Shown: piece by piece, positions 1-59,511 of the stretch
How the letters are laid out: every line of letters starts with the position of its first letter
How positions within the stretch are numbered: the first letter of the stretch is position 1
Assembly (NCBI GenBank): GCA_030591445.1
Contig: JAUVBB010000001.1
Location: forward strand, 1 to 59,511
Direction: 5' to 3'
DNA from: Deltaproteobacteria bacterium
Lineage (GTDB): Bacteria; Myxococcota; B64-G9
Length of the DNA stretch: 59,511 bases
Translations under genes and position numbers: made by a program
The notes under the pieces: model-generated
The model's database searches: none
Seen by the model: only the letters and a program-made list of their open reading frames with translations
What the model was told of the DNA's origin: nothing

Positions 1-1270
1 CCTCGATCTGGCTCAGCGGCAAGGACATCAAAGTATTGCTCAAAGTGTCAACGATCGAGTCCAGGGCCTTATACGGCACCGACTCACGATGATGACAGCG
101 CCCCTGCAAGATGATCGTGTTCGACTTCTCTTGCTCCAGAAAGGTCTGAATCAGTGCGCTCTTGCCCATTCCGGACAAACCATGGACCAGGACCGTCACG
201 TTTCTGCCTTGGCTCGAAGCGGCCATGGCGTCATGCAAGGTGGCCAGATGACTCCGGCGGCCGACAAATGGAATGTTGGCCGATGACTTGGCCGGGGTCC
301 TGCCCGCTGCCGGCTGGCCGGCTTGGGTCAAAAAGGCAAGAATTTCCTCTCCCGTGGGTCGCTCGGCGGGCGCAAGAACCAACAATTTGACACACAGCTC
401 CTTGAGCAGCGGTAGGTCCACCTGGTTCCATCCCTCTGGCAAGACCAGAGACTCTACCTGCTTGCGCCGAAGGGTATCTTTGCTAGAGAGACCATCGAAA
501 GGAATCTGCCCAGTCATGGCTTCGTACAACACCACGCCGACGCTGTACCAGTCACTGGCCTCCGTAAGCGCCCGGCCGGCAGCCTGCTCTGGCGACATAT
601 ACTTAGGCGTGCCTCGGGAACGGCCACTGCCGGTTTGCAAAGCCGCATCCGATACCAAACCAAAATCACATATGACTACCCGGCCTTGCTTATCAACCAG
701 GACATTGGAAGGTTTGATATCACAGTGCAGCTTGCCGGCCCGATGAAGGGCAAGAATGCCCTTGACCAACTGGACCAAGGTCGCCCGCAACCTATCCGAA
801 CGCAAACTTGCTTCCAGGATTGATTTCCTGCGTAGTCCCAACACCTCTGATTTCGGGTCCAGATCATCCCACTTACCAGGTTCTGCTTCCACCACCGTAC
901 TTTCTTCGTCGCCAGAGATCTCTACGGCAGACATGCTCTTGCTGCTATGTTCCTTCAGTATCTGCTTGAACGGACGAACGTATTCGAGCAAGGAGACACC
1001 ATCGATAAGCTCCATGGTGAAAAACCACTCATCATTGTCGTTGTGTAACTCGTAAAGAACAACCAGGTTATCGTGCACAATTCCGGCCAGTGAGCGGAAC
1101 TCTTGTTTGAAGCTATAGAGACTGGCACCATCAAGTTTGTGCAAAGTCTTGGAAGCTACTTCCTGTCGCCGCACCTGGTCGTAGACGCGGTAAACCGTCC
1201 CCATCCCACCCGCTCCCAATTCCCCTCGCCGTTCAAATCGAGATTTCTCAACTCTGGACTTCTCATCCAC
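1..1270 (-). CDS. Ser/Thr protein kinase fused to a P-loop (STAND/AAA-type) NTPase. Only the N-terminal ~423 aa are present; the 3' end lies beyond the left edge of the window.
   Basis: This ORF is absent from the supplied track because it runs off the edge. Reverse-complement translation from GTG 1270 (GGAAGGGG lies ~8 nt upstream) reads VDEKSRVEKSRFERRGELGAGGMGTVYRVYD (Gly-rich loop). It continues with HCDIKPSNVLVD (catalytic loop), ICDFG and GTPKYMSPEQ. It then reads FVGRR...NVTVLVHGLSGMGKSAL (Walker A) and stays open to position 1. Confidence 0.85.
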   Translation of the reverse strand, partial: MDEKSRVEKSRFERRGELGAGGMGTVYRVYDQVRRQEVASKTLHKLDGASLYSFKQEFRSLAGIVHDNLVVLYELHNDNDEWFFTMELIDGVSLLEYVRPFKQILKEHSSKSMSAVEISGDEESTVVEAEPGKWDDLDPKSEVLGLRRKSILEASLRSDRLRATLVQLVKGILALHRAGKLHCDIKPSNVLVDKQGRVVICDFGLVSDAALQTGSGRSRGTPKYMSPEQAAGRALTEASDWYSVGVVLYEAMTGQIPFDGLSSKDTLRRKQVESLVLPEGWNQVDLPLLKELCVKLLVLAPAERPTGEEILAFLTQAGQPAAGRTPAKSSANIPFVGRRSHLATLHDAMAASSQGRNVTVLVHGLSGMGKSALIQTFLEQEKSNTIILQGRCHHRESVPYKALDSIVDTLSNTLMSLPLSQIE

Positions 1271-1400
1271 TGGCTTACCCCTTCCGACTTCTTCAGTCTT
1301 GCGGGTTCGACAATCTATGGGCTCGCGCCATCGCAACTATTGGCTACAGTAACCAATAGTAACAGGGCACCTGCCTAATGGCACAAAAAACTCTCAACTT

Positions 1401-3650
1401 ATGCTCACGCAACGGATAAAATACTCAGGAGCAACACCAACTACCAATGTGGCGGAGAAAATAGTGAACAAACATTTCCCCAGGGCAAGGCACCGCACCT
1501 GGATAATACTGGGTTTACTGATACTTACCTCTGCAGTCGCGGCCGAACCTCCGCCGCGGGTGGAAGCGGGCCGCTTGGAGGCGGAACTTCGGATCGACGG
1601 TGTGCTCGACGAGCCCGCCTGGCGCGTTGCCGGGATCATCTCCGATCTGACCCAACAGGATCCTCGGCCGGGCGAAGCCACCCCTTACCGGACCGAGATC
1701 CGGGTGCTGGTGGATAATCAGAACCTCTACTTCGGGCTTACCTGCCACGACCCGGAGCCGGCCCGGATCGCGGTTCACACCATGCAGCGCGACGGTATGC
1801 TGGAAGGCGATCAAACGGTGACGGTGGTCCTTGACACCTTTGGCAATCGGCGGCGCGGCTACTATTTCGAGATCAATGCGGCCGGGGCCAGGCTCGACGG
1901 TTTAATAGCGGGACCCGAAGAGATATCCCCCGACTGGGATGGAATTTGGGACGCGCAAACCCAGCGGAGCCCGGACGGCTGGACCGCCGAGATTCGTATC
2001 CCCGCCCAAAGCCTGCGTTTCACGCCGGGCGCCGAGAGCTGGGGATTTAACGTGCAACGACGGGTTGCCCGTGACCTCCTCACCCTTCGCTGGGCCGGCA
2101 CTGGGCTCGACGCCCGCATCGAAGATCTACGCCGCGCCGGCCGGATCGAGGGCATGGCCGGACTCAAGCAGGGAAAGGGGCTAAGCATCAGCCCCTTCGG
2201 CATGCTATGGCGAGAGGCAGACCTGACCACGGGCCGCTTCACGGTTCAGGGGGATGCCGGCATCGACCTCACCTACAACATCACCCCGAATATTGCCGCC
2301 GTGCTGACGGTCAACACCGATTTCTCCGAGACAGAAGTAGACACCCGCCAGGTAAATCTCACCCGATTTCCACTGTTCTTTCCCGAGAAGCGCTCGTTCT
2401 TTCTCGAGGGCTCTAACCTCTTCTCTTTTGGCGCCGGTATCGACCAAGACTTCATCCCCTTTTTCTCGCGCCGGTTCGGGCTGTACCAAGGTCAACAGGT
2501 GCCGCTGCTTGGCGGAGTCAAAGTCCTGGGACAATTGGGCAAGTGGGATTTGGCGGTGCTCGATACCATCGCCAAGGAGACTTCAGTTACCCAATTGACC
2601 AACCTGTTCGCGGGCCGCCTGACCTACGACGCAAGCGAGCACCTGACCGTAGGAACCATCGTCACCCACGGCAATCCCAACGGCGTCGATGACAACCTCC
2701 TGGTAGGCGCGGATCTCCTCTGGCGGACCTCGACTTTCCGTGGTGACAAAAACCTATCATTGGGCGCTTGGGCAAGCTGGTCCGGCGGTCAAGTACCCGA
2801 TGGCCGCCACAGCGGTTGGGGGCTAAAACTCGACTACCCCAACGATCTTTGGGACCTCTTTTTCATTTACAAAGAGTTCGGCGACGGTCTCGACCCAGCG
2901 CTCGGTTTCTTGCCCCGCCCGGGAACTCGCTGGTTCCAGGGCGGCGGAGCCTACCAACCCCGCCCCCAAGGCGGGGGCTTCGGCTGGGTGCGGCAGTTCA
3001 ACTTTGAGCTCTACGCCTCTTATGCGCAGGATCTCAACGGCCGAACCGAATCTTGGCAATTGTTCACCGCCCCCTTCAACGCCCACACCGAGTCCGGCGA
3101 GCACCTGGAGGCCAACCTGGTACCCCAATTCGAACGGCTGGATGCGCCCTTCGAAATCGCCGACGGAGTGCTCATTCCCCCCGGCGAGTACCGCTTCACC
3201 CGCTACCGGGTGGAGGCGCAGAGCTCCCAGCAACGGCCATGGGAGGTAGGCGCCACCGTCTGGTTCGGAGACTTCTATACCGGCTCTCTCACTCAGTTGG
3301 AGGGCTTTGTCGGCTACACCACCCCCCGCGGCCACCTGCAGATCCAAGTCATGGCCAATCACAACCGAGCCTTCCTGCCCCAAGGGAACTTCAGCCAGAG
3401 CTTGTGGCAAGTCAAACTGGTGGGGGCCTTCACTCCCAACCTGATCCTTACGATTTACGCACAATACGACTCGGAATCGCGTAACCTGGGCTCTAACACC
3501 CGGCTGCGCTGGATCATCCGCCCCGGCACCGACCTGTTTGTGGTCTGGAACCACGACTGGCAGCACCCCATCGACAGCCGCGATCCTTGGGCTCTGACTC
3601 CGATCAGCGACCAAGTCGTAGCCAAGCTACGCTGGACCTTCAGGAGGTGA
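1401..3650 (+). CDS. Secreted CBM9-like / DUF5916-type protein
   Basis: 749-aa ORF. The signal peptide is WIILGLLILTSAVAA. The N-terminal segment IDGVLDEPAWRVA...QQDPRPGEATPYRTEIRVLVDNQNLYFGLTCHD...VVLDTFGNRRRGYYFEINAAGARLDG matches my recollection of the carbohydrate-binding-family-9/DUF5916 signature. The true start may be GTG 1464, which is preceded by GGAGAA. Confidence 0.8.
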   Translation: MLTQRIKYSGATPTTNVAEKIVNKHFPRARHRTWIILGLLILTSAVAAEPPPRVEAGRLEAELRIDGVLDEPAWRVAGIISDLTQQDPRPGEATPYRTEIRVLVDNQNLYFGLTCHDPEPARIAVHTMQRDGMLEGDQTVTVVLDTFGNRRRGYYFEINAAGARLDGLIAGPEEISPDWDGIWDAQTQRSPDGWTAEIRIPAQSLRFTPGAESWGFNVQRRVARDLLTLRWAGTGLDARIEDLRRAGRIEGMAGLKQGKGLSISPFGMLWREADLTTGRFTVQGDAGIDLTYNITPNIAAVLTVNTDFSETEVDTRQVNLTRFPLFFPEKRSFFLEGSNLFSFGAGIDQDFIPFFSRRFGLYQGQQVPLLGGVKVLGQLGKWDLAVLDTIAKETSVTQLTNLFAGRLTYDASEHLTVGTIVTHGNPNGVDDNLLVGADLLWRTSTFRGDKNLSLGAWASWSGGQVPDGRHSGWGLKLDYPNDLWDLFFIYKEFGDGLDPALGFLPRPGTRWFQGGGAYQPRPQGGGFGWVRQFNFELYASYAQDLNGRTESWQLFTAPFNAHTESGEHLEANLVPQFERLDAPFEIADGVLIPPGEYRFTRYRVEAQSSQQRPWEVGATVWFGDFYTGSLTQLEGFVGYTTPRGHLQIQVMANHNRAFLPQGNFSQSLWQVKLVGAFTPNLILTIYAQYDSESRNLGSNTRLRWIIRPGTDLFVVWNHDWQHPIDSRDPWALTPISDQVVAKLRWTFRR

Positions 3651-4279
3651 TCGAAATCCATTTGCCAGTACACAGGTGGGCCGCCTGGGTCCTATTGGGT
3701 TTGTTGGTGCTTACGCCCAGTGCCACCATGGCTACAGAGGAGCCGGCAGTTGAGGCAGAACCGCAATGGTGGGTGCCTTCGCTCCATAGTGCCAGTATTT
3801 TAACGGGTACCCGCATAGGCTTATCGATATGCTGGCCCGATGCCTACGACCCTACTACCACCGGAGACAACTGGGATCGCTTCGTCCATGCCTGGTCCGC
3901 GCCTCCGCACTGGGATGGCAATGAGGCCTTCTTCGAATGGGACGCCGACCCCTGGTCCATCAATCTGATCGGTCATGGGCTGATGGGCTCGGAGTTCTAC
4001 CTGCGCCACCGACAAGCCAATTTCGATTGGTGGATGGCCCTGGGCATGACCCTGGCCTGGTCCTTTGCCTGGGAGTACCTGGCCGAAAGCTGGCACAAAC
4101 AACCCTCGGGCATCGACTTGGCCTGGACCCCCGTGGGCGGCGCACTCATCGGCGAAGGCCGCTTCTGGGTCTATAGCCAAATCCGCGCCATGGACCCCGG
4201 CCCCGGCCGACATGCTTTGCTCTACCTCATCGACCCCCTCGGCCAAGCCGAACGTGATCTCATGGGTCTGGAGTACTAA
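3587..4279 (+). CDS. DUF3943-like exported or membrane protein
   Basis: The segment EWDADPWSINLIGHGLMGSEFYLRHRQANFDWWMALGMTLAWSFAWEYLAESWHKQPSGIDLAWTPVGGALIGEGRF parallels the DUF3943 pattern WxxDPFxxNxxxHxxxGSxYxxxR...WEYxxE...PSxxDL...GGxxxGE. A hydrophobic N-terminal segment AAWVLLGLLVLTPSA is present. The start is uncertain: ATG 3587 overlaps the upstream gene by 64 nt, and in-frame GTG 3647 overlaps its TGA stop. Confidence 0.7.
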   Translation: MGSDSDQRPSRSQATLDLQEVIEIHLPVHRWAAWVLLGLLVLTPSATMATEEPAVEAEPQWWVPSLHSASILTGTRIGLSICWPDAYDPTTTGDNWDRFVHAWSAPPHWDGNEAFFEWDADPWSINLIGHGLMGSEFYLRHRQANFDWWMALGMTLAWSFAWEYLAESWHKQPSGIDLAWTPVGGALIGEGRFWVYSQIRAMDPGPGRHALLYLIDPLGQAERDLMGLEY

Positions 4280-4417
4280 AACAAGCCACCGAAGCGGTTG
4301 CTGACACAAAACATTGACGAGGCGAACGACTGAGTACTACTGTCCACAAGGAATTCTAGGCGATAGACCAGCTTGATCGAGTTTGCTACTTCAAGATCTA
4401 GTGGAGGGGCGTGGTGG

Positions 4418-7291
4418 ATGTCTGATCGAGAGGACAAGCCGGACGTCAAGTTGACCGAAGCTGAAGATGTGTTTGATCAAAAGGACACTTGTTCAGATAG
4501 CGACGTAAATGATGAAGAGAATGAACAAATAGCAAAACTGGAACTGGACCGGGGAGCGTCAGTTGGTCGCTATGTAATTCTCGATGTCATCGGCGAAGGT
4601 GGCATGGGCAAAGTGTACCAGGCCTATGATCCCGAACTGGATCGTCGCATTGCCCTTAAGCTGCTCAGCGTAAAAAAAGCCATCGGTAGCGAGTCACAAG
4701 TGGAGTTGGCTCGTGAGCGCCTACTTCGCGAAGCCCAGGCTTTGGCCCAGCTTGCTCATCCCAACGTAGTTTCAGCCTACGATGTTGGCGCAATCGGCAA
4801 CCAGGTATTCATCGCCATGGAATTGGTGGAAGGAAAAACCCTTAGCCAATGGATAAAGTCGGACAAGTTGTCTGTCCAGCAGATTGTCAATGTTCTGGTA
4901 GCCGCTGGCCGCGGAATGGTGGCGGCACACCAGGTTGGACTTATTCACCGCGATTTCAAACCAGACAACATCATCGTGGGCAATGATGGCCGAGCCCGAG
5001 TGCTCGATTTCGGCTTGGCCCGATCCACCACCCTGGATAAAAGCGCATTGCTGGGTAACGGTACTGATCCGACATTGAGCCAAGAATCGCGCTCCAACTC
5101 GCAGGGCAATTCATCTGGCAGCACCGACGATCACTTGGGTTCAGTTTCAAAGATATTGCGTTCATCACTAACCATGACCGGCGCTGTCGTTGGCACCCCG
5201 GGTTACATGTCTCCAGAACAGTGCTTGGGAGACAAGCTGGACGAGCAATCTGATCAATTCAGTTTTTGCGCCACTCTGTATTTTGCCCTTTACAAAGTAA
5301 AAGCTTTCAACGCCAGATCATTCAAAGAGCTGAAGAACAAAGTAATCAAAGGCCAGATAACTCCGCCCCCTCCGGCAGCAAAAGTATCGAGACGGCTGCA
5401 TCGCATCGCTTTGCGGGGCTTGTCCGTAGATAGGAAGGATCGTTATCCTTCCATGGAAGTGCTTCTGGCCGACCTTTCGAAGGACCCCCGAGCTACCCTG
5501 CGACACGGACTGCTTGCGGTAATCATCATTATTCTGATGAGTCTCGCAGCCTACGGTCTGCTGCGAGACGTCGATCATTCTCTTTGCCAAAGCGCCAAGC
5601 ATAGTCTTGCCGCGTTCTGGAACCCTCCCCAAAAAACAGCCATTCGTGAGGCCTTCGAAGCGACAAGAAGAAGCTATGCTGGCGATACCTTCAAGCGAGT
5701 AGAGAAGATTATCGACGCCTATGCCGTCGATTGGGTACAGATGGCAAACGATTCCTGCGCGGCCACCCATATCCACGGCGTCCAATCCGAACGTTTGATG
5801 GACTTACGTAAGAACTGTTTGGATCGAAAGCTGACCCAGTTTGCGGCGTTAATCGATTTATTCGCTGGCGCGCCTGATGCCGAGATAGTCGATAAGGCAG
5901 TAAAAATCGTTATGGATCTAAGCACCTTGAGCCAATGCAAAGATACCGAGTCCTTGCTGGCGACCATTGCGCCCCCCGAGGATCCCAAGATACGCGCCCG
6001 AGTAAAAGAACTGCGCCAACAATTAGATCGCGCCGACGTACTCCAAAAGACCGGAAAGTACAAACCGGGTCTTGCCCAGATAATCAAGATCACAAAGGAA
6101 TCCGCGGAACTTGGCTATCTACCCTTCCATGCGGAAGCTCGTTTTCTGCAAGCCACCGTCAAGGAATTCCTGGGAGAGTTTCACGCGGCGGAACAGGAGT
6201 TCAAAGAAACCATCTGGGCAGCAGCAGATGCTGGAGACAGCAAGCTGGTGGCTAAGGTGTGGATTTCCCTGCTGATGAACCTGGCCCAACAAAACAAATT
6301 CGAAGACGCCTTGGCCCTAGAGACCGTGGTCGGGGTGGCCGTTGCGCTCGCAGGCCGTGAGCCACTGTTGACGGCGGATATGAAACGAGCTCTTGGGCGA
6401 AGTTACTATGAACAAGGGAAATTCGAACTAGGAAGGAAACTCTTTGAGCAAGCGCTGACTTTACGTAAAAAAGTTTTGGGTTCTAGCCACCTCAAAGTGA
6501 GCCAATCCATGATAGATGTAGGCAATACCTTATACCGTTTAGGACATTTCGATGAATGTAGGAAATACTACCAAAAAGCTCTTATTATCAGTGAAAGAAC
6601 ACTTGGACCCGAACACCCAAACGTTGGTTGGGCCATACACAACTTGGGCATGGTATTCTTTGCCAAAGGAAATTATGACGAAGCTTTGAAATTGTACAAG
6701 AAAGCCCATGAAATCCAAAAAAGATCCCACAATCCGGATGACCCTGACTTGGCCACGGGATTACAAAACATGGGCATTCTGGCCACCCAAATTGGTGACT
6801 TTGCAAGCGCAAAAAAATACATGATGGAGGCCCTAAAGATCTACCGGCATGCCTTTGGAGAAGACCACGTTCTGTCCGCTGTCACCTTGAGTGGCTTGGG
6901 AGATGTGCTGGTTGGACTGAACGACAAAGCAGGAGCCTATCGGGCATACCAACGCTCATTAGACATGCTTTCCCGAGTCGCCGGCCCAGATCACCCGATG
7001 AATAGTTACGCGCTAACGGGGCTAGGCTCGCTTCTCTTGACTGACGGTCGAGTCCACAAAGCGCTACCTCTGCTGGAAAGAGGGCTTGGTATTCGAGAAA
7101 AGGAGACCAAGGATCCCATGTTGCTGGGTGATGCCCGCTTCACCCTGGCGAGGGCTCTTTGGAGAGCCGGTAAGGAGCGAAAACGATCCATCCAACTTGC
7201 CGAAATGGCCCAAAAAGATTTTTTAGCCACCGATAATCGTGGCCAATCAAAAATGCGCGAAGTGCAAAATTGGCTCGGGAAACGCCGCTGA
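4418..7291 (+). CDS. Membrane-spanning Ser/Thr protein kinase with a C-terminal TPR array
   Basis: Kinase motifs present are GEGGMGKVYQAYD, IALK, HRDFKPDNIIV, LDFGLA and GTPGYMSPEQ. A single TM segment LLAVIIIILMSLAAYGLL follows. After it come repeated TPR_12-like units such as HPNVGWAIHNLGMVFFAKGNYDEALKLYKKAHEI. ATG 4418 has GGAGGGG ~9 nt upstream. The track ORF begins at TTG 4373. Confidence 0.9.
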   Translation: MSDREDKPDVKLTEAEDVFDQKDTCSDSDVNDEENEQIAKLELDRGASVGRYVILDVIGEGGMGKVYQAYDPELDRRIALKLLSVKKAIGSESQVELARERLLREAQALAQLAHPNVVSAYDVGAIGNQVFIAMELVEGKTLSQWIKSDKLSVQQIVNVLVAAGRGMVAAHQVGLIHRDFKPDNIIVGNDGRARVLDFGLARSTTLDKSALLGNGTDPTLSQESRSNSQGNSSGSTDDHLGSVSKILRSSLTMTGAVVGTPGYMSPEQCLGDKLDEQSDQFSFCATLYFALYKVKAFNARSFKELKNKVIKGQITPPPPAAKVSRRLHRIALRGLSVDRKDRYPSMEVLLADLSKDPRATLRHGLLAVIIIILMSLAAYGLLRDVDHSLCQSAKHSLAAFWNPPQKTAIREAFEATRRSYAGDTFKRVEKIIDAYAVDWVQMANDSCAATHIHGVQSERLMDLRKNCLDRKLTQFAALIDLFAGAPDAEIVDKAVKIVMDLSTLSQCKDTESLLATIAPPEDPKIRARVKELRQQLDRADVLQKTGKYKPGLAQIIKITKESAELGYLPFHAEARFLQATVKEFLGEFHAAEQEFKETIWAAADAGDSKLVAKVWISLLMNLAQQNKFEDALALETVVGVAVALAGREPLLTADMKRALGRSYYEQGKFELGRKLFEQALTLRKKVLGSSHLKVSQSMIDVGNTLYRLGHFDECRKYYQKALIISERTLGPEHPNVGWAIHNLGMVFFAKGNYDEALKLYKKAHEIQKRSHNPDDPDLATGLQNMGILATQIGDFASAKKYMMEALKIYRHAFGEDHVLSAVTLSGLGDVLVGLNDKAGAYRAYQRSLDMLSRVAGPDHPMNSYALTGLGSLLLTDGRVHKALPLLERGLGIREKETKDPMLLGDARFTLARALWRAGKERKRSIQLAEMAQKDFLATDNRGQSKMREVQNWLGKRR

Positions 7292-7302
7292 AAGAATGGC
7301 GT

Positions 7303-7335
7303 CCAATCTTTGTCTTTGAAGACAAACAGGATTGG
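7303..7335 (+). terminator. Hairpin immediately after the kinase stop codon; possible terminator
   Basis: ccaatctttgtc - tttgaa - gacaaa(cag)gattgg forms a 12-bp stem with a 3-nt bulge. It begins 12 nt after TGA 7289-7291. No U-tract follows. Confidence 0.3.
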
Positions 7336-7508
7336 TCTGCACTCAATCGGCTTGTTCACGACAATGGCACGGTCACCAAAGCGCATCCGGCAAATTTCGT
7401 GCTTGACGGAGTGATTCAGCTCCGAGATTATTAATAATGGAAAATGTAGGTGACGGAATTTGGCCCTTTAAGCAGCTTTATTTTACCGATGGTCCTGGGG
7501 AGAAAGCC

Positions 7509-9341
7509 GTGAAGAGATTTGTCCTCTTTTTACTGTCTGCTGTCTTATTCATTGGTTTGATCATGTCTTGTGGTGCAGGGGAACAGGGAGCCGCCGGGAC
7601 AAACTCGCTGATTCGAATGAATGAAGAACCAGCCGGAAATAACTGTACCGGGGGCGGAACGGCCATTCACGCTGGCGTTGACACCAACGACGATGGCCAG
7701 CTTGGCGATGATGAAATTCTCAGCACCTCCTATGTTTGCTCCGAGGCAAACTCGCTGATTCGAATGGATGAAGAACCAGCCGGAAATAACTGTACCGGGG
7801 GTGGGACGGCCATTCAGGCTGGCGTTGACACCAACGACGATGGCCAACTTGGCGATGATGAAATTCTCAGCACCTCCTATGTTTGCTCCGAGGTAAACTT
7901 GCTGATTCGAATGGATGAAGAACCAGCCGGAGATAACTGTACCGGGGGCGGGACGGCCGTTCACACCGGCGTTGACACCAACGACGATGGCCAGCTTGGC
8001 GATGATGAAGTTCTCAGCTCGTCCTATGTTTGCATCGGGGTAAACTCACTGATTCGAATGGATGAAGAACCAGCTGGAAATAACTGTGCTATGGGAGGAA
8101 CAGCCATTCACGCTGGCGTTGACACCAACGACGATGGCCAGCTTGGCGATGATGAAATTCTCAGCTCGTCCTATGTTTGCGACGTAAATATAACGGGTCC
8201 TGTACTGATCCGCCTTGACGAGGAGCCTGCAGGAGTAAATTGTGCGGCGGGGGGAACTGCCATGCATGCAGGCATCGACTATGACGAAAATGGGCAACTC
8301 GGTAATGATGAGATTCTAAGTACTTCCTACGTTTGTAACGGTGAAAGTTCGGCTGGAAACGGAGTGCTTGAAGGAGACTATACAATTAGAAATTCCCTCG
8401 ATTTGATTTTTCTGGCGGGATACACGGAGATCACGGGAGACCTTGTCATTGAGGCTCCTTGGATTTCCGAATTCCAGCTTCCACTTCTGTCATCCGTTGG
8501 CGGAGACCTGGAAATTCGTACCAGCACTGACCTGACAACCTTTGACTTGACCAGTCTCACGTCAGTCGGAGGGGCGTTGCTCATTGAGAACTGCGATGAC
8601 CTGACGAGCTTAGACGGATTGAGTGGCATTAGCTCGGTTGGGGGAGATTTGGTCATTAATTACAACGTTGCCCTTTCGAGTATAACAGGTTTGAGCGGCC
8701 TCACTTCAGTGGGCGGAAATTTGGAAATTTTTAGAAACGATGCCCTGACTAGCCTGGACATGCTTAATAGCATTATCACGGTTCGGGGGAGATTGTACCT
8801 TATTGGAAACATTTCCTTGACAACTCTTGGTTTCACCAGCCTCACCTCGGTCGAGGGGGACTTGCACATTGATGACCATGATGCGCTGACAACTATTAGT
8901 CTGACCAACCTCACCTCGGTCGAGGGGGACTTGCGCATTGATGACCATAATGCGCTGACAACTATTAGTCTGACCAACCTCACCTCGGTGGGCATGAATC
9001 TGAGAATTAGTGGCAACGATGCCCTGACAACTCTTGAGTTAACCGGCCTCACCTCGGTGGGCGTGGCCTTGTCAATTAGTTACAACACTGTCCTGACAAG
9101 TTTGGCTGGATTGAGTAGCATCATCTCGGTGAGGGAAAGTCTCAGCGTTGTAGACAACGATTCTCTAACAACTCTTGGTTTGACCAATCTCGCCTTAGTG
9201 GGGAATAATTTTTATATCATCGAAAATCGGGTTTTGCCAACTTGCGAAGCCGAAGCCTTACGCGATCAGGTACTGGCCGCTGACGGCATCGGCGATACCA
9301 TTTACATCTTTGATAATGACGGTGCAGGAACGTGTGAATGA
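7509..9341 (+). CDS. Repeat lipoprotein: five 49-aa Cys-bounded EF-hand-loop repeats followed by a ~23-aa LRR-like (receptor-L-domain-like) array
   Basis: The N-terminus VKRFVLFLLSAVLFIGLIMSC carries a lipobox-like IMSC. GTG 7509 has GGGGAG 6 nt upstream; the track ORF starts at ATG 7437. There are five copies of NSLIRMDEEPAGNNCTGGGTAIHAGVDTNDDGQLGDDEILSTSYVC. These are followed by about 13 copies of LTSLxxLTSVGGxLxIxxNxxLTxL. Confidence 0.85.
   Translation: MKRFVLFLLSAVLFIGLIMSCGAGEQGAAGTNSLIRMNEEPAGNNCTGGGTAIHAGVDTNDDGQLGDDEILSTSYVCSEANSLIRMDEEPAGNNCTGGGTAIQAGVDTNDDGQLGDDEILSTSYVCSEVNLLIRMDEEPAGDNCTGGGTAVHTGVDTNDDGQLGDDEVLSSSYVCIGVNSLIRMDEEPAGNNCAMGGTAIHAGVDTNDDGQLGDDEILSSSYVCDVNITGPVLIRLDEEPAGVNCAAGGTAMHAGIDYDENGQLGNDEILSTSYVCNGESSAGNGVLEGDYTIRNSLDLIFLAGYTEITGDLVIEAPWISEFQLPLLSSVGGDLEIRTSTDLTTFDLTSLTSVGGALLIENCDDLTSLDGLSGISSVGGDLVINYNVALSSITGLSGLTSVGGNLEIFRNDALTSLDMLNSIITVRGRLYLIGNISLTTLGFTSLTSVEGDLHIDDHDALTTISLTNLTSVEGDLRIDDHNALTTISLTNLTSVGMNLRISGNDALTTLELTGLTSVGVALSISYNTVLTSLAGLSSIISVRESLSVVDNDSLTTLGLTNLALVGNNFYIIENRVLPTCEAEALRDQVLAADGIGDTIYIFDNDGAGTCE
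7602..8339 (+). repeat. In-frame 147-bp tandem repeat: four near-identical copies plus one diverged copy
   Basis: Unit starts are at 7602, 7749, 7896 and 8043, giving an exact period of 147. Copies 1 and 2 differ at 6 of 147 positions by my manual comparison. The fifth copy, from ~8190, is diverged. Confidence 0.95.
8841..8990 (+). repeat. Near-perfect 69-bp tandem duplication inside the LRR-like array
   Basis: ctcacctcgg recurs at 8841, 8910 and 8979 (period 69 bp = 23 aa). The two full units encode LTSVEGDLHIDDHDALTTISLTN and LTSVEGDLRIDDHNALTTISLTN. Confidence 0.9.
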
Positions 9342-9414
9342 ACATGGAACATTGAATTCGGTTGAGTGATTTCCTATCCTGACATCAATAAGAGTTCCTG
9401 GTTGTTATGCAGAA

Positions 9415-10371
9415 CTAAAGGTGATAGCCGTTTTCGCCGTAGGGTTGCAGCTTGTTTAGCCAGAGTTCTTCCAGGGCGGCCAGATCCTGGCGTAGGAGTT
9501 GGAAGTCATCATCGGCTTCCAGGGTATCGAGCACTTCAACGTTGAATTGCTGGGCGCCGTATTTGTTCCAATCTTCTTGCAGGAGTTGGTTTTTATGGGT
9601 GCCCCATTTTAGCTGGCTTTGTTGGCTATTGAGAATCCCGGCAACGTTTAGCCCTTTGCCGATAAGAATCTTGCCGTTTGTCTGGTTGGTAATTTTGAAA
9701 ATACCGGCCCGCGGCGGATTTTGCTGGTAGGCCCGCTTGAGCGCCTCTCTTTGGGTTGGGGTCGGCGCTGCTTGCTGGATCATTGGTGGTTTTTGGATCT
9801 GCGGCGCCGGTTTGGCTTCTTCCGCGGTCAGACGGTATTGCTGGTTCTCTCGTGACATGATTTGTCCCTCGATAAATTCGCGTCGAATCGTGCAGTAATC
9901 GGGGTAACGCTTGGCGATGATGGCGTTGATTTCTTGCTGGTCATAAATCTGCTTGGCCTGAAAATCTTTGGCGATTTCCTCTAGCACGATGCGTCGTTTT
10001 TTCTTCTGCACTGGGAGTTGAAGTAACTTCCCCTTGCGGAAAAACGTCCGTAAAATCTTTGCCCGGTACTGTTGCAATCGCACTTGCTGCCGCTGTTGTT
10101 CGTCATCGCTGACGGTTAGAAGGTCGGCCAAACGCATTTTCAGAACTTCTTGATTGAGCGTATAAACCACATAATATTGTTCTTTGCGCTTGTGCACTAG
10201 TCCGGCCTTCTCTAGTTTTTTCAGGTGAAACGACACCGTTGATACCGCCAGCTTCACCCGCTCGGCTAACTCTTCCACATAATGGTCTTTGCCGGCCAAG
10301 GCGTTTACGATTCGCAAACGGGAAGGATCGGCCAAGGCTTTGACAATTAATAGGCTGCGGGCAAGATTCAT
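9415..10371 (-). CDS. ArsR-family HTH / DUF2087 / degenerate GIY-YIG domain fusion protein
   Basis: The N-terminus ALADPSRLRIVNALAGKDHYVEELAERVKLAVSTVSFHLKKLEKAGLV is an ArsR/SmtB winged HTH. The middle segment LRTFFRKGKLLQLPVQKKKRRIVLEEIA...YPDYCTIRREFIE is DUF2087-like. The C-terminus AGIFKITNQTNGKILIGKGLNVAGILNSQQSQLKWGTHKNQLLQEDWNKYG follows the GIY-YIG pattern, with GIF substituting for GIY and LIG for YIG. Confidence 0.85.
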   Translation of the reverse strand: MNLARSLLIVKALADPSRLRIVNALAGKDHYVEELAERVKLAVSTVSFHLKKLEKAGLVHKRKEQYYVVYTLNQEVLKMRLADLLTVSDDEQQRQQVRLQQYRAKILRTFFRKGKLLQLPVQKKKRRIVLEEIAKDFQAKQIYDQQEINAIIAKRYPDYCTIRREFIEGQIMSRENQQYRLTAEEAKPAPQIQKPPMIQQAAPTPTQREALKRAYQQNPPRAGIFKITNQTNGKILIGKGLNVAGILNSQQSQLKWGTHKNQLLQEDWNKYGAQQFNVEVLDTLEADDDFQLLRQDLAALEELWLNKLQPYGENGYHL

Positions 10372-10399
10372 GCTAACTCCCTGTCAGTTTCTATTTCTA

Positions 10400-10454
10400 T
10401 ATCTATCAAAACATACCTAGATAGTCAATAGTATTTCTACATCCTTCGAAATAC
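10400..10454. promoter_or_regulatory. Two inverted repeats in the divergent intergenic region upstream of the ArsR-like gene; candidate operators
   Basis: TATCTA-N12-TAGATA lies at 10400-10423. GTATTTC-N10-GAAATAC lies at 10431-10454. A TTGACA hexamer follows at 10457-10462. Confidence 0.4.
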
Positions 10455-10562
10455 TCTTGACATGCCAATTTTGACCACAGACATCCAAAAGCATCTTTCC
10501 TTCTGCTTATTTTTCACTCGCCAAGAGGGCCCCGGGTTAGATGGATGAAAGGAGGGTTTACG

Positions 10563-11597
10563 ATGACCAGAGATCGACAAATTATGATAACCATTACCGG
10601 ACTGATGGCCGGTTTGCTAGCTGGGTGCTTCAGTGGTGAGGGAGCGGAGTGCAATGCAGAGCCGGGTACCTACTGTATCGAGGAAGTCACTTACTCCACC
10701 AATAGTTGCGGGGAGCTGGAAGCGGTGCTGGAAGTCTGCAATTGCGGGTGCATTGCCGACTTTAGCGCCTGTAAACTTTGCAATTGCGACTCTCACACCG
10801 GCACTGTCTGCCAAGATGGGATCGTATACTGGTCCGACAGCTGCGGGCAAGCAGAGGAGCTCATTGAAGTATGCGAATGCGCTTGCACTCCAGACGGTTA
10901 CGGCTGTGAGGACTGTACCTGCGAGCCATCTTGTCTGGGCCTGGAGTGTGGGTCAGACGGCTGCGGAGACAATGACAACTGCGGCCAGTGCGATGAAGGC
11001 TGGACCTGCAACAGCGGAACCTGTGTCATAACCGGAACTTGTGACAACGGTCAACTCGAAACCTACGAGGAATGCGAGGGATTCGACCTTCGGGGCAAAA
11101 CCTGTACCCTTATTGGCTATGACGATGGCATCTTGTCCTGTGGTGATGATTGTATGTTGGATACTTCCCAGTGCCGCAGTTGCGGCAACAACCGGCTCGA
11201 ACCCGGAGAAGAATGCGACGGCTCCGATTTCGGAGAAATTAGCTGCGAATCGCTGGGATATGACGGAGGCACTCTGACTTGCGTCTACGACTGTGACTAT
11301 ATAGATCCGTCAAGTTGCCTAGGATTCGACCATGGCTGTGATGACGGCAGTGACTGCAACTCCTGCCTTGATTGTGCGATTACTAGCAGTTGTGTGAGCC
11401 AAAACGCCGCTTGCTCTGAAAATTCGGAATGCATGGACTACTGGTTCTGCATGGAAGACTGCCAAGATGAGTATTGTGCGGACCAATGTGCGGCGATCCA
11501 TCCTGACGGAAAAATTCTCAACGATGACATTTTCGATTGTGTGATTTGCGACAGTTGCTACCACTCATGCAACGGTGCCGCCTATGGCTGCGAGTAG
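10563..11597 (+). CDS. Cys-rich lipoprotein with myxobacterial-type cysteine-rich repeats
   Basis: The N-terminus MTRDRQIMITITGLMAGLLAGC carries the lipobox LAGC. AAAGGAGGG lies 6 nt upstream of ATG 10563. Two modules are present: CDNGQLETYEECEGFDLRGKTC... and CGNNRLEPGEECDGSDFGEISC.... These resemble the Myxococcus cysteine-rich repeat pattern CGNGxxExGEECD. Confidence 0.8.
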   Translation: MTRDRQIMITITGLMAGLLAGCFSGEGAECNAEPGTYCIEEVTYSTNSCGELEAVLEVCNCGCIADFSACKLCNCDSHTGTVCQDGIVYWSDSCGQAEELIEVCECACTPDGYGCEDCTCEPSCLGLECGSDGCGDNDNCGQCDEGWTCNSGTCVITGTCDNGQLETYEECEGFDLRGKTCTLIGYDDGILSCGDDCMLDTSQCRSCGNNRLEPGEECDGSDFGEISCESLGYDGGTLTCVYDCDYIDPSSCLGFDHGCDDGSDCNSCLDCAITSSCVSQNAACSENSECMDYWFCMEDCQDEYCADQCAAIHPDGKILNDDIFDCVICDSCYHSCNGAAYGCE

Positions 11598-11622
11598 TCC
11601 AATTGGGGTGACTGGCAGTGCT

Positions 11623-13491
11623 TTACAGGGCGCGATTCAGGATGGTGTTGAGGCGTTGGACGAATTCGGCGGGGTTTTGCATTTCTACGCCTTCTAGAAG
11701 CATGGCTTGTTCGAGCAGCAGGCGGCTGGAAGCGGCGAAGAGGGTTTCGTCTTCTAGCTTTTCCAGCTTGTGGATGATTTCGTGATTGGGGTTGACCTCT
11801 AGGATGGGCTTGATGTTGGGCATGTCGTCCTGGCCCATGGATTTGAACAGGGCCTGCATTTGGATGGAGGGGTCTTTGCCGTCAACCACCAGGCAGCAGG
11901 GGGAATCGGAGAGCCGGGTGGAGGCTTTGACTTCCTTGACCTGGTCGCCGAGCACTTCCTTGATGCGGGCAATCAGAGGATCAATCTCGCGTTCGGCGGC
12001 TTTGTCGTCTTCGGTTTTGAGGCCTTCGGCGGCGTCCGAGCGGTTGATCGAAACCAGTTCCAGTTCTTTATATTTGCCCACCGCCGAGATCACGATCTCG
12101 TCTACTTCGTCGTCGAGCAGCAGAACTTCGATCTTCTTTTCCCGGTAGGCCTCTAACAAAGGCGATTGGCGCAGGCTTTGTTCTTTTTCGCCGGTGAGAT
12201 AGTAGATTACTTTTTGATCTTCGCCCATGCGCTCTTGGTAGGCGGCCAGGCTGGTGAAAGTTTCGTCGCGGGTGGTCTTGTAGCGAACCAATTCTAACAA
12301 CTTGTCGCGGTTGACGTAGTCGGTATACAGCCCTTCTTTGAGCAGGCGGCCGAATTCAGCATGGAAGACCAGATACTTCTCTTCGTCTTCGGCCAGGCGG
12401 GCGAACTCTTCGAGCAGCTTTTTGACCGAAGCGGTGCGGATGCTTTCCATGATGGGGTTCTGTTGCAGGATTTCGCGGCTGACGTTCAAGGGCAAATCTT
12501 CGGAGTCAATGATGCCACGTACAAAACGCAACCAGGGCGGTAACAACTCTTTGCTGTCGTCGGTGATAAACACGCGCTTGACGTAGAGCTTGACCCCAGA
12601 GCGGTAGTTGGCATGAAAGATGTCGGCCGGGGTCTCTTTGGGCACGAAAAACAAGGTGGTGTATTCCAGGGTGCCTTCGGCCTGGTTGTGCAGAGTCAAC
12701 ATCGGCGCCTGGCTGTCGTTGGTCATGGACTGGTAAAACTTCTGGTAGTCCTCGTCTTTCAACTCACGCTTGCTTCGTTTCCAAAGCGCGCTGGCCTCGT
12801 TTACTTGCTCGATCTTGGGCTCTTTGATCTCTTTGCGGTCATCGCCCTCGCCTTCGAAGCGTGAATCTTCAAAGTGCAGGAAGATGGGATAGGAGATGTG
12901 ATTGGAATACTTCTTAATGATCGACTCCAGGCCCCAGCGATTGGTGTATTCCTGGCCGGCTTCATTGAGCCGCAGCTCAATGGTGGTGCCGTGGGAGTCA
13001 CGCTCGGCCTCACTGATTTCGTAGTCGCCCTGGCCGTTGGAACGCCAGCTCCAAGCCTGTTCCTCACCGGCCTTGCGGGAGATGATCTCGACAAAGTTAG
13101 CCACCATGAAGCTGGAGTAAAAACCGACCCCGAACTGGCCGATGAGATTCGAATCGGCTTTCTTGTCACCGGTGAGCTGCTCTACAAACTTACGGGTGCC
13201 GGAGCGGGCAATGGTACCGATTTGCTCGACCAGATCCTCTTGATTCATACCCAGACCGCTATCGGAAATCGTTAGCGTGCGGGCCACACTATCGAAATCG
13301 ATATCGATACGCGGGGCAAACTCGATCGACTTGTATTCTTCTTCAACCAAGGTCAAGTGCCGCAATTTATCGAGGGCATCCGAACCATTGGAGATCAGCT
13401 CGCGTAAAAAGATCTCTTTGTGCGAATACAATGAATGAATAATAAGCTGTAATAAATCACTGACTTCGGTTTCGAATTTTCTCTTGGTCAT
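11623..13491 (-). CDS. htpG: Molecular chaperone HtpG (Hsp90)
   Basis: The N-terminus FETEVSDLLQLIIHSLYSHKEIFLRELISNGSDALDKLR is the canonical Hsp90 ATPase signature. GQFGVGFYS is also present. Length is 622 aa. Confidence 0.97.
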   Translation of the reverse strand: MTKRKFETEVSDLLQLIIHSLYSHKEIFLRELISNGSDALDKLRHLTLVEEEYKSIEFAPRIDIDFDSVARTLTISDSGLGMNQEDLVEQIGTIARSGTRKFVEQLTGDKKADSNLIGQFGVGFYSSFMVANFVEIISRKAGEEQAWSWRSNGQGDYEISEAERDSHGTTIELRLNEAGQEYTNRWGLESIIKKYSNHISYPIFLHFEDSRFEGEGDDRKEIKEPKIEQVNEASALWKRSKRELKDEDYQKFYQSMTNDSQAPMLTLHNQAEGTLEYTTLFFVPKETPADIFHANYRSGVKLYVKRVFITDDSKELLPPWLRFVRGIIDSEDLPLNVSREILQQNPIMESIRTASVKKLLEEFARLAEDEEKYLVFHAEFGRLLKEGLYTDYVNRDKLLELVRYKTTRDETFTSLAAYQERMGEDQKVIYYLTGEKEQSLRQSPLLEAYREKKIEVLLLDDEVDEIVISAVGKYKELELVSINRSDAAEGLKTEDDKAAEREIDPLIARIKEVLGDQVKEVKASTRLSDSPCCLVVDGKDPSIQMQALFKSMGQDDMPNIKPILEVNPNHEIIHKLEKLEDETLFAASSRLLLEQAMLLEGVEMQNPAEFVQRLNTILNRAL

Positions 13492-13530
13492 TCCTCATCC
13501 TCCGGTGGTACTGGTCTATAGCGACGTGCG

Positions 13531-13560
13531 TAATATGGATCAAATTGGCATGATGTCAAG
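13531..13560 (-). promoter_or_regulatory. Sigma32-like heat-shock promoter candidate for htpG
   Basis: The minus strand reads CTTGACA-N14-TCCATATTA, compared with the sigma32 consensus CTTGAA-N13-17-CCCCATNT. It ends ~40 nt upstream of the htpG ATG. Confidence 0.35.
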
Positions 13561-13620
13561 CATTGACGCCAGGGACAAAACCAGGCAGGAATGGGCGCGG
13601 ACGACAAATGGGAGGAAATG

Positions 13621-14136
13621 ATGACGCGGAAACTCATGTCGGGGATGGCGATATTGGCATGGCTCTGCCTACCGGAACCCGCCCCGGCTCATGATCAAGT
13701 CGAAACCGGGGTTATCGAAATTGCGCTCAGTGGAGACCTGGCCCGTGAATTCAACAGCGAGAAAACCAACTTCAACCTGGGCCTGACGGTGGGGTACTTT
13801 GTCAATGATTGGCTTGAGTTGGGCCTGGTCGGGACCGGCAGTCACAACGCCGCCGGCTGGGGCGCAGATGCAAAAGCCCTGCTGCGCGTCTTTCCCTTTG
13901 CCTTCGCTGAAAGCTTGCCTTCTTACCTGGCGCCATTTGTGGGTCTGGAGTTGGGCGCCCTTTTCGTCGAGGATCTCGACCCTTTTATAACCGCCACTAC
14001 TTCCGTCGGCATCCACTTCTTTATCGTCGAAAACATCGCCCTCAGCCCCAGGCTTTGCTATGGCCTAGTTTACGTAAGCGGCGAAGACCTTGAGCACATT
14101 CTGGCGGTTCAATGGGGCTTGAGTATCTTTTTTTAG
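13621..14136 (+). CDS. Small outer-membrane beta-barrel protein
   Basis: The signal peptide is MSGMAILAWLCLPEPAPA. The sequence shows an alternating amphipathic pattern and ends in GLSIFF (aromatic C-terminal residue). GGAGG lies 5 nt before ATG 13621. Confidence 0.65.
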   Translation: MTRKLMSGMAILAWLCLPEPAPAHDQVETGVIEIALSGDLAREFNSEKTNFNLGLTVGYFVNDWLELGLVGTGSHNAAGWGADAKALLRVFPFAFAESLPSYLAPFVGLELGALFVEDLDPFITATTSVGIHFFIVENIALSPRLCYGLVYVSGEDLEHILAVQWGLSIFF

Positions 14137-14137
14137 A

Positions 14138-14947
14138 TCAGGGCTGGGAGCGAAACGACCACTGATAAAGTTCGGTCCTGGTATTTCCGCTCAGATCCTT
14201 GATGCCGGGTTCCAGCACCGCTTGGTAGTTGGCTCCGTTTTGCAGCGGAGCGGCTATGACCAGGGTGGCTTCGCGCCGGGTCTGATCGTAGCTAACGCTG
14301 CCGTAAAGCGAGCTACCGTCCAGAATCAAGTGGAACTTGTCTTCATCGAGAGAAATGCGTTCGACGCTTTCGTTGAACTGAATGCGAATCTTGATGTCCA
14401 GCGGCACATCCAGTGCCTCGGCCGGCGGTACCGTCGCCAAGATCTCGGGCGGGCGGGTGTCGGCACCTTCTATACAGGCATTTTCCACACATTGACGATC
14501 GGCCGGACAGTCGGCGTCGACCAGACAGTCTACACAGCGCCAGATGGCGAAATCACAGAAAGCGCCGGGACAATCAGTGTTTTGTTGGCACTCGGCACAA
14601 GCACCCCAGCTGCCGACATCTTGCAGGCAGGCCCAGTCGGTCGGACAATCTCGGCTGGAGCGACAACCATCAATACAAACGCTGGACTCGCAAATCTTGC
14701 CTCGATCGCAGTCGTTGTCGTCATGGCAACCTTGCCTGCAGGCATCGGCCAAACACAGCAGCTCGCCACTGCAATTTTCATCATCACGACACTCGACGCA
14801 AATCCCGTATTGCTCTTGGCAAAAAGGCGTCTCGTCCAGACAATCGTCGTCTTGGCCACATTCGTCTACAGAGCGATCCTTGGGCGCACAGGCCGCCAAG
14901 AAGGCAAGCGCCAAAACCAAAGCCCAGAATTTATCGCGGCACCACAA
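14138..14947 (-). CDS. Cys-rich lipoprotein with a C-terminal SbsA-type Ig-like (Big_5-like) domain
   Basis: FWALVLALAFLAAC is a lipobox. Repeated CxxDxDCxxxxxC modules follow. The C-terminus PPEILATVPPAEALDVPLDIKIRIQFNESV...LEPGIKDLSGN resembles the SbsA Ig-like domain. Confidence 0.7.
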   Translation of the reverse strand: MWCRDKFWALVLALAFLAACAPKDRSVDECGQDDDCLDETPFCQEQYGICVECRDDENCSGELLCLADACRQGCHDDNDCDRGKICESSVCIDGCRSSRDCPTDWACLQDVGSWGACAECQQNTDCPGAFCDFAIWRCVDCLVDADCPADRQCVENACIEGADTRPPEILATVPPAEALDVPLDIKIRIQFNESVERISLDEDKFHLILDGSSLYGSVSYDQTRREATLVIAAPLQNGANYQAVLEPGIKDLSGNTRTELYQWSFRSQP

Positions 14948-15011
14948 CCGTCCACCACCTTTCCATGGGTTAATTACAGTATACGGAAGAGTTTCGATTC
15001 TGGGCGGTTTT

Positions 15012-16574
15012 TTATGATTTGATTTCTTCTCTGATCTTCTTTTTCGAAATCTTGCCCGAGCCAGTTCTTGGCAGGGAAGCCAAGAATATGACCCGTTTCG
15101 GCGACTTGAAGCCGGCCAGCTGCCGCTTGCAAAAAGAAACCAGCACCTCGGCGGAAAGTGTAGATTTAGCGCGCAAAACCACGGCCGCGCTGACGGCCTC
15201 TCCCCATTTTGGATCGGGCAAACCGAAAACGGCGGCCTCTAAAACATCCGGGTGCTGATAGAGAACGTTTTCGACTTCCACGCAATAGACGTTCTCACCG
15301 CCGGTAATGATCATGTCCTTCTTGCGGTCGACGATATTGACGTAGCCTTCGGGGTCCATGGTAGCCAAATCGCCAGTCTTGAGCCAATCACCAGCAAAGG
15401 CGGCCGCGGTCTCTTGGGGTCGGTTCCAGTAACCGGTGGTCACAGTGGGTCCGCGAACCCATATCTCACCTACCGCGTGCTCGTCACTGGCAATCTCTGT
15501 GCCTGCCTCATCGACCACTTTTAGCTCCACGGCGGCAAAGGGCCGGCCGGTCTTGGCCTGGTAAACAAACTGTTCTTCGGCCGGCAGCTGTTGCAGATGA
15601 GGGTGTAGCAAGCTCAGAGTCAGGTAGGGGCTGGTCTCGGTCATGCCGTAGGTCTGAACATATTGGCAGTCGAAGTTCTCCATGACCGCGCGGACCAGGC
15701 TGGGGGCAATAGGCGCGCCCCCGGACAGAATAAGCCGAAGATTTGATAGATCATGAGGATGCGCCGACAAGCGCTCATTCATCAAGTTGAGCATGGTGGG
15801 AATCAAGTTGGTAATGGAAACCCCTTCGCGGGCCATGGTGCTAAGCGCGCTTTCAGCATCGAAGCGCGGCAAGATCACGTGTTGGCCGCCCACCGCGGTC
15901 AGAGCAAAGCAGGCCCAGGCGTCGGCCAGGTGAAACATGGGCGCAATGTGAGCCCAAACATCCGCTTCGCTCAGCGACAATTCGTCGATGGCGCAAAGCG
16001 CGTGTACCCCAACATTGCCATGAGTCAACGCCACTCCCTTGGGTTTGCCGGTGGTCCCACTGGTATAATAAAGCTGCGCCACCGTGGCCGGATCCTGTCT
16101 GACCGGCGTCATCGGCGCCGAGGCGACCAGGGCTTGCTGGTATTGCCAAGCGGGCCCCGCCCAAGCCTCCGCCAGGGATTCACCGATCCATAAAATACCC
16201 GCTACCGGCAGTTGCTCAGACCAAAGCTCGCTCAGCACGGGGGCAAAGGCCACATCGGCCACCAGCCAGCGAGCGCCCGCGTCGCGCAGAATGAAGGCCA
16301 GCTCCGGTGCCGACAAGCGTATGTTCAAGGGACAAACAATGGCGCCCAAGCCGGCGGCGGCAAAGTAGGTCTCCAGATAGGCAGCCGAGTTGACCGCCAG
16401 GATCGCAATCCGATCGCCCGCGCCGATGCCTTGCTCGGCAAAGAAGCCGCCCAGGCAAAGGGCCCGATCATGCACCTGCGCATATGACCAGCGCTGATCT
16501 CCATCCACCACCGCGATTTTTTCGGGCGCGCCTTCCGCGGCGCTCTGCAGCATGCTCCAGATGTCCATGATCAA
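15012..16574 (-). CDS. AMP-dependent acyl-CoA synthetase/ligase (FadD-like)
   Basis: Motifs present are YTSGTTGKPKGV, QTYGMTE, GDLATMDPEGYVNIVDRKKDMIITGGENVY and PRTGSGKISK. Confidence 0.92.
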   Translation of the reverse strand: MIMDIWSMLQSAAEGAPEKIAVVDGDQRWSYAQVHDRALCLGGFFAEQGIGAGDRIAILAVNSAAYLETYFAAAGLGAIVCPLNIRLSAPELAFILRDAGARWLVADVAFAPVLSELWSEQLPVAGILWIGESLAEAWAGPAWQYQQALVASAPMTPVRQDPATVAQLYYTSGTTGKPKGVALTHGNVGVHALCAIDELSLSEADVWAHIAPMFHLADAWACFALTAVGGQHVILPRFDAESALSTMAREGVSITNLIPTMLNLMNERLSAHPHDLSNLRLILSGGAPIAPSLVRAVMENFDCQYVQTYGMTETSPYLTLSLLHPHLQQLPAEEQFVYQAKTGRPFAAVELKVVDEAGTEIASDEHAVGEIWVRGPTVTTGYWNRPQETAAAFAGDWLKTGDLATMDPEGYVNIVDRKKDMIITGGENVYCVEVENVLYQHPDVLEAAVFGLPDPKWGEAVSAAVVLRAKSTLSAEVLVSFCKRQLAGFKSPKRVIFLASLPRTGSGKISKKKIREEIKS

Positions 16575-16678
16575 ATCAGCCTAATCAGTCCGGCACACCC
16601 GAGCCATGCCCCCCTGGACAACTTCTTCCAGAATCTCGTGTCGGGATGCATTTGGTTAGGGCTTCGTCTCCTGAGCCA

Positions 16679-16969
16679 TCAATTGCCGAAATTGATCCCG
16701 GAGGAGCCGTCTCGACCCTTGCTGGGAGCGGCATCGGACACGATAAGATATCCGCCCGCGGCAACCAACCCGGCCAGACCCACAAAAAAGGCGGGTTTGA
16801 ACCCGTAGAAAATGCCAACCACTACCGCACCGGCCAGAGCCAGCACAACAATCAACGCCGCCATGGTTTTTCGGCGCTTGCGCACCTGAGGAAGCGGCTT
16901 TCCCAGACAACATTGTTTGTACTTGCGCCCGCTGCCACAAGCACAAGGTTCATTTCTTGCCTGACCCAT
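16679..16969 (-). CDS. Small membrane protein with an N-terminal SEC-C metal-binding motif
   Basis: The sequence begins MGQARNEPCACGSGRKYKQCC, which is a SecA C-terminal-type Zn motif. Two hydrophobic helices follow. GGGGAGA lies 5 nt upstream of the ATG. Confidence 0.65.
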   Translation of the reverse strand: MGQARNEPCACGSGRKYKQCCLGKPLPQVRKRRKTMAALIVVLALAGAVVVGIFYGFKPAFFVGLAGLVAAGGYLIVSDAAPSKGRDGSSGINFGN

Positions 16970-17086
16970 TTCTGTCTCCCCTCGTTGACCACTCCTCTAT
17001 ATTTTAGGCAGTTTGCCCGCCGAACACAAGAGGCACGAGGGTCATATCCTGATCCCGTATTTCCCCGGGTTTTTCCTTGATGTTGT

Positions 17087-17137
17087 CCCCGGCATCGTCC
17101 ATAATGCAATAAGAATGCACAATGGACGATGCCGGGG
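17087..17137. repeat. Perfect 16-bp inverted repeat with a 19-nt spacer
   Basis: ccccggcatcgtccat (17087-17102) pairs with atggacgatgccgggg (17122-17137). The spacer contains the direct repeat aatgca..aatgca. Confidence 0.9.
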
Positions 17138-17145
17138 GTTGCGTA

Positions 17146-18369
17146 ATGTATGTAACTAGAACCATGGAGATATTCGTTAGGTCCGCTTCGCGCCAATTTC
17201 CAGTGTTGCTCATGACCGGGGCGCGGCAGGTGGGCAAGACCACTTTGTTGAATCATTTGCGTGACGAGGAGCGGCAATACGTCACTCTCGACGACCCATT
17301 GCTAAGGAACCTGGCCCGGGAGGATCCGGCGTTGTTCATGCAGCGCTATACTCCGCCGGTGATCATCGACGAGATTCAGTACGCTCCGCAGTTGTTACCC
17401 TATATAAAAATGGCGGTCGACCGCGAGCGAGCGGCAGGCGGGTTCTGGCTCACCGGCTCGCAGGCCTTCCACCTCATGCAAGGTGTGTCGGAATCCCTTG
17501 CCGGCCGGGTGGCCGTTATCGAATTACTCGGTTTGTCGCAAAGAGAGCAACTCGGTCAGGGAAGCCAGGCAGCGCCTTTTCTGCCTCTGCCCGAAGAGAT
17601 CTCACGGCGCGCGATCCCGGGCAAGACGCTCGACCTGAACCGACTGTACCAAAACATCTGGCGCGGCTCCTTTCCTGCCGCCGCGCTTCATCCCGATGTG
17701 GATTGGCAGCTGTTCTACAGCTCTTATGTGCAAACCTATCTCATGCGGGATGTCCACGATCTGACCCAGGTTGGCAACGAGATGAAGTTCGTGCGTTTCT
17801 TGCGGGCCACCGCCGCGCGCACTGGTCAACTATTGAATTTGACTGATCTGGCCCGCGACGCCGATATCGCCGTCAACACCGCCAAGAGCTGGCTGGGCAT
17901 CTTGCAAGCATCGGCAGTGGTGTACTTGCTTATGCCCTACCACTCGAACCTCACCAAGCGCCTGATCAAAGCGCCCAAGCTCTATTTTCTCGACACCGGG
18001 CTCGCAGCCTATCTCACCGGTTGGACTAGCCCCCAAACCTTGGAAGCGGGCGCCATGTCGGGCGCCTTTCTGGAGACCTGGATCCTGGGCGAACTACTCA
18101 AAGGCTATCGGCACAACGGCAGGGAAGCAACGCTGTTTTTCTATCGAGACAAAGACCAGGTAGAGATCGACTTTCTTTTGGTCCAAGACGGAACCATCTA
18201 TCCATTAGAATGCAAGAAGTCCGCTTCGCCTAAACTCGTTGATGCTCGCCATTTTCAGGCCCTCCAGCGCCTGCAAGTTCCCATCGGCCCCGGCGGAATC
18301 CTGTGTCTTTGCCCACAGCCGCTCCCCCTGAGCCCCACCATCAACGCCATCCCTATCGGCATACTTTAA
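17146..18369 (+). CDS. AAA-family ATPase with a DUF4143-type C-terminal domain
   Basis: The Walker A motif is FPVLLMTGARQVGKTTLL. The overall length and layout are typical of AAA_14+DUF4143 proteins. ATG 17146 is preferred over the track start 17122, which lies inside the hairpin arm. Confidence 0.85.
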   Translation: MYVTRTMEIFVRSASRQFPVLLMTGARQVGKTTLLNHLRDEERQYVTLDDPLLRNLAREDPALFMQRYTPPVIIDEIQYAPQLLPYIKMAVDRERAAGGFWLTGSQAFHLMQGVSESLAGRVAVIELLGLSQREQLGQGSQAAPFLPLPEEISRRAIPGKTLDLNRLYQNIWRGSFPAAALHPDVDWQLFYSSYVQTYLMRDVHDLTQVGNEMKFVRFLRATAARTGQLLNLTDLARDADIAVNTAKSWLGILQASAVVYLLMPYHSNLTKRLIKAPKLYFLDTGLAAYLTGWTSPQTLEAGAMSGAFLETWILGELLKGYRHNGREATLFFYRDKDQVEIDFLLVQDGTIYPLECKKSASPKLVDARHFQALQRLQVPIGPGGILCLCPQPLPLSPTINAIPIGIL

Positions 18370-18411
18370 CCCCAAAAAAAGTGCCAGGTCTGGTCGTCGA
18401 GTAAAGCTATT

Positions 18412-19506
18412 CTATATCTCCGGGGTCCACACTTGAGACTCACAGCCGAGTTGTACGTCGAGTTGGGCCGATTCATCATCGCTAACCATGGTGCAGAAAT
18501 CGGGGCAGAACACGATGGCCGTGGGCGCATCGGGATTGTCGTAATACCACAAGAGCTCGCCCGGTGTGCAGTCCCCTTCTGATGGGGTCCGCAATACCGT
18601 CTCCGTGACACCGCCGTGGGTGTATTCAACGTTGACCAGGTCCGAATCAAAAGTCATATACTCCGGTGGTTCAGGCAGTTCTAGTTCACAGGGAATGGGA
18701 ATTCGCTCGCCCATTTCCACCGAGAGGGCATCGAAGACCGCGGTCCAGTCGTTGGTGCAAATAGAATGTTGTTGTCCTGAGGTATCGGCGGCCAGGTCCC
18801 AGTATTCCTCGCCGTTGTCGTAGGCATCCCCATTGGGTCCGGTACAGCCGGCATCAAATATGTCGTGATAGGAACCGGGAGGCGACACAATAGCATGGGC
18901 GGTAAAGGCATGGCCTAGCTTGGCCTCCATTTGCGCCTGGAAATCACCGTATTTCATTTCACTCTCATCATCGGTGACAAAGACAAAATGGGTGCTTGCT
19001 TCATCGCGCAAGAAATCTTGATAGAAGGGCAGCAAGTTGAGGGTCACGGTCAAGGCATTGTTAGACAGGACCAGGTAGTCCACGGCCAGGAAATGCTCTG
19101 GATCGGTCCCCAGCGGGGCCGGCACCCGGACGAGTTCTTTCTTGGTAATAACAATCACCCGGAAATCAATGGCCGAGTTGCTAACGCGCTCGGCAAAAGT
19201 GTTCATGTTGCGCTGAACAATCAAAGCCTCGCCGATCATGGATGGGGAATCGTCGATCACCCACACCACATCCACCGGACGCGCTCGTTCCTGGGCGCTT
19301 ACCTGAACACCCTCGCAGGGCTCAAAACCACCGTCATCCAAACCACCATCGCTTTGGTCATCGCGGTTCGCGTCCTGGCTATCGCTAGCATCGTCGCCGG
19401 CGCCACCGTCACCAGTGGTGTATTCCGAGGGATTATCGTCGCTGCACCCCGGGCAAGAAAACAGCAAAACCAATGACATGAGCAATCCGTATCTCTTCAT
19501 CAGCAT
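18412..19506 (-). CDS. VWA-like lipoprotein with an acidic linker
   Basis: LLMSLVLLFSCPGC is a signal or lipoprotein sequence. An acidic D/G/S-rich linker follows. VDVVWVIDDSPSM is a MIDAS-like DxSxS motif, and HFVFVTDDES is also present. AAGGGAGG lies 7 nt upstream of the ATG. Confidence 0.7.
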   Translation of the reverse strand: MLMKRYGLLMSLVLLFSCPGCSDDNPSEYTTGDGGAGDDASDSQDANRDDQSDGGLDDGGFEPCEGVQVSAQERARPVDVVWVIDDSPSMIGEALIVQRNMNTFAERVSNSAIDFRVIVITKKELVRVPAPLGTDPEHFLAVDYLVLSNNALTVTLNLLPFYQDFLRDEASTHFVFVTDDESEMKYGDFQAQMEAKLGHAFTAHAIVSPPGSYHDIFDAGCTGPNGDAYDNGEEYWDLAADTSGQQHSICTNDWTAVFDALSVEMGERIPIPCELELPEPPEYMTFDSDLVNVEYTHGGVTETVLRTPSEGDCTPGELLWYYDNPDAPTAIVFCPDFCTMVSDDESAQLDVQLGCESQVWTPEI

Positions 19507-19645
19507 TTTTCAACCTCCCTTTTCCTATGGCACCAGTCTCTTGAGGAAGACCTTTTGGCTCAAATTTTTTCTGTTGGCTTGAAACTATTATGTTTCTGGG
19601 GCGTAGTACCATTCCAGTGAGACCGGTGACCAAGGGGAGATCTAT

Positions 19646-22600
19646 ATGAAATGCATGCCTGCGCTATGGTGTAAATGGCTGATAATCATTCTCATTTCCA
19701 GTGGCTGGTCCTTCGGCTGCCCGGGCAACCAGGGGCTTTTGGAACCGGGTGGTGGCTCGGGAGCCGTAGCCGTGGACAAGCAGCCCGAACGAGTCGAGCC
19801 GCTTACCGTGGTCGCCTGGAGCGGAAAGTTTGACCAGGGTTGGAAAGAGTACGACCGACTGGTCAAGGAGCAGAAGTTTGAGCAGGCGGCCAAGTCGGTC
19901 GAGGACATGTTGGAGAAGGCCAAGAGCACCGGCAAGTCCGAAGAGTGGGTCAGGGGTCTCATCCGTTTTGTCCAACTGCGCACGGCCCTGCATGGATACG
20001 AAAAGTCGGTTCGCTTTTTCCGGGAGCAGCCCTGGCCCGAAGATCTGCTGAGCAGCGCGGTGCTGCATCTATTTTACGCGCAGTCGCTGGTTCAATATGC
20101 CCGCAGCTACTCCTGGGAAATCCGCAAGCGGGAGCGGGTGGATTCCAAGGGCGTGGTCGATCTGAAAGCCTGGACCCTGGACCAGATATACGAGGAGGCG
20201 CAGCGCGCCTATCAGAAGGTTTGGCAGCACCGGCAACAGCTGGGGAAACATGCGGTCACATCTCTGTCTGAATACGTGCAAGCCAATAACTATCCCCGGC
20301 AGATTCGCCCCACTCTGCGCGACGCCGTCTCCTATCTGTGGGTGGAAATGCTGGCCGATACTTCTGGTTGGCGACCGGAGCACAGCAATGAGGTTTATCG
20401 GCTGGACCTTGGCAAGATGCTTAGCCAACCGGCTCCGGTGTCACTGACAGATCCGGCGGTCCATCCCTTGCTAAAAATCTGCGCCGTGCTCGATGACCTG
20501 GAGCAATGGCACCGGGCACGCGGTGAGGCCGAGGCCCATTTTGAGACCCGGCTCACCCGGCTGCGCAATTTACACGCCCATTTCAAACGCGAACCGGATC
20601 GTGCCCGCCTGCGCGCGGATTTGCGCGAGCGCCTACCCTCCATGCGCAAACTCGCCTGGTGGTCGATGGGCATGAACGTGTTGGCCGAGTTCGTCCGCGC
20701 CGAGCAGACTGCCGACAACCTGATTCGCGCCCGTAAAATTGCCCTGGACGGGCAGCAAGCCTATCCCGAAAGCATAGGCGGCATGCGCTGCCATCACCTG
20801 GTTAAATCCATCGAGATGCCGGATTTCCGCCCCATGGCCATGGCCAGCGATGGGCCAGGCAAGCGTTCCATCGGCATCCAGCACAAAAACCTGGGTCGAC
20901 TCTACTTCCGCGCCTATCGCCTCGACTTGAAGAAGCAGATCGAGTCGGCGCGCGATTACAATCTTTATCCTCAACACGACCAACTCCAGAAGCTGATCGA
21001 CAAGTCCACCCCCTCAAAGCGCTGGCAAGCGGATCTCGCCGCCACCCCCGACTACAAGATGCACCGCAGCTATGTGGTTCCGCCCATGGATCGGCCGGGC
21101 TTCTACGTAGTGGTATTCTCGGCCACCAAGGACTTCGCCCCCAAGCAGAACAAGCTCCAGGCCCTGTTCATGGTGGTAGGCGATCTGGTGCTGCTCAGCC
21201 GCCAGTTGGGAGACCGGGTAGAGGTGGAAATCCTATCGGGCCAGACCGGCCGGCCCATCTCCGGGGCCAAGGTGCACCTGTACCGATTCGACTATAAGCG
21301 GGGGCACCGTTCGGTCGCCTCCCGGGTAACCGGCAAGGACGGCCGGGTGGTGCTCAAGAAGAAAGGTTCGCACTCCTATTTTCTCTTTGCCCAGAAACGC
21401 AAGCAAGTAGCCATTGACCCCCAAAACATCTACCTCAACGCCAGACCCAAACCCGGGGAGACCTACGCCTCCCTCATCTACACCGACCGCAGCATCTACC
21501 GGCCGCAACAAAGCGTGCACTTCAAGGTGGTGGCCTATCGCGGAAACTATGATCGGGCCGACTTCAAGACCGCTCCAGCCACTCCGCTGACCGTCTCCTT
21601 GCTGGACGCCAATCACCAGGAAGTAGCCAAGAAAAAACTCAAGACCAATCGCTTCGGCAGCGCTTCGGGTAGCTTCGTAATCCCGGCCGGCCGGCTGTTG
21701 GGACGCTGGCAACTGCGCGCCAACTGGAGCGGCTACGCCCATATCCGGGTCGAAGAGTACAAGCGCCCCACATTTGAAGCCAAGCTGCTGGACCCCGAGA
21801 GCCCCCTGCGCTTGAACCGGCAGGCCCAACTCAAGGGCGAGGCCCGCTATTACTTCGGCTTACCGGTGACCAACGGCAAAGTCAGGTGGCGCGTCACCCG
21901 GGCCCCGGTCTTTCCCTGGTGGTGGAGTTATTACTGGTGGCGGGGCGGCGCCGTATCCAACCAGGCTCAAACCATCGACGCCGGCACGGCCACACTGGCC
22001 GACGACGGAACTTTTTCCATTGCCTTCACCCCCAAGGCCGATGAACGTGGGGATGGGCAAACGAAGGGCTTTTCCTATCGCTATGCCGTCAGCGCCGAAG
22101 TAACCGACGAAGGCGGCGAGACCCGTACCGCCAGTCGCAGCTTCCGCCTGGGTTTCGTGGCCGTCGAGGCACGCATGAACATGGAGACCCACTTCATGCT
22201 CGAAGACCGGCCCGGGGTGCTGACCGTTACCCGAAGCAACCTGGACGGCATCGCCGACCCCGGCCGGGGCAGCTACCGTATCGTAGCCCTGCAGTCGCCG
22301 GCCCGGGCCCTGCTGCCTGCTGACCAGCCCTTGCTCGAAATGCCGGGCGCAAAAAAGAGCCCGGCCTATGTCACCCCGGGAGATCTGCTGCGATCGCGCT
22401 GGAATCCCGGCTACCGGCCCGAAGCCGTTTTGCGTGGCTGGGCCGACGGAGCCCAAAAGAGCAAGGGTGGGCTTATCCATAATGATGAAGGCAAGGCCGA
22501 GATCAAACTGCCCGGCCTGCCTGCCGGCGCCTACCGCCTGCACTATAAAACCCGGGACGCCTTCGGCGCCCAGTACCAAATGAGCCAGGAGTTCATGGTA

Positions 22601-25600
22601 GCCGGGACCCAATCGCGCCTGTCCCTGCCGGCCTATCTGCAAGTAGAGCAAAGCTCGGTCAAAGTCGGCGGCACCGCGCGCATCTTGGCGCTCTCCGGAC
22701 TTTCCGATCAACCATTGGTCCTCGACATCTACCGAGACGGCGTCCGCCGCGAGCGCCGGCGCCTGGAATCAGGCCGCGACGCCACCCTGATCGAAATCCC
22801 CATCTCAGAAGATCACCGCGGCGGCTTCAGCGTGGTGCTCACCGCCCTGCGCGACCATCAGGTCATGAAGTTTACCCGCAACCTGTACGTACCCTGGGAC
22901 AACAAGGAGTTAAAAGTCAGCTTCAGCAGCTTCCGTGATTTGCTCCGGCCCGGTGGCAAGGAAAAGTGGACGGTCAAGGTAAGCGGCCCTGCCGGCCGCG
23001 ATACGCCGGCCCGAGCAGCCGAAGTCCTAGCCTATATGTATGACCGTAGCTTAGACACCTTTGCCAGCCATAACCCACCCTCACCACTGGCGCTCTTTCC
23101 CCACCGCGCCCGGGCCGTCTGGGCCCGCACCAGCCTGGGTGGGGCGCGCAGTGGCTGGCTCAGAAGCCATGGCCTCAGCACCCTGCCGGGCTATCCCCAC
23201 CTCGGTTCCGACATTCTGCGCTTTTTCTCCGGCTACGGCATCGGCGGCGTGGGCAAGCGCGGCCAACTTTTTTATGCGGTCGCGACTGGATCCACGGTCG
23301 CGGCAGCTCAATCGGCGAGGAGTACTTCGCTAGATGCCAGGGTGTCTGACGGGCTGTTAGCCAATGAGGAGCTTGCCTCAGCCGAACCAAGAGATGCCGA
23401 GGATCGCGAATCAGAAGGCGGCGAGGATGTCAACGGCGCTGCCGCCGCCCCGGCGCCGGTACAGATGCGCACAGACTTTTCCGAGACGGCCTTCTTCAAG
23501 CCCCATTTGCTTACCGGCCAAGACGGCAGCGTGAGTTTCGAATTCACCGTGCCCGACTCGGTCACCTCCTGGAACGTCTGGGTACACGCCATCACCAACG
23601 ATCTTGAATCCGGCAGCTTGAAAAAAGAGGCCAAGACAGTCAAGGATCTCATGGTGCGGCCCTATTTGCCCCGCTTTTTGCGCGAAGGCGACCAGGCCCA
23701 GATCAAGGTGGCAATCAACAACGCCTCCGCGCGAAAACTTACCGGAAGCCTGGACTTCGACATCATCGACCCGGCCACCGAACGCAGCCTACTGGCAGAC
23801 TTCGGGCTAACAGAGAAAGAAACACGGGACCGGCCCTTTACCGTCGCGGCCAAGGGCGGAACCACCCTGAGCTTCGCCATTGAAACACCGGCCAAGGTAG
23901 GACCCATTGCCTTCAAGGTCATTGCCCGCTCGGGCGATTTCTCAGACGGCGAACTGCGCCCCCTCCCGGTGCTGCCGGGCCGGATTCACCTGGCCCAATC
24001 TCGTTTCGTTACCCTGAAAGACAAGACCCGCCGCGAACTGCATTTTGCCGACATGGCCCGCAACGACGACGACTCGATGATCCACGAGCAGATGGTGGTG
24101 ACGATCGACGCCCAGTTGTTCTACTCGGTGCTCAATGCCCTGCCCTATCTAGTAAACTATCCCTATGAGTGCACCGAACAGACCCTGAACCGCTTTGTCT
24201 CCACCGGCATTCTGGCCTCGATGTACAAAGATTTCCCGGCGATAGAGCGCATGGCCAAGAAGTTTGCCAGCCGCAAGCAACAATACGAGACCTGGAACAA
24301 CAACGATCCAAACCGAAAAATGGCCCTGGAAGAAACACCCTGGCTGCAGATGGCCCAGGGCGGACCCCAGCGTAGCCATCCCCTGATCAACGTGCTGGAT
24401 CCGCGCATCACCCGCGCCCAGCGCGATGCTTCCCTGGCCAAGTTGAAAAAGATCCAAACCGCCAACGGAAGCTTCCCCTGGTTTGCCGGTGGCCCGCCCT
24501 CGCCCTACATGACCCTTTATCTGCTGTACGGTTTTTCCAAGAGCATCGAGTTCGGCGTCGAGGTACCCAAAAACATGACCCAGCGAGCCTGGCGCTATCT
24601 GCACCAGCACTACATCGACCAGGTGGTCGATTGGATGATGAAGAACAACTGCTGCTGGGAGTTTATCACTTTCTTGAACTACACCCTGTCCAACTATCCT
24701 GATGCCTCCTGGTCCGGCGGTGTCTTCAGCAAACTAGAACGCAAGCAGATGCTGGACTATTCTTTCAGCCATTGGAAAGAACACTCGCCTTATCTTAAGG
24801 GCTACCTGTCCTTGACCCTGAGCCGCGCCGACCGCAAGAAAGACGCCCTGCTGGTCTGGGAAAGCGTAATGGATTCTGCCCAGACCAAAGAAGATCAGGG
24901 CACCTTCTGGGCCCCCGAGGACCGTGCCTGGCTCTGGTACAACGACACCATCGAGACCCACGCCTTCGCCATTCGCACGGTAATGGAACTGATGCCCAAA
25001 TCCGAGCACCTGGACGGCCTGGTCTTGTGGATCTTCCTCAACAAGAAACTCTCCCACTGGAAATCCACCCGGGCCACCGCCGAGGTCATTTACTCCCTGG
25101 CCCACTACCTGAAAAAGACCGCCCAACTAGGCCTGCGCGAAGAAATCAGGGTCACCGCCGGCGACACCCAAAAGAATTTCGTCTTCGAGCCCGATGAATA
25201 CACCGGCAAGAAGAACCAAATCGTCATCCCCGGCGAAGAAATCGATGCCCAGAAACACGCCACTGTCGTGGTCGAGAAAGACACCAAAGGCTATGCCTTT
25301 GCCTCGGCCACCTGGCACTTTTCCACCGACAAGTTGCCCGCCGAAGCCCGCGGCGATTTCATCCAAGTCACCCGCAAGTTTTTCAAGCGCGTAAAAACCG
25401 GCCGCGAAGTCGTCCTCCAGCCGTTAAAAGAAGGCGCCCGCATCGAAGTCGGCGACGAGCTGGAAGTACAACTGCAGCTGGTAGCCAAGCATCCCATGGA
25501 ATACATCCACCTGCGCGACCCGCGCCCGGCAGGCTTCGAGCCCACATCAATCGTCTCCCGCCACCATTGGAACCTGGGCATCGGCTGGTACCAAGAAATC

Positions 25601-25789
25601 CGCGACAGCGGCACCAATTTCTTCCTGGAAAGACTCCCCCAAGGAAACTACCCCTTCAAATACCGCCTACGCGCCGCCGTCGCCGGCACCTTCAAAGCCG
25701 CCCCCGCCACCGTCCAACCCATGTACGCCCCCGAATTTACGGCCTACTCCTGCGGGCGCACCATCACCATCCAACCCAGTCCTAAGTAG
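19646..25789 (+). CDS. Alpha-2-macroglobulin family protein with an intact thioester (2047 aa)
   Basis: YPYECTEQTLNRF carries the CTEQ thioester at 24170-24181. Repeated MG-type beta domains are present. FSETAFFKP follows a low-complexity acidic bait-like segment. The N-terminus has the signal or lipobox-like segment LISSGWSFGC. AAGGGGAG lies 6 nt upstream of the ATG. Confidence 0.92.
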   Translation: MKCMPALWCKWLIIILISSGWSFGCPGNQGLLEPGGGSGAVAVDKQPERVEPLTVVAWSGKFDQGWKEYDRLVKEQKFEQAAKSVEDMLEKAKSTGKSEEWVRGLIRFVQLRTALHGYEKSVRFFREQPWPEDLLSSAVLHLFYAQSLVQYARSYSWEIRKRERVDSKGVVDLKAWTLDQIYEEAQRAYQKVWQHRQQLGKHAVTSLSEYVQANNYPRQIRPTLRDAVSYLWVEMLADTSGWRPEHSNEVYRLDLGKMLSQPAPVSLTDPAVHPLLKICAVLDDLEQWHRARGEAEAHFETRLTRLRNLHAHFKREPDRARLRADLRERLPSMRKLAWWSMGMNVLAEFVRAEQTADNLIRARKIALDGQQAYPESIGGMRCHHLVKSIEMPDFRPMAMASDGPGKRSIGIQHKNLGRLYFRAYRLDLKKQIESARDYNLYPQHDQLQKLIDKSTPSKRWQADLAATPDYKMHRSYVVPPMDRPGFYVVVFSATKDFAPKQNKLQALFMVVGDLVLLSRQLGDRVEVEILSGQTGRPISGAKVHLYRFDYKRGHRSVASRVTGKDGRVVLKKKGSHSYFLFAQKRKQVAIDPQNIYLNARPKPGETYASLIYTDRSIYRPQQSVHFKVVAYRGNYDRADFKTAPATPLTVSLLDANHQEVAKKKLKTNRFGSASGSFVIPAGRLLGRWQLRANWSGYAHIRVEEYKRPTFEAKLLDPESPLRLNRQAQLKGEARYYFGLPVTNGKVRWRVTRAPVFPWWWSYYWWRGGAVSNQAQTIDAGTATLADDGTFSIAFTPKADERGDGQTKGFSYRYAVSAEVTDEGGETRTASRSFRLGFVAVEARMNMETHFMLEDRPGVLTVTRSNLDGIADPGRGSYRIVALQSPARALLPADQPLLEMPGAKKSPAYVTPGDLLRSRWNPGYRPEAVLRGWADGAQKSKGGLIHNDEGKAEIKLPGLPAGAYRLHYKTRDAFGAQYQMSQEFMVAGTQSRLSLPAYLQVEQSSVKVGGTARILALSGLSDQPLVLDIYRDGVRRERRRLESGRDATLIEIPISEDHRGGFSVVLTALRDHQVMKFTRNLYVPWDNKELKVSFSSFRDLLRPGGKEKWTVKVSGPAGRDTPARAAEVLAYMYDRSLDTFASHNPPSPLALFPHRARAVWARTSLGGARSGWLRSHGLSTLPGYPHLGSDILRFFSGYGIGGVGKRGQLFYAVATGSTVAAAQSARSTSLDARVSDGLLANEELASAEPRDAEDRESEGGEDVNGAAAAPAPVQMRTDFSETAFFKPHLLTGQDGSVSFEFTVPDSVTSWNVWVHAITNDLESGSLKKEAKTVKDLMVRPYLPRFLREGDQAQIKVAINNASARKLTGSLDFDIIDPATERSLLADFGLTEKETRDRPFTVAAKGGTTLSFAIETPAKVGPIAFKVIARSGDFSDGELRPLPVLPGRIHLAQSRFVTLKDKTRRELHFADMARNDDDSMIHEQMVVTIDAQLFYSVLNALPYLVNYPYECTEQTLNRFVSTGILASMYKDFPAIERMAKKFASRKQQYETWNNNDPNRKMALEETPWLQMAQGGPQRSHPLINVLDPRITRAQRDASLAKLKKIQTANGSFPWFAGGPPSPYMTLYLLYGFSKSIEFGVEVPKNMTQRAWRYLHQHYIDQVVDWMMKNNCCWEFITFLNYTLSNYPDASWSGGVFSKLERKQMLDYSFSHWKEHSPYLKGYLSLTLSRADRKKDALLVWESVMDSAQTKEDQGTFWAPEDRAWLWYNDTIETHAFAIRTVMELMPKSEHLDGLVLWIFLNKKLSHWKSTRATAEVIYSLAHYLKKTAQLGLREEIRVTAGDTQKNFVFEPDEYTGKKNQIVIPGEEIDAQKHATVVVEKDTKGYAFASATWHFSTDKLPAEARGDFIQVTRKFFKRVKTGREVVLQPLKEGARIEVGDELEVQLQLVAKHPMEYIHLRDPRPAGFEPTSIVSRHHWNLGIGWYQEIRDSGTNFFLERLPQGNYPFKYRLRAAVAGTFKAAPATVQPMYAPEFTAYSCGRTITIQPSPK

Positions 25790-25805
25790 CTCGGCAAAGC
25801 CGAGC
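25789..25805 (+). terminator. GC-rich hairpin overlapping the A2M stop codon
   Basis: gctcggc-aaa-gccgagc forms a 7-bp stem with a 3-nt loop. No U-tract follows. Confidence 0.3.
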
Positions 25806-25820
25806 GAAAGAAGAGCTTGC

Positions 25821-25850
25821 TTGACAGCCCTTAGAAAAGTGACCTATTTT
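25821..25850 (+). promoter_or_regulatory. Sigma70-like promoter close to the cyclase start codon
   Basis: TTGACA (25821-25826), 18 nt of spacer, then TATTTT (25845-25850). The ATG is at 25859, and no Shine-Dalgarno lies between them. Confidence 0.4.
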
Positions 25851-25858
25851 CATAGTAC

Positions 25859-28240
25859 ATGGACAAGTTAGCTCGCAAAGACAAAGACGTCGTTGCCAGG
25901 ATCATCGATCATCGGATCAAGCAGGACGATCTGCGTCAGATGCTTACGGCGCTTAGTGAAGATGATCGCGACGAATTCGTGGTGAAGGTGGCCGACACCT
26001 TGCGCAAGACCACGGCCTTGCTTGAGGTCAGCAAGCAAGTGTCGGACACGCTTTCTTTGGACGTGCTGCTGCCGCGCACGGTGACCTTGATCTCGGAGTT
26101 TCTCGACGCGGATCGTTGTACTTTGTTTCTCAACGATCAAGCCAGCAGTGAGCTATTCTCGCGGGTGGCCGAGGGCGATCTGACCCATGAGATCCGCTTT
26201 CCTAATCACCTGGGCATCGCCGGCTCGGTGTTCAAGAGCGGCGAATCAGCCATCATCGAAGATGCCTACGCCGATGATCGTTTCAACCAAGAGGTCGACC
26301 GCAAGACCGGCTATCGCACCCGCAATATCCTGTGCGCGCCTATCAAAACCGGACGGGGCGAAATCATCGGCGTGGCCCAGGTGCTAAACAAGAACCAGGG
26401 CGACTTTAGTCCCGACGATCTGGATCTGCTCCAGGTGCTCACCTCGCAGGCGGCCTCGGCCTTCGTCAACGCTCAGCTGCACGAAGACATCGAGCGCGCC
26501 CGGCGCGACGAATCAGAGCTACTGGAAATCACCACTGCTATCTCGCAAGAGTTGCAACTCGAGCCCTTGCTGCAAAAGATCATGGAGACGGTCACCGCCA
26601 ATCTCAACGCCGATCGCTCTACTTTGTTTATGTATGACAAAAAGACCGACGAGCTTTGGTCTCACGTGGCCCAGGGCATGGAGACCAAGGAGATCCGCTT
26701 TCCCGCCCACCTGGGCATTGCCGGCTCGGTGTTCAAGAGCGGCGAGACTATCAACATCCCTGATGCCTATGCCGATGATCGTTTCAACCAGGAGGTCGAC
26801 AAGAAAACCGGCTACCACACTCACACCATCCTGTGCATGCCCGTGATCAACAAGCAGAGCAAAACCATCGGGGTGGTCCAGGTGCTCAACAAGCAGGGCG
26901 GGCCTTTCCGCACCAAAGACGAGTTGCGCCTGCGGGCCTTTACCTCCCAGGCCACCATTGCCATCGAGAACGCCCAGTTGTTTGAAGAAGTGGTCTCGAT
27001 GAAGAACTACAACGAGAGCATCCTCGAGAGTATGTCCAACGGCGTGATTACCATCACCGCCGACAACGAAATCGCCACCGCCAACCGCGCGGCTTTGTCC
27101 CTCTTTCGTTGCGTTGACCAGCCCGAAAAGCTGCTCGGTAAAAGCACCGAGAGTTTCTTCTTCGGCCAAAACGCCTGGATCGCCGTCACCCTGGACTCGG
27201 TGCGCTCAAGCGGCAAAACATCCGTGGCCCTGGACGTCGAATTGTGGCTCAACCAAGAAGAACCCAGCGCGGCTTCGGTTAATCTCTCGGTACTGCCTTT
27301 GCTCGACAGCAAAGAACAACACATCGGCTGCCTGCTCATGCTCGAAGATATCACCAAGGAAAAACGTTTGCGCAGCACCATGGCCCGTTACATGACCAAA
27401 GAGGTAGCCGACAAGCTGCTCGAAGATGGCGAGGCCGTCCTCGGCGGCCAGACCCAAAAAGCCACCATCTTGTTCACCGACATCCGCAGCTTTACCTCCA
27501 TCTCTGAAGTGCTAGGCGCCACCGAGACCGTTCGCTTGCTCAACGACTACTTCAGCATCATGGTCGACATCATCCTCGACCACAACGGCATCCTGGACAA
27601 ATACATCGGCGACGCCATGATGGCGGTTTTTGGCGCCCCCTTCGCCACCTCCGAAGACGCCGACAATGCCTTACAAGGCGCCATCGAGATGGTGGTGGCC
27701 TTGCGTCGGTTCAACCAAACCCGTGTTTCGGCCGGCGAAGATCCGGTACACATGGGCGTGGGCATCAACACCGACGAAGTACTCTCGGGCAACATCGGCT
27801 CCATCAAACGCATGGACTACACCGTCATCGGCGACGGCGTGAACCTGGCCTCGCGCTTAGAAAGCGCCAACAAACTTTATGGCACCAAGATCCTCATCAG
27901 CGAAAACACCGCCCAGGCGCTGCGCAAAGACTACCGCCTGCGCGAAGTCGACAAAATCCGGGTCAAGGGCAAAAACGAACCAGTTTCAGTCTTCGCCGTC
28001 ATGGACTGCCACGACGAACAAAGTTTCCCCCGCATGAACGAAGTCCTGGCCCGCTACCAGCACGGTCTCGAGCACTACCACAACCGTAACTGGTCCATGG
28101 CCCAAACCCTTTTCGCCGAAGCCCTGTCCCTCAACCCCAACGACAGCGTCTCCGGCCTGTATCTCAAACGCTGCCAACACTTCCACACCACCCCACCCGC
28201 GGACGACTGGGACGGCATCTGGACCATGACCAGTAAGTAA
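25859..28240 (+). CDS. GAF-GAF-PAS class III adenylate/guanylate cyclase
   Basis: Two GAF units each contain RFPxHLGIAGSVFKSGE...DAYADDRFNQEVDxKTGY. A PAS-like linker follows. Cyclase motifs are ILFTDIRSFTSISE, KYIGDAMMAVFGAP and VIGDGVNLASRLES. Confidence 0.93.
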   Translation: MDKLARKDKDVVARIIDHRIKQDDLRQMLTALSEDDRDEFVVKVADTLRKTTALLEVSKQVSDTLSLDVLLPRTVTLISEFLDADRCTLFLNDQASSELFSRVAEGDLTHEIRFPNHLGIAGSVFKSGESAIIEDAYADDRFNQEVDRKTGYRTRNILCAPIKTGRGEIIGVAQVLNKNQGDFSPDDLDLLQVLTSQAASAFVNAQLHEDIERARRDESELLEITTAISQELQLEPLLQKIMETVTANLNADRSTLFMYDKKTDELWSHVAQGMETKEIRFPAHLGIAGSVFKSGETINIPDAYADDRFNQEVDKKTGYHTHTILCMPVINKQSKTIGVVQVLNKQGGPFRTKDELRLRAFTSQATIAIENAQLFEEVVSMKNYNESILESMSNGVITITADNEIATANRAALSLFRCVDQPEKLLGKSTESFFFGQNAWIAVTLDSVRSSGKTSVALDVELWLNQEEPSAASVNLSVLPLLDSKEQHIGCLLMLEDITKEKRLRSTMARYMTKEVADKLLEDGEAVLGGQTQKATILFTDIRSFTSISEVLGATETVRLLNDYFSIMVDIILDHNGILDKYIGDAMMAVFGAPFATSEDADNALQGAIEMVVALRRFNQTRVSAGEDPVHMGVGINTDEVLSGNIGSIKRMDYTVIGDGVNLASRLESANKLYGTKILISENTAQALRKDYRLREVDKIRVKGKNEPVSVFAVMDCHDEQSFPRMNEVLARYQHGLEHYHNRNWSMAQTLFAEALSLNPNDSVSGLYLKRCQHFHTTPPADDWDGIWTMTSK

Positions 28241-28274
28241 GGTTCTTTCGGGGGACGTTAGGGCGTAAGTTGCG

Positions 28275-30419
28275 CTAGGCGTCGGGTGAAACCCTGCCGG
28301 GTCGCGCCTCTAGCACCATGACGCTGCGGGATGATACTCGCACCGCCGCCGGACCGGCCGGGGGTTGCTCGGAGCGGTTGCGGACATCCGCCGGCGCCGA
28401 TTGGGCGGTATCGATCGCCACCGCCCAGCGGTAGCCTTCAAGCACGGGTAGCTCGGCAGCGACTGGGTCTTCGGACAGGTTCAGAACGATATGCAGGTCT
28501 TCTTCACCCTTGGCCACCGCTCCCAGGGTGAAGGCCAGCACTCGCGCCTGTGGATCTTGCCAGGCCGGCGCGTTTAGCTGGGCGCCATGCCAACGTATCT
28601 CGGGCAAGCGCTGGGCAGAGCCGCGTTCCCCGGTCAAGAAGCGCCGGTGCCGCAGACAGGGATGACGCTTGCGAAAGGCAATCAGGCCCCGGACAAAACG
28701 CAGCATGTCCGCGTTGGGCGCAAGCAAGTCCCAGTCCATCCAGCCAATCTCGTTGTCCTGGCAATAGGCGTTGTTGTTGCCCCGCTGGGTGCGCAACACC
28801 TCGTCGCCGTACAACAACATGGGCACGCCCTGGCTCAGCAGCAGGATGGCCAACAGGTTCTTGGCCTGGCGCCGCCGCAGCTCAATGAGCCTAGAATCGT
28901 CGCTCTCGCCCTCCTGCCCGTAGTTGTGGCCATAGTTCTCGTTGGTTCCGTCGCGGTCATCCTCCCCATTGGCCAGGTTGTGCTTGCGATCGTAGCTGAC
29001 CAGATCGCGGAGAGTGAAGCCGTCGTGGCAGGTCACAAAGTTAATGCTGTTGGAGGGCAGCCGCCCGGCGCTCTGGTAAAGATCGCTGTTGCCGCTCAGG
29101 CGGGTAGCCAACTCGCCAATGAGCCCCCCTTCCCCGCGGACGAAGCGACGAATCACGTCGCGGTAGCGACCATTCCACTCGCGCCAGCGATAGCCGGGAA
29201 ATCCACCCACCTGATAGAGACCGGCGGCGTCCCAGGCCTCGGCGATGATCTTGGTCTGCGCCAGCTGCTCTGACAACTCGATGTGCCAAAGGAAAGACGG
29301 GTGGGTCATGGGCTGGCCGTCCTCGCCCCGCGCCAGCGCGGAAGCAAGATCAAAGCGAAATCCGTCCACGTGGAACTCCCGCACCCAATACTCCAGGCTG
29401 TCGAGCAGACAAGCGTTGACCAGCGGGTGGTTGCAGTTGACGGTGTTGCCGCAACCGGTGAAGTCCCGGTATTGGCGCCGGTCGCTGGGATCGAGGTGGT
29501 AGAAGGTATCGTTGCCAAAGCCCTTGTAATTGATCCACGGGCCGGTCGCACCGCCCTCGGCGGTGTGGTTAAACACCACGTCCAGGATAACGCCGATCCC
29601 GGCCCGATGCAGCGCGCGAACCAGGTCCTTGAACTCCCGCCGGTGGGTTCCTTGCTCGGGGGTAACGCAATAGCCCGGGTGGGGGCTGAAAAAACTATGG
29701 GTGCTGTAGCCCCAGAAGTTGCTAAGCCCAAGCCGGCTGGAACTTGCCGGCAGGTCTTGCACATCGAAGGCCATGATCGGCATCAGTTCGACGTCGGTGA
29801 TGCCGAGATCCTTGAGATAGGGAATCTTCTCGATCATCCCGGCAAAGGTGCCCGGATGCTGTACGCCGGCTGATGGATGGCGCGTAAACGCCCCCAAGTG
29901 CAACTCGTAGAGAATGGTTTCCTCGAAAGGGTGGCCAAGGGGCTGGTCGCCCTCCCAGTCGTAGTCATCATTAACCACCATAGCCCGCATGGACGGGCTG
30001 CGCTCTTCGGGCCGGCTGGCCCGCGCCCGGTCCCAGTGAATATCCGAGACCGCCCGCGCCCAGGGATCTAGCAGTTCTTTGTTGGCGTTGTGGCGAAAAC
30101 CGGTTTCGCGGGTATTGGTCGGCCCATCAACCCGGTAAGTGTACCAAACCCCGCTGGGCAAACCCTCGACGTAGACATGCCAGGTGAAGTAAGTCTGATG
30201 GTGAGTCGGATCCAGCCGGATTACCTGGAAGGGTTTTGCAGCTTCGGCCGATTGGTACAGGTTGAGCTCGACCCAAGTAGCATGCCGACAGAAAATCGAA
30301 AAGTTCACCCCAGAGGGATCCACGGTGGCCCCTTGCGGAAAGCGGCGTCCATGTCTGATCGAGTAGGGCTTTTTCACGTTCATCGGCTGTTCATACCACT
30401 CGACAGCGCGGCTGTACAA
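28275..30419 (-). CDS. glgX: Glycogen debranching enzyme GlgX (GH13)
   Basis: GH13 conserved regions are present: GVILDVVFNHTAEG, HVDGFRFDLASAL, IIAEAWD and FVTCHDGFTL. The start may be the internal MNVKKPYSIRHG at 30383. Confidence 0.93.
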   Translation of the reverse strand: MYSRAVEWYEQPMNVKKPYSIRHGRRFPQGATVDPSGVNFSIFCRHATWVELNLYQSAEAAKPFQVIRLDPTHHQTYFTWHVYVEGLPSGVWYTYRVDGPTNTRETGFRHNANKELLDPWARAVSDIHWDRARASRPEERSPSMRAMVVNDDYDWEGDQPLGHPFEETILYELHLGAFTRHPSAGVQHPGTFAGMIEKIPYLKDLGITDVELMPIMAFDVQDLPASSSRLGLSNFWGYSTHSFFSPHPGYCVTPEQGTHRREFKDLVRALHRAGIGVILDVVFNHTAEGGATGPWINYKGFGNDTFYHLDPSDRRQYRDFTGCGNTVNCNHPLVNACLLDSLEYWVREFHVDGFRFDLASALARGEDGQPMTHPSFLWHIELSEQLAQTKIIAEAWDAAGLYQVGGFPGYRWREWNGRYRDVIRRFVRGEGGLIGELATRLSGNSDLYQSAGRLPSNSINFVTCHDGFTLRDLVSYDRKHNLANGEDDRDGTNENYGHNYGQEGESDDSRLIELRRRQAKNLLAILLLSQGVPMLLYGDEVLRTQRGNNNAYCQDNEIGWMDWDLLAPNADMLRFVRGLIAFRKRHPCLRHRRFLTGERGSAQRLPEIRWHGAQLNAPAWQDPQARVLAFTLGAVAKGEEDLHIVLNLSEDPVAAELPVLEGYRWAVAIDTAQSAPADVRNRSEQPPAGPAAVRVSSRSVMVLEARPGRVSPDA

Positions 30420-30440
30420 GCCCGGATACCCACTTGCTTG

Positions 30441-31349
30441 CTACCACAGAGCGGTCAAGGTAATGCCAAATCCGTCTTGGTAGAAGGATGGGGTGGCCAT
30501 GACTTGGGCCAGACCAAGGAAAGGCTCCGAATCATCTGGGTCGCGGGTGTGTAAGTAGGGTACGGCAAAGCCAATGGCACTGCCAACGGCGGCGCCGACC
30601 AGAACGTCGGACCAAAAGTGTTTGCCGGCTTCCACTCGCAGGAACGCGGTGGAAGCAGCGAGCGCGTGGCTGCCCAGCCAAACCGGAACCACGGCCCAGC
30701 TGTCGGGATGGCGTTGGCTAAAGAGATAGCTATAGGCGGTGGCCATGGTAAACGACAAGGAAGTGTGTCCGGAGAAAAAGGACAAAGAGTCTTCGGTGGC
30801 CGTAGAATCAAAACCGGTCTGGTACATATAAGGTCGAGGCCGGCGAACCATGAACTTGGTCAAGGTACACACGGTGAGGTTGACCGCCACGGCCTCGGTT
30901 AGAATCAGGGCGTCCTGGGCAAAACCTTCGAGGCCTCGATCCTTGCCCACCAACCAGTAGTCAAGCGAGCTTGCCAAAAAGGGTAACACAACGCTGGCAG
31001 CCAGGGTGACATCCGAGGCCATGGCCGCGCTTGGTGAGTGATTGCCCAAAACCGATCGGTCCATGCCATTGAGTTCGGCTGGGTTCAAATTGCGCAAGCT
31101 CAGGTCTCTGCCCAAGTCTCCGCCCAGGAGCTTCGGCGCAATGCCGATGAAAATACCGCTCAAGCTAAGTGACAGATCGGAAGGCATATGCAGCTGGAAC
31201 AGACGGTCCTCATCGACAGGCGCTTGGTCATCGCTCGCCTCCGCGCCTGCGCTGGAACTTTCCAGGCGCTCAACTTCTGCTGGGGATTTGGCTTGGACCT
31301 GCGTTCCAATCAACGACAGCGAGACAACTAGGGTGACTACGGTTTTCAT
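30441..31349 (-). CDS. PAP2-family (lipid) phosphatase, membrane-bound
   Basis: The three PAP2 motifs are present: KFMVRRPRP (Kx6RP), SFFSGHTS (SGH) and RVEAGKHFWSD (Rx5Hx3D). A signal or TM N-terminus is present. AAGGGG is the RBS. Confidence 0.88.
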   Translation of the reverse strand: MKTVVTLVVSLSLIGTQVQAKSPAEVERLESSSAGAEASDDQAPVDEDRLFQLHMPSDLSLSLSGIFIGIAPKLLGGDLGRDLSLRNLNPAELNGMDRSVLGNHSPSAAMASDVTLAASVVLPFLASSLDYWLVGKDRGLEGFAQDALILTEAVAVNLTVCTLTKFMVRRPRPYMYQTGFDSTATEDSLSFFSGHTSLSFTMATAYSYLFSQRHPDSWAVVPVWLGSHALAASTAFLRVEAGKHFWSDVLVGAAVGSAIGFAVPYLHTRDPDDSEPFLGLAQVMATPSFYQDGFGITLTALW

Positions 31350-31443
31350 TCTACCCCTTGGGTATCAACTCGGTCCCCCGAGAATCTAATGATACCTTAA
31401 AGGTAATTTTTGCATGAATCGGCTCTTTTTGACAAGCCCTATT

Positions 31444-33138
31444 TCAGTTCAGGCGGTCCAGACCGACAATCTGCTGACCACGGGGTAAACCATGATCGAA
31501 GAGGTGAACTTCGATGGCGGTGGGCGGGACCGAGGATCGGCGGCGAACGTCAATGCGCAGGACACCGTAGCCCGGTGAGCGATCGCCGAGCGGCAGCAAG
31601 ACGCAGGAACGATCGGGGTGATCGGGGTCGGGTTGAAATTGTAGCCAGCCCAGGCGCTGGTCCAATTGGGGGCCGGCCATCATTTTGACTTGGTACAGGA
31701 CCTGAGCGGGATTGGCACCGGCGTGGCGAATAGCCAGGTCTTCGAAGCACAGCGATTGGGCGGAGTTTCCGGCTTGGCGTCTAAGCAGGCGAAAACGATC
31801 TAGCGGTACATGCTTTTGCAGGTATTCTTCGGTGATAAGATCGCGTCTTTTGCGCAGGGCCTCGAATAAGTATTGCTCATGGCGCGCATTGTGCAAGCGC
31901 CCGGTTTTGACCACGGCATAGAGCTGCGCATCGCTAAAACGGGCAATGATGCGCACCATCCACAAGGCATCGCGGAAAGTCATGCGCGCGTGGGCCGGGT
32001 GCGGGTAGACCGATCGCCACTTCGAGGGCGTGAAGTTTTGCCAGTCGAAATATCCGAAGATCTCGGCCTCGTCGTTAATGCGGGCGTGGGTCCAGGGCCG
32101 AGGCATGAGCCCAAGGCTGAGCATGTCGACCACAATGTGCTCGATATCGAAATAGTAGGAGTGACCTACGCGCCGATCGAGCCGATCGTCCCAGGGACTG
32201 GCCAAGGCGTGGCCGAAATCAATCATGTAATGGCGAACAAAGCGACGGCCATCTTCTTCGACAAACATATCCAAGGAGTTCTGCTCGCGGGTATCGAAAT
32301 TATTGAACCAGGCGGCCAACAAGCGCACGGCTCTCAACTCACGCCGGTTCTCATGGGCAATGATGTCGTTGGGATCGTCTAAGCGCGTGCCTTCGAGTTG
32401 GTGGGGTCCTAAGGGAATGCCGGGCAGAAAACGGCTAGCCGAGGCACGTAGCTCGCCGGTTTTAAGCCGAAAGGCATGGGCCAGGGCCCGCTCGACGGCG
32501 GCCGGCGCTAAGGCAATCTTTTCGCCAAACTCATTGACGGTCACGGCGGCGGGATCAAGCTGCAAAATGTTTCGCCGGAAATAAACAATCTCGTTACAGG
32601 GTGCATGGTAGCCGGCGGCAAAATAGAGCTTCGAGCCAATGACGTCCGCAACCGTCTCCCGCTGCGGCCGATGAGAACCGTCGAACTTGAGCAGGTAAGT
32701 GAAACCGTCGGGAGCCTTGATGAAGAAGCCCGGGTTGATGCCTTCGGTTTTGGCGCGGGTAATCAGCCAGGGCCCGCGTTGCGGATCCAGTGACGGTGCC
32801 TGGCAACTGCCCCGGGCCACTTCCGCGGGCGTCATGTCCACACGGCCGATGCGGTTTACAAACCAGGAAGAATCAGGCACTTCGTCCAGGCTGTTGACAT
32901 TGATTGATTCCAGCGGATCGGAAAAAGCGAGAAAATCAGACCAGGGCCGCAAAACTGTTTGGTCCAAAGCATCGCCAACCAGGGTGGAAGATCGCGCTTG
33001 GGGTTGGGTCGACACATGCTCCCTATCCGGATCCTGCCACAAGGTCTCGGTGGCCGGAAAACCGCGGGGCGCATGGCTGCAAGCGGCCCCCAGCATAGCC
33101 ATGGCAATCCAAATCCATTTATTGCGAAGGTCCGCCAT
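31444..33138 (-). CDS. Exported protein with a protein-kinase-like fold and PI3K/PI4K-like IDFGH signature; function unknown
   Basis: The start MADLRNKWIWIAMAMLGAAC is a signal peptide with a possible lipobox. It sits 1 nt after the upstream stop codon. Kinase-fold candidates are YLLKF (beta3 Lys), RETVADVIGSKLY (alphaC Glu), NNFDTREQNSL (D..N catalytic loop) and HYMIDFGHALAS (DFG). The conserved N-terminal block is NSLDEVPDSSWFVNRIG. Confidence 0.6.
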   Translation of the reverse strand: MADLRNKWIWIAMAMLGAACSHAPRGFPATETLWQDPDREHVSTQPQARSSTLVGDALDQTVLRPWSDFLAFSDPLESINVNSLDEVPDSSWFVNRIGRVDMTPAEVARGSCQAPSLDPQRGPWLITRAKTEGINPGFFIKAPDGFTYLLKFDGSHRPQRETVADVIGSKLYFAAGYHAPCNEIVYFRRNILQLDPAAVTVNEFGEKIALAPAAVERALAHAFRLKTGELRASASRFLPGIPLGPHQLEGTRLDDPNDIIAHENRRELRAVRLLAAWFNNFDTREQNSLDMFVEEDGRRFVRHYMIDFGHALASPWDDRLDRRVGHSYYFDIEHIVVDMLSLGLMPRPWTHARINDEAEIFGYFDWQNFTPSKWRSVYPHPAHARMTFRDALWMVRIIARFSDAQLYAVVKTGRLHNARHEQYLFEALRKRRDLITEEYLQKHVPLDRFRLLRRQAGNSAQSLCFEDLAIRHAGANPAQVLYQVKMMAGPQLDQRLGWLQFQPDPDHPDRSCVLLPLGDRSPGYGVLRIDVRRRSSVPPTAIEVHLFDHGLPRGQQIVGLDRLN

Positions 33139-33139
33139 A

Positions 33140-34501
33140 TCAGTACCCCTGGTTAATGCCCAGGACGAAATGAACCCGGTCGACTTGTAACGAACCTTCG
33201 TCCAGCCGGCTGCTGCCAAAGGCCAGCATCATGTCAAATGAGACATCGCGAGAATTGTTCGAGCGTAAACCGAAACCCCAACTCAAACGGGTACGATCTA
33301 CCGCAAAGCCCTCAAAATCGGGTCCGAAAACACCACCGGCGCTGACAAACATGTCGGCATCCAGAAAGGCCCAGACCGGAAAACGATAGTCGGCGGTCAC
33401 CACCGCCCCGCTTTGTCCGCGCAAGCGTCCGGCCAAGAAACCACGCAGGTACTCCAAACCACCAAAACTGGTGAGCTCAGTAAAGGGCACCGGTCGCGCA
33501 CCGATTTTACTCACTTGCTCGGCATGCAAGCGCAAACCCAGCACGTGGTTGACGCCGCTCCAATCCCAGAAGCCGGCTAGCTCTCCGCCATAGCGCACAA
33601 AGGCAAGAGACGAATCAGCAGGATCCACGGCCAGGGCGCTTTGCAGTTCCAGCCGCAGCCCAGTCCCCGGGGACCACTGGCGCTGATCACTGCGGCTGTC
33701 GAGCGCCAGTTTCGCCGAAGCCTCGGCCAGTTGGTAGGTTGCGAAACCGGGAACCAGAACCGGGTCGGTCAAGTCGTAGACTTCCTCGATGGATCGACCC
33801 TGTCCGCTGCCAAAGCGCGTTTGCCGGAAGCCTAGCCAAAACGAGACCGTGTTGAGCCCGGATATTTTACTCTCCAAACCGGCGTCGACCGACAAGAGCG
33901 TTTCACGATAACGAGTCAACAGACCCGATCGACCGTCGGGGCCCAGGCCAACTCCGGCAAACAAATGGTCGGGCCGGGTGGTGTACTCAGCCCTGAGAAC
34001 CAGACTGCCGGTGTTGCCGGCAAATACTCCCAACCGATTCTCGGCGGCCAGCCGGATCCACTGGTCCGACCAGAATCCAGCGCGTACGATCAGCTTGTGA
34101 TGGCTAAGCAGCAAGTTCTCCAAATAAGCATAAAAACCCACGTGGGGATTGAGGCCGAACTCGACAAAGGCGGTAGGAAAGAAACCGGCCTGGCCGTCTA
34201 CCCAAGTAAAGAAGCGTTTGAGCCGGGCAAAAACATGGTGCTCTTCCCCCCAATCGACCACCGCCACTAATGGTCCCCGCAACACGCGTTCCACCAAAAC
34301 ATGGGCCGGATGAAACAGGACGCGCGGCACCCAACGCAGCGCCTCGGCCGCGGTGGGCGGTGCCGGTTCGGCTCGCCCGTAGTCCGGCATCGGTCTTTTT
34401 TCAGTCGCCGAGACTGGACCTAGCCAAAGACAGAGGAACAAAACCGGTATTATCGCTGTCCAGCCTCGGCCTGGAGAACGAAACATGATCTTGCCCATCA
34501 A
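33140..34501 (-). CDS. Omp85/D15-family outer-membrane beta-barrel lacking recognisable POTRA domains
   Basis: The signal peptide is AIIPVLFLCLWLGPVSA. The C-terminal region LEYLRGFLAGRLRGQSGAVVTADYRFPV...DADMFVSAGGVF...FVLGINQGY is typical of the bacterial surface antigen barrel. Its ATG overlaps the upstream stop in an ATGA overlap. Confidence 0.7.
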   Translation of the reverse strand: MMGKIMFRSPGRGWTAIIPVLFLCLWLGPVSATEKRPMPDYGRAEPAPPTAAEALRWVPRVLFHPAHVLVERVLRGPLVAVVDWGEEHHVFARLKRFFTWVDGQAGFFPTAFVEFGLNPHVGFYAYLENLLLSHHKLIVRAGFWSDQWIRLAAENRLGVFAGNTGSLVLRAEYTTRPDHLFAGVGLGPDGRSGLLTRYRETLLSVDAGLESKISGLNTVSFWLGFRQTRFGSGQGRSIEEVYDLTDPVLVPGFATYQLAEASAKLALDSRSDQRQWSPGTGLRLELQSALAVDPADSSLAFVRYGGELAGFWDWSGVNHVLGLRLHAEQVSKIGARPVPFTELTSFGGLEYLRGFLAGRLRGQSGAVVTADYRFPVWAFLDADMFVSAGGVFGPDFEGFAVDRTRLSWGFGLRSNNSRDVSFDMMLAFGSSRLDEGSLQVDRVHFVLGINQGY

Positions 34502-35727
34502 GAAGACTGTTCACAATCGGTACAAACCTGATCTGGCTTAAGTGCCCGTCCAGTTGCCAAACGACCGCTCTGATTGAGATTGTAGATTCGGCCGCGCCAG
34601 CGAAGCTCGCGCTTGAATGAAACCATGGCCAAGACCAAGGGCGCCGACAGCAAAACAGCAAAGGCAACCAGGCGGCCAAAACCATGGAGCCGTCCGCCGC
34701 CGATCATCCGATGCAGGCGATGATACGAGAGGCTAACCGCCATGGGCGCCAAGCCGCTTAAGGCGGCGGCCAACCACCAAGACTGTGACCAGGCAATGGC
34801 CGATGCGGCCAAGCCCAACCAAAACACCGCGCCACGCACATAACCATGTATCTTGAACTGCCGGCCAGGCAAACCACTGCGCGAAAAGGTCAACCAGCGG
34901 GCATAGGTGCGCAGAAACTCACCCAGGCCGACGCCATGTTGAATGATGGGCACAGACTGGGGCACCACCCGGTTGTCAAAACCGGCGGCCTGCACCCGGG
35001 CACCGATGTACATGTCATCCACCAGTTGTCCTTCGACACTCTGCAAACCGCCAATGGCTGCAAGCGCCTCGCGCCGAAAGGCCATGAACTGTCCCATGAT
35101 AAAGGGCAGTTTTCCACCACCACTCGCGGCCGCCGCGGCCGCCGCCGGCCCGTAGAGGCCGTTGATCATCATGGCATAGCCGGCATCGCCCAGGGTCTCG
35201 GCGTCGCTGGTCACGACCACCGGGGCAAAGGCAGAGCCCGCCTTCTCATCGGACATTAACGTCTCGACTAGTTGGGCCAGAGATTGGCGACCGGTGCGAA
35301 TGTCCGAATCGGCAAAAACAACAATCTCGCCCTTGGCTTTGGCCAAACCCGCGATCATGGCATGGAGCTTGCCGGTGCGACCCGCCAGCGGTTCACCCGA
35401 AAAGAGAATCGAAGCGCTGCGGTCTATGGATGCTGCCGCCGCGGCGATGGCCTTTTGCGCCAAGGCCAAGGCCGGCTCGGTCTGATTATCAAAAACGAAG
35501 ATCGTCTCCACCGAAGCCGGATAGTCGTTATCCAGAGAAGCCCTCAGGTTCTCCTGGGCACCAACGTCCAGTCCTTTGATGGGACGGATAACCGATACCG
35601 ATGGGTAACGGACGAGGGGGCTGCTGTTTTTCTGCGCGCGCAAAGCGCGGCTGAGTCGAATATGAGATCGAGCGGTTTGCCACAACAAAACCGCCGCCAA
35701 CAGAATCAACAAGATTTCGAAGTACAT
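34498..35727 (-). CDS. GT2-superfamily glycosyltransferase, Glyco_transf_21-like (ceramide glucosyltransferase / HpnI-like)
   Basis: The N-terminal TM segment is MYFEILLILLAAVLLW. VSVIRPIKGLDVGAQENLRASLDNDYP...FVFD, GKLHAMIAGL...VVFADSDIR and MGQFMAFRREAL are present, together with C-terminal TM helices. AGGAG lies 7 nt upstream of ATG 35727. The track ORF starts at 35802. Confidence 0.8.
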   Translation of the reverse strand: MYFEILLILLAAVLLWQTARSHIRLSRALRAQKNSSPLVRYPSVSVIRPIKGLDVGAQENLRASLDNDYPASVETIFVFDNQTEPALALAQKAIAAAAASIDRSASILFSGEPLAGRTGKLHAMIAGLAKAKGEIVVFADSDIRTGRQSLAQLVETLMSDEKAGSAFAPVVVTSDAETLGDAGYAMMINGLYGPAAAAAAASGGGKLPFIMGQFMAFRREALAAIGGLQSVEGQLVDDMYIGARVQAAGFDNRVVPQSVPIIQHGVGLGEFLRTYARWLTFSRSGLPGRQFKIHGYVRGAVFWLGLAASAIAWSQSWWLAAALSGLAPMAVSLSYHRLHRMIGGGRLHGFGRLVAFAVLLSAPLVLAMVSFKRELRWRGRIYNLNQSGRLATGRALKPDQVCTDCEQSS

Positions 35728-35740
35728 GGTTCGGCTCCTT

Positions 35741-36373
35741 TCACCGGGCGGCAACCAACTTCCGGATGGAGGCAAACAGATCGGGAACTTCCCTACCCGC
35801 ATTGGATCGGGCCAGCCACTTAGGCAACCAGCCGGCTAGATCCAATTGGGCTTGAAAACGCAGGCGCGTGGCCTTACCGCTGGCCAGCGGCACAAGTTGC
35901 CAACTGCCATGATGAAAGGGAACACGTACGATGCCGTCTCTTTCTTCTAAACCAAGACTGTTGGCCGTCCGGTACACAATCCACTGATTTTCGCCATCTG
36001 CGCCCCAGGTCACATAGAGAGTAAAATCCCGATCACTGATAATGGGCAGATTCAGATGCTGGTAGACCACAATCCAACCGGGTCCGTTCTTTAGCACTAC
36101 GCTCTCGCTCACCCGGGCAATGTTGCCCTTTTGCGAAGCGTAATCGAGCAGCACTGCCCGCACCAAATCGGGCGGCGCCGCAATTGTGCCTTCGGCGGCC
36201 ACCCGGATATTATCCGAGGTCTTGTGCTTATACACTGTAACCCCGTATTTATAGGCAATCTTTTCAAAACCCACGCCGTTCAAATTCTCGTCCAATGGGG
36301 TGAGCTCGGCGCCAGAAACTGGCAGGACAATCATAAAGACCGTCCATATTATAACCTTCGTTCCTATTCTCAT
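35741..36373 (-). CDS. Exported START/SRPBCC lipid-binding domain protein
   Basis: MRIGTKVIIWTVFMIVLPVSGAE is a signal peptide. START-like blocks are PIISDRDFTLYVTW, VRVPFHHGSWQLVPL..KATRLRFQAQLDLAGWLPKWL. AAGGGGG lies 5 nt upstream of ATG 36373. Confidence 0.75.
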   Translation of the reverse strand: MRIGTKVIIWTVFMIVLPVSGAELTPLDENLNGVGFEKIAYKYGVTVYKHKTSDNIRVAAEGTIAAPPDLVRAVLLDYASQKGNIARVSESVVLKNGPGWIVVYQHLNLPIISDRDFTLYVTWGADGENQWIVYRTANSLGLEERDGIVRVPFHHGSWQLVPLASGKATRLRFQAQLDLAGWLPKWLARSNAGREVPDLFASIRKLVAAR

Positions 36374-36404
36374 GGCGGCCCCCTTTCTCTTGATTTTTGC
36401 TACC

Positions 36405-36420
36405 AGCAATGAGCGTGCCA
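36405..36420 (-). promoter_or_regulatory. Sigma54 (RpoN) -24/-12 promoter of the START operon
   Basis: The minus strand reads TGGCACG-CTCA-TTGCT, an exact match to the consensus TGGCACG-N4-TTGCW. The -12 GC lies ~33 nt upstream of ATG 36373, and the RBS falls in between. Confidence 0.75.
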
Positions 36421-36499
36421 TCAGCATATTTTTCGACATAATCATTGATAACGGCGCATTACAGAAAGTATCCCACTTCAGCACGAACGCCCAGGCTCA

Positions 36500-36543
36500 G
36501 TGACACACCTTACGAGACACTTTATCGAGACAGTACTGAGACA
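36500..36543 (-). promoter_or_regulatory. Four phased direct repeats; candidate enhancer-binding-protein or response-regulator site
   Basis: The plus strand has GTGACA at 36500 and GAGACA at 36514, 36527 and 36538, with spacings of 14, 13 and 11 bp. On the minus strand these read TGTCTC/TGTCAC. They lie 80-125 bp upstream of the sigma54 element. Confidence 0.4.
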
Positions 36544-36547
36544 GGAG

Positions 36548-38962
36548 TCAATCGATAAGACGAATACTGCTGATGCGGGAGGAGACGGCCAAGGATACCG
36601 TTCCCTGCTCTACTTCTAACTGCTCCAGATCGCGTTCGCGGGCATCGCAGCGGTAAGCTTTCTGCACCGAACGCGATGGGCAGCGAAGGCTTACTTGGGT
36701 GCCCTTGGGGGCCGAGCTTGAAAGCCGAACAATGATCCCGGGGCCGCGGTGGGCCGGCTTGACCGCGGTGACCCGCACATCGGCCCGATTGCTTTGAACC
36801 AGGGAAGCAGTCGCCCCTTCTAAATCCGGGGCCGAAGAATCAAGCCAGGCTGGAGACATGACCTGCCGCGCTTGACCCGCAAAATCGCCCGGCGCGCCAT
36901 CCCCGAGCGCGGCAAAACGAACCGCATAGTCAAAGTCATGCTCTTGGTCATCGTGGCCCGCGGCGGGATGCGCTGGAACCGGCAAAAAACCAAAGGCCCG
37001 CTCCCAGGGGGCATAGCGCAACACCATCCACTCCAGCGCTCCGTGGGCCCGTGCTGATACGCTGGCCGGCCGGCCCAACAAAAGCAGGCACTCGCGATCC
37101 CGGCGACGATCTTGCAATTGCACAAAGCTCTGGGCACACCAGAAAGTCGGTCGCGTTAGTTTGTGGGCCGGTCGGGTGATTAGGGCGCCGGGCACATCCA
37201 TGTGCAGCTTGCCCACCGATAACTTGATCGGAAAGCTGCAGGTCACAGTTTGCCGACGCGACGCGGCCCCGCGGGTTCGCATCCGGATGACCGGTGAATC
37301 GGCACGAAACCAGAGCCAACGGGTGGTGGGCTGAAAATCAAGCCGACAATCCACCCGTAGCTCAAGCACATTGCCGCGCTCGGTGGCCTGGATCTCGGCC
37401 TGATTGAGACTGCATCGGTCCCGCTCTCGAAAATGACCACCGCAGTACTCGTGACCCAAACGCCACAAACCGCCGGTGTCGCCGTAGGCAATCATGTCGT
37501 TGGCCGGACCACGCAGATACTCGGTGCTGCCGGAAGCATCCTGAAGACTCACGATGCAGCCACCAAGCCGTTCGTCGAGCACCAGCTGATAGTGAGACGT
37601 GGTCACCAGCCACTTTCCGTCTTGCCGGCGCAGGCTGGGTGGCGCTGCCGGTGCCGGTTTCTTTTCGACGGCAGCGACCGCTTGGCACTGCGAAAGCACA
37701 CCATCGACCAGTGCCAATCCCTCTGCCAACCAGGGTTCTTGCTCTTCGATCACCGTTCGGTCAGGGGAAGTGCCGGTGATAAAATCATGGTGATTGCTCA
37801 ACACGGCCAGATTCCAGGCCGACTCCAGATCCTGCAGGCGCGGGTCCGCCGACTGCTGCCGACCATCAGCCAGCACCAGTTTTTCCGCCAATTGCAGCTT
37901 GTCGGTCAACTCCCGGCAGCGTTGCTTGAGCCCCGGTCGGCTGGCATAGTGGCCCATCCAAAAAGGATTGGGATCGAGGTCCACCGTGGGCAAACACTCA
38001 CGGTGAAAATCAACCAGTCTCAGGTAATCGTCGGCGGCGGCATTGACCACCCAGACGCCGGTATCGGGATAGCGCTTGCGGTTATAGCGATCCAGCAATT
38101 CGATCAATTGCGGCATGGGTCCGTTGAAATCACAACCGATGGGGCAGGACATATAAGGTGTTTTGGCCAAGGGGGCCAGTTGCTTGATCAGGGCGGCAAT
38201 CTGCGCCGCCACATGACGCTCCGTACGCCAGGGAACCCCGAACAACTTGTCCATCCAACGAATCACCCCGCGAGAACCAAGCATGTCTCCCTGAAAATAA
38301 GTAAAAGCGTTCCAATGGCACAAGACTTCGGCCCCGTCGGGCGCCCGCCAGACAAAGTCTAAGGTCTGTAGCTCTTTCAACAGCAACTGCGCACTCGAAC
38401 CTCGCTGGGGAAAACTTTTTTCCGTCCGGTAATCACATCCCACGAAGTGCATGCCATCGATTCGGGTGATGACTGTCTTGTCGAATCCCAGTGCTGATAG
38501 CATTGCCGGTACGCCCGGCGATGAACCGAAATCGTCGGGCAGATAGGCAAGATCCGGTTCGGCCTCGATTCCATTTCGCCGCAGCCATTCCTGGCCCAAC
38601 AGATAATCGCGTAGGATGGACTCGGGGTCGGGCAAATTGGTATCCGGGGTGGTCATGCCGGTGCCGATCAAACGCAGTTGTCCGCTATGGATCAGTTCTC
38701 GCAGTTTCTCTCGCTGGGAGCTTTCTTGCTCGAAAAACTGGACCAAAAAGAAAAGGCTCTCGATCGAAAACACGCGGCGTGGATTTTTTTCTAGCTCGGA
38801 AATCACCCGCAGCATGATGGGCTGGATTTTTCGCCGGTAGTACTCATCCGAGGTATACAGCCAATTGGGATCCCAGTGACTGCTCTCCCCGAAAACGAGC
38901 ACCCGCTCGGCCTCAACAGGAATACCCAGGCGCTGTCGTGTTTCCGACTCTTGCATCTCCAT
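36548..38962 (-). CDS. GH38-like alpha-mannosidase family protein, cytoplasmic
   Basis: The N-terminus VFGESSHWDPNWLYT retains the HxD metal ligands of the GH38 HxHxDxxW block. YLPDDFGSSPGVPAMLSALGFD matches the DxFG block. No signal peptide is present. Length is 804 aa. Confidence 0.65.
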   Translation of the reverse strand: MEMQESETRQRLGIPVEAERVLVFGESSHWDPNWLYTSDEYYRRKIQPIMLRVISELEKNPRRVFSIESLFFLVQFFEQESSQREKLRELIHSGQLRLIGTGMTTPDTNLPDPESILRDYLLGQEWLRRNGIEAEPDLAYLPDDFGSSPGVPAMLSALGFDKTVITRIDGMHFVGCDYRTEKSFPQRGSSAQLLLKELQTLDFVWRAPDGAEVLCHWNAFTYFQGDMLGSRGVIRWMDKLFGVPWRTERHVAAQIAALIKQLAPLAKTPYMSCPIGCDFNGPMPQLIELLDRYNRKRYPDTGVWVVNAAADDYLRLVDFHRECLPTVDLDPNPFWMGHYASRPGLKQRCRELTDKLQLAEKLVLADGRQQSADPRLQDLESAWNLAVLSNHHDFITGTSPDRTVIEEQEPWLAEGLALVDGVLSQCQAVAAVEKKPAPAAPPSLRRQDGKWLVTTSHYQLVLDERLGGCIVSLQDASGSTEYLRGPANDMIAYGDTGGLWRLGHEYCGGHFRERDRCSLNQAEIQATERGNVLELRVDCRLDFQPTTRWLWFRADSPVIRMRTRGAASRRQTVTCSFPIKLSVGKLHMDVPGALITRPAHKLTRPTFWCAQSFVQLQDRRRDRECLLLLGRPASVSARAHGALEWMVLRYAPWERAFGFLPVPAHPAAGHDDQEHDFDYAVRFAALGDGAPGDFAGQARQVMSPAWLDSSAPDLEGATASLVQSNRADVRVTAVKPAHRGPGIIVRLSSSAPKGTQVSLRCPSRSVQKAYRCDARERDLEQLEVEQGTVSLAVSSRISSIRLID

Positions 38963-39085
38963 TGCTTATCACCCTTCTTTTCAAGTTATACATGCCCCAG
39001 TCGATGTCAAAGGCAAAGGATAGGAACTGAAGATAAAAAACGCAAGTGTTTGATAAACTTTCATTTTAACGTCCCCAATTCACTA

Positions 39086-39114
39086 TTGACTCATACATGA
39101 GTTACGGTTATAAT
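39086..39114 (+). promoter_or_regulatory. Near-consensus sigma70 promoter
   Basis: TTGACT (39086-39091), 17 nt of spacer, then TATAAT (39109-39114). It lies ~58 nt upstream of ATG 39173. AAGGAGG is the RBS. Confidence 0.7.
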
Positions 39115-39172
39115 CGCCGAAGCAATAAACGAGCTGTATAAGCCCAGCTCCGATAGTAACAAGGAGGTCAGT

Positions 39173-40990
39173 ATGAATCGTTTTCGCGGAATCCTCTCCT
39201 TGCCTGCCGGAGTTTCGGCAGCAGCGTTCTTGATCGTGTTCTCCATTTATTCTTTCGGCTGCAGCGACAACAAGCTGGTTCGGCTTGAGGGTTCGCTGCT
39301 GGTTAAGATCTTGAACGCGGATTTGTCGGCCGAATCGGTACATGTGGTCGCCCAACAAACGGATGACGGATTTCGCCAAGCGAGCGGCGATATCGGCAGC
39401 CAAGAAACATTGGTGGCCATCAACCATCTGACCCCCGGGCGCTGGTCCACCCAAGTCGTTACCCTTGACCAGCAAGGCGAACAACTGCAGTTCATCGAGG
39501 TGTCGAACATCATCATCAAAGACGGACAGACCACCGAGGTAGTCGTCGATCTGGGTGTCGAGCAAGTTGCCTGCGACGAAAACAGTGCCGCGCCCCTGTG
39601 CTGGGAGTGCCGCGAGGGAGAATGGGCCACGGCCCAGCACGACTCGCGCTGTGCCAATGTTGATTGCAGCGCCTTCGCTTGGTCTGAGATTCGCGGCGAC
39701 AACACGGCCGCGGGCAGCTCTCAGTGCGTCCAAGCCGACGCCCCCGACCTCAGCGAAAATCTCTGTACCGAGGCCGGCCAATGTCTGACAGCCAGTGCCG
39801 AAACCTGTGTCACTACCGAGTTCACCGCCGCCACCGCCGAGCGCTGCCACACCATCGAGTCCTGCGCTAGCGACAATCCGCAAGTTCTTATCTCCGCCGA
39901 CGGCACCGTTTGCGGCATCGACCTGATTTGTCAGAGTGGCGACTGTGTGCCGGTCGAACCCGAATGCACCCTGGCCAGTGAAGCGCCCTTGTGTATGGAA
40001 TGCCAAGAGGGCGAGTGGACGCCCAGTGACGACGACCCGCGCTGCGGAGCTATCGATTGTAGTTCTTTCGAGTGGTACCAACTCAGAGGCATGAACGACG
40101 CCAGTGGCGAATCCGAATGTGTGCACGGTGCCGGCAAAGACATCACCGAGAATCGCTGTCTCGGCCCGGATCAATGCATCAGCGCCAGCGCTGAACTTTG
40201 CCCACTGGAAGAGGTCCTGGTAGCCAAGGCCGGTCTCTGTCACACCATTGATCAATGTACTTCGAGCTCGCCCATGGTAATCCGGTCTCCCGACGATACG
40301 CCCTGTGGCCCGGCCAAGATTTGTCGCCAAGGAATCTGCGTCGATAATCAGGCACCCGAATATGGTTGCGCCGATGACAGCCGCGAAGGTTTTGTCTCCC
40401 TGGACGACTACCCCGCCATCGCCGCCTGTGCCGGCGCCTGGGATATCGGCGGCATTACCCGCCCGGATCTGGCCGCCCAATGCGCCCACAATTCCGGCAA
40501 CGACTCGGCCAACCCAGAAGGCACGGGCTGCAGCGCCGCCGACCTCTGCGCCGCCGGCTGGCATGTCTGTCTCGGCAAAGATGAAGTATCCGCCAAGGCA
40601 CCGAGCGGCTGTGGAGACGCCGTCCCACCAGGCACACCCGACAAGTCCCTTTTCTTTGCCGTAGCCCAAAACTCCCAGGCCGACAGCATTTGCGATCAAA
40701 GCGACCAGGGCAACGACATCTTTGGCTGCGGTAACCTGGGCTCCATCCTGCCCGCCGATAGAAACTGCGGCCCGCTCAACCGGGTCCTGGCCAGCATGCA
40801 CGCCGACAGCTGTGGCTTCAACGAAGCCGAACCACCCTTGGGTCCTTGGCTCTGCTCCGGCGACGCCGACAGCCATCTGCACGAAGGCTCACTGGTGCGC
40901 AAGAGCGGCTGTGGCTCCTCCTCATGCAGCTACGACGGCCACCCCATCAACAACTCCGACAAGGGTGGGGTCCTTTGTTGTCGTAATTAA
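39173..40990 (+). CDS. Cys-rich lipoprotein with an internally duplicated 131-aa module and an uncharacterised Cys-rich C-terminal domain
   Basis: FLIVFSIYSFGC is a lipobox. Module A (from 39599) and module B (from 39992) align as PLCWECREGEW...CQSGDCVP and PLCMECQEGEW...CRQGICVD. The C-terminal domain contains CAAGWHVC. The overlapping 599-aa minus-strand ORF is Gly/Ala-rich antisense noise. Confidence 0.8.
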   Translation: MNRFRGILSLPAGVSAAAFLIVFSIYSFGCSDNKLVRLEGSLLVKILNADLSAESVHVVAQQTDDGFRQASGDIGSQETLVAINHLTPGRWSTQVVTLDQQGEQLQFIEVSNIIIKDGQTTEVVVDLGVEQVACDENSAAPLCWECREGEWATAQHDSRCANVDCSAFAWSEIRGDNTAAGSSQCVQADAPDLSENLCTEAGQCLTASAETCVTTEFTAATAERCHTIESCASDNPQVLISADGTVCGIDLICQSGDCVPVEPECTLASEAPLCMECQEGEWTPSDDDPRCGAIDCSSFEWYQLRGMNDASGESECVHGAGKDITENRCLGPDQCISASAELCPLEEVLVAKAGLCHTIDQCTSSSPMVIRSPDDTPCGPAKICRQGICVDNQAPEYGCADDSREGFVSLDDYPAIAACAGAWDIGGITRPDLAAQCAHNSGNDSANPEGTGCSAADLCAAGWHVCLGKDEVSAKAPSGCGDAVPPGTPDKSLFFAVAQNSQADSICDQSDQGNDIFGCGNLGSILPADRNCGPLNRVLASMHADSCGFNEAEPPLGPWLCSGDADSHLHEGSLVRKSGCGSSSCSYDGHPINNSDKGGVLCCRN

Positions 40991-41415
40991 TTTGAACGGA
41001 TATTGATGGTACCGGTAACTTCGGCGCGCTTGAGGATTCTCAGGGCGCATGAGGTCAAGGCGAGGTTTTCCGGTTGATAGCGGGTGGCACGAAAATAGTG
41101 GACACCCTTGCCGGGCGTGAATTTGGCTACCGGATCGTCTTCCTTCGGTTTTTCAGAATGAATCCAGCTATGGCGAAACAAGGAAGGATCCCGTCGATCT
41201 TCCATGACCACTTTGCGGTTGATTTTTTTGCTGGGCAAATTCGGAATCTCCGACCAAACCGGACCGTCGTTCGCCATATAAAGGTTGACGCCACTGCCGG
41301 GGACAAACTCAAAAATCAAGTTTTGATTGCGACCCACACGGGAAAAGATCTCCAGGGCAGATTTCAACAAGATCTTTTCGCTTCCATTCTTTTCGGTCAA
41401 GATTTGAGCGTACAT
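40987..41415 (-). CDS. Hypothetical protein (142 aa), no family recognised
   Basis: This is an intact ORF in an AT-richer stretch. Its stop codon overlaps the stop of the convergent lipoprotein gene within TTAA at 40987-40990. No motif was recognised. Confidence 0.5.
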   Translation of the reverse strand: MYAQILTEKNGSEKILLKSALEIFSRVGRNQNLIFEFVPGSGVNLYMANDGPVWSEIPNLPSKKINRKVVMEDRRDPSLFRHSWIHSEKPKEDDPVAKFTPGKGVHYFRATRYQPENLALTSCALRILKRAEVTGTINIRSN

Positions 41416-41833
41416 GGTTCATCCCTCCGTTGGCCCCCCAGGGCTCTATCCATGACATGTTATAAACGACCTACAGATAGCCAATGCAATACTTGTGCCC
41501 AAATAGGTATTGCTTGCTTGTTTCATCAAGTGACTGAATTTACGACTTTTTTCTCAGCAACCCTGTTTGGGCAAAAACAACGCTGTTGGGCTAACAATGG
41601 CATTGTCACCCTGTTCAAAATGAGCTATTTCAACGGCAACAGATCCACTATAAATTTAACCACTCAAAACAATTGCACATTTTCAACACGCAAAAGCCGC
41701 CTATGGGCCCTTAGCCGCCATGGTATTATCACCACAGACAGAAGCATTCCCGTTCCCACGCGGAAAGCCTTGACTTTTCTCCCGTTTTCGCCGATGGATG
41801 GGGCCGACCGACCGCGCAAAGGAAGCAAGCTGC

Positions 41834-43633
41834 ATGACCAAGACCATTCGTAATTTCAGTATCGTGGCTCATATTGATCACGGCAAATCCACCCTGGCTG
41901 ATCGCTTGATCCAAAAAGCGGGCCTGGTCAACGAGCGTGACTTTCGCGATCAAATGCTTGACGACCTCGACATAGAGAGAGAGCGCGGCATCACGGTAAA
42001 AAGCAATACCGTCACCCTGCCCTACCAAGACGCGGACGGAACCGAATACCACCTGAATCTAATCGACACCCCCGGGCATGTCGATTTCACCTACGAGGTC
42101 TCGCGCGCCTTGGCCGCCTGCGAAGGCATCCTGCTGCTGGTCGACGCCGCCCAAGGCGTCCAGGCCCAGACCTTGGCCCATCTTTACTCCGCCATGGAGC
42201 ATGATCTGGAAATCATCCCGGTGATCAACAAGATCGATCTCCCATCGGCGGATATAGAGAGCGCCCGCGAACAAATCGAAAGCGATCTGGGCTTGAGCGC
42301 CGATGACGCAGTGCTATGCTCTGCCAAGACCGGCGAAGGCGTCGATGCCATCTTCGCGGCCGTGGTCGAGCGGATCCCGGCGCCCAAGGTGGACGAAAAA
42401 CGACCGCTGCGGGCCCTGGTCTTCGATGCCCGCTACGACTCGTTTCGGGGCACCATTGTATCGGTGCGGGTCATGGAAGGAATTCTGCGCGCCAAAGAGT
42501 CTATTCAGCTCATGTCCAACCAAGCCGTCTACAACATCGAAGAACTGGGTCACCACTGCCTGGTGCGACAACCGGCCAAACATTTGGCCGCCGGTGATGT
42601 CGGTTATTTGATTGGCAACATCAAACGTATTTCCGATGTCAGCATCGGCGACACCATTACCCTCGCCGAAAACCCAGCCACCGAGCCCCTGGCGGGCTTC
42701 AAGCTGGTCAAGCCGGTGGTGTTTTCCTCGCTCTACCCCATTTCTTCCGACGATTACCCCTCCCTGGTAGAAGCGCTGGAAAAATACGTGCTCAATGATG
42801 CTTCGCTGATATACGAGAAAGATTCTTCCGCCGCCTTGGGACAAGGTTTCCGCTGCGGCTACCTGGGCCTGCTGCACTTGGAAATCGTGCAAGAACGCTT
42901 AGAGCGCGAGTTCGACCAAGCCATCATCATGACCATGCCCAGCGTGCAGTATCACTTTCGGCTAAAATCGGGCGAAACCGTGGTGGTGGACAATCCGCAG
43001 TACTATCCCGACCCCATGCAAATCGAGGCTTCGGAAGAACCCTACATCCGGGCCAATATCATGATCCCCGAGCGTTACATGGGCGTGGTCATGGAACTGT
43101 GTCGGCAGCGCCGCGGGGAAAACTCCGATTTTCACTATCCGGCACCCGGGCGCATCGAGGTAAAATTTGACCTGCCCCTGGCCGAAGTTATCTTCGACTT
43201 TTACGACAAGCTCAAGAGCGTCACCCAGGGCTACGGTTCTTTTGACTATGACATGGCCGGCTACCGGGAAAGCGATCTGGTCAAGCTCGACATCCTGGTC
43301 AACGGCGAACCCGTCGACGCTCTGGCCACCATGGTGCACAAAGAACGCGCTCGTACCCGCGGGGTACAAATCTGCGATCGGCTCAAGAAAGAGATCCCCC
43401 GGCAGATGTTCAAGATCGCCATTCAAGCTGCTATCGGCCGCACCGTCATCAGCCGCTCGACCATCAACGCCTTCCGCAAGGATGTCACCGCCAAGTGCTA
43501 CGGCGGCGATATCAGCCGCAAGCGCAAACTGCTCGAAAAGCAAAAAAAGGGCAAGAAGCGCATGAAGATGGTGGGACAAGTCGAAATCCCCCAAAGCGCC
43601 TTCGTCTCGATCCTCAAAACCGACGACAACTAG
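41834..43633 (+). CDS. lepA: Translation elongation factor 4 (LepA)
   Basis: MTKTIRNFSIVAHIDHGKSTLADRLI, DTPGHVDF and NKID are present, along with the characteristic LepA C-terminus. ATG 41834 is preferred over the track start 41798. Confidence 0.97.
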   Translation: MTKTIRNFSIVAHIDHGKSTLADRLIQKAGLVNERDFRDQMLDDLDIERERGITVKSNTVTLPYQDADGTEYHLNLIDTPGHVDFTYEVSRALAACEGILLLVDAAQGVQAQTLAHLYSAMEHDLEIIPVINKIDLPSADIESAREQIESDLGLSADDAVLCSAKTGEGVDAIFAAVVERIPAPKVDEKRPLRALVFDARYDSFRGTIVSVRVMEGILRAKESIQLMSNQAVYNIEELGHHCLVRQPAKHLAAGDVGYLIGNIKRISDVSIGDTITLAENPATEPLAGFKLVKPVVFSSLYPISSDDYPSLVEALEKYVLNDASLIYEKDSSAALGQGFRCGYLGLLHLEIVQERLEREFDQAIIMTMPSVQYHFRLKSGETVVVDNPQYYPDPMQIEASEEPYIRANIMIPERYMGVVMELCRQRRGENSDFHYPAPGRIEVKFDLPLAEVIFDFYDKLKSVTQGYGSFDYDMAGYRESDLVKLDILVNGEPVDALATMVHKERARTRGVQICDRLKKEIPRQMFKIAIQAAIGRTVISRSTINAFRKDVTAKCYGGDISRKRKLLEKQKKGKKRMKMVGQVEIPQSAFVSILKTDDN

Positions 43634-43636
43634 ACC

Positions 43637-44746
43637 ATGTCCGACCCAGCCGGCCTGTATGTGCATGTGCCTTTCTGCCTGCGCAAATGCCCTTACTGTG
43701 ATTTCTATTCCACCTGCAATCTGCATAAGGTCGACGACTTTCTCGATGCGCTCAAGCAAGAACTAAGCATGCGCCTGCCCAGCCGCCCTTGCCCAGCCAC
43801 GGTCTATATCGGTGGCGGCACCCCTTCCTGCTTGCCGCCCGCGCAGTTGTCCAAACTTTTGTCCCTGCTATCAAACGCAGCCGACTTGTCGGCCGCCGCC
43901 GAGTTCACCGTCGAGATGAACCCAGCCGATGTCGACTCCACTCGGCTTGCCATCTTGCGCGAGGCCGGCGTCGGGCGCATCAGCCTGGGCGTGCAATCCT
44001 TCGACGATCGTTTGCTCAAAACCCTGGGCCGACGCCACGATAGCGCCGTTGCCGGTCGGGCCGCGGAAGACATCCGCCGGCATGACTTCTCCTTAGGGAT
44101 CGACCTGATCTATGGCGTGCCCGGCCAATCGATGGCGACATGGCAATCATGCCTGCACCAAGCCATGTCGCTCAACCCCGAGCACTTGTCTTGCTACGAA
44201 CTGACCTACGCCGCCCATACCCCCCTGACCGCCCAAGTCCAATCCGGTGCGTTAACAGCTCTGGCCGAAGACCCAATCGCCGAGATGTTTCTGCACAGCT
44301 CTGACTGGCTCCGGGCCCAGGGCTACGATCATTACGAAGTCTCCAACTTCGCCTGCGGCCGCCCACAACGCAGCCAACACAACCAGCGCTATTGGTCCCG
44401 TTTGCCCGTCATTGGGCTCGGCCCTGCCGCCCACAGCTTCGACGGCCGCCAGCGCTGGGCCAACCATGCCGATGTAGCCGCTTATGTAGCGAGCCTTAAA
44501 CAAAACCAGGCGCCGGAGGCCAGTCGAGAACAACTCACCACCGGCCAAGCCCGTACCGAAGCCCTGGCCCTCGGCCTGCGCACCCGCGCTGGCGTCAGCC
44601 AAGATCTACTCAATCATTTCCCCAAAGCCGCTTGCCTGCTCCCCCGCTTTCAATCCGAAGGCTGGCTACGACGGCAAGATCAAGGCTGGCAGCCCACTAC
44701 CGAAGGTCTCCTGCGCGCTGATGGCATGGCGCGGGAAATAATTTAA
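43637..44746 (+). CDS. hemW: Radical SAM heme chaperone HemW (HemN-like)
   Basis: LYVHVPFCLRKCPYCDF is the CxxxCxxC radical SAM motif. The gene begins 3 nt after lepA, which is the conserved lepA-hemW arrangement. Confidence 0.9.
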   Translation: MSDPAGLYVHVPFCLRKCPYCDFYSTCNLHKVDDFLDALKQELSMRLPSRPCPATVYIGGGTPSCLPPAQLSKLLSLLSNAADLSAAAEFTVEMNPADVDSTRLAILREAGVGRISLGVQSFDDRLLKTLGRRHDSAVAGRAAEDIRRHDFSLGIDLIYGVPGQSMATWQSCLHQAMSLNPEHLSCYELTYAAHTPLTAQVQSGALTALAEDPIAEMFLHSSDWLRAQGYDHYEVSNFACGRPQRSQHNQRYWSRLPVIGLGPAAHSFDGRQRWANHADVAAYVASLKQNQAPEASREQLTTGQARTEALALGLRTRAGVSQDLLNHFPKAACLLPRFQSEGWLRRQDQGWQPTTEGLLRADGMAREII

Positions 44747-44764
44747 ATTAAAATCAATTTGCTG

Positions 44765-44815
44765 TTGACAAGCGCCGCCCCTATTTGTATATTCCTGACC
44801 GTGAATACAGGAATA
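44765..44815 (+). promoter_or_regulatory. Sigma70 promoter with an overlapping inverted repeat; candidate Rrf2 operator
   Basis: TTGACA (44765-44770), 17 nt of spacer, then TATATT (44788-44793). TATTCCTG-N10-CAGGAATA lies at 44790-44815 and overlaps the -10 and the expected TSS. Confidence 0.6.
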
Positions 44816-44824
44816 GGGAATTCC

Positions 44825-45265
44825 ATGCATTGCTTCATCAAGTTTTCCGACGCAACCAACCTGGCCATCCACGCCACCAGCCTCTTGGCCCGGCGGGCAG
44901 ACGATCAACCGGTCAAGATTGGCCAACTCGCCCAAGCCCTGCATGCTTCTGAAGCTCACCTGGGTAAAGTCATGAATCGCCTGGCCCAAACCAGCGTGGT
45001 GCTTTCCAAGCGCGGGCCCCTAGGCGGCTTTGTACTGGGACCACGGGCCCAGGAAATGACCCTGTTCGATCTTTACGAAATGTTCGATGGTCCGCTGCGC
45101 CAAGGAAGCTGCTTGCTCAACCAAGAAAAATGTCCCTTCGGTGACTGTATCTTTGGCGATGCCGTCAACCACGCGCAAGAGACCATTCGCCGGGCCCTAC
45201 AAGAAAGAGTGATTTCACAATTGCCAGATAAAAAGAAGAAGAAATCAAAAACCAAGAAGCAATAA
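44825..45265 (+). CDS. Rrf2-family transcriptional regulator (NsrR/IscR-like)
   Basis: MHCFIKFSDATNLAIHATSLLA is a typical Rrf2 HTH N-terminus. Three clustered Cys residues occur in GSCLLNQEKCPFGDC. A Lys-rich tail is present. The gene sits 18 nt upstream of hcp. Confidence 0.85.
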   Translation: MHCFIKFSDATNLAIHATSLLARRADDQPVKIGQLAQALHASEAHLGKVMNRLAQTSVVLSKRGPLGGFVLGPRAQEMTLFDLYEMFDGPLRQGSCLLNQEKCPFGDCIFGDAVNHAQETIRRALQERVISQLPDKKKKKSKTKKQ

Positions 45266-45283
45266 AACCCAAAGGAGAAAACG

Positions 45284-46927
45284 ATGGATATGTTCTGCTA
45301 CCAGTGTGAACAAACAGGCAACGGGGGCTGCAATAAACGCGGGGTATGTGGAAAAGATGCACCCACCTCGGCACTACAAGATCTCTTGATTCACCTTTCC
45401 AAAGGCATTGCCATGTACGGCCACCGGGCTCGCGGGCTCGGCGCCAGCGACGCTGCCGTCGATCGTTATGTGACCGAGGCCTTGTTTACCACCGTCACCA
45501 ACGTCAATTTCGATCCGGCCCGCTTGGAGTCCCAAATCCAAGAGGGTTACAAAGTCCTGGCCACGGCCCGCAACTTGTACCAAAAAGCCTGCCAAGATAA
45601 GGGCCAAGAAGCTGAAACTCTCACCGGTCCCGCCGGCTTCGAACCAGCCACCGACACCGAGACGCTGCTGGAACAAGCGCGGAAAATCGGTATCGACAGT
45701 CGCACCGAGACCCTGGGCCCCGATGTCACTGGTTTGATCGAACTGATCACTTACGGCCTCAAGGGCATGGCAGCCTACGCCGATCATGCCCTGATCCTGG
45801 GCAAGACCAGCGAGCCGGCAAACGCCTTTTTCCACGAATGTCTTAATTTCCTGACCGAGACTCACACGGTAGAAGAGTATACCGGCATGGCGCTCAAGGT
45901 CGGTGAGATGAACCTGGCCGTGATGGCGCTGTTGGACGAAGCCAACACCGGCACTTACGGACATCCCGAGCCTACCGCAGTTCGCGTAGAGCCCTTGGCC
46001 GGCAAAGCCATCCTGATCTCGGGCCATGATCTCAAAGATTTGCAGCTCTTGTTGGAGCAAACCGAAGGCAAGGGCATCAACGTCTATACCCATGGCGAAA
46101 TGCTGCCCTGTCTGGCCTATCCCGAGCTCAAGAAGCATAAGCATCTGGTCGGCAACTACGGCTCCGCCTGGCAAAACCAGAAGAAAGAGTTCGACGCCTT
46201 CCCCGGCGCCATCTTGATGACCACCAATTGCATCCAGCAGCCCAAAGAGACCTACCTAGGACGCATTTTTACCACCGGCCTGGTAGCCTTCCCGAACGTG
46301 ACCCATGTCTCCAACCAAGACTTCTCCCCAGTCATCGAAGCAGCCTTGGCAGCCGAGGGATTCAAAGAAGACGGCCCGGACAAGACCATCACCATCGGCT
46401 TTGGCCACAACGCCGTGCTGAACGTAGCCGACAAGGTAGTCGACGCGGTCAAGCAAGGTCAGATCAAGCATTTCTTCCTGATTGGCGGCTGCGACGGCGC
46501 CAAGTCCGGCCGCAACTACTTCACCGAATTGGCGGAGAAAGTACCCCAAGACAGCGTGATCATGACCCTGGCCTGTGGCAAGTATCGTTTCAACAAGCTC
46601 GACTTCGGCGACATTGGCGGCATCCCGCGCCTGCTCGACATCGGCCAATGCAACGATGCCCACTCCGCCGTTCAGATCGCCGTCGCCCTGGCCCAAGCCT
46701 TCGACACCGACGTCAACTCGCTGCCACTGTCGATAGTGCTTTCCTGGTACGAGCAAAAAGCCGTCACCATCTTGCTCAGCCTGCTCCACCTGGGCATCAA
46801 GAACATCCGCCTCGGCCCCAGCCTGCCCGCCTTTGTCACCCCGCCGGTGTTGGCTGTCTTGCAAGAGAACTTCAACCTGATGCCCACCACCACCGCCGAT
46901 GAAGATCTCAAGGCCATGCTCGGCTAA
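45284..46927 (+). CDS. hcp: Hybrid-cluster protein / hydroxylamine reductase
   Basis: The N-terminus is MFCYQCEQTGNGGCNKRGVCGK. Length is 547 aa, with conserved Hcp blocks throughout. Confidence 0.96.
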   Translation: MDMFCYQCEQTGNGGCNKRGVCGKDAPTSALQDLLIHLSKGIAMYGHRARGLGASDAAVDRYVTEALFTTVTNVNFDPARLESQIQEGYKVLATARNLYQKACQDKGQEAETLTGPAGFEPATDTETLLEQARKIGIDSRTETLGPDVTGLIELITYGLKGMAAYADHALILGKTSEPANAFFHECLNFLTETHTVEEYTGMALKVGEMNLAVMALLDEANTGTYGHPEPTAVRVEPLAGKAILISGHDLKDLQLLLEQTEGKGINVYTHGEMLPCLAYPELKKHKHLVGNYGSAWQNQKKEFDAFPGAILMTTNCIQQPKETYLGRIFTTGLVAFPNVTHVSNQDFSPVIEAALAAEGFKEDGPDKTITIGFGHNAVLNVADKVVDAVKQGQIKHFFLIGGCDGAKSGRNYFTELAEKVPQDSVIMTLACGKYRFNKLDFGDIGGIPRLLDIGQCNDAHSAVQIAVALAQAFDTDVNSLPLSIVLSWYEQKAVTILLSLLHLGIKNIRLGPSLPAFVTPPVLAVLQENFNLMPTTTADEDLKAMLG

Positions 46928-46980
46928 GCTAGTAATTATCTGAGAGACCTTCCCCGTTTTCTAGTGTACGCTGGAAAACC

Positions 46981-47907
46981 ATGAGCAACCCGACAGCGTC
47001 GATCAAACTCTTGTTGCGCAAGGCAGGCGACCCGGCCGAGGCCCAACAGCTAGCCGGCATGATCTTCGATTTTTGCTTGGACCAGCGATTGGATCGCTTT
47101 CTTGCGCTCGAGCAAATCTTGGAACAATTGGATCGGCCCGCCTATCTCGGTCCCTTACTCGAGCACCTGCGCCAATTCGTTGGGCGTCAAGCCAAGCGAA
47201 GCGCCGACACCACTGATCGCATCGACGCCAGCTTGACCCCCGAGGCGCGCCGTTTGCTTGCCGATCTTGCGGCGCAGCCCATAGCCCTGGAACGCAGTTT
47301 CATCGAGAGCGTGGTAGAGCACGAAGCGGTCAAGCAACTGTTGCGCATGGTGGTGATGGAGTCGCTTACTCTCTTTATCAAAGACCTGAAAGACGGCGGC
47401 AACAAGTTCATCCCTTCTTTCGGCAAGCTAGGGATCGGAGCGGGGCTATTTCAAAAGTTTGCCGCCCAGTTCGAGACCGGACTGCACTCGGTCACCGAAG
47501 CCTTCGTCAACGCCTCATTGGATCGAGTTCTCAAGACCGTGGTGCAATCGGCCAACCTGGAACAAATGTCGGCCTTGTTCTCCAAATTCATTGGCTCCGG
47601 ATTGAAGGCCGCGCTGAAATTGGAGACATCGGTCTTCTGGCGCGACTTGCTGCGTCTGCGCCTAGTGGAGCTTCTGGAAGTCGTTCCCGGCTTGCTGCGC
47701 CACAACCTCACTCGTCCGGGAATTCGCAAGATGATTCTAGCGGAGCTAGGAGAGGTCCTTACCAAAGAGGGAAGCAAAACTTTGCGCCAAATCGTACAAG
47801 ACGAGGACCTTCTGCTCCGCTGGCGGCAAACGGCGAGCGAGCTTGGAGGGCCTTTCATTTCGGACTTTTCACACACTGACAAATTCAAAGAGTGGTTGTC
47901 TGCCTAA
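46981..47907 (+). CDS. Hypothetical helical protein (308 aa)
   Basis: This is a long ORF with coding-like composition, no signal peptide and no recognised motif. Confidence 0.6.
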   Translation: MSNPTASIKLLLRKAGDPAEAQQLAGMIFDFCLDQRLDRFLALEQILEQLDRPAYLGPLLEHLRQFVGRQAKRSADTTDRIDASLTPEARRLLADLAAQPIALERSFIESVVEHEAVKQLLRMVVMESLTLFIKDLKDGGNKFIPSFGKLGIGAGLFQKFAAQFETGLHSVTEAFVNASLDRVLKTVVQSANLEQMSALFSKFIGSGLKAALKLETSVFWRDLLRLRLVELLEVVPGLLRHNLTRPGIRKMILAELGEVLTKEGSKTLRQIVQDEDLLLRWRQTASELGGPFISDFSHTDKFKEWLSA

Positions 47908-48137
47908 TTTCCCCGGCTGGCTACCCGTCTCCTTGCGAGTCACGGGAGAGATCGGCCGCGTAAGCGCAGCCCCTGGACAAAACCGGGCGCTGCTGGCCTT
48001 GGTATTTTTGGCCCTGGCTCTGGTCAGGCGACGACAGTACTACTGAAAACTGTGGCTATGTCAGATATCTGAGGGCGCCTCCAGGCTGTCCAGAATTTTT
48101 TCCTCACTCTAACAAGGACTTGTATGAGTAGTCAGGC

Positions 48138-48153
48138 TGGCACGTAAGTTGCT
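48138..48153 (+). promoter_or_regulatory. Sigma54 (RpoN) -24/-12 promoter of the S41 peptidase gene
   Basis: TGGCACG-TAAG-TTGCT is an exact consensus match. The -12 GC at 48151-48152 lies 33 nt upstream of ATG 48185. The GGAGGAG RBS falls in between. Confidence 0.75.
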
Positions 48154-48184
48154 GTTTCGGCTCTGTAGGAGGAGAGAAGATAAT

Positions 48185-49768
48185 ATGATTGCGTCGACTG
48201 ATGGCTTGCGCTGGTTTTGGGTATGGTTTGTCGTTTTGCTGCTAAATTCTGGCTGTTCCTCCGGCCAAGATCTGGTCATTAGCAAAGTACAGGTTGGCCA
48301 GTTTGACGACGATCAGTGGCTGGAGGATTACTGCCAGACGCAGGGCTGGTACCAGGATGGCGTCTGTGACGGTTTCTGCCCCTTGCCCGAACCGGATTGC
48401 AGCGAGGAATGTGCGCCGCTGGGAACTCTTCACTGCCAGGATGGCTTGGTCTGTATCGAAGGAGAGTGTGTTGTTCCCAGCCCCAGTGCAAACCAGCAAA
48501 CCCAGATCGATTTGGTGCAGGAAGCAATTGATCAGATGTTGTATTACACCGGCTGGGTCGACGACTTTGATCTGGGGCTCGAAGATCTTGCCGATCAAGT
48601 CTGGTGGACCATCGTCGAGGGAGACGAGAGTGATTCCTATCTATACCAAGCCATGCGCTTGGCCCTACTCGCTTTTCCGGTGGGACACCAGGTCATCTAT
48701 TTAGCCGACACTAATCTTTGCAGCCAAAAAGAAATGTTTTGGCAAAGCGCGTCGCGACTGGGCGTATGTGCGCGGCCCTACGGCGACGACTTTGTGATAA
48801 CCCATGTTCTGGACGGCAATCCTCTGGGTTTGCAGGCCGGCGACCGCATCCGTGCGGTGGCGGGTCTCAGCGGCACTGACATGGTCGAGGAAGTATTACG
48901 CTACCCGGTTTGTGGCAGCGCTTCGGCGTCCCCGGCCAACCGGAGAATCGCTGCGGCCACCTCGCTTTTTTCTTCGATTCCCGAAGGCACCCGGCTCGAT
49001 ATCGTCCACATCGACGGCAGCCAGAGCCAACTCGAAATCCCCCCGGCCGAGATCAGCTATCTAGATTGCCGCTATCCACGGGGCGGAGACATGTGGTTCA
49101 ACGCCCGTACCACTCTATTGGCTAACGACATCGCGGTGATTACCTTACCGCGTCTCTATCCCACCCAGGCCACCGGCAACGAAGGCTACGACGAATTGAT
49201 CGACATGATGAAGTCATCGGTGCAAGAAGCCTTCGACCAAGCCAAACACGCGCAGGGAATCATTTGGGATCTGCGCGCCAATGTCGGCGGCATCACCCCC
49301 ATTGGCTTGGAGATCGTCGGCGGCATGCCCACCGCCCGCGCCCAAACCATCGCTTTCGGCGGGCGACGCATTCCAGGAAGCAAGCCAGTCACCCTGACGA
49401 ACGAGTTCGAGTACGCAGTGCAACCGGGAGGGGATTTCAGCTACCAAGGGAAGGTAGCCGTTTTGGCCGACGGCCTATCGGTAAGCGCCGCCGATTATTT
49501 CCTACTCGCAATCGCTGAAGCTACCGATGTTCCCATCATCGGCACCGGGGCCGCCGGCGCTTACGGCGGCAGCGGCTTTACCGTCACTGTTGGCAACGAC
49601 CCCAGTTTTATCATCGGCATCGACCCCTACCGCATCGAAGACGCCCAGGGTCAAGTGTTAGAAGGCTATACCGTTGACCCCCATCGTTTCGTTGAGCAAG
49701 ATCCCGAGGATCTTAGCCAAGGAATCGACACCCAACTCCAAGCCGCCATCGCCTTGCTGCTCGAATAG
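48185..49768 (+). CDS. S41-family peptidase lipoprotein with an N-terminal Cys-rich module
   Basis: FWVWFVVLLLNSGC is a lipobox. VAVLADGLSVSAADYFLLAI resembles the S41 GxSxSAxE catalytic Ser block. GGAGGAGAG lies upstream of ATG 48185. Confidence 0.7.
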   Translation: MIASTDGLRWFWVWFVVLLLNSGCSSGQDLVISKVQVGQFDDDQWLEDYCQTQGWYQDGVCDGFCPLPEPDCSEECAPLGTLHCQDGLVCIEGECVVPSPSANQQTQIDLVQEAIDQMLYYTGWVDDFDLGLEDLADQVWWTIVEGDESDSYLYQAMRLALLAFPVGHQVIYLADTNLCSQKEMFWQSASRLGVCARPYGDDFVITHVLDGNPLGLQAGDRIRAVAGLSGTDMVEEVLRYPVCGSASASPANRRIAAATSLFSSIPEGTRLDIVHIDGSQSQLEIPPAEISYLDCRYPRGGDMWFNARTTLLANDIAVITLPRLYPTQATGNEGYDELIDMMKSSVQEAFDQAKHAQGIIWDLRANVGGITPIGLEIVGGMPTARAQTIAFGGRRIPGSKPVTLTNEFEYAVQPGGDFSYQGKVAVLADGLSVSAADYFLLAIAEATDVPIIGTGAAGAYGGSGFTVTVGNDPSFIIGIDPYRIEDAQGQVLEGYTVDPHRFVEQDPEDLSQGIDTQLQAAIALLLE

Positions 49769-49841
49769 GCCAGGGAACAAGTTTTGGCCAGTCTCTTTGG
49801 GCTTGCGCCCAGCGACTACCGCTGATAGGGCATATGGCGAC

Positions 49842-50747
49842 ATGAGACTGGAGCTCCAAACAACTTTTTTTCTGCTATTGCTGGGTCTGACGCCGACGGC
49901 GAGGGCTTATCAGATTCATGTAGAAAATCCGGGTCGCTGTTTGGTCAAAGAAGAGCTGAAGCAAGAAATTGGCAAGCTCTTTCAGGCACATCGCGCGCAG
50001 AAGCGACTTTTTGTCAGCATTTCCGATCGACCCACGAACAAGGGATTGAGGATTGAAATCCGCTTATTGGATGCAAAAACGGGCGCGATCATGCTCGATC
50101 GGGCCATTGATTTGCCAAAAACGGATTGCCCGCGCTCGACGAAACTAATTCAACTCATTTTAAGTCAATTTCTGGCCGAATTGCCGGTAGACCTTTGGGA
50201 CGAGGAAATTCCGGGGCCGGTAAGCGTGATTCCTACCGAGCATGTCAGAATAGAACAAGAGTTTACCGCCTTGACCGCCCTGATGTTTCTCTCGGTCAAT
50301 GGCCGCGCCCAACCATGGGGCGGTGACGCTGAATTGGGCCTGGCCCTGGATGTGGGTGCCGATGCTTTCCGACTGCTGGGTTCCTTGGCCCTACGCCAAA
50401 GCCTGCCCAGCGATTTGGGTTCGGGAAAATTTATCGAGAGTTACGCACTCTTAGGGCTAGGCGGCCGTTACAGCGGCGAGCACTGGATGTTGCGCTTTGA
50501 GCTCAAAACCGGCGGCTTGCTGCTCACTGGTATGGATTATGCCAAGAACTTTCACACCTGGATGGCCTGGCTGGAGGCGCAGTTGTCCTTCCTGTTTGAC
50601 CTGGGATCGGTGGCCCTGGGTCCCCAAATCAGCGTACAGCCTTTTGAAAAAACCATCGTGGCCGATCAGGACCAATCCCGCCAGCTAGCCCGTTTTCGGC
50701 TAGGCCTGGTCATCACCCTGCCCTTTTGGGACCGATCTATGCCCTGA
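49842..50747 (+). CDS. Hypothetical exported protein; the C-terminal half is beta-rich
   Basis: MRLELQTTFFLLLLGLTPTARA is a signal peptide. The track ORF start at 49674 would overlap the upstream gene. Confidence 0.55.
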   Translation: MRLELQTTFFLLLLGLTPTARAYQIHVENPGRCLVKEELKQEIGKLFQAHRAQKRLFVSISDRPTNKGLRIEIRLLDAKTGAIMLDRAIDLPKTDCPRSTKLIQLILSQFLAELPVDLWDEEIPGPVSVIPTEHVRIEQEFTALTALMFLSVNGRAQPWGGDAELGLALDVGADAFRLLGSLALRQSLPSDLGSGKFIESYALLGLGGRYSGEHWMLRFELKTGGLLLTGMDYAKNFHTWMAWLEAQLSFLFDLGSVALGPQISVQPFEKTIVADQDQSRQLARFRLGLVITLPFWDRSMP

Positions 50748-50824
50748 CAAAAGTTTGCCAGAGCAGCGGCGGAATTAACGAATCAGCCGGGTGGTGGAGA
50801 ATTAAAGTAAACAGACAGGAACTG

Positions 50825-51382
50825 ATGGCGGCATCAGAAGATAAAATGAAGGAATTCAACCTGGAAGGCATTTATCAGGACCAGGCTGCCTTCTTCTGCC
50901 GGCTAATCGAGCGATTAACCGGTGATCCTTCGGCCATCGAGGACATATTACAGGAGGCTTTTCTCGTGGCCCATCGCAAGCGGGCATCTTTCGATCCGGC
51001 CAAGGCCTCCGCCCGATCCTGGCTGTTTGGCATCGTCGTTCGCCTGTGCGCGCGCCACCGCCGTAGCCTAGGGCGCAGATTCCGCCTGTTTCGACGCCTC
51101 GATCAACAGGGCATAAACGTTCCTCCCGAACAACCGGATGCCCAGATTGCGCTCAAGGATGAAGTCCGCCACATGTATCAATTGCTGGAAGCCTTGCCCT
51201 GCAAACAGCGGCAAGCCTTTGTCCTGTATGAAATTGAAGAGCTTGCGACCAAGGAAATCGCCGGCCTGATGGGCATTTCGGCCAACACGGTCTTTGCCCA
51301 CCTGCACCAGGCCCGCAAGAGATTCAAGAAAATTGCCCCTGATTTGCTCATGCAAGAGCCCAGAGCGGAGGCGCGACCATGA
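50825..51382 (+). CDS. ECF-type RNA polymerase sigma factor
   Basis: Region 2 is IEDILQEAFLVAHRK...ARSWLFGIVVRL. Region 4 is LPCKQRQAFVLYEIEELATKEIAGLMGISANTVFAHLHQARKRFKK. Confidence 0.88.
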   Translation: MAASEDKMKEFNLEGIYQDQAAFFCRLIERLTGDPSAIEDILQEAFLVAHRKRASFDPAKASARSWLFGIVVRLCARHRRSLGRRFRLFRRLDQQGINVPPEQPDAQIALKDEVRHMYQLLEALPCKQRQAFVLYEIEELATKEIAGLMGISANTVFAHLHQARKRFKKIAPDLLMQEPRAEARP

Positions 51383-52197
51383 CCACGCAAAAGCGCCCAA
51401 GCCAAAAACCGGTTCGCCTGGCCGACCTCATCTCGGCCAGCCGGGCGCGTCGCCCCGATCAGGATGCCAAGCTCTTGGCAAACACCTGGCAAAAAATCGA
51501 ATCCGGTCTGGAAGCACAAAGAGCCACCAAAACCCGCAGCTTGGGTCTCCCTTTGCGAACCCTGCGGGCCGCTCTGGCGGTTTGGCTGCTGGCACTGAGC
51601 CTGACCGCCGGCGCTGCTTGGGGCATATACCAGGCCGTCCAAAAACCCGCCCCGGAGAAAAAGCAACCGGCAAGCACCTCGCCAGAACCAATAGCACCGC
51701 CGCTGCCCGAAATCTCCCCGCCCCAGACCCCGCCGCCTCAGCGTCTGGCTCGGCTTCAGCGCAAGCCGGCAAGGGCGCCAGTGACGAAGCCCGATATCGA
51801 AAGCAGTTTGGACCAACAGATGAACCGTTATACCCAAGCCAAGCAACTGGCCAAGACCGGTAAAAGTCAACAAGCCTTGGCCCTGATTGAGGACTGGGAA
51901 GCAAGCTATCCCCAGAGCCCACTGCAAACCGAGATTCGTTTGCTGCGGGTAGAATTACTCTACCAAACCCGTCGCCTGACCGAAGCGCAGTCACTGCTGA
52001 CAAGTCTCATTGAAGACGATAATCTTGCCGCCCGGCGCGCTAGTTTTTTCCGCTTGCAAGGAGATATTTACACCCTGCGCCATCAATGTGAGCAAGCCAG
52101 CAAAGCCTATCTCAAGGCGCTGGGCCTTGGGCTCCAGGATCAAGAAGCCGCCCGCGCCCGCGCCATGCTCCAGCAGTGCCAAAACGACTCCCCCTGA
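51379..52197 (+). CDS. Putative anti-sigma factor (single-pass, Pro-rich linker, TPR-like periplasmic domain)
   Basis: An ATGA overlap couples it to the sigma gene. The TM segment is ALAVWLLALSLTAGAAWGIY. No zinc-finger HxxxCxxC motif is present. Confidence 0.6.
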   Translation: MTTQKRPSQKPVRLADLISASRARRPDQDAKLLANTWQKIESGLEAQRATKTRSLGLPLRTLRAALAVWLLALSLTAGAAWGIYQAVQKPAPEKKQPASTSPEPIAPPLPEISPPQTPPPQRLARLQRKPARAPVTKPDIESSLDQQMNRYTQAKQLAKTGKSQQALALIEDWEASYPQSPLQTEIRLLRVELLYQTRRLTEAQSLLTSLIEDDNLAARRASFFRLQGDIYTLRHQCEQASKAYLKALGLGLQDQEAARARAMLQQCQNDSP

Positions 52198-52291
52198 GCC
52201 TTTCCTTTTTTCAACTCCTTTTGTCTCCGGCATTAAAGAAACTCTCGGCTTCCGGAGAATTAAACATACGAAGAGAGAGGAGGTTCTAAAA

Positions 52292-52678
52292 TTGCACGCA
52301 TGGCTTCAGAAAAATAGCTGGCCGGGGATTCAGGAGAATCGATTAAAACCGAGGGCGCCGTTGAAGGGTTGGGCGGCGGTATACATCAACAATGAGTGCT
52401 TTTTCGGCGACATTGTCGATGTGGCGGCCAACGGCATCGCCTTACTCACTCCCTTCGAATGGAAACTTGGCCAAAGCACGCATATCAGCTTCTCCCTGCC
52501 GGAGACAGACAAACCCATCACGGTCAAAGCCACCGTCGCTCGCTGCGGAGTGACTTTGGACAAGAGTCTTTGGGGCATGCGCTTCGTGGAGATAAAGGAT
52601 CGGGACCAAGGCCAGATCGAATTGTACGTAAGACTCCATCTGACCGACCGAGCCCGGGAAAAATACCGAGCTGATTAA
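52292..52678 (+). CDS. PilZ domain protein
   Basis: RLKPR is the RxxxR motif, and DVAANG is the DxSxxG motif with Ser replaced by Ala. The TTG start at 52292 has GAGAGGAGG 9 nt upstream. The longer track ORF overlaps the anti-sigma gene. Confidence 0.6.
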   Translation: MHAWLQKNSWPGIQENRLKPRAPLKGWAAVYINNECFFGDIVDVAANGIALLTPFEWKLGQSTHISFSLPETDKPITVKATVARCGVTLDKSLWGMRFVEIKDRDQGQIELYVRLHLTDRAREKYRAD

Positions 52679-52728
52679 ATCATTTTTTTGTTTTATTTGG
52701 GCTCTCGGTCACCGTAGACTCGGGCAGC

Positions 52729-54162
52729 ATGACCGGGAAATATCCACATTCCCCCATACCGACGACCTGTTGGCTATGGGGCATCTTGCTTCTGTTCTGT
52801 GCTGCCGCTTGCGAAACCGCGCGGGTGGGCGATGATCTCGACGATATCGACGATATCGACGAGATCTGCGGCAACGAACTCGACGATGACCTCGACAGTC
52901 TAACCGATTGCCAGGATCCGGATTGTGCAAATCTGGCCAGCTGTCAGGATTGCCTTCCGACCAATCCTGCTGACTCTTTTGTCTGCCATGACGACAGTGA
53001 ATGGTGGGTAGATGATTGCGGCGTCGAAGGCAAGAAGAAGCAGGACTGTGGCCAGGGATGTGGGGTCGATAATCGCTGCGCCCAGGAGAGTAAAGTGAAA
53101 TGGTGTTTCGATGGGCCAGTCTCACCATTCCACTCACCCGCCTTGTCTGCCGACTCCGTTCTTTACACACTAAATAGCAATACCCCGCAAGACTGGATCT
53201 ATGCGTTGAACCTCGACGGCAGCTTACGCCATTCACTAATATCACCAACCGGCGGCATCCTTGGCTCCGCCGTGGTCGGCTCGGATGGCATCGTTTACCT
53301 TAATCAGTACCGGAACCGACTGACCGCCCTTTACCCGGATCTGTCCCCCAAATGGACCTTCCTATGCGAAGGAGACGTACACGATCCACCCGCCATCGGG
53401 CCCGACGGCACCCTGTACCTATTTGACTCTTTTATGAATTTCTACGCCATTGATCAAGCCGGACAGCAAAAATGGCGGATATTTACCGCGGAAAAATTCA
53501 ATAGCGGCGCGGTCATCGGCAGCGATGGCCGCATATTTTTCACCGAGCCCACAGGTACCATCTTGGGCCAACTACACGCCATCTCCCCACAGGGACAGTT
53601 GCTTTGGTCTTATTCGTGGACCGGCTGGACCAGAGGCCTGAGCCTGGCCGATGACGGATCCTTGCTGGTATCCGTCTCTACTACCGAACCGGAAAAACCC
53701 AATGGTCTCCTTTCGATCACCGCCGGCGGAGAATTAAACTGGATGTATGAAACCTCCTCTGCTGTGATTTCTTCGGCCGCGGTTGCCGCTGATGGCAGCA
53801 TCTACTTTACCACCCAGGGCGAACAGCTCATCGCCTTGGATGGCAACGGCAGCCTGAAATGGCAGACAGACATCCCGGGTGGCGCCGGCGTAGTGCCAAG
53901 TCTGGCCTTAGACGGCAGCATCTTTCTTGGTGGCTTCTCTGGTGTTTTCTTCGCCTTTCACGCCGATGGTAGTTTGCGCTGGCAGCGAACCATGTCCGAG
54001 CGAATTACCTCCAACGCAGCCATAGGCCTGGACGGAACCATCTATGTCGCCACCGGTGCTGGCCGCTTATGCGCCTTTGCCTCGACCAACGGCGGCCTGG
54101 CCCAATCAGCCTGGCCCAAGTACAAAGGCAACAACCAAAACACCGCCCACCAAGCCCGCTAG
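52729..54162 (+). CDS. PQQ-like (BamB-like) beta-propeller lipoprotein with an acidic Cys-rich N-terminal module
   Basis: LLLFCAAAC is a lipobox. The acidic segment is DDLDDIDDIDEICGNELDDDLD. Repeated DGS(L/I)..W blades are present: GSLRWQ, GSLKWQ, GQLLWS and GQQKWR. Confidence 0.78.
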   Translation: MTGKYPHSPIPTTCWLWGILLLFCAAACETARVGDDLDDIDDIDEICGNELDDDLDSLTDCQDPDCANLASCQDCLPTNPADSFVCHDDSEWWVDDCGVEGKKKQDCGQGCGVDNRCAQESKVKWCFDGPVSPFHSPALSADSVLYTLNSNTPQDWIYALNLDGSLRHSLISPTGGILGSAVVGSDGIVYLNQYRNRLTALYPDLSPKWTFLCEGDVHDPPAIGPDGTLYLFDSFMNFYAIDQAGQQKWRIFTAEKFNSGAVIGSDGRIFFTEPTGTILGQLHAISPQGQLLWSYSWTGWTRGLSLADDGSLLVSVSTTEPEKPNGLLSITAGGELNWMYETSSAVISSAAVAADGSIYFTTQGEQLIALDGNGSLKWQTDIPGGAGVVPSLALDGSIFLGGFSGVFFAFHADGSLRWQRTMSERITSNAAIGLDGTIYVATGAGRLCAFASTNGGLAQSAWPKYKGNNQNTAHQAR

Positions 54163-54187
54163 ATCCTCCCCGGCAAACAAAGACCGG

Positions 54188-56029
54188 TCACTCGTTGTCT
54201 TCTAAGCACTCCATTTCGGCGGCGATGACTTTGGCTTTTTTATCGTGTTGGCTGGCTACTTTTTCCAGTTTTTCGAACCAGGTATCGATTCGTTCTTTGA
54301 CCAAATACAATTCTTTGGACAACTCGCCCAGGCGTTTGCCGTTGGTGGGAGAAGCCGAGATCAGCTCCTGATTAAGGTTTTCCACCTGTAGCTCGGCGTT
54401 CATGATTTTTTCTTCCAACGCGTCCATTCGTTCTTTAAGCGGCTTGACCTCTTTCGAGGCTCGGCTTACCAAGACAGCTCTTTGCTGGCGCAGTTCTTTC
54501 TTGCTGAGTCCTTTGACTACCGAGCTTTCGGTAGCCGGGGCGTCTTGCTCTTCGGCGACCCAACCGATTTGATCGAGGAACTCCTGGTAACTACCTTCGA
54601 AATAGTTAATCTCATCGCCCTGAAATACCACAAAACGATTGGCCAAGCGATGCAGGAACATCTCGTTGTGGGTGACCATCACCACCGCGCCTTTGAATTC
54701 ATCGATGGCGGTCAAGAAGGCATCGGCCGACTGCATGTCCAGGTGGTTGGTCGGTTCGTCGAGCAGCAACAGGTTCGAGGCCCCGGCCAGGATCTTTCCC
54801 AATAGCACCCGGCTTTTTTCACCCCCGGACAGCACCTGGGTTTTCTTCTCCACCAAATCGCCCTCGAACATCATGGAGCCGGCAATGCCGCGGGCACGTT
54901 GCTTCTCGCAACCTACACTCATCAACTCTTCCTCGATGGTCCAGTCCGGGGTGAGTTGGGCAATGTTGGTCTGGGCAAAATAGCCAATCACGGTCTTGTT
55001 ATGGAGATGAATCTCTCCGCGCTGGGGCGAGAGATCCGCGGCCAACAAACGCAGCAGCGTAGTCTTCCCCTTGCCATTGTGGCCGATAACGCAAACGCGA
55101 TCTTTCTGCCCCACGGTCAGGTTGAAATCATTGATGAGCGCATGCTCGGGGGTGTAAGAAAAGCCCAGCTCGCTCACACTCATCAGGGTTTTGGCCGGCG
55201 TGGGCGCAAAGCCAAAAGAAAAACGAAGGTCTTTGGACCGCTCCAGCTTTTCTTTTATTTCTTGTTTGGCCAAGGCCTTGACCCGCGATTGCACGTTAGA
55301 GGCCAAGCGCGCCTTGGATCGAAACCGGGCAATGTAGGCTTCCGTTTCCTTACGCTTCTTTTCCTCGTTGAGCCGCGTTTTTTCGTAAATATCCTCTTCC
55401 CGCTCCACCAACTCGTAGAGCTTGGTGGTGGTGCCGCCCATTTTTCTGATCTTACGCCCGTGGATGGCCGCCACATGGGTCACCACCCCGTCCATGAAGG
55501 CACGATCATGGGTTATCAGACAGAGCTCTCCCTGCCACTGGCTTAAATAATTGGCCAGCCAACGAATCGACACCACGTCCAGGTAATTGGTCGGCTCATC
55601 GAGCAAGAGCAGATCGGGGACCGAAACCAGCACCTTGGCCAGGTTGAGCCGCACCTGAAAACCACCGGAAAACTCTTGGGGGCGCCGCCCCATCTCCGCG
55701 GGATAAAACCCAAGCCCAGCCAGCACCTTTTCCACCCGCCAGCTATCGTCACGATGCTGGGCCGGCAAACCCAGACAAGCCTCGGCCAAAATGCTTTCCT
55801 GAGTAAAATTGAGATTTTGGGTCAAGTATCCCAGGCGGTAGTTTTTGGGTAGCTGGATATCACCGGAATCGGCCTCTTCCTGGCCCATCAAAATACGGAA
55901 CAAAGTAGTCTTGCCGTGACCGTTGCGGCCCACCAAGCCGACTCTCTCCCGTCGATTAATGGCCAAGGAAACCGAGTCAAAAACAACTTGGGCACCGAAG
56001 GCTTTGGAAAGGTTGGTTATTTTAATCAT
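54188..56029 (-). CDS. ABC-F family ATPase (two ABC cassettes, no TM domain)
   Basis: The first cassette has GRNGHGKTTL, LSGGFQVRLNLAK and LLLDEPTNYLD. The second has GHNGKGKTTL, LSGGEKSRVLL and LLLDEPTNHLD. A coiled-coil C-terminus is present. Confidence 0.93.
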   Translation of the reverse strand: MIKITNLSKAFGAQVVFDSVSLAINRRERVGLVGRNGHGKTTLFRILMGQEEADSGDIQLPKNYRLGYLTQNLNFTQESILAEACLGLPAQHRDDSWRVEKVLAGLGFYPAEMGRRPQEFSGGFQVRLNLAKVLVSVPDLLLLDEPTNYLDVVSIRWLANYLSQWQGELCLITHDRAFMDGVVTHVAAIHGRKIRKMGGTTTKLYELVEREEDIYEKTRLNEEKKRKETEAYIARFRSKARLASNVQSRVKALAKQEIKEKLERSKDLRFSFGFAPTPAKTLMSVSELGFSYTPEHALINDFNLTVGQKDRVCVIGHNGKGKTTLLRLLAADLSPQRGEIHLHNKTVIGYFAQTNIAQLTPDWTIEEELMSVGCEKQRARGIAGSMMFEGDLVEKKTQVLSGGEKSRVLLGKILAGASNLLLLDEPTNHLDMQSADAFLTAIDEFKGAVVMVTHNEMFLHRLANRFVVFQGDEINYFEGSYQEFLDQIGWVAEEQDAPATESSVVKGLSKKELRQQRAVLVSRASKEVKPLKERMDALEEKIMNAELQVENLNQELISASPTNGKRLGELSKELYLVKERIDTWFEKLEKVASQHDKKAKVIAAEMECLEDNE

Positions 56030-56159
56030 CCAGCAGTATTTACCATGCTTTGTGTCCATTTGGAAGTTCTGGATATGATGACATAGCTGTTAAGATTCAG
56101 AGAAATTTTGATGACCTGATTCGCCTATCCTGAGTTTAACTTTAACGGGGAGATCGCCC

Positions 56160-56549
56160 ATGAAAACTTTCGTATTTATCACTCTGGCTTGCCTGCTAAG
56201 CAACTTCTCCGCTGCCGCCAGTTCAGCCCAAGCCGCGGATCGAAGAGGACAGTTGGCCCAGGCCCAGGCGATAAAAGCAAACCAACTCCAGCACAGCCTG
56301 CTGGAACAAAGCCTGATGCAATCGGCTCTGCACCAAGGCCACTACCAGTTGTTCTCCGGCCAGGCCGGCGCAACCGCCACCCTGACCCCATCCATACCCC
56401 CGCGACAAATCCACCCCCCAAGCGAGATCGCGAAAGACATCCAGTTTAAGAATTCCCCCATTCCACCCGACGGAAAACCAAACCCCCACATCGGCTGTCT
56501 CGCCTCCCGCTGTGTAATCAAGGTCAAAACCTCCGATTTGTCCGGCTAG
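56160..56549 (+). CDS. Hypothetical small secreted protein
   Basis: The signal peptide is MKTFVFITLACLLSNFSAAASSAQA. A Gln/Ala-rich and then a Pro-rich segment follow. Confidence 0.5.
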   Translation: MKTFVFITLACLLSNFSAAASSAQAADRRGQLAQAQAIKANQLQHSLLEQSLMQSALHQGHYQLFSGQAGATATLTPSIPPRQIHPPSEIAKDIQFKNSPIPPDGKPNPHIGCLASRCVIKVKTSDLSG

Positions 56550-56631
56550 CCCCCTCCCCATTTATCCGCCCATCAAACCAGTTTGACGCTCAGCTCCTCT
56601 CTCTGCTAAGAAAGCTCTAGAGAGGGAGTGT

Positions 56632-57366
56632 ATGAAAGTACTCATAGCCGACGCCGATACCGATCTGCAGCAGCGGGTTGACGAAATCTTGACTTTGATG
56701 GGCATGGAAGTGCTCTGTGCCGATACATTGGCCGGGGCCCTGGAAATGATTGGGAGCGAGGAGTTCCACGCAATTGTGTTGGGTGCGGGCTTCCCGGAAT
56801 CGACGGGCGCGGAGTTGGGGCGACGGCTGAAGGCAGAGAGTGCGACTGCGACCATTCCTGTTTTGCTGATCAGCGAGGACCTTGCCGGCATCGACACCGC
56901 GGACGAAGGCCAGACATTCTGTGCCGATGATTTTTTACATCGGGATTTCATCTCCTGGACATTGTCCGATCATATGCGCCATTTGCTGCAAATGGATGTC
57001 ACCGGTGAAGAGCCGCCGCCCGACAAGCTACGAAAAGAGATTCGCTATCCGGTAGAAGCGCGGGTTATCGCCCGGGCCGGCAACATCCGGCTGGCCAATT
57101 TGGCCACTGATGTCAGCCGGGACGGTCTGCGCATCAAGTTTTGTCGAGGCCTACCAGTCGACCACCCGGTCAAGATTCACCTGAGCTTTCCGGGATTCGG
57201 CGAAAAGTTAAGCATAGAAGGCGTCGTCATTTGGTCTGGGCAAATAGGACCCGACCAGAAATGGGCAACCGGGATTCGTTTCACCTATTTGACCCCAGCC
57301 GATAACCAACAACTAGAAGACTACCTGACCAAGATCTCCCGCCTCATCAAGAAGCAATCTACTTAG
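56632..57366 (+). CDS. Pseudo-receiver (REC-like) / PilZ fusion protein
   Basis: The REC-like fold starts MKVLIADAD.... The phospho-acceptor position reads HAIVLGAGFP, with Gly in place of Asp. The conserved Lys region reads DDFLHRD. The PilZ part has RKEIR (RxxxR) and DVSRDG (DxSxxG). Confidence 0.8.
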   Translation: MKVLIADADTDLQQRVDEILTLMGMEVLCADTLAGALEMIGSEEFHAIVLGAGFPESTGAELGRRLKAESATATIPVLLISEDLAGIDTADEGQTFCADDFLHRDFISWTLSDHMRHLLQMDVTGEEPPPDKLRKEIRYPVEARVIARAGNIRLANLATDVSRDGLRIKFCRGLPVDHPVKIHLSFPGFGEKLSIEGVVIWSGQIGPDQKWATGIRFTYLTPADNQQLEDYLTKISRLIKKQST

Positions 57367-57372
57367 TCTTTG

Positions 57373-57567
57373 CTAGTCTTTGCTGGTCTTTCCCAGTTGA
57401 CCGGCAATCTCTTTGAGTTCGCCGTTTATGATTTTGAGTTCATTCTTGATTTCGGTAATGTCGTTCACGTTCGATCTGATCTTCTTCTGAATCAGATTGA
57501 GCGTGGCCAGAATGACCAAAATGACCAGCACCAGTAGCAAAGTAAATAGGTCGAGAATGTTTGCCAT
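57373..57567 (-). CDS. Small TM plus coiled-coil protein (64 aa)
   Basis: The hydrophobic helix is LFTLLLVLVILVILATL, followed by a heptad-like NDITEIKNELKIINGELKEIAG. The SD is weak, so coding status is uncertain. Confidence 0.4.
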   Translation of the reverse strand: MANILDLFTLLLVLVILVILATLNLIQKKIRSNVNDITEIKNELKIINGELKEIAGQLGKTSKD

Positions 57568-57893
57568 TTAGCGATCATAATCCATCCGACTTTCGCATTC
57601 AAGAACCTGCCCCTTTTCAAAAGTGTGACTTTGTCAGCACAGTCAAAACGACTTGTCACGAAACAGAATGCCGTTACCTCACGTAACCAGCGGTTAACTT
57701 GTGACTTTTCCTCACTGAGGTCTTTGCCCCCGATTCAGCGTAATTTGTGACGAAGACATCACAGTTATGAAGTAAATTTCGACTCTCCTCCCAGGCAGAG
57801 TCGTTATGTGCTTGTTTTATATGCATTCCTCAGCTCTAAGCTATCTCGGCACGGTCATTGCTATACCTAGCCCTAGACAGAAAGGAGGCAGAC

Positions 57894-59195
57894 ATGAATT
57901 CAGTTATGACGAGGATGGGACTTGCAATCTTGTGGGTGATTTCTCTGGCATTGGTGGCAACTGCCTGCGGCGGGACCATCGACGATGATTTGGGCAATCA
58001 CTATCGGGCGGCCGAGACCCGAAGCGATGACGACACCCAGCAAGGGGATGATGACAGCGGAGACGAGTGTATCCCCGGCGACTCGGGCTGGGTGTTCGAC
58101 CATGCGGTCTGCTTATGCGGAGATCTCGACACGGTGGGCAATGGGCTGACAACCAAGGTCCGAGGAACAAGCGGATCGTGGTTGGGCGGCCAGAGTCTAG
58201 CGCACGTTGGCGTCAACGGGCAGGTAGACACCATGGGCAATTTTATCATCGGTGGCTTGCTGGACATTGGTTCAACATTGACCACCCGCGCCAATCTCAT
58301 CGTTGATGGCGACCTCTTCGCCGGCGGTGATGCCAATTTATTGGGCAACACCATCCTTGGTGACAATGCCTTTTTTGGCGCCAAGCTCAGCGGTCGGGGC
58401 AACATGCACGTACCCGGCTCGATCCATGTGGCCGGTAGCATGAGCTATGTGGGCAACATGATCTGCGATGACGTGCTGACCGGCATGGCTTTCGTCGCCC
58501 ATTCCCCCTGCCCCTGTGAGCCCGCCGATTTGCTCGATGTGGCCGGCATGGTGGCGGCCCAGCGTGGGGCCGAAGCGATTGTGCTGCCGACTGAATTCGG
58601 CAACCACAGCATCACTCTCGACAGCGGCAACTACTACACCGATCAGCCTGGTTTGCTCGCCGGCAACACCATCATCCAGATAAACGGCCTGGTGCGTATC
58701 TTTATCGAGGCGGATATCGAAACTATCGGCAACAGCATTTTCAAGTTGGGTCCGGATGGCGATCTGGAAATATACGTGGCCGGTTCAGTGCACACGATGG
58801 GCAACTTTTTGTTGGGCACTCCTTTTTCGTTTTTGGCCGACGCTCGCCCAATACGCTTGTATATCGGCGGCAGCGGGACCGTGGACCTGGAACTGGAGGG
58901 CAATACCATCCTGAATGCAGCCGTCTATGCTCCCCAAGCGGATCTATCTTTCCGGGGCAATCTGATCGTAAGCGGAGCCCTCTTCCTAAACTCACTAAAG
59001 GGCTGGGGCAATGTGCAAGTAAGCTACGACAGCTCACTGGCAGGAAGCGGCGACTGTGAGCCTGGTGATGACGGTGATGATGGTCAAGAGCCTGGCGATG
59101 ATGGTGATGACGGTCAAGAGCCTGGCGATGACGGTGATGATGGGGAAGAACCCAGCTGTGATCCTAGTGACGACACCTGTCACCCTGACGGTTGA
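57894..59195 (+). CDS. Beta-helix-like lipoprotein with a C-terminal acidic decapeptide repeat
   Basis: LALVATAC is a lipobox. AAAGGAGG lies 6 nt upstream of ATG 57894. The body is a repetitive G-N-rich beta-solenoid-like sequence (GNxxxxG...). The tail is (EPGDDGDDGQ)x3 followed by SCDPSDDTCHPDG. Confidence 0.75.
   Translation: MNSVMTRMGLAILWVISLALVATACGGTIDDDLGNHYRAAETRSDDDTQQGDDDSGDECIPGDSGWVFDHAVCLCGDLDTVGNGLTTKVRGTSGSWLGGQSLAHVGVNGQVDTMGNFIIGGLLDIGSTLTTRANLIVDGDLFAGGDANLLGNTILGDNAFFGAKLSGRGNMHVPGSIHVAGSMSYVGNMICDDVLTGMAFVAHSPCPCEPADLLDVAGMVAAQRGAEAIVLPTEFGNHSITLDSGNYYTDQPGLLAGNTIIQINGLVRIFIEADIETIGNSIFKLGPDGDLEIYVAGSVHTMGNFLLGTPFSFLADARPIRLYIGGSGTVDLELEGNTILNAAVYAPQADLSFRGNLIVSGALFLNSLKGWGNVQVSYDSSLAGSGDCEPGDDGDDGQEPGDDGDDGQEPGDDGDDGEEPSCDPSDDTCHPDG
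59058..59147 (+). repeat. 30-bp in-frame tandem repeat, three copies
   Basis: gagcctggYgatgaYggtgatgaYgg(tcaa/ggaa) starts at 59058, 59088 and 59118. Confidence 0.9.
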
Positions 59196-59207
59196 TCTGA
59201 TTTTTCT

Positions 59208-59511
59208 TCACTCTGCTTCGATTTGGTCGAATACCTGGTTGATCGCCTGGTCGGCTAGACGGTAACGGTCGTTGAGGAGATGGTTCAGGATTTGCTTTCG
59301 CTCCATCTGGAACCGAGACACCATCCCCTTTTGTCGCAGTGTCCGTTGTAATCGCTCCAGCTTGCGCTTCACCGTTTGGTAACTGATGTCCGCTTCGACC
59401 GGTTCAATGGGTTTGGCAACCGGCACGGGGCTTGGGGCCGTTTTGGCAAGCGCCTTTTTTCTAACCCGACGAGGTCGAATGCGTCGAGAATATTTTGGTT
59501 TTGGTTCTGGC
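59208..59511 (-). CDS. Hypothetical protein, C-terminal ~100 aa only; the 5' end lies beyond the right edge
   Basis: The reading frame of the 72-aa track ORF stays open upstream to position 59511 (...PEPKPKYSRRIRPRRVRKKALAKTAPSPVPVAKPIEP...). It is basic and Pro-rich, then helical. No family was recognised. Confidence 0.5.
   Translation of the reverse strand, partial: PEPKPKYSRRIRPRRVRKKALAKTAPSPVPVAKPIEPVEADISYQTVKRKLERLQRTLRQKGMVSRFQMERKQILNHLLNDRYRLADQAINQVFDQIEAE

Follow-up and report, generated by a model that had tools for sequence, protein, structure and literature searches.

A probable side-by-side arrangement of two separately conserved envelope modules, one pairing a POTRA-less Omp85 barrel with a predicted kinase-like lipoprotein, in a Deltaproteobacteria genome

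The locus described here lies in a 59,511-nt stretch of DNA from a Deltaproteobacteria bacterium, hereafter called the window. Read from the sequence, five genes follow one another on the minus strand in the order START-like, GT21, Omp85, kinase-like and PAP2, with a gene of the GH38 family upstream (Table 1). We refer to the START-like and GT21 genes as module A and to the Omp85 and kinase-like genes as module B.

Table 1. Genes and promoter features of the locus, in the direction of the minus strand.
Feature	Position	Strand	Details
GH38 (alpha-mannosidase family) gene	36548..38962	minus	no signal peptide; lies beyond the interval of the first-pass annotation
Candidate upstream activator site	36502..36543	minus	3x TGTCTC and 1x TGTGTC; -170 to -129 from the START ATG
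Sigma54 -24/-12 element	36406..36420	minus	TGGCACGCTCATTGC; TGGCAC-N5-TTGC, exact consensus match
START/SRPBCC-like gene, 210 aa	35741..36373	minus	module A; ATG at 36373, TGA 35743-35741
GT21 gene, 409 aa	34498..35727	minus	module A; ATG at 35727, TGA 34500-34498
POTRA-less Omp85 gene	33140..34498	minus	module B; TGA 33142-33140
Kinase-like lipoprotein gene, 564 aa	31444..33138	minus	module B; ATG at 33138
PAP2-family membrane phosphatase gene	30441..31349	minus	ATG at 31349; signal peptide

Most of the junctions are as the first-pass annotation had described them. From the START stop codon to the GT21 ATG there are 13 nt, AAGGAGCCGAACC, with AGGAG inside; a single T separates the Omp85 TGA from the kinase-like ATG; and a gap of 94 nt precedes the PAP2 gene. 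Two junctions had to be amended. The GT21 and Omp85 genes do overlap, but not as the ATGA originally given: the junction reads TTGATG, the overlap is 1 nt and the ATG stands at 34498-34496, with the TTG at 34501 as an alternative Omp85 start. Similarly, the 21 nt reported between PAP2 and the following glgX gene hold for a TTG start at 30419, but not for the ATG at 30383 (M13), which leaves a gap of 57 nt. We consider the long Omp85 start correct because with it the protein gains both the family motif KRxxPDYxGR and a signal peptide, the latter missing from the database gene call (P0196, 416 aa), in which the start is placed 36 codons further downstream. Export signals, earlier ascribed to three of the products, are present on four of the five proteins.

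Upstream of the START-like gene, the exact sigma54 -24/-12 element claimed previously was recovered, its 5' end 47 nt from the START ATG; the entire window holds two exact matches, compared to 0.23 expected. The phased repeats reported beyond it are also real. More specifically, TGTCTC occurs at 36543-36538, 36532-36527 and 36519-36514 and TGTGTC at 36507-36502, with spacings of 11, 13 and 12 nt, and because the copies are only 6 nt long, they are missed by a generic repeat finder. A TGTCTC pair is found at -158/-147 upstream of the START orthologue in locus L086/L101 (51% identity), the corresponding copies in the window being at -159/-146. This near-equal position at an orthologue of only 51% identity speaks for a real upstream activator site. 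Sigma54-like elements are also located upstream of START in L083, L086/L101 and L102, and are missing in most other orthologous loci. Judged by these sequence features, a sigma54 promoter for START-GT21 is plausible. A Pfam scan of ten further ORFs of the window revealed no enhancer-binding-protein domain. Furthermore, a sigma70-like site at 31435-31406 falls in the gap between the kinase-like and PAP2 genes, and PAP2 may have its own promoter there.

The START-like protein carries an N-terminal signal peptide and is predicted to be exported. It matches Pfam Polyketide_cyc (PF03364) with 27.3 bits (cut-off 23.4) and, marginally, START (PF01852) with 22.3 bits (cut-off 22); the solved structure nearest to it is that of a bacterial START protein (PDB 3qsz, E 1.3e-4), in agreement with the START fold proposed from sequence, and 75 homologues were found. 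The GT21 assignment was equally sound. This integral-membrane protein reaches 96.1 bits against Pfam Glyco_transf_21 (cut-off 21.7), and its nearest solved structure is ceramide glucosyltransferase (UGCG, E 1e-10).

HpnI is the bacteriohopanetetrol glucosamine glycosyltransferase. Its model (TIGR03472) is the best NCBIfam model for the GT21 protein, although the score of 123.9 bits falls short of the 310 set as equivalog cut-off. The window ORFs examined include neither a squalene-hopene cyclase nor hpn genes, and with this score and no hopanoid gene context an HpnI equivalog was rejected. The GT21 gene also differs from HpnI in being paired with an exported START-like gene, often with GH38, and in having a sister clade in sterol rather than hopanoid clusters: relatives at 43-44% identity adjoin genes for a 2,3-oxidosqualene cyclase (TIGR03463, 871 bits vs cut-off 851) and a squalene synthase-like protein (best model match 112 bits, below cut-off), together with an MMPL-type transporter.

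The START gene immediately precedes GT21 at about 22 metagenome loci, at L083-L086 and at most loci with GT21 orthologues of at least 48% identity. GH38 is a recurrent neighbour of this pair. The window protein matches Pfam Glyco_hydro_38N with 136 bits and contains the middle and C-terminal domains, and orthologues (45-51% identity) adjoin START-GT21 in L086/L101, L104, L107 and L111. A simple chemical reading of the link between GT21 and GH38 is not at hand, since GT2-type enzymes invert configuration whereas the substrates of GH38 are alpha-mannosides.

The Omp85 protein of module B was identified by Pfam (44 bits, cut-off 24). Membership in the family is defined by a C-terminal BamA-like beta-barrel, with 16 strands in solved members, and such a barrel is present in the AlphaFold2 model (pLDDT 85), where DSSP delineates about 16-17 strand segments. 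Foldseek matches this model to BamA/TamA barrels (E about 5e-12, probability 1.0), and an RGF motif is found as in Omp85 loop L6. In place of POTRA domains the model has, after the signal peptide, three helices (residues 50-97); no beta-alpha-alpha-beta-beta unit is seen N-terminally, which upholds the POTRA-less call. In the clade, this helical segment is conserved over about 50 aa, with the motif WVPRV...RRPLG. Because POTRA domains are absent, the protein is assigned to the 'noNterm' class, a subfamily with no function assigned in the literature (Heinz and Lithgow, 2014, PMC4104836; Leptospira paralogues, PMC11358297). It shares with this subfamily the BamA/TamA-like barrel without POTRA, and departs from it in its near-obligate kinase-like lipoprotein partner and its helical N-terminal segment, neither of which we found described.

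For the partner itself, no Pfam or NCBIfam match above cut-off was obtained. It represents a large family in Myxococcota-type bacteria that is without a Pfam model; the homologues number at least 897, and grouping at 50% identity gives 3,529 clusters. The AlphaFold2 model (pLDDT 86.8) is composed of a conserved N-terminal segment, a kinase-like domain and a C-terminal beta-sandwich. Foldseek matches it to Fam20C, Fam20A, CtkA, HipT, Vps34 and PI4K2A, the kinase matches listed having probabilities of 0.57-1.00, E-values of 3e-4 to 3e-2 and low TM-scores of 0.2-0.5. These matches, which include PI-kinases, support the kinase fold that had been read from the sequence. A profile search of the PDB found no kinase, no profile match to the Fam20 family was obtained, and the Pfam HipA_2 model matches weakly over the N-lobe only (13.2 bits vs cut-off 27, E 0.054); sequence membership in the Fam20 or HipA families was rejected for want of a Fam20 match and of a HipA_2 score above cut-off.

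Catalytic residues were surveyed in 127 members with 29-46% identity to the window protein. K151, in the place of the beta3 lysine, is kept in 119, and D/E165, in that of the alphaC acidic residue, in 110; D282 is kept in 123, N287 in 118 and D307 in 124. D282 and N287 belong to a D-x4-N catalytic loop and D307, at the metal-binding Asp position, to a DFG motif, and the order of these residues along the model fits a kinase (strand 147-152, helix 160-175, loop past helix 266-278, DFG past strands 288-305). A D-x4-N loop with a DFG-type motif is shared with HipA/CtkA kinases, and among the structural matches CtkA reaches a TM-score of 0.49 to the target. Unlike HipA, CtkA and the PI-kinases, the protein has no toxin-antitoxin context, is predicted to be exported and lipidated, and adds the N-terminal segment and the C-terminal beta-sandwich. 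BAM-type Omp85 proteins work with lipoproteins and Fam20A, one of the top fold matches, is a pseudokinase, both of which would suit a non-catalytic, BamD-like partner of a specialised Omp85 insertase, its kinase fold serving as a scaffold. Retention of the full catalytic set at only 29-46% identity would be unusual for a pseudokinase, however, and we regard such a structural role as quite improbable.

All 30 aligned members have a cysteine where the lipobox requires one, most of them within a typical lipobox, and a cysteine is aligned there in 101 of the 127 divergent members. Sorting to the outer membrane was judged by this cysteine and by the lack of an inner-membrane retention residue at position +2 (PMC3222651); the +2 residue is never Asp or Lys in the aligned members, and the kinase-like protein is predicted to be an outer-membrane lipoprotein. 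Two disulfides are likewise predicted from cysteine covariation in the 127 members: of C112 and C181, 52 members have both, 74 have neither and 1 is discordant; of C464 and C512, 70 members have both and 57 neither, with no discordant case.

The pairing of the two genes is conserved: among 81 loci with the kinase-like gene, 71 have Omp85 as its direct neighbour, which precedes it on the same strand in 54, follows it on the same strand in 4 and is convergent with it in 13. In P0259 the two proteins are even fused in frame. The PAP2 call stands at 72.5 bits (cut-off 27.2), and the best solved relatives of the protein are the lipid phosphate phosphatases LPP1-3. Only 4 of the 81 loci have PAP2 within 1.5 kb of the Omp85/kinase-like pair; it is also present in L075 and adjoins the kinase-like gene in P0251. 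PAP2 is thus an occasional accessory of module B, with weak linkage at about 6% of loci.

By comparison, 39 of the 81 loci have a gene of the NTT/TLC ATP/ADP-transporter family within 3 kb of module B, often at a distance of 20-35 nt on the downstream side of the kinase-like gene, and all 10 such neighbours tested score above the Pfam TLC cut-off. In relatives, NTT, NTT-HEAT and cyclic-nucleotide-binding genes adjoin module B, resembling the NTT-HEAT/cNBD operons described from free-living bacteria (Major et al., 2017, PMC5381601); the passages of that study consulted here make no mention of linkage to Omp85 or a kinase-like lipoprotein. The window, unlike these operons, contains no NTT gene, and for this reason the ATP supply of its module B is not evident.

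Are the two modules one system? The first-pass annotation had proposed a single five-gene glycolipid module, in which GT21 would make a phosphate-free glycolipid, START would ferry it, and Omp85, the kinase-like protein and PAP2 would handle it at the outer membrane. The packing of the co-directional genes (13-nt gap, 1-nt overlap, 1-nt gap), the one sigma54 promoter upstream and the envelope nature of every product all speak for this. Its gene order, however, is not conserved elsewhere, and by the first condition that the annotation had itself set, the single module is refuted as a conserved system. START or GT21 was found within about 8 kb of the kinase-like gene in none of 81 unique loci, and Omp85, the kinase-like gene or PAP2 in none of about 45 START/GT21 loci. 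The halves have different conserved partners, GH38 for module A and NTT/TLC for module B; no TLC gene occurs at loci of START plus GT21 orthologues with at least 48% identity. We therefore leave very little probability to a single system. What the cross-genome comparison did uphold is the conservation of the START-GT21 and Omp85-kinase-like pairs, each separately.

Among the loci compared, modules A and B adjoin only in this genome. The explanation that we consider probable, taken jointly with the mechanisms outlined below, is that two envelope modules, each conserved independently of the other, came to lie side by side in the 6-kb stretch in this lineage. Here, a single sigma54-dependent transcript probably covers both modules, which, given the tight coupling at the 1-nt GT21/Omp85 overlap, may have acquired a shared local role in this genome. 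Points that weigh against this explanation are the low TM-scores to known kinases (0.28-0.5), the failure to reach any kinase family at the sequence level, the window's lack of an NTT gene, the weak PAP2 linkage, the GT21-GH38 chemistry and the sigma54 element, which precedes START in a minority of orthologous loci only.

For module A, we propose that GT21, acting at the inner membrane, would glycosylate a membrane lipid, with a polycyclic triterpenoid or sterol-type lipid, ceramide and diacylglycerol as candidates, and that the START protein would be the periplasmic binder of this lipid or of what GT21 makes from it. For module B, the kinase-like lipoprotein would be an active phosphotransferase outside the cytoplasm. 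Its anchor would be in the outer membrane, and its dedicated Omp85 would serve it either as a docking partner or as a passage. NTT, where encoded, would swap cytoplasmic ATP for ADP and so feed the phosphotransferase. The phosphorylated product, an envelope molecule that is most likely a lipid or a glycan, would also be the substrate of PAP2.

A different account of module B starts from passage through the barrel. The Omp85 would move the lipoprotein to the cell surface as a secretion pair, after the manner of two-partner secretion, type Vd PlpD or Slam, and the kinase would modify extracellular, matrix or prey molecules with ambient ATP. The arrangement is like two-partner secretion (FhaC/FHA) and type Vd PlpD in that a dedicated Omp85-family barrel stands beside a single partner, and a fused version exists: P0259 joins the kinase-like protein in frame to the Omp85 barrel that follows it, without the Omp85 signal peptide, in the passenger-then-barrel order of type Vd. 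The conserved N-terminal helical segment in place of POTRA fits as well, an N-terminal helix being what plugs the pore of FhaC, and the nearest folds include the secreted kinases Fam20C and H. pylori CtkA. Module B differs from FhaC/FHA and PlpD in that its partner is a kinase-fold lipoprotein and that it has neither POTRA nor TPS domains. Identity as a TpsB/TpsA system was rejected, as two POTRA are required and none is present, and the partner is without any Pfam domain. The linkage to an inner-membrane NTT, moreover, suggests nucleotide delivery to the periplasm over the use of external ATP. A secretion pair of this type is somewhat unlikely in our assessment.

As anticipated by the first-pass annotation, the combination of an exported kinase-fold protein with an Omp85 barrel appears undescribed, and this pair is the part of the locus worth follow-up. 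Eukaryotic Fam20 secretory-pathway kinases draw lumenal ATP from an ATP/ADP exchanger. Fam20 is the closest structural match of the kinase-like protein (4kqa, 5wrs), and the parallel extends to predicted export beyond the cytoplasm, predicted disulfides and the ATP/ADP-transporter-family gene linked in 39 of 81 loci. Unlike Fam20, to which it has no detectable sequence similarity and TM-scores of about 0.3, the protein is a predicted bacterial lipoprotein paired with an Omp85 barrel.

Extended beyond this locus, the phosphotransferase proposal would mean that many Myxococcota phosphorylate outside the cytoplasm, using an outer-membrane lipoprotein kinase of Fam20/HipA-like fold, held or exported by its POTRA-less Omp85, and cytoplasmic ATP brought to the periplasm by NTT, with PAP2 reversing the mark on a lipid or glycan of the envelope. 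This generalisation is speculative and we judge it unlikely to be right. To our knowledge, the working rule is that the periplasm is without ATP-driven chemistry, and the proposal, if true, would contradict it: the eukaryotic secretory-pathway kinases would then have a bacterial counterpart in this periplasmic kinase system.

The cluster consists of seven co-directional genes on the minus strand (28275-38962, from the ORF reading of the window), five of which, encoding the START-like, GT21, Omp85-like, kinase-like and PAP2 proteins, had been read in the first-pass annotation as a single sigma54-driven module for envelope-lipid synthesis and trafficking. The individual domain calls on which that reading was built (START, GT21, POTRA-less Omp85, PAP2 and a kinase-like fold) are all supported by Pfam matches or structure models. 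The single module is not: its gene order is not conserved elsewhere and its halves were not found together in related loci. Because conservation of gene order, the test set by that annotation, failed, the five genes do not form a conserved system. Rather, the window joins two independent gene pairs, START-GT21 and Omp85/kinase-like.

Features of the cluster and its surroundings
Feature	Coordinates	Strand	Evidence or description
GH38	36548-38962	-	Pfam
START-like	35741-36373	-	Pfam START/Polyketide_cyc, marginal but above cut-offs
GT21	34498-35727	-	Pfam Glyco_transf_21, 96 bits
Omp85-like	33140-34498	-	Pfam Omp85, 44 bits
Kinase-like 564-aa protein	31444-33138	-	Pfam/NCBIfam: none; fold from AlphaFold2 model
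PAP2	30441-31349	-	Pfam PAP2, 72 bits
GlgX	28275-30419	-	Pfam; equivalog cut-off passed (690 bits)
Sigma54 element	36420-36406	-	TGGCAC-N5-TTGC, exact
Sigma70-like site	31406-31435	-	TTGTCA-18-AAAAAT, upstream TG
Class III adenylate/guanylate cyclase	25859-28240	+	GAF-GAF-PAS; convergent with glgX
Cysteine-rich predicted lipoprotein	39173-40990	+	605 aa, internal repeats, no Pfam match; divergent from GH38
Second sigma54-type match	48138-48152	+	TGGCAC-N5-TTGC, exact
Predicted lipoprotein	48185-49768	+	Peptidase_S41 domain

The separation is seen from both sides. Among 81 unique loci containing the kinase-like gene, with flanks of up to 8 kb per side, an Omp85 orthologue adjoins this gene in 71: it shares the strand in 58, lying upstream in 54 and downstream in 4, and is convergent in 13. 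The other loci are mostly cut contigs, and none of the 81 showed START or GT21. Conversely, Omp85, the kinase-like gene, PAP2 and TLC genes (ATP/ADP-transporter family, NTT) were looked for around GT21 relatives in 39 metagenome loci and around START homologues in 9 loci, and none turned up. Most GT21 orthologues of at least 48% identity have START immediately upstream, and GH38 adjoins the START-GT21 pair in five lineages. GlgX was rejected as a member of the unit, with no GlgX match in any of 130 related loci. These locus conclusions rest solely on tblastn searches made with the proteins of the window and on ORFs checked by Pfam; naive ORF clustering produced antisense artefacts in high-GC loci and was hence set aside.

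Within the window, the tight gene junctions described previously largely hold. Between the stop codon of START and the ATG of GT21 lie 13 nt that include AGGAG, the Omp85 stop and kinase-like start read TGA-T-ATG, and the gap ahead of PAP2 is 94 nt. The overlap of GT21 and Omp85 is real and spans one base (TGA at 34500-34498, ATG at 34498-34496), but the sequence is TTGATG rather than ATGA. Likewise, the 21-nt gap ahead of glgX applies if translation begins at the TTG at 30419, whereas it becomes 57 nt with the ATG at 30383, which is probably the start. For Omp85, the database gene call (P0196, 416 aa) begins 36 codons downstream of the homologue-supported start and for this reason lacks a signal peptide; the long start is the correct one, since with it the protein gains both a signal peptide and the KRxxPDYxGR motif of the family. 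The gap ahead of PAP2 contains a sigma70-like site, and transcription of PAP2 and glgX may therefore be separate from that of the upstream genes. The cyclase beyond glgX has no established tie to the cluster; cyclic-nucleotide-binding proteins accompany the Omp85/kinase-like pair in some other genomes. At the opposite end, GH38 is flanked by the gene of a cysteine-rich predicted lipoprotein.

The promoter elements reported ahead of START were confirmed. The 5' end of the exact sigma54 element lies 47 nt upstream of the START ATG, and the direct repeats (three TGTCTC and one TGTGTC) extend from -170 to -129 relative to this ATG, 11-13 nt apart; these 6-nt repeats, unreported by a generic repeat finder, were confirmed by direct reading and by regular expression. 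The whole window holds two exact matches to TGGCAC-N5-TTGC versus 0.23 expected. The second, about 33 nt upstream of the gene of a predicted S41-peptidase lipoprotein, is probably another sigma54 promoter because its geometry matches that at the START gene. Sigma54-type elements upstream of START also occur in the related loci L083, L086/L101 and L102, and are absent from most other loci. In L086/L101, TGTCTC is found at -158/-147 versus -159/-146 in the window; that these positions nearly coincide although the START proteins are only 51% identical argues well for an activator site that has been conserved. The same promoter-START-GT21 beginning is present, at 96-100% identity, on a metagenome contig (L130) which, at 1,079 nt, is too short to show more.

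START domains are classic binders of sterols and lipids. The best solved relative of the START-like protein is a bacterial START protein, and that of GT21 is ceramide glucosyltransferase (E 1e-10); GT21 scores 124 bits against the HpnI model, below the cut-off of 310. GT21 relatives of 43-44% identity occur in gene clusters (L116-L129, for example L126:7625-9631, L124:6240-7382 and L125:4721-6949) that look like sterol gene clusters: they encode a 2,3-oxidosqualene cyclase passing the NCBIfam cut-off (871 versus 851 bits), a protein that scores best against the squalene synthase model, though below its cut-off (112 bits), and an MMPL-type transporter. Myxobacteria make conjugated sterols, for which the conjugates and enzymes are unidentified (PMC10202945). 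From these sterol-type clusters, the myxobacterial conjugates and the lipid binding of START domains, we infer that the START-GT21 pair both makes and handles a membrane lipid bearing a sugar, which may be a triterpenoid. The alpha-mannoside specificity of GH38 finds no simple fit with the product of an inverting GT2-type enzyme. In one lineage, a phosphoglucomutase/phosphomannomutase gene directly follows START-GT21 (L083/L084, 9968-11737 and 2867-4636), which hints at sugar-nucleotide supply for GT21.

The kinase-like protein of the second pair belongs to a large family with at least 897 homologues, all unnamed and none with Pfam domains, and forms 3,529 clusters at 50% identity. Across GTDB species-representative genomes, 504 sites were found to encode a relative, of which the best 80 are all in Myxococcota or 'Deltaproteobacteria'/'Proteobacteria' MAGs, including Sorangium cellulosum So ce56, where the homologue maps to about NC_010162.1:8,754,981-8,756,672 beside a convergent Omp85 and an adjacent NTT. 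Searches of Pfam, NCBIfam and the PDB, with the single sequence and with a profile, gave no significant match. The protein is thus placed by structure comparison only: its AlphaFold2 model (pLDDT 86.8, pTM 0.88) matches Fam20C, Fam20A, H. pylori CtkA, Vps34, PI4K2A and HipT with probabilities of 0.57-1.00 and low TM-scores, and predicts a beta-sandwich for residues 446-564. By its model, the protein is likened in action to the Fam20 and HipA/PI-kinase families, of which it is not a sequence member.

Conservation was assessed in 127 members whose identity to the window protein is only 29-46%. K151 is present in 119, D282 in 123, N287 in 118 and D307, followed by F-G, in 124; position 165 is acidic in 110, with Glu and Asp about equally frequent. 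In the model these residues coincide with strand beta3 (K151), helix alphaC (165), the catalytic loop (282/287) and the DFG position (D307). Two pairs of cysteines co-vary (52 members with both, 74 with neither and 1 discordant; 70, 57 and 0), a disulfide signature that argues for life outside the cytoplasm. A cysteine occupies the lipobox position in 30 of 30 aligned members, mostly within a typical lipobox, and none of the 30 has Lys or Asp at +2, the inner-membrane retention residues of M. xanthus and E. coli (PMC3222651). The predicted mature form spans residues 21-564. Taken together, sequence and model suggest an enzyme that is both active and exported. A polymorphic lipoprotein toxin resembling SitA was considered and rejected, as the family is highly conserved rather than polymorphic and has no immunity-gene pattern.

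The partner Omp85 is modelled (pLDDT 85) with three helices (residues 50-97) between its signal peptide and a barrel of about 16-17 strand segments per DSSP; the barrel matches those of BamA and TamA (E ~5e-12), and the model has no POTRA domain. It belongs to the noNterm class of Omp85 proteins, whose function is unassigned (PMC4104836). In one library protein (P0259), a complete kinase-like protein is fused in frame to an Omp85 lacking only its signal peptide. The kinase-like lipoprotein would dock to its own Omp85 or be translocated by it. One rival reading of the same export signals and pairing is surface export of the lipoprotein in the style of two-partner or type Vd secretion; another makes it a pseudokinase that serves a specialised insertase as a structural partner, a reading to be set against its intact catalytic motif set. 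Our preferred reading is that of a phosphotransferase whose site of action is the periplasm or the surface.

A TLC/NTT family gene lies within 3 kb of the Omp85/kinase-like pair in 39 of the 81 loci (L002, L009, L047, L053, L075, L081 and 33 others), among them every Sorangium locus and some 25 further lineages. Often the distance from the kinase-like gene to its start is 20-35 nt, and in some cases it is followed by a second gene, for an NTT-HEAT fusion, and by one for a cyclic-nucleotide-binding protein; all ten NTT-like genes tested pass the Pfam TLC cut-off. NTT-HEAT/cNBD operons are known, and uncharacterised, in free-living bacteria, and the parts of that report consulted make no mention of a link to Omp85 or a kinase (PMC5381601). 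Under the phosphotransferase reading, NTT would supply the ATP. The window has no NTT gene, and PAP2 sits where NTT usually does. PAP2, whose best solved relatives are lipid phosphate phosphatases, is no more than 1.5 kb away from the pair in 4 of the 81 loci; it also neighbours Omp85 in L075 and the kinase-like gene in P0251, a frameshift-joined gene call with a low-complexity, out-of-frame-looking middle that was rejected as a true fusion and counts as adjacency only. PAP2 could act on the same phosphorylated substrate as the kinase-like lipoprotein.

Both elements of the Omp85/kinase-like pair are of a familiar type: an Omp85 that has a partner of its own, and a putative atypical kinase that is exported. 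The literature searched contained no account of the pair and nothing on the kinase-like family. With its conserved pairing, export signals, intact motif set and NTT linkage, the Omp85/kinase-like(-NTT) module deserves follow-up. The START-GT21 pair and the GT21 genes near oxidosqualene cyclase are candidate enzymes for the conjugated sterols of sterol-producing bacteria (PMC10202945). The kinase-like family is notable as a large family without a Pfam or NCBIfam model that has a complete kinase active site in a predicted exported protein. The frequent presence of NTT/TLC genes in its operon points to a testable role for NTT and NTT-HEAT genes that are still uncharacterised in free-living bacteria, and it prompts the question whether these cells purposely provide their periplasm with ATP. 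Finally, near-obligate pairing with the kinase-like protein would assign a function to one clade of POTRA-less Omp85 proteins.

Follow-up and report, generated by a model that had tools for sequence, protein, structure and literature searches.

The gene at positions 31444 to 33138 on the minus strand encodes a 564-residue protein that has a lipoprotein signal peptide and a predicted kinase fold with conserved catalytic landmarks. It belongs to a large uncharacterised myxobacterial family whose genes lie within 400 bp of a POTRA-less Omp85 outer-membrane barrel gene in 63 of 83 related loci and beside a homologue of TLC ATP/ADP transporters in 41 of 83. This linkage suggests ATP-dependent chemistry outside the cytoplasm, although ATP supply to the periplasm is plausible but unproven. 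The stretch of DNA analysed, referred to here as the window, comprises 59,511 nucleotides of Deltaproteobacteria bacterium (Myxococcota; contig JAUVBB010000001.1 of assembly GCA_030591445.1). A preliminary description of the window had reported an exported protein with ordered kinase-fold motifs, and this observation is confirmed. Its interpretation, which favoured a resemblance to phosphoinositide 3/4-kinases and considered a pseudokinase, a lipid-binding module or an enzyme using another phosphate donor, is only partly supported.

Gene, export signal and conserved residues

The open reading frame runs from an ATG at 33138 to the stop at 31444. The ATG lies 1 nt after the stop of the upstream Omp85 gene and has an AGGGG sequence 7-11 nt upstream. 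A longer frame from a TTG at 33219 is possible but unlikely, as it would bury the signal peptide and overlap the upstream gene by 80 nt, and homologues align from the ATG. A total of 897 homologues with E<=1e-3 were found among 8000 candidates scored in one search, and an exhaustive search found 2445 clusters at 50% identity, which is far beyond chance. Homologues reach 63% identity and all are annotated as hypothetical. No Pfam or NCBIfam family scored above threshold, and the exact protein was not on record in the contig index searched. Expression evidence is limited to a 175-nt contig in a run labelled metatranscriptomic, and a promoter and terminator scan of positions 28000-39500 returned no more sites than shuffled sequence.

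The signal peptide (33079..33138, minus strand; residues 1-20, MADLRNKWIWIAMAMLGAAC) fits by eye the lipobox pattern {DERK}(6)-[LIVMFWSTAG](2)-[LIVMFYSTAGCQ]-[AGS]-C, with MLGAAC at residues 15-20 following a charged N-region and a hydrophobic core. C20, the predicted lipidated +1 cysteine, is kept in 28 of 30 close and 53 of 60 diverse homologues, and 174 of 240 full-length relatives match a loose lipobox pattern. The +2 residue is Ala, Gly or Ser across the family and never Lys, whereas a +2 Lys marks inner-membrane lipoproteins in M. xanthus (PMC3222651). Two cysteine pairs, C112/C181 and C464/C512, are always gained or lost together; C464 and C512 are both present in 47 sequences and both absent in 13. 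This perfect covariation supports an extracytoplasmic location. The claim of export in the preliminary description, whose localisation had been set as a point to be checked, is thus supported from sequence.

The signal peptide is followed by a conserved N-terminal extension (32785..33078, minus strand; residues 21-118) containing the blocks RRFP..W.D.D and NVNxLDEVPxSSWFxNRIG. Within the block NSLDEVPDSSWFVNRIG, which had been proposed to mark a conserved uncharacterised family, N82, E86, V87, P88, S90, W92, N95 and R96 are each at least 90% conserved, and the existence of such a family is supported. Model confidence is low to moderate in this region (pLDDT 43-85), and this pattern fits a partner-binding segment, which is an inference.

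All of the kinase motifs in the preliminary description are present in the translation. The N-lobe strands beta1-beta3 (32674..32784, minus strand) carry a glycine-rich loop (G133, P136, G137), of which G133 is kept in 56 of 60 diverse homologues, and the putative ATP-binding Lys K151 (YLLKFD). K151 lies at the end of a modelled strand (147-152) and is kept in 30 of 30 close and 57 of 60 diverse homologues. The catalytic loop NNFDTREQN (D282, R284, N287), two strands and the predicted metal-binding HYMIDFG (H303, D307) occupy 32212..32304 on the minus strand. D282 is kept in 58 of 60, N287 in 55, H303 in 59, D307 in 58, F308 in 51 and G309 in 47, and the order of helix (266-278), loop, two strands and DFG matches the kinase core. 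K151, D282, N287 and D307 are therefore each conserved in 92-97% of the 60 homologues, in sequences down to about 30% identity. The window protein departs from the family consensus next to two motifs, as N280 is His in 49 of 60 and H310 is Asp in 29 of 60.

One assignment in the preliminary description needs correction. The Glu proposed for helix alphaC (E161 in RETVAD) is not conserved, being Ala in 26 of 30 close and 28 of 60 diverse homologues. The conserved acid on that helix (160-175) is D165, which is Asp or Glu in 49 of 60; it is a candidate partner of K151 from sequence and modelled secondary structure alone. A further family-specific block, DDPNDxxxHExRRELR (32335..32382, minus strand; residues 253-268), is conserved to the extent that D255, D258, H262, R265, R266 and R269 are invariant in 60 of 60 homologues. 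This block may be a site for an anionic substrate, which is inferred.

Predicted fold and relation to known kinases

AlphaFold models were confident for the full-length protein (pLDDT 85.5) and for the atypical protein-kinase-like domain alone (31804..32784, minus strand; residues ~119-445; pLDDT 93.2, pTM 0.92). All 50 best Foldseek matches of the domain model in the PDB are kinases, at probabilities of 0.77-1.0, which supports the bilobal kinase fold of the preliminary description. TM-scores were moderate (0.21-0.55, with 0.35-0.55 given for known kinases). The domain is followed by a C-terminal beta-sandwich (31447..31803, minus strand; residues 446-564) of eight modelled strands, which contains the C464/C512 pair and gave Foldseek hits to Asf1 and Ig-like sandwiches. 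In contrast to the structural comparison, sequence searches against the PDB with the single protein and with profiles of 30 and 60 homologues found no kinase, and returned only spurious armadillo-repeat matches to residues 387-416. No sequence profile reached a curated threshold.

The nearest structures are the secretory-pathway kinases Fam20C, Fam20A and Fam20B (PDB 4kqa, 5wrs, 5yh0; E 1e-5 to 1e-4, probability 1.0), with Fam20C at E 1.1e-5 in the domain search. Fam20 kinases are atypical kinase folds that work outside the cytosol and are disulfide-stabilised, as is proposed for the present protein. Fam20C relies on ATP imported into the ER/Golgi lumen, and the TLC genes of related loci would give a parallel arrangement. 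The similarity is structural only, at 10-13% identity and TM-scores of 0.33-0.44, and no Fam20C Pfam hit was found. The present protein is bacterial and predicted to be lipid-anchored, carries a different N-terminal extension and a C-terminal beta-sandwich, and has an Omp85 partner gene.

The highest TM-score of any hit was to the HipA-like kinase CtkA of H. pylori (PDB 3akk; TMt 0.55, TMq 0.47), which is described as a secreted kinase; HipT (7ab4) belongs to the same group. The only sequence-level signal was also to HipA_2/HipA_C, at 13.2 bits against a Pfam cut-off of 27, with hits in 6 and 2 of 60 members, respectively, and a best member E-value of 3.1e-4. The D-x4-N spacing of the catalytic loop is shared. 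However, an hhalign comparison of the family profile with E. coli HipA gave a probability of 0.4%, the neighbours are Omp85 and PAP2 genes with no HipB-type antitoxin, and the protein carries a lipoprotein signal whereas HipA is a cytoplasmic toxin.

The lipid kinases PI4KII-alpha (E 2e-4) and VPS34 (E 6e-4) come only after Fam20 and CtkA, with TM-scores of 0.2-0.3. They share an IDFG metal-binding motif and are membrane-associated enzymes. No PI3_PI4_kinase Pfam hit was found at E<=1 in any of 60 members. The catalytic loop is D-x-R-x-x-N rather than DRHxxN, and the conserved His sits four residues before the DFG Asp and not two as in HIDFG, so that the resemblance to the PI3K motif proposed in the preliminary description is approximate. 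The protein is therefore an atypical kinase fold by model, but not a PI3K/PI4K, HipA or Fam20 member by sequence.

The three earlier readings of a pseudokinase, a lipid-binding module or an enzyme using another donor are all weakened by the conservation of the catalytic residues and by the TLC homologues encoded beside about half of the related genes, which offer a way round the argument of an ATP-poor periplasm. A pseudokinase scaffold, or a kinase fold doing other chemistry such as AMPylation (as in SelO) or glutamylation (as in SidJ), nonetheless remains as an unlikely alternative, in which the protein would be an accessory or regulatory subunit of the Omp85 barrel. The best full-length structural match is Fam20A, a pseudokinase that binds ATP, kinase folds can catalyse other transfers, the alphaC acid is only 82% conserved, and the invariant DDPND..H..RRELR block is not a standard kinase element. 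The conserved Lys/Asp/Asn/Asp set argues against a dead enzyme but does not separate phosphorylation from AMPylation, whereas the linkage to TLC and PAP2 fits phosphate chemistry.

Conserved gene neighbourhood

Neighbourhoods of related loci were compared with a codon-position GC filter and then with tblastn, since ORF-based clustering selected antisense ORFs in these GC-rich loci. The partner gene in the window (33140..34501, minus strand), which had not been recognised in the preliminary description, encodes a 453-residue Omp85-family barrel (Pfam Omp85, 44 bits against a cut-off of 24) whose L6 motif LRGF aligns to VRGF of BamA. No POTRA family was found at E<=0.1 in the whole protein and no domain at E<=1 in the first 191 residues, and only ~100 residues precede the barrel, which separates it from the BamA, TamA and TpsB classes. 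An Omp85 homologue is present in 68 of 83 related loci, within 400 bp of the kinase gene in 63, and directly upstream on the same strand in 53. Overlap of stop and start is kept in members at 29-33% identity. One natural, complete in-frame fusion of lipoprotein and Omp85 was found, in two assemblies.

POTRA-less ("noNterm") Omp85 paralogues in Leptospira are also flanked by a lipoprotein gene, and one such lipoprotein was suggested to be surface-exposed (PMC11358297). The adjacent Leptospira lipoprotein is a DUF1566 protein and not a kinase fold, and the myxobacterial partner has its own conserved ~80-residue N-terminal motif. These comparisons bear on a rival, less likely explanation in which the barrel is a dedicated translocator, in the manner of type V or Slam systems, that moves the lipoprotein to the cell surface, where the kinase domain would act on prey, matrix or neighbouring cells using extracellular ATP. 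The adjacency of barrel and cargo genes resembles two-partner secretion (type Vb, TpsA/TpsB), the fusion has its passenger at the N-terminus and the barrel at the C-terminus as in PlpD (type Vd) and autotransporters, Fam20C and CtkA are secreted kinases, and myxobacteria export lipoproteins to the matrix (PMC3222651). However, the barrel has no POTRA domain, no TPS-type domain was found in the passenger, and the passenger is a lipoprotein. The +7 Ala that marks matrix lipoproteins in M. xanthus is absent, position +7 being G here and R in the consensus (PMC3222651), and a cytoplasmic-membrane ATP/ADP exchanger encoded next to the genes makes more sense for a periplasmic enzyme.

TLC-family genes flank the pair in 41 of 83 loci in several arrangements, including the closest long-contig relative. 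Four short copies score 49-64 bits against a Pfam cut-off of 21, the two in one related locus (L087) score ~37 bits, and some copies are fused to HEAT repeats. The only PDB relatives of one representative at E<=1 are ADP,ATP carriers (9j3n, 9j3j; E 2e-10 and 4e-6), and conserved motifs such as FWGFAN are visible in the alignment. The relationship to the TLC/NTT ATP:ADP antiporters of Rickettsia, Chlamydia and plastids is distant, the hosts here are apparently free-living Myxococcota, and exchange of ATP for ADP is inferred from homology alone. No TLC-like gene exists anywhere in the window, and half of the related loci and three distant ones lack it nearby. ATP supply is therefore not a fixed part of the module, at least not in cis.

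The arrangement of TLC, outer-membrane barrel and lipoprotein also resembles uptake systems built from a binding lipoprotein, a barrel and an inner-membrane transporter. Characterised TLC proteins import nucleotides into intracellular bacteria and plastids, and many myxobacteria are predators, so that the three proteins might scavenge ATP or other nucleotides released from lysed prey, with the lipoprotein as nucleotide-binding receptor, the Omp85 barrel as the outer-membrane passage and the TLC protein as importer. This reading is the most doubtful of those considered. A pure binding protein would not need D282, N287 and D307 conserved at 92-97%, Omp85 barrels are not known as nutrient channels, and the pair of Omp85 and lipoprotein persists where TLC is missing.

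Downstream of the kinase-fold gene, after a 94-nt gap, lies a PAP2 lipid-phosphate phosphatase gene (30441..31349, minus strand; 302 residues; Pfam PAP2, 72.5 bits) with complete KX6RP, SGH and RX5HX3D motifs. A PAP2 homologue lies within 6 kb in 12 of 83 related loci, 9 of them together with TLC, and one also sits between two modules in a further locus (L090). An apparent kinase-PAP2 fusion (P0135) was rejected, because its kinase part stops at residue 381 and is followed by Arg/Pro/Ala-rich sequence typical of a frameshift; it shows only that PAP2 lies downstream on the same strand. The upstream GT21/HpnI-like glycosyltransferase gene (34498..35802, minus strand; Pfam Glyco_transf_21, 95.9 bits) overlaps the Omp85 start by 4 nt. 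It was considered as a partner together with a START-like gene, but neither occurs in any of 85 related loci, and the glycosyltransferase is window-specific context.

Proposed function and implications

The favoured explanation, held at about even confidence, is that the gene encodes an extracytoplasmic lipoprotein, most likely anchored in the outer membrane, with a catalytically competent atypical kinase domain of the Fam20/HipA-CtkA/PI3-4K structural group, followed by an Ig-like beta-sandwich and braced by two disulfides. In this view it works as a unit, probably a physical complex, with the POTRA-less Omp85 barrel, and transfers the gamma-phosphate of a nucleotide to an envelope substrate, which could be an outer-membrane lipid or glycolipid head group or an envelope protein. 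K151 would position ATP, D282 and N287 would form the catalytic loop, and D307 would bind the metal. In many relatives the nucleotide would be delivered to the periplasm by a TLC-type exchanger encoded in the same cluster, and the PAP2 enzyme downstream in the window would remove or pass on the phosphate. The analysis itself establishes the modelled fold, the conservation of the catalytic residues, the export signals and the gene linkage, whereas complex formation, nucleotide binding and phosphate transfer, transport by the TLC homologues and its direction, the identity of the substrate and the role of PAP2 are inferred.

A more far-reaching version of this model is tentative. Many Myxococcota might run an ATP-dependent reaction outside the cytoplasm, in which a TLC-type exchanger in the inner membrane exports ATP to the periplasm and takes ADP back, an outer-membrane-anchored kinase docked on the Omp85 barrel phosphorylates an outer-membrane lipid or protein, and a PAP2 enzyme reverses the modification. 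This would be a bacterial counterpart of the eukaryotic secretory-pathway system in which lumenal ATP import feeds Fam20C, and an exception to the textbook rule that the periplasm has no ATP-driven chemistry. Literature searches for this family, for Omp85 with a kinase-like lipoprotein, for HipA-like periplasmic lipoproteins and for TLC transporters in myxobacteria found no description.

The periplasm and outer membrane are generally treated as free of ATP, and envelope machines such as Lpt, Lol, TonB and Bam are explained by energy coupling from the inner membrane. Here, a family of at least 2445 clusters at 50% identity in at least 578 genomes, covered by no profile database, keeps an intact set of kinase catalytic residues on lipoproteins tied to an Omp85 barrel and often to an ATP/ADP-carrier homologue. 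Together these form a concrete three-gene system in which extracytoplasmic ATP use can be tested directly. It would also give a first functional handle on POTRA-less Omp85 proteins, whose role is unknown. Finally, it could expose a new outer-membrane modification in the class Polyangia, at least one member of which, Sorangium cellulosum So ce56, is reported to lack LPS (title of Keck et al. 2011, as listed in PMC11324152).

The gene and its family

On the minus strand, an ORF runs from 33219 (TTG) or 33138 (ATG) to the stop at 31444. The ATG gives a 564-aa product and is the credible start, as it lies 1 nt after the stop of the upstream gene and has an AGGGG 7-11 nt upstream, homologues align from this Met, and the longer form would bury the signal peptide. 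A preliminary description, made from sequence alone, had reported an exported 564-aa protein with an ordered set of kinase-like motifs; this observation holds, since the gene is real and all of the motifs it listed are present. The organism is uncultured, and the gene sequence is found at low depth in cold-seep and marine-sediment metagenomes. A 175-nt contig with one mismatch, from a run labelled metatranscriptomic, lies inside the gene (32421-32595), which is weak evidence of transcription because DNA carry-over cannot be excluded. The neighbouring genes are typical of Myxococcota.

The product has no Pfam family above threshold. The only hit is HipA_2 at E 0.054 and 13.2 bits against a cut-off of 27, covering residues 126-211. 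No NCBIfam family was matched, and sequence searches of the PDB returned no relative. Despite the absence of a profile, the protein belongs to a very large family. A word-indexed search gave 897 hits with E<=1e-3 among the 8000 candidates scored, the best non-self hit being 63% identical, and all named hits are annotated as 'hypothetical protein' from Myxococcales or Deltaproteobacteria MAGs. An exhaustive search found 2445 clusters at 50% identity, 657 of them at E<=1e-30. The family occurs in at least 578 species-representative genomes, including complete Sorangium genomes, Labilithrix, Sandaracinaceae and Bradymonadales.

Predicted fold, active site and location

The full-length AlphaFold2 model is confident (pLDDT 85.5, pTM 0.86), and a model of residues 100-445 alone is better still (pLDDT 93.2, pTM 0.92). 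Foldseek searches of the PDB with the full-length model place Fam20A, Fam20C and H. pylori CtkA first (E 1e-4 to 7e-4, probability 1.0), followed by VPS34 and HipT, whereas the C-terminal 120 residues match Ig-like sandwiches such as Asf1. With the domain model, all 50 best hits are kinases: Fam20C at E 1.1e-5, then Fam20A and Fam20B; CtkA, which has the best TM-scores (0.47 normalised to the query, 0.55 to the target); PI4KII-alpha at 2e-4 and VPS34 at 6e-4; and Rio2 and MK2. TM-scores are moderate (0.2-0.55), so the protein is a distant relative. At the sequence level, 6 of 60 diverse members hit HipA_2 (best E 3.1e-4) and 2 hit HipA_C, while none hits PI3_PI4_kinase or Fam20C, and hhalign against E. 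coli HipA alone gives nothing. Failure to superpose on a bilobal kinase fold had been named beforehand as grounds for rejecting the kinase assignment, and the models do not fail in this way. The preliminary interpretation is nevertheless only partly supported, as it had favoured a resemblance to phosphoinositide 3/4-kinases, whereas the nearest structural neighbours are Fam20 and HipA-like kinases rather than PI3K/PI4K.

The modelled secondary structure follows the kinase order, i.e. three N-lobe strands (124-130, 137-141, 147-152) with a Gly-rich turn, a helix (160-175), further strands and an insertion, a helix (266-278), the loop NNFDTREQN, two strands, and IDFG. Across 60 homologues at 29-57% identity to the query, K151 is conserved in 57/60, D282 in 58/60, N287 in 55/60, H303 in 59/60 and D307 in 58/60. 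E161, which had been proposed as the alphaC Glu, is Ala in most sequences, while D165, one turn further along, is Asp or Glu in 49/60. Six further residues in a family-specific block, DDPNDxxxHExRRELR (D255, D258, H262, R265, R266, R269), are invariant in all 60, as are D390, W393 and R431. The cluster of invariant arginines suggests an anionic substrate, although this is an inference. The protein differs from the consensus at N280 (usually His) and H310 (usually Asp). A pseudokinase, or a transferase with non-kinase chemistry, is one of the rival readings of such a domain.

The N-terminus is MADLRNKWIWIAMAMLGAAC, with a charged N-region, a hydrophobic core and a lipobox ending at C20. C20 is kept in 53/60 homologues, and lipobox-like motifs are common across the family, with A, G or S at +2 and never Lys. 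In M. xanthus, a +2 Lys marks inner-membrane lipoproteins and a +7 Ala marks matrix lipoproteins (PMC3222651); neither is present here. By that rule, which was established in another myxobacterial class, the protein would go to the outer membrane. Independent support for an oxidising compartment comes from two cysteine pairs that are always present or absent together. C112/C181 are both present in 34 sequences and both absent in 26, C464/C512 are both present in 47 and both absent in 13, and no sequence has only one member of a pair.

Gene context

The upstream gene (33140-34501) encodes an Omp85-family barrel, which Pfam scores at 44 bits against a cut-off of 24. Its LRGF motif aligns with the L6 VRGF motif of BamA, no POTRA domain is detectable, and it has a conserved ~80-residue N-terminal motif of its own. 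Among 83 non-redundant related loci, an Omp85 homologue is found in the fetched flank in 68, within 400 bp of the kinase gene in 63, and directly upstream on the same strand in 53; several loci without Omp85 are contig ends. Three members at only 29-33% identity also have the Omp85 gene upstream with overlapping stop and start. One protein of 1000 aa (P0144), found in two assemblies, is a complete lipoprotein, from lipobox to beta-sandwich, joined in frame to the Omp85 partner, which begins exactly at that partner's conserved post-signal-peptide motif. This fusion argues that the two proteins act together physically. A rival reading of the pairing is type-V-like surface display of the kinase through the barrel.

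A second recurring neighbour is a TLC-family transporter, present within 6 kb in 41 of the 83 loci, 39 of which also have Omp85. Pfam TLC scores are 49-64 bits against a cut-off of 21, together with MFS_1. For one representative searched, the only PDB relatives at E<=1 are 'ADP,ATP carrier protein 1' (E 2.2e-10) and the chloroplast NTT1 (E 3.9e-6), with recognisable shared motifs. The TLC gene usually lies immediately upstream of Omp85 or immediately downstream of the kinase gene, and is sometimes divergent; the closest relative with a long contig (57% identity) has two TLC genes divergent from the pair. Long TLC-like proteins (750-900 aa) fused to HEAT repeats also recur near the module, often alongside a short TLC copy, e.g. 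in the related loci L033 (8579-11266), L071 (8633-11320) and L087 (4582-6852). With a handful of TLC genes per 10-Mb genome, a copy number that is assumed rather than measured, chance is estimated to place fewer than about two within these flanks. However, there is no TLC-like gene anywhere in the 59.5 kb examined here, and TLC is absent from half of the related loci. A nucleotide-scavenging system is a further rival reading of this gene set. cNMP-binding proteins occur in 8 loci and Hanks Ser/Thr kinases in 11, and these may be regulators.

A third recurring neighbour is a PAP2 phosphatase, found within 6 kb in 12 loci, 9 of which also have TLC. In locus L090 (6001-12990; also in L091), the kinase-Omp85 fusion gene, a PAP2 gene, a second Omp85 gene and a second kinase-like gene are arranged in tandem, with a further Omp85 gene and an unknown 514-aa gene downstream and two response-regulator Ser/Thr kinases upstream. 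In the window, the arrangement is GH38, START-like, GT21, Omp85, kinase lipoprotein, PAP2 and GlgX, all on the minus strand, and the PAP2 has intact KX6RP, SGH and RX5HX3D motifs. The same-strand run is flanked by the GlgX/isoamylase-type debranching enzyme (28275-30419) and the GH38 alpha-mannosidase (36548-38962). Within it (34498-36484), a GT21/HpnI-like glycosyltransferase (ceramide-glucosyltransferase family, 95.9 bits), whose stop overlaps the Omp85 start by 4 nt, follows an exported START/SRPBCC lipid-binding-like protein. This arrangement suggests a glycolipid pathway co-transcribed with the module in this organism only. Neither gene occurs in the 85 related loci, and they are not conserved partners.

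Elsewhere in the window, a 2047-aa bacterial alpha-2-macroglobulin (MG2, A2M, bMG10 domains) is followed by a GAF-GAF-PAS adenylate/guanylate cyclase (19646-28240, plus strand). A 634-aa protein with five DUF7151 repeats (272.9 bits) and a Receptor-L-domain-like region (7437-9341, plus strand) lies next to a Ser/Thr kinase with TPR repeats (4373-7291). At 39083-40990, two long ORFs, 599 aa on the minus strand and 605 aa on the plus strand, overlap almost completely; neither has a Pfam hit, so either strand could be the coding one.

Interpretation and relation to known systems

The analysis is considered to show that the gene is real, that its product has a kinase fold (of moderate similarity to known structures, and seen in predicted models), a conserved catalytic set, and export and lipidation signals, and that it is linked conservedly to a POTRA-less Omp85, frequently to TLC and less frequently to PAP2. 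What these parts do is inferred without biochemical evidence. In this view, the lipoprotein and the barrel would form a complex at the outer membrane, the enzyme would use a nucleotide, the TLC protein would supply that nucleotide to the periplasm by analogy with lumenal ATP import for Fam20C, PAP2 would oppose or extend the reaction, and the substrate would be an envelope lipid, glycolipid or protein.

No description of this family or of the three-gene module was found in Pfam, NCBIfam, the PDB or the searchable literature. POTRA-less Omp85 proteins are recognised as a class of unknown function, and in Leptospira they are also flanked by a lipoprotein gene (PMC11358297). The protein is placed within the atypical kinase-like superfamily, but not in the PI3K/PI4K, HipA or Fam20 families, because the sequence criteria for each of these were not fulfilled. 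Although it rests at present on gene linkage only, the system-level reading, a periplasmic supply of ATP feeding an outer-membrane kinase, would be categorically new.
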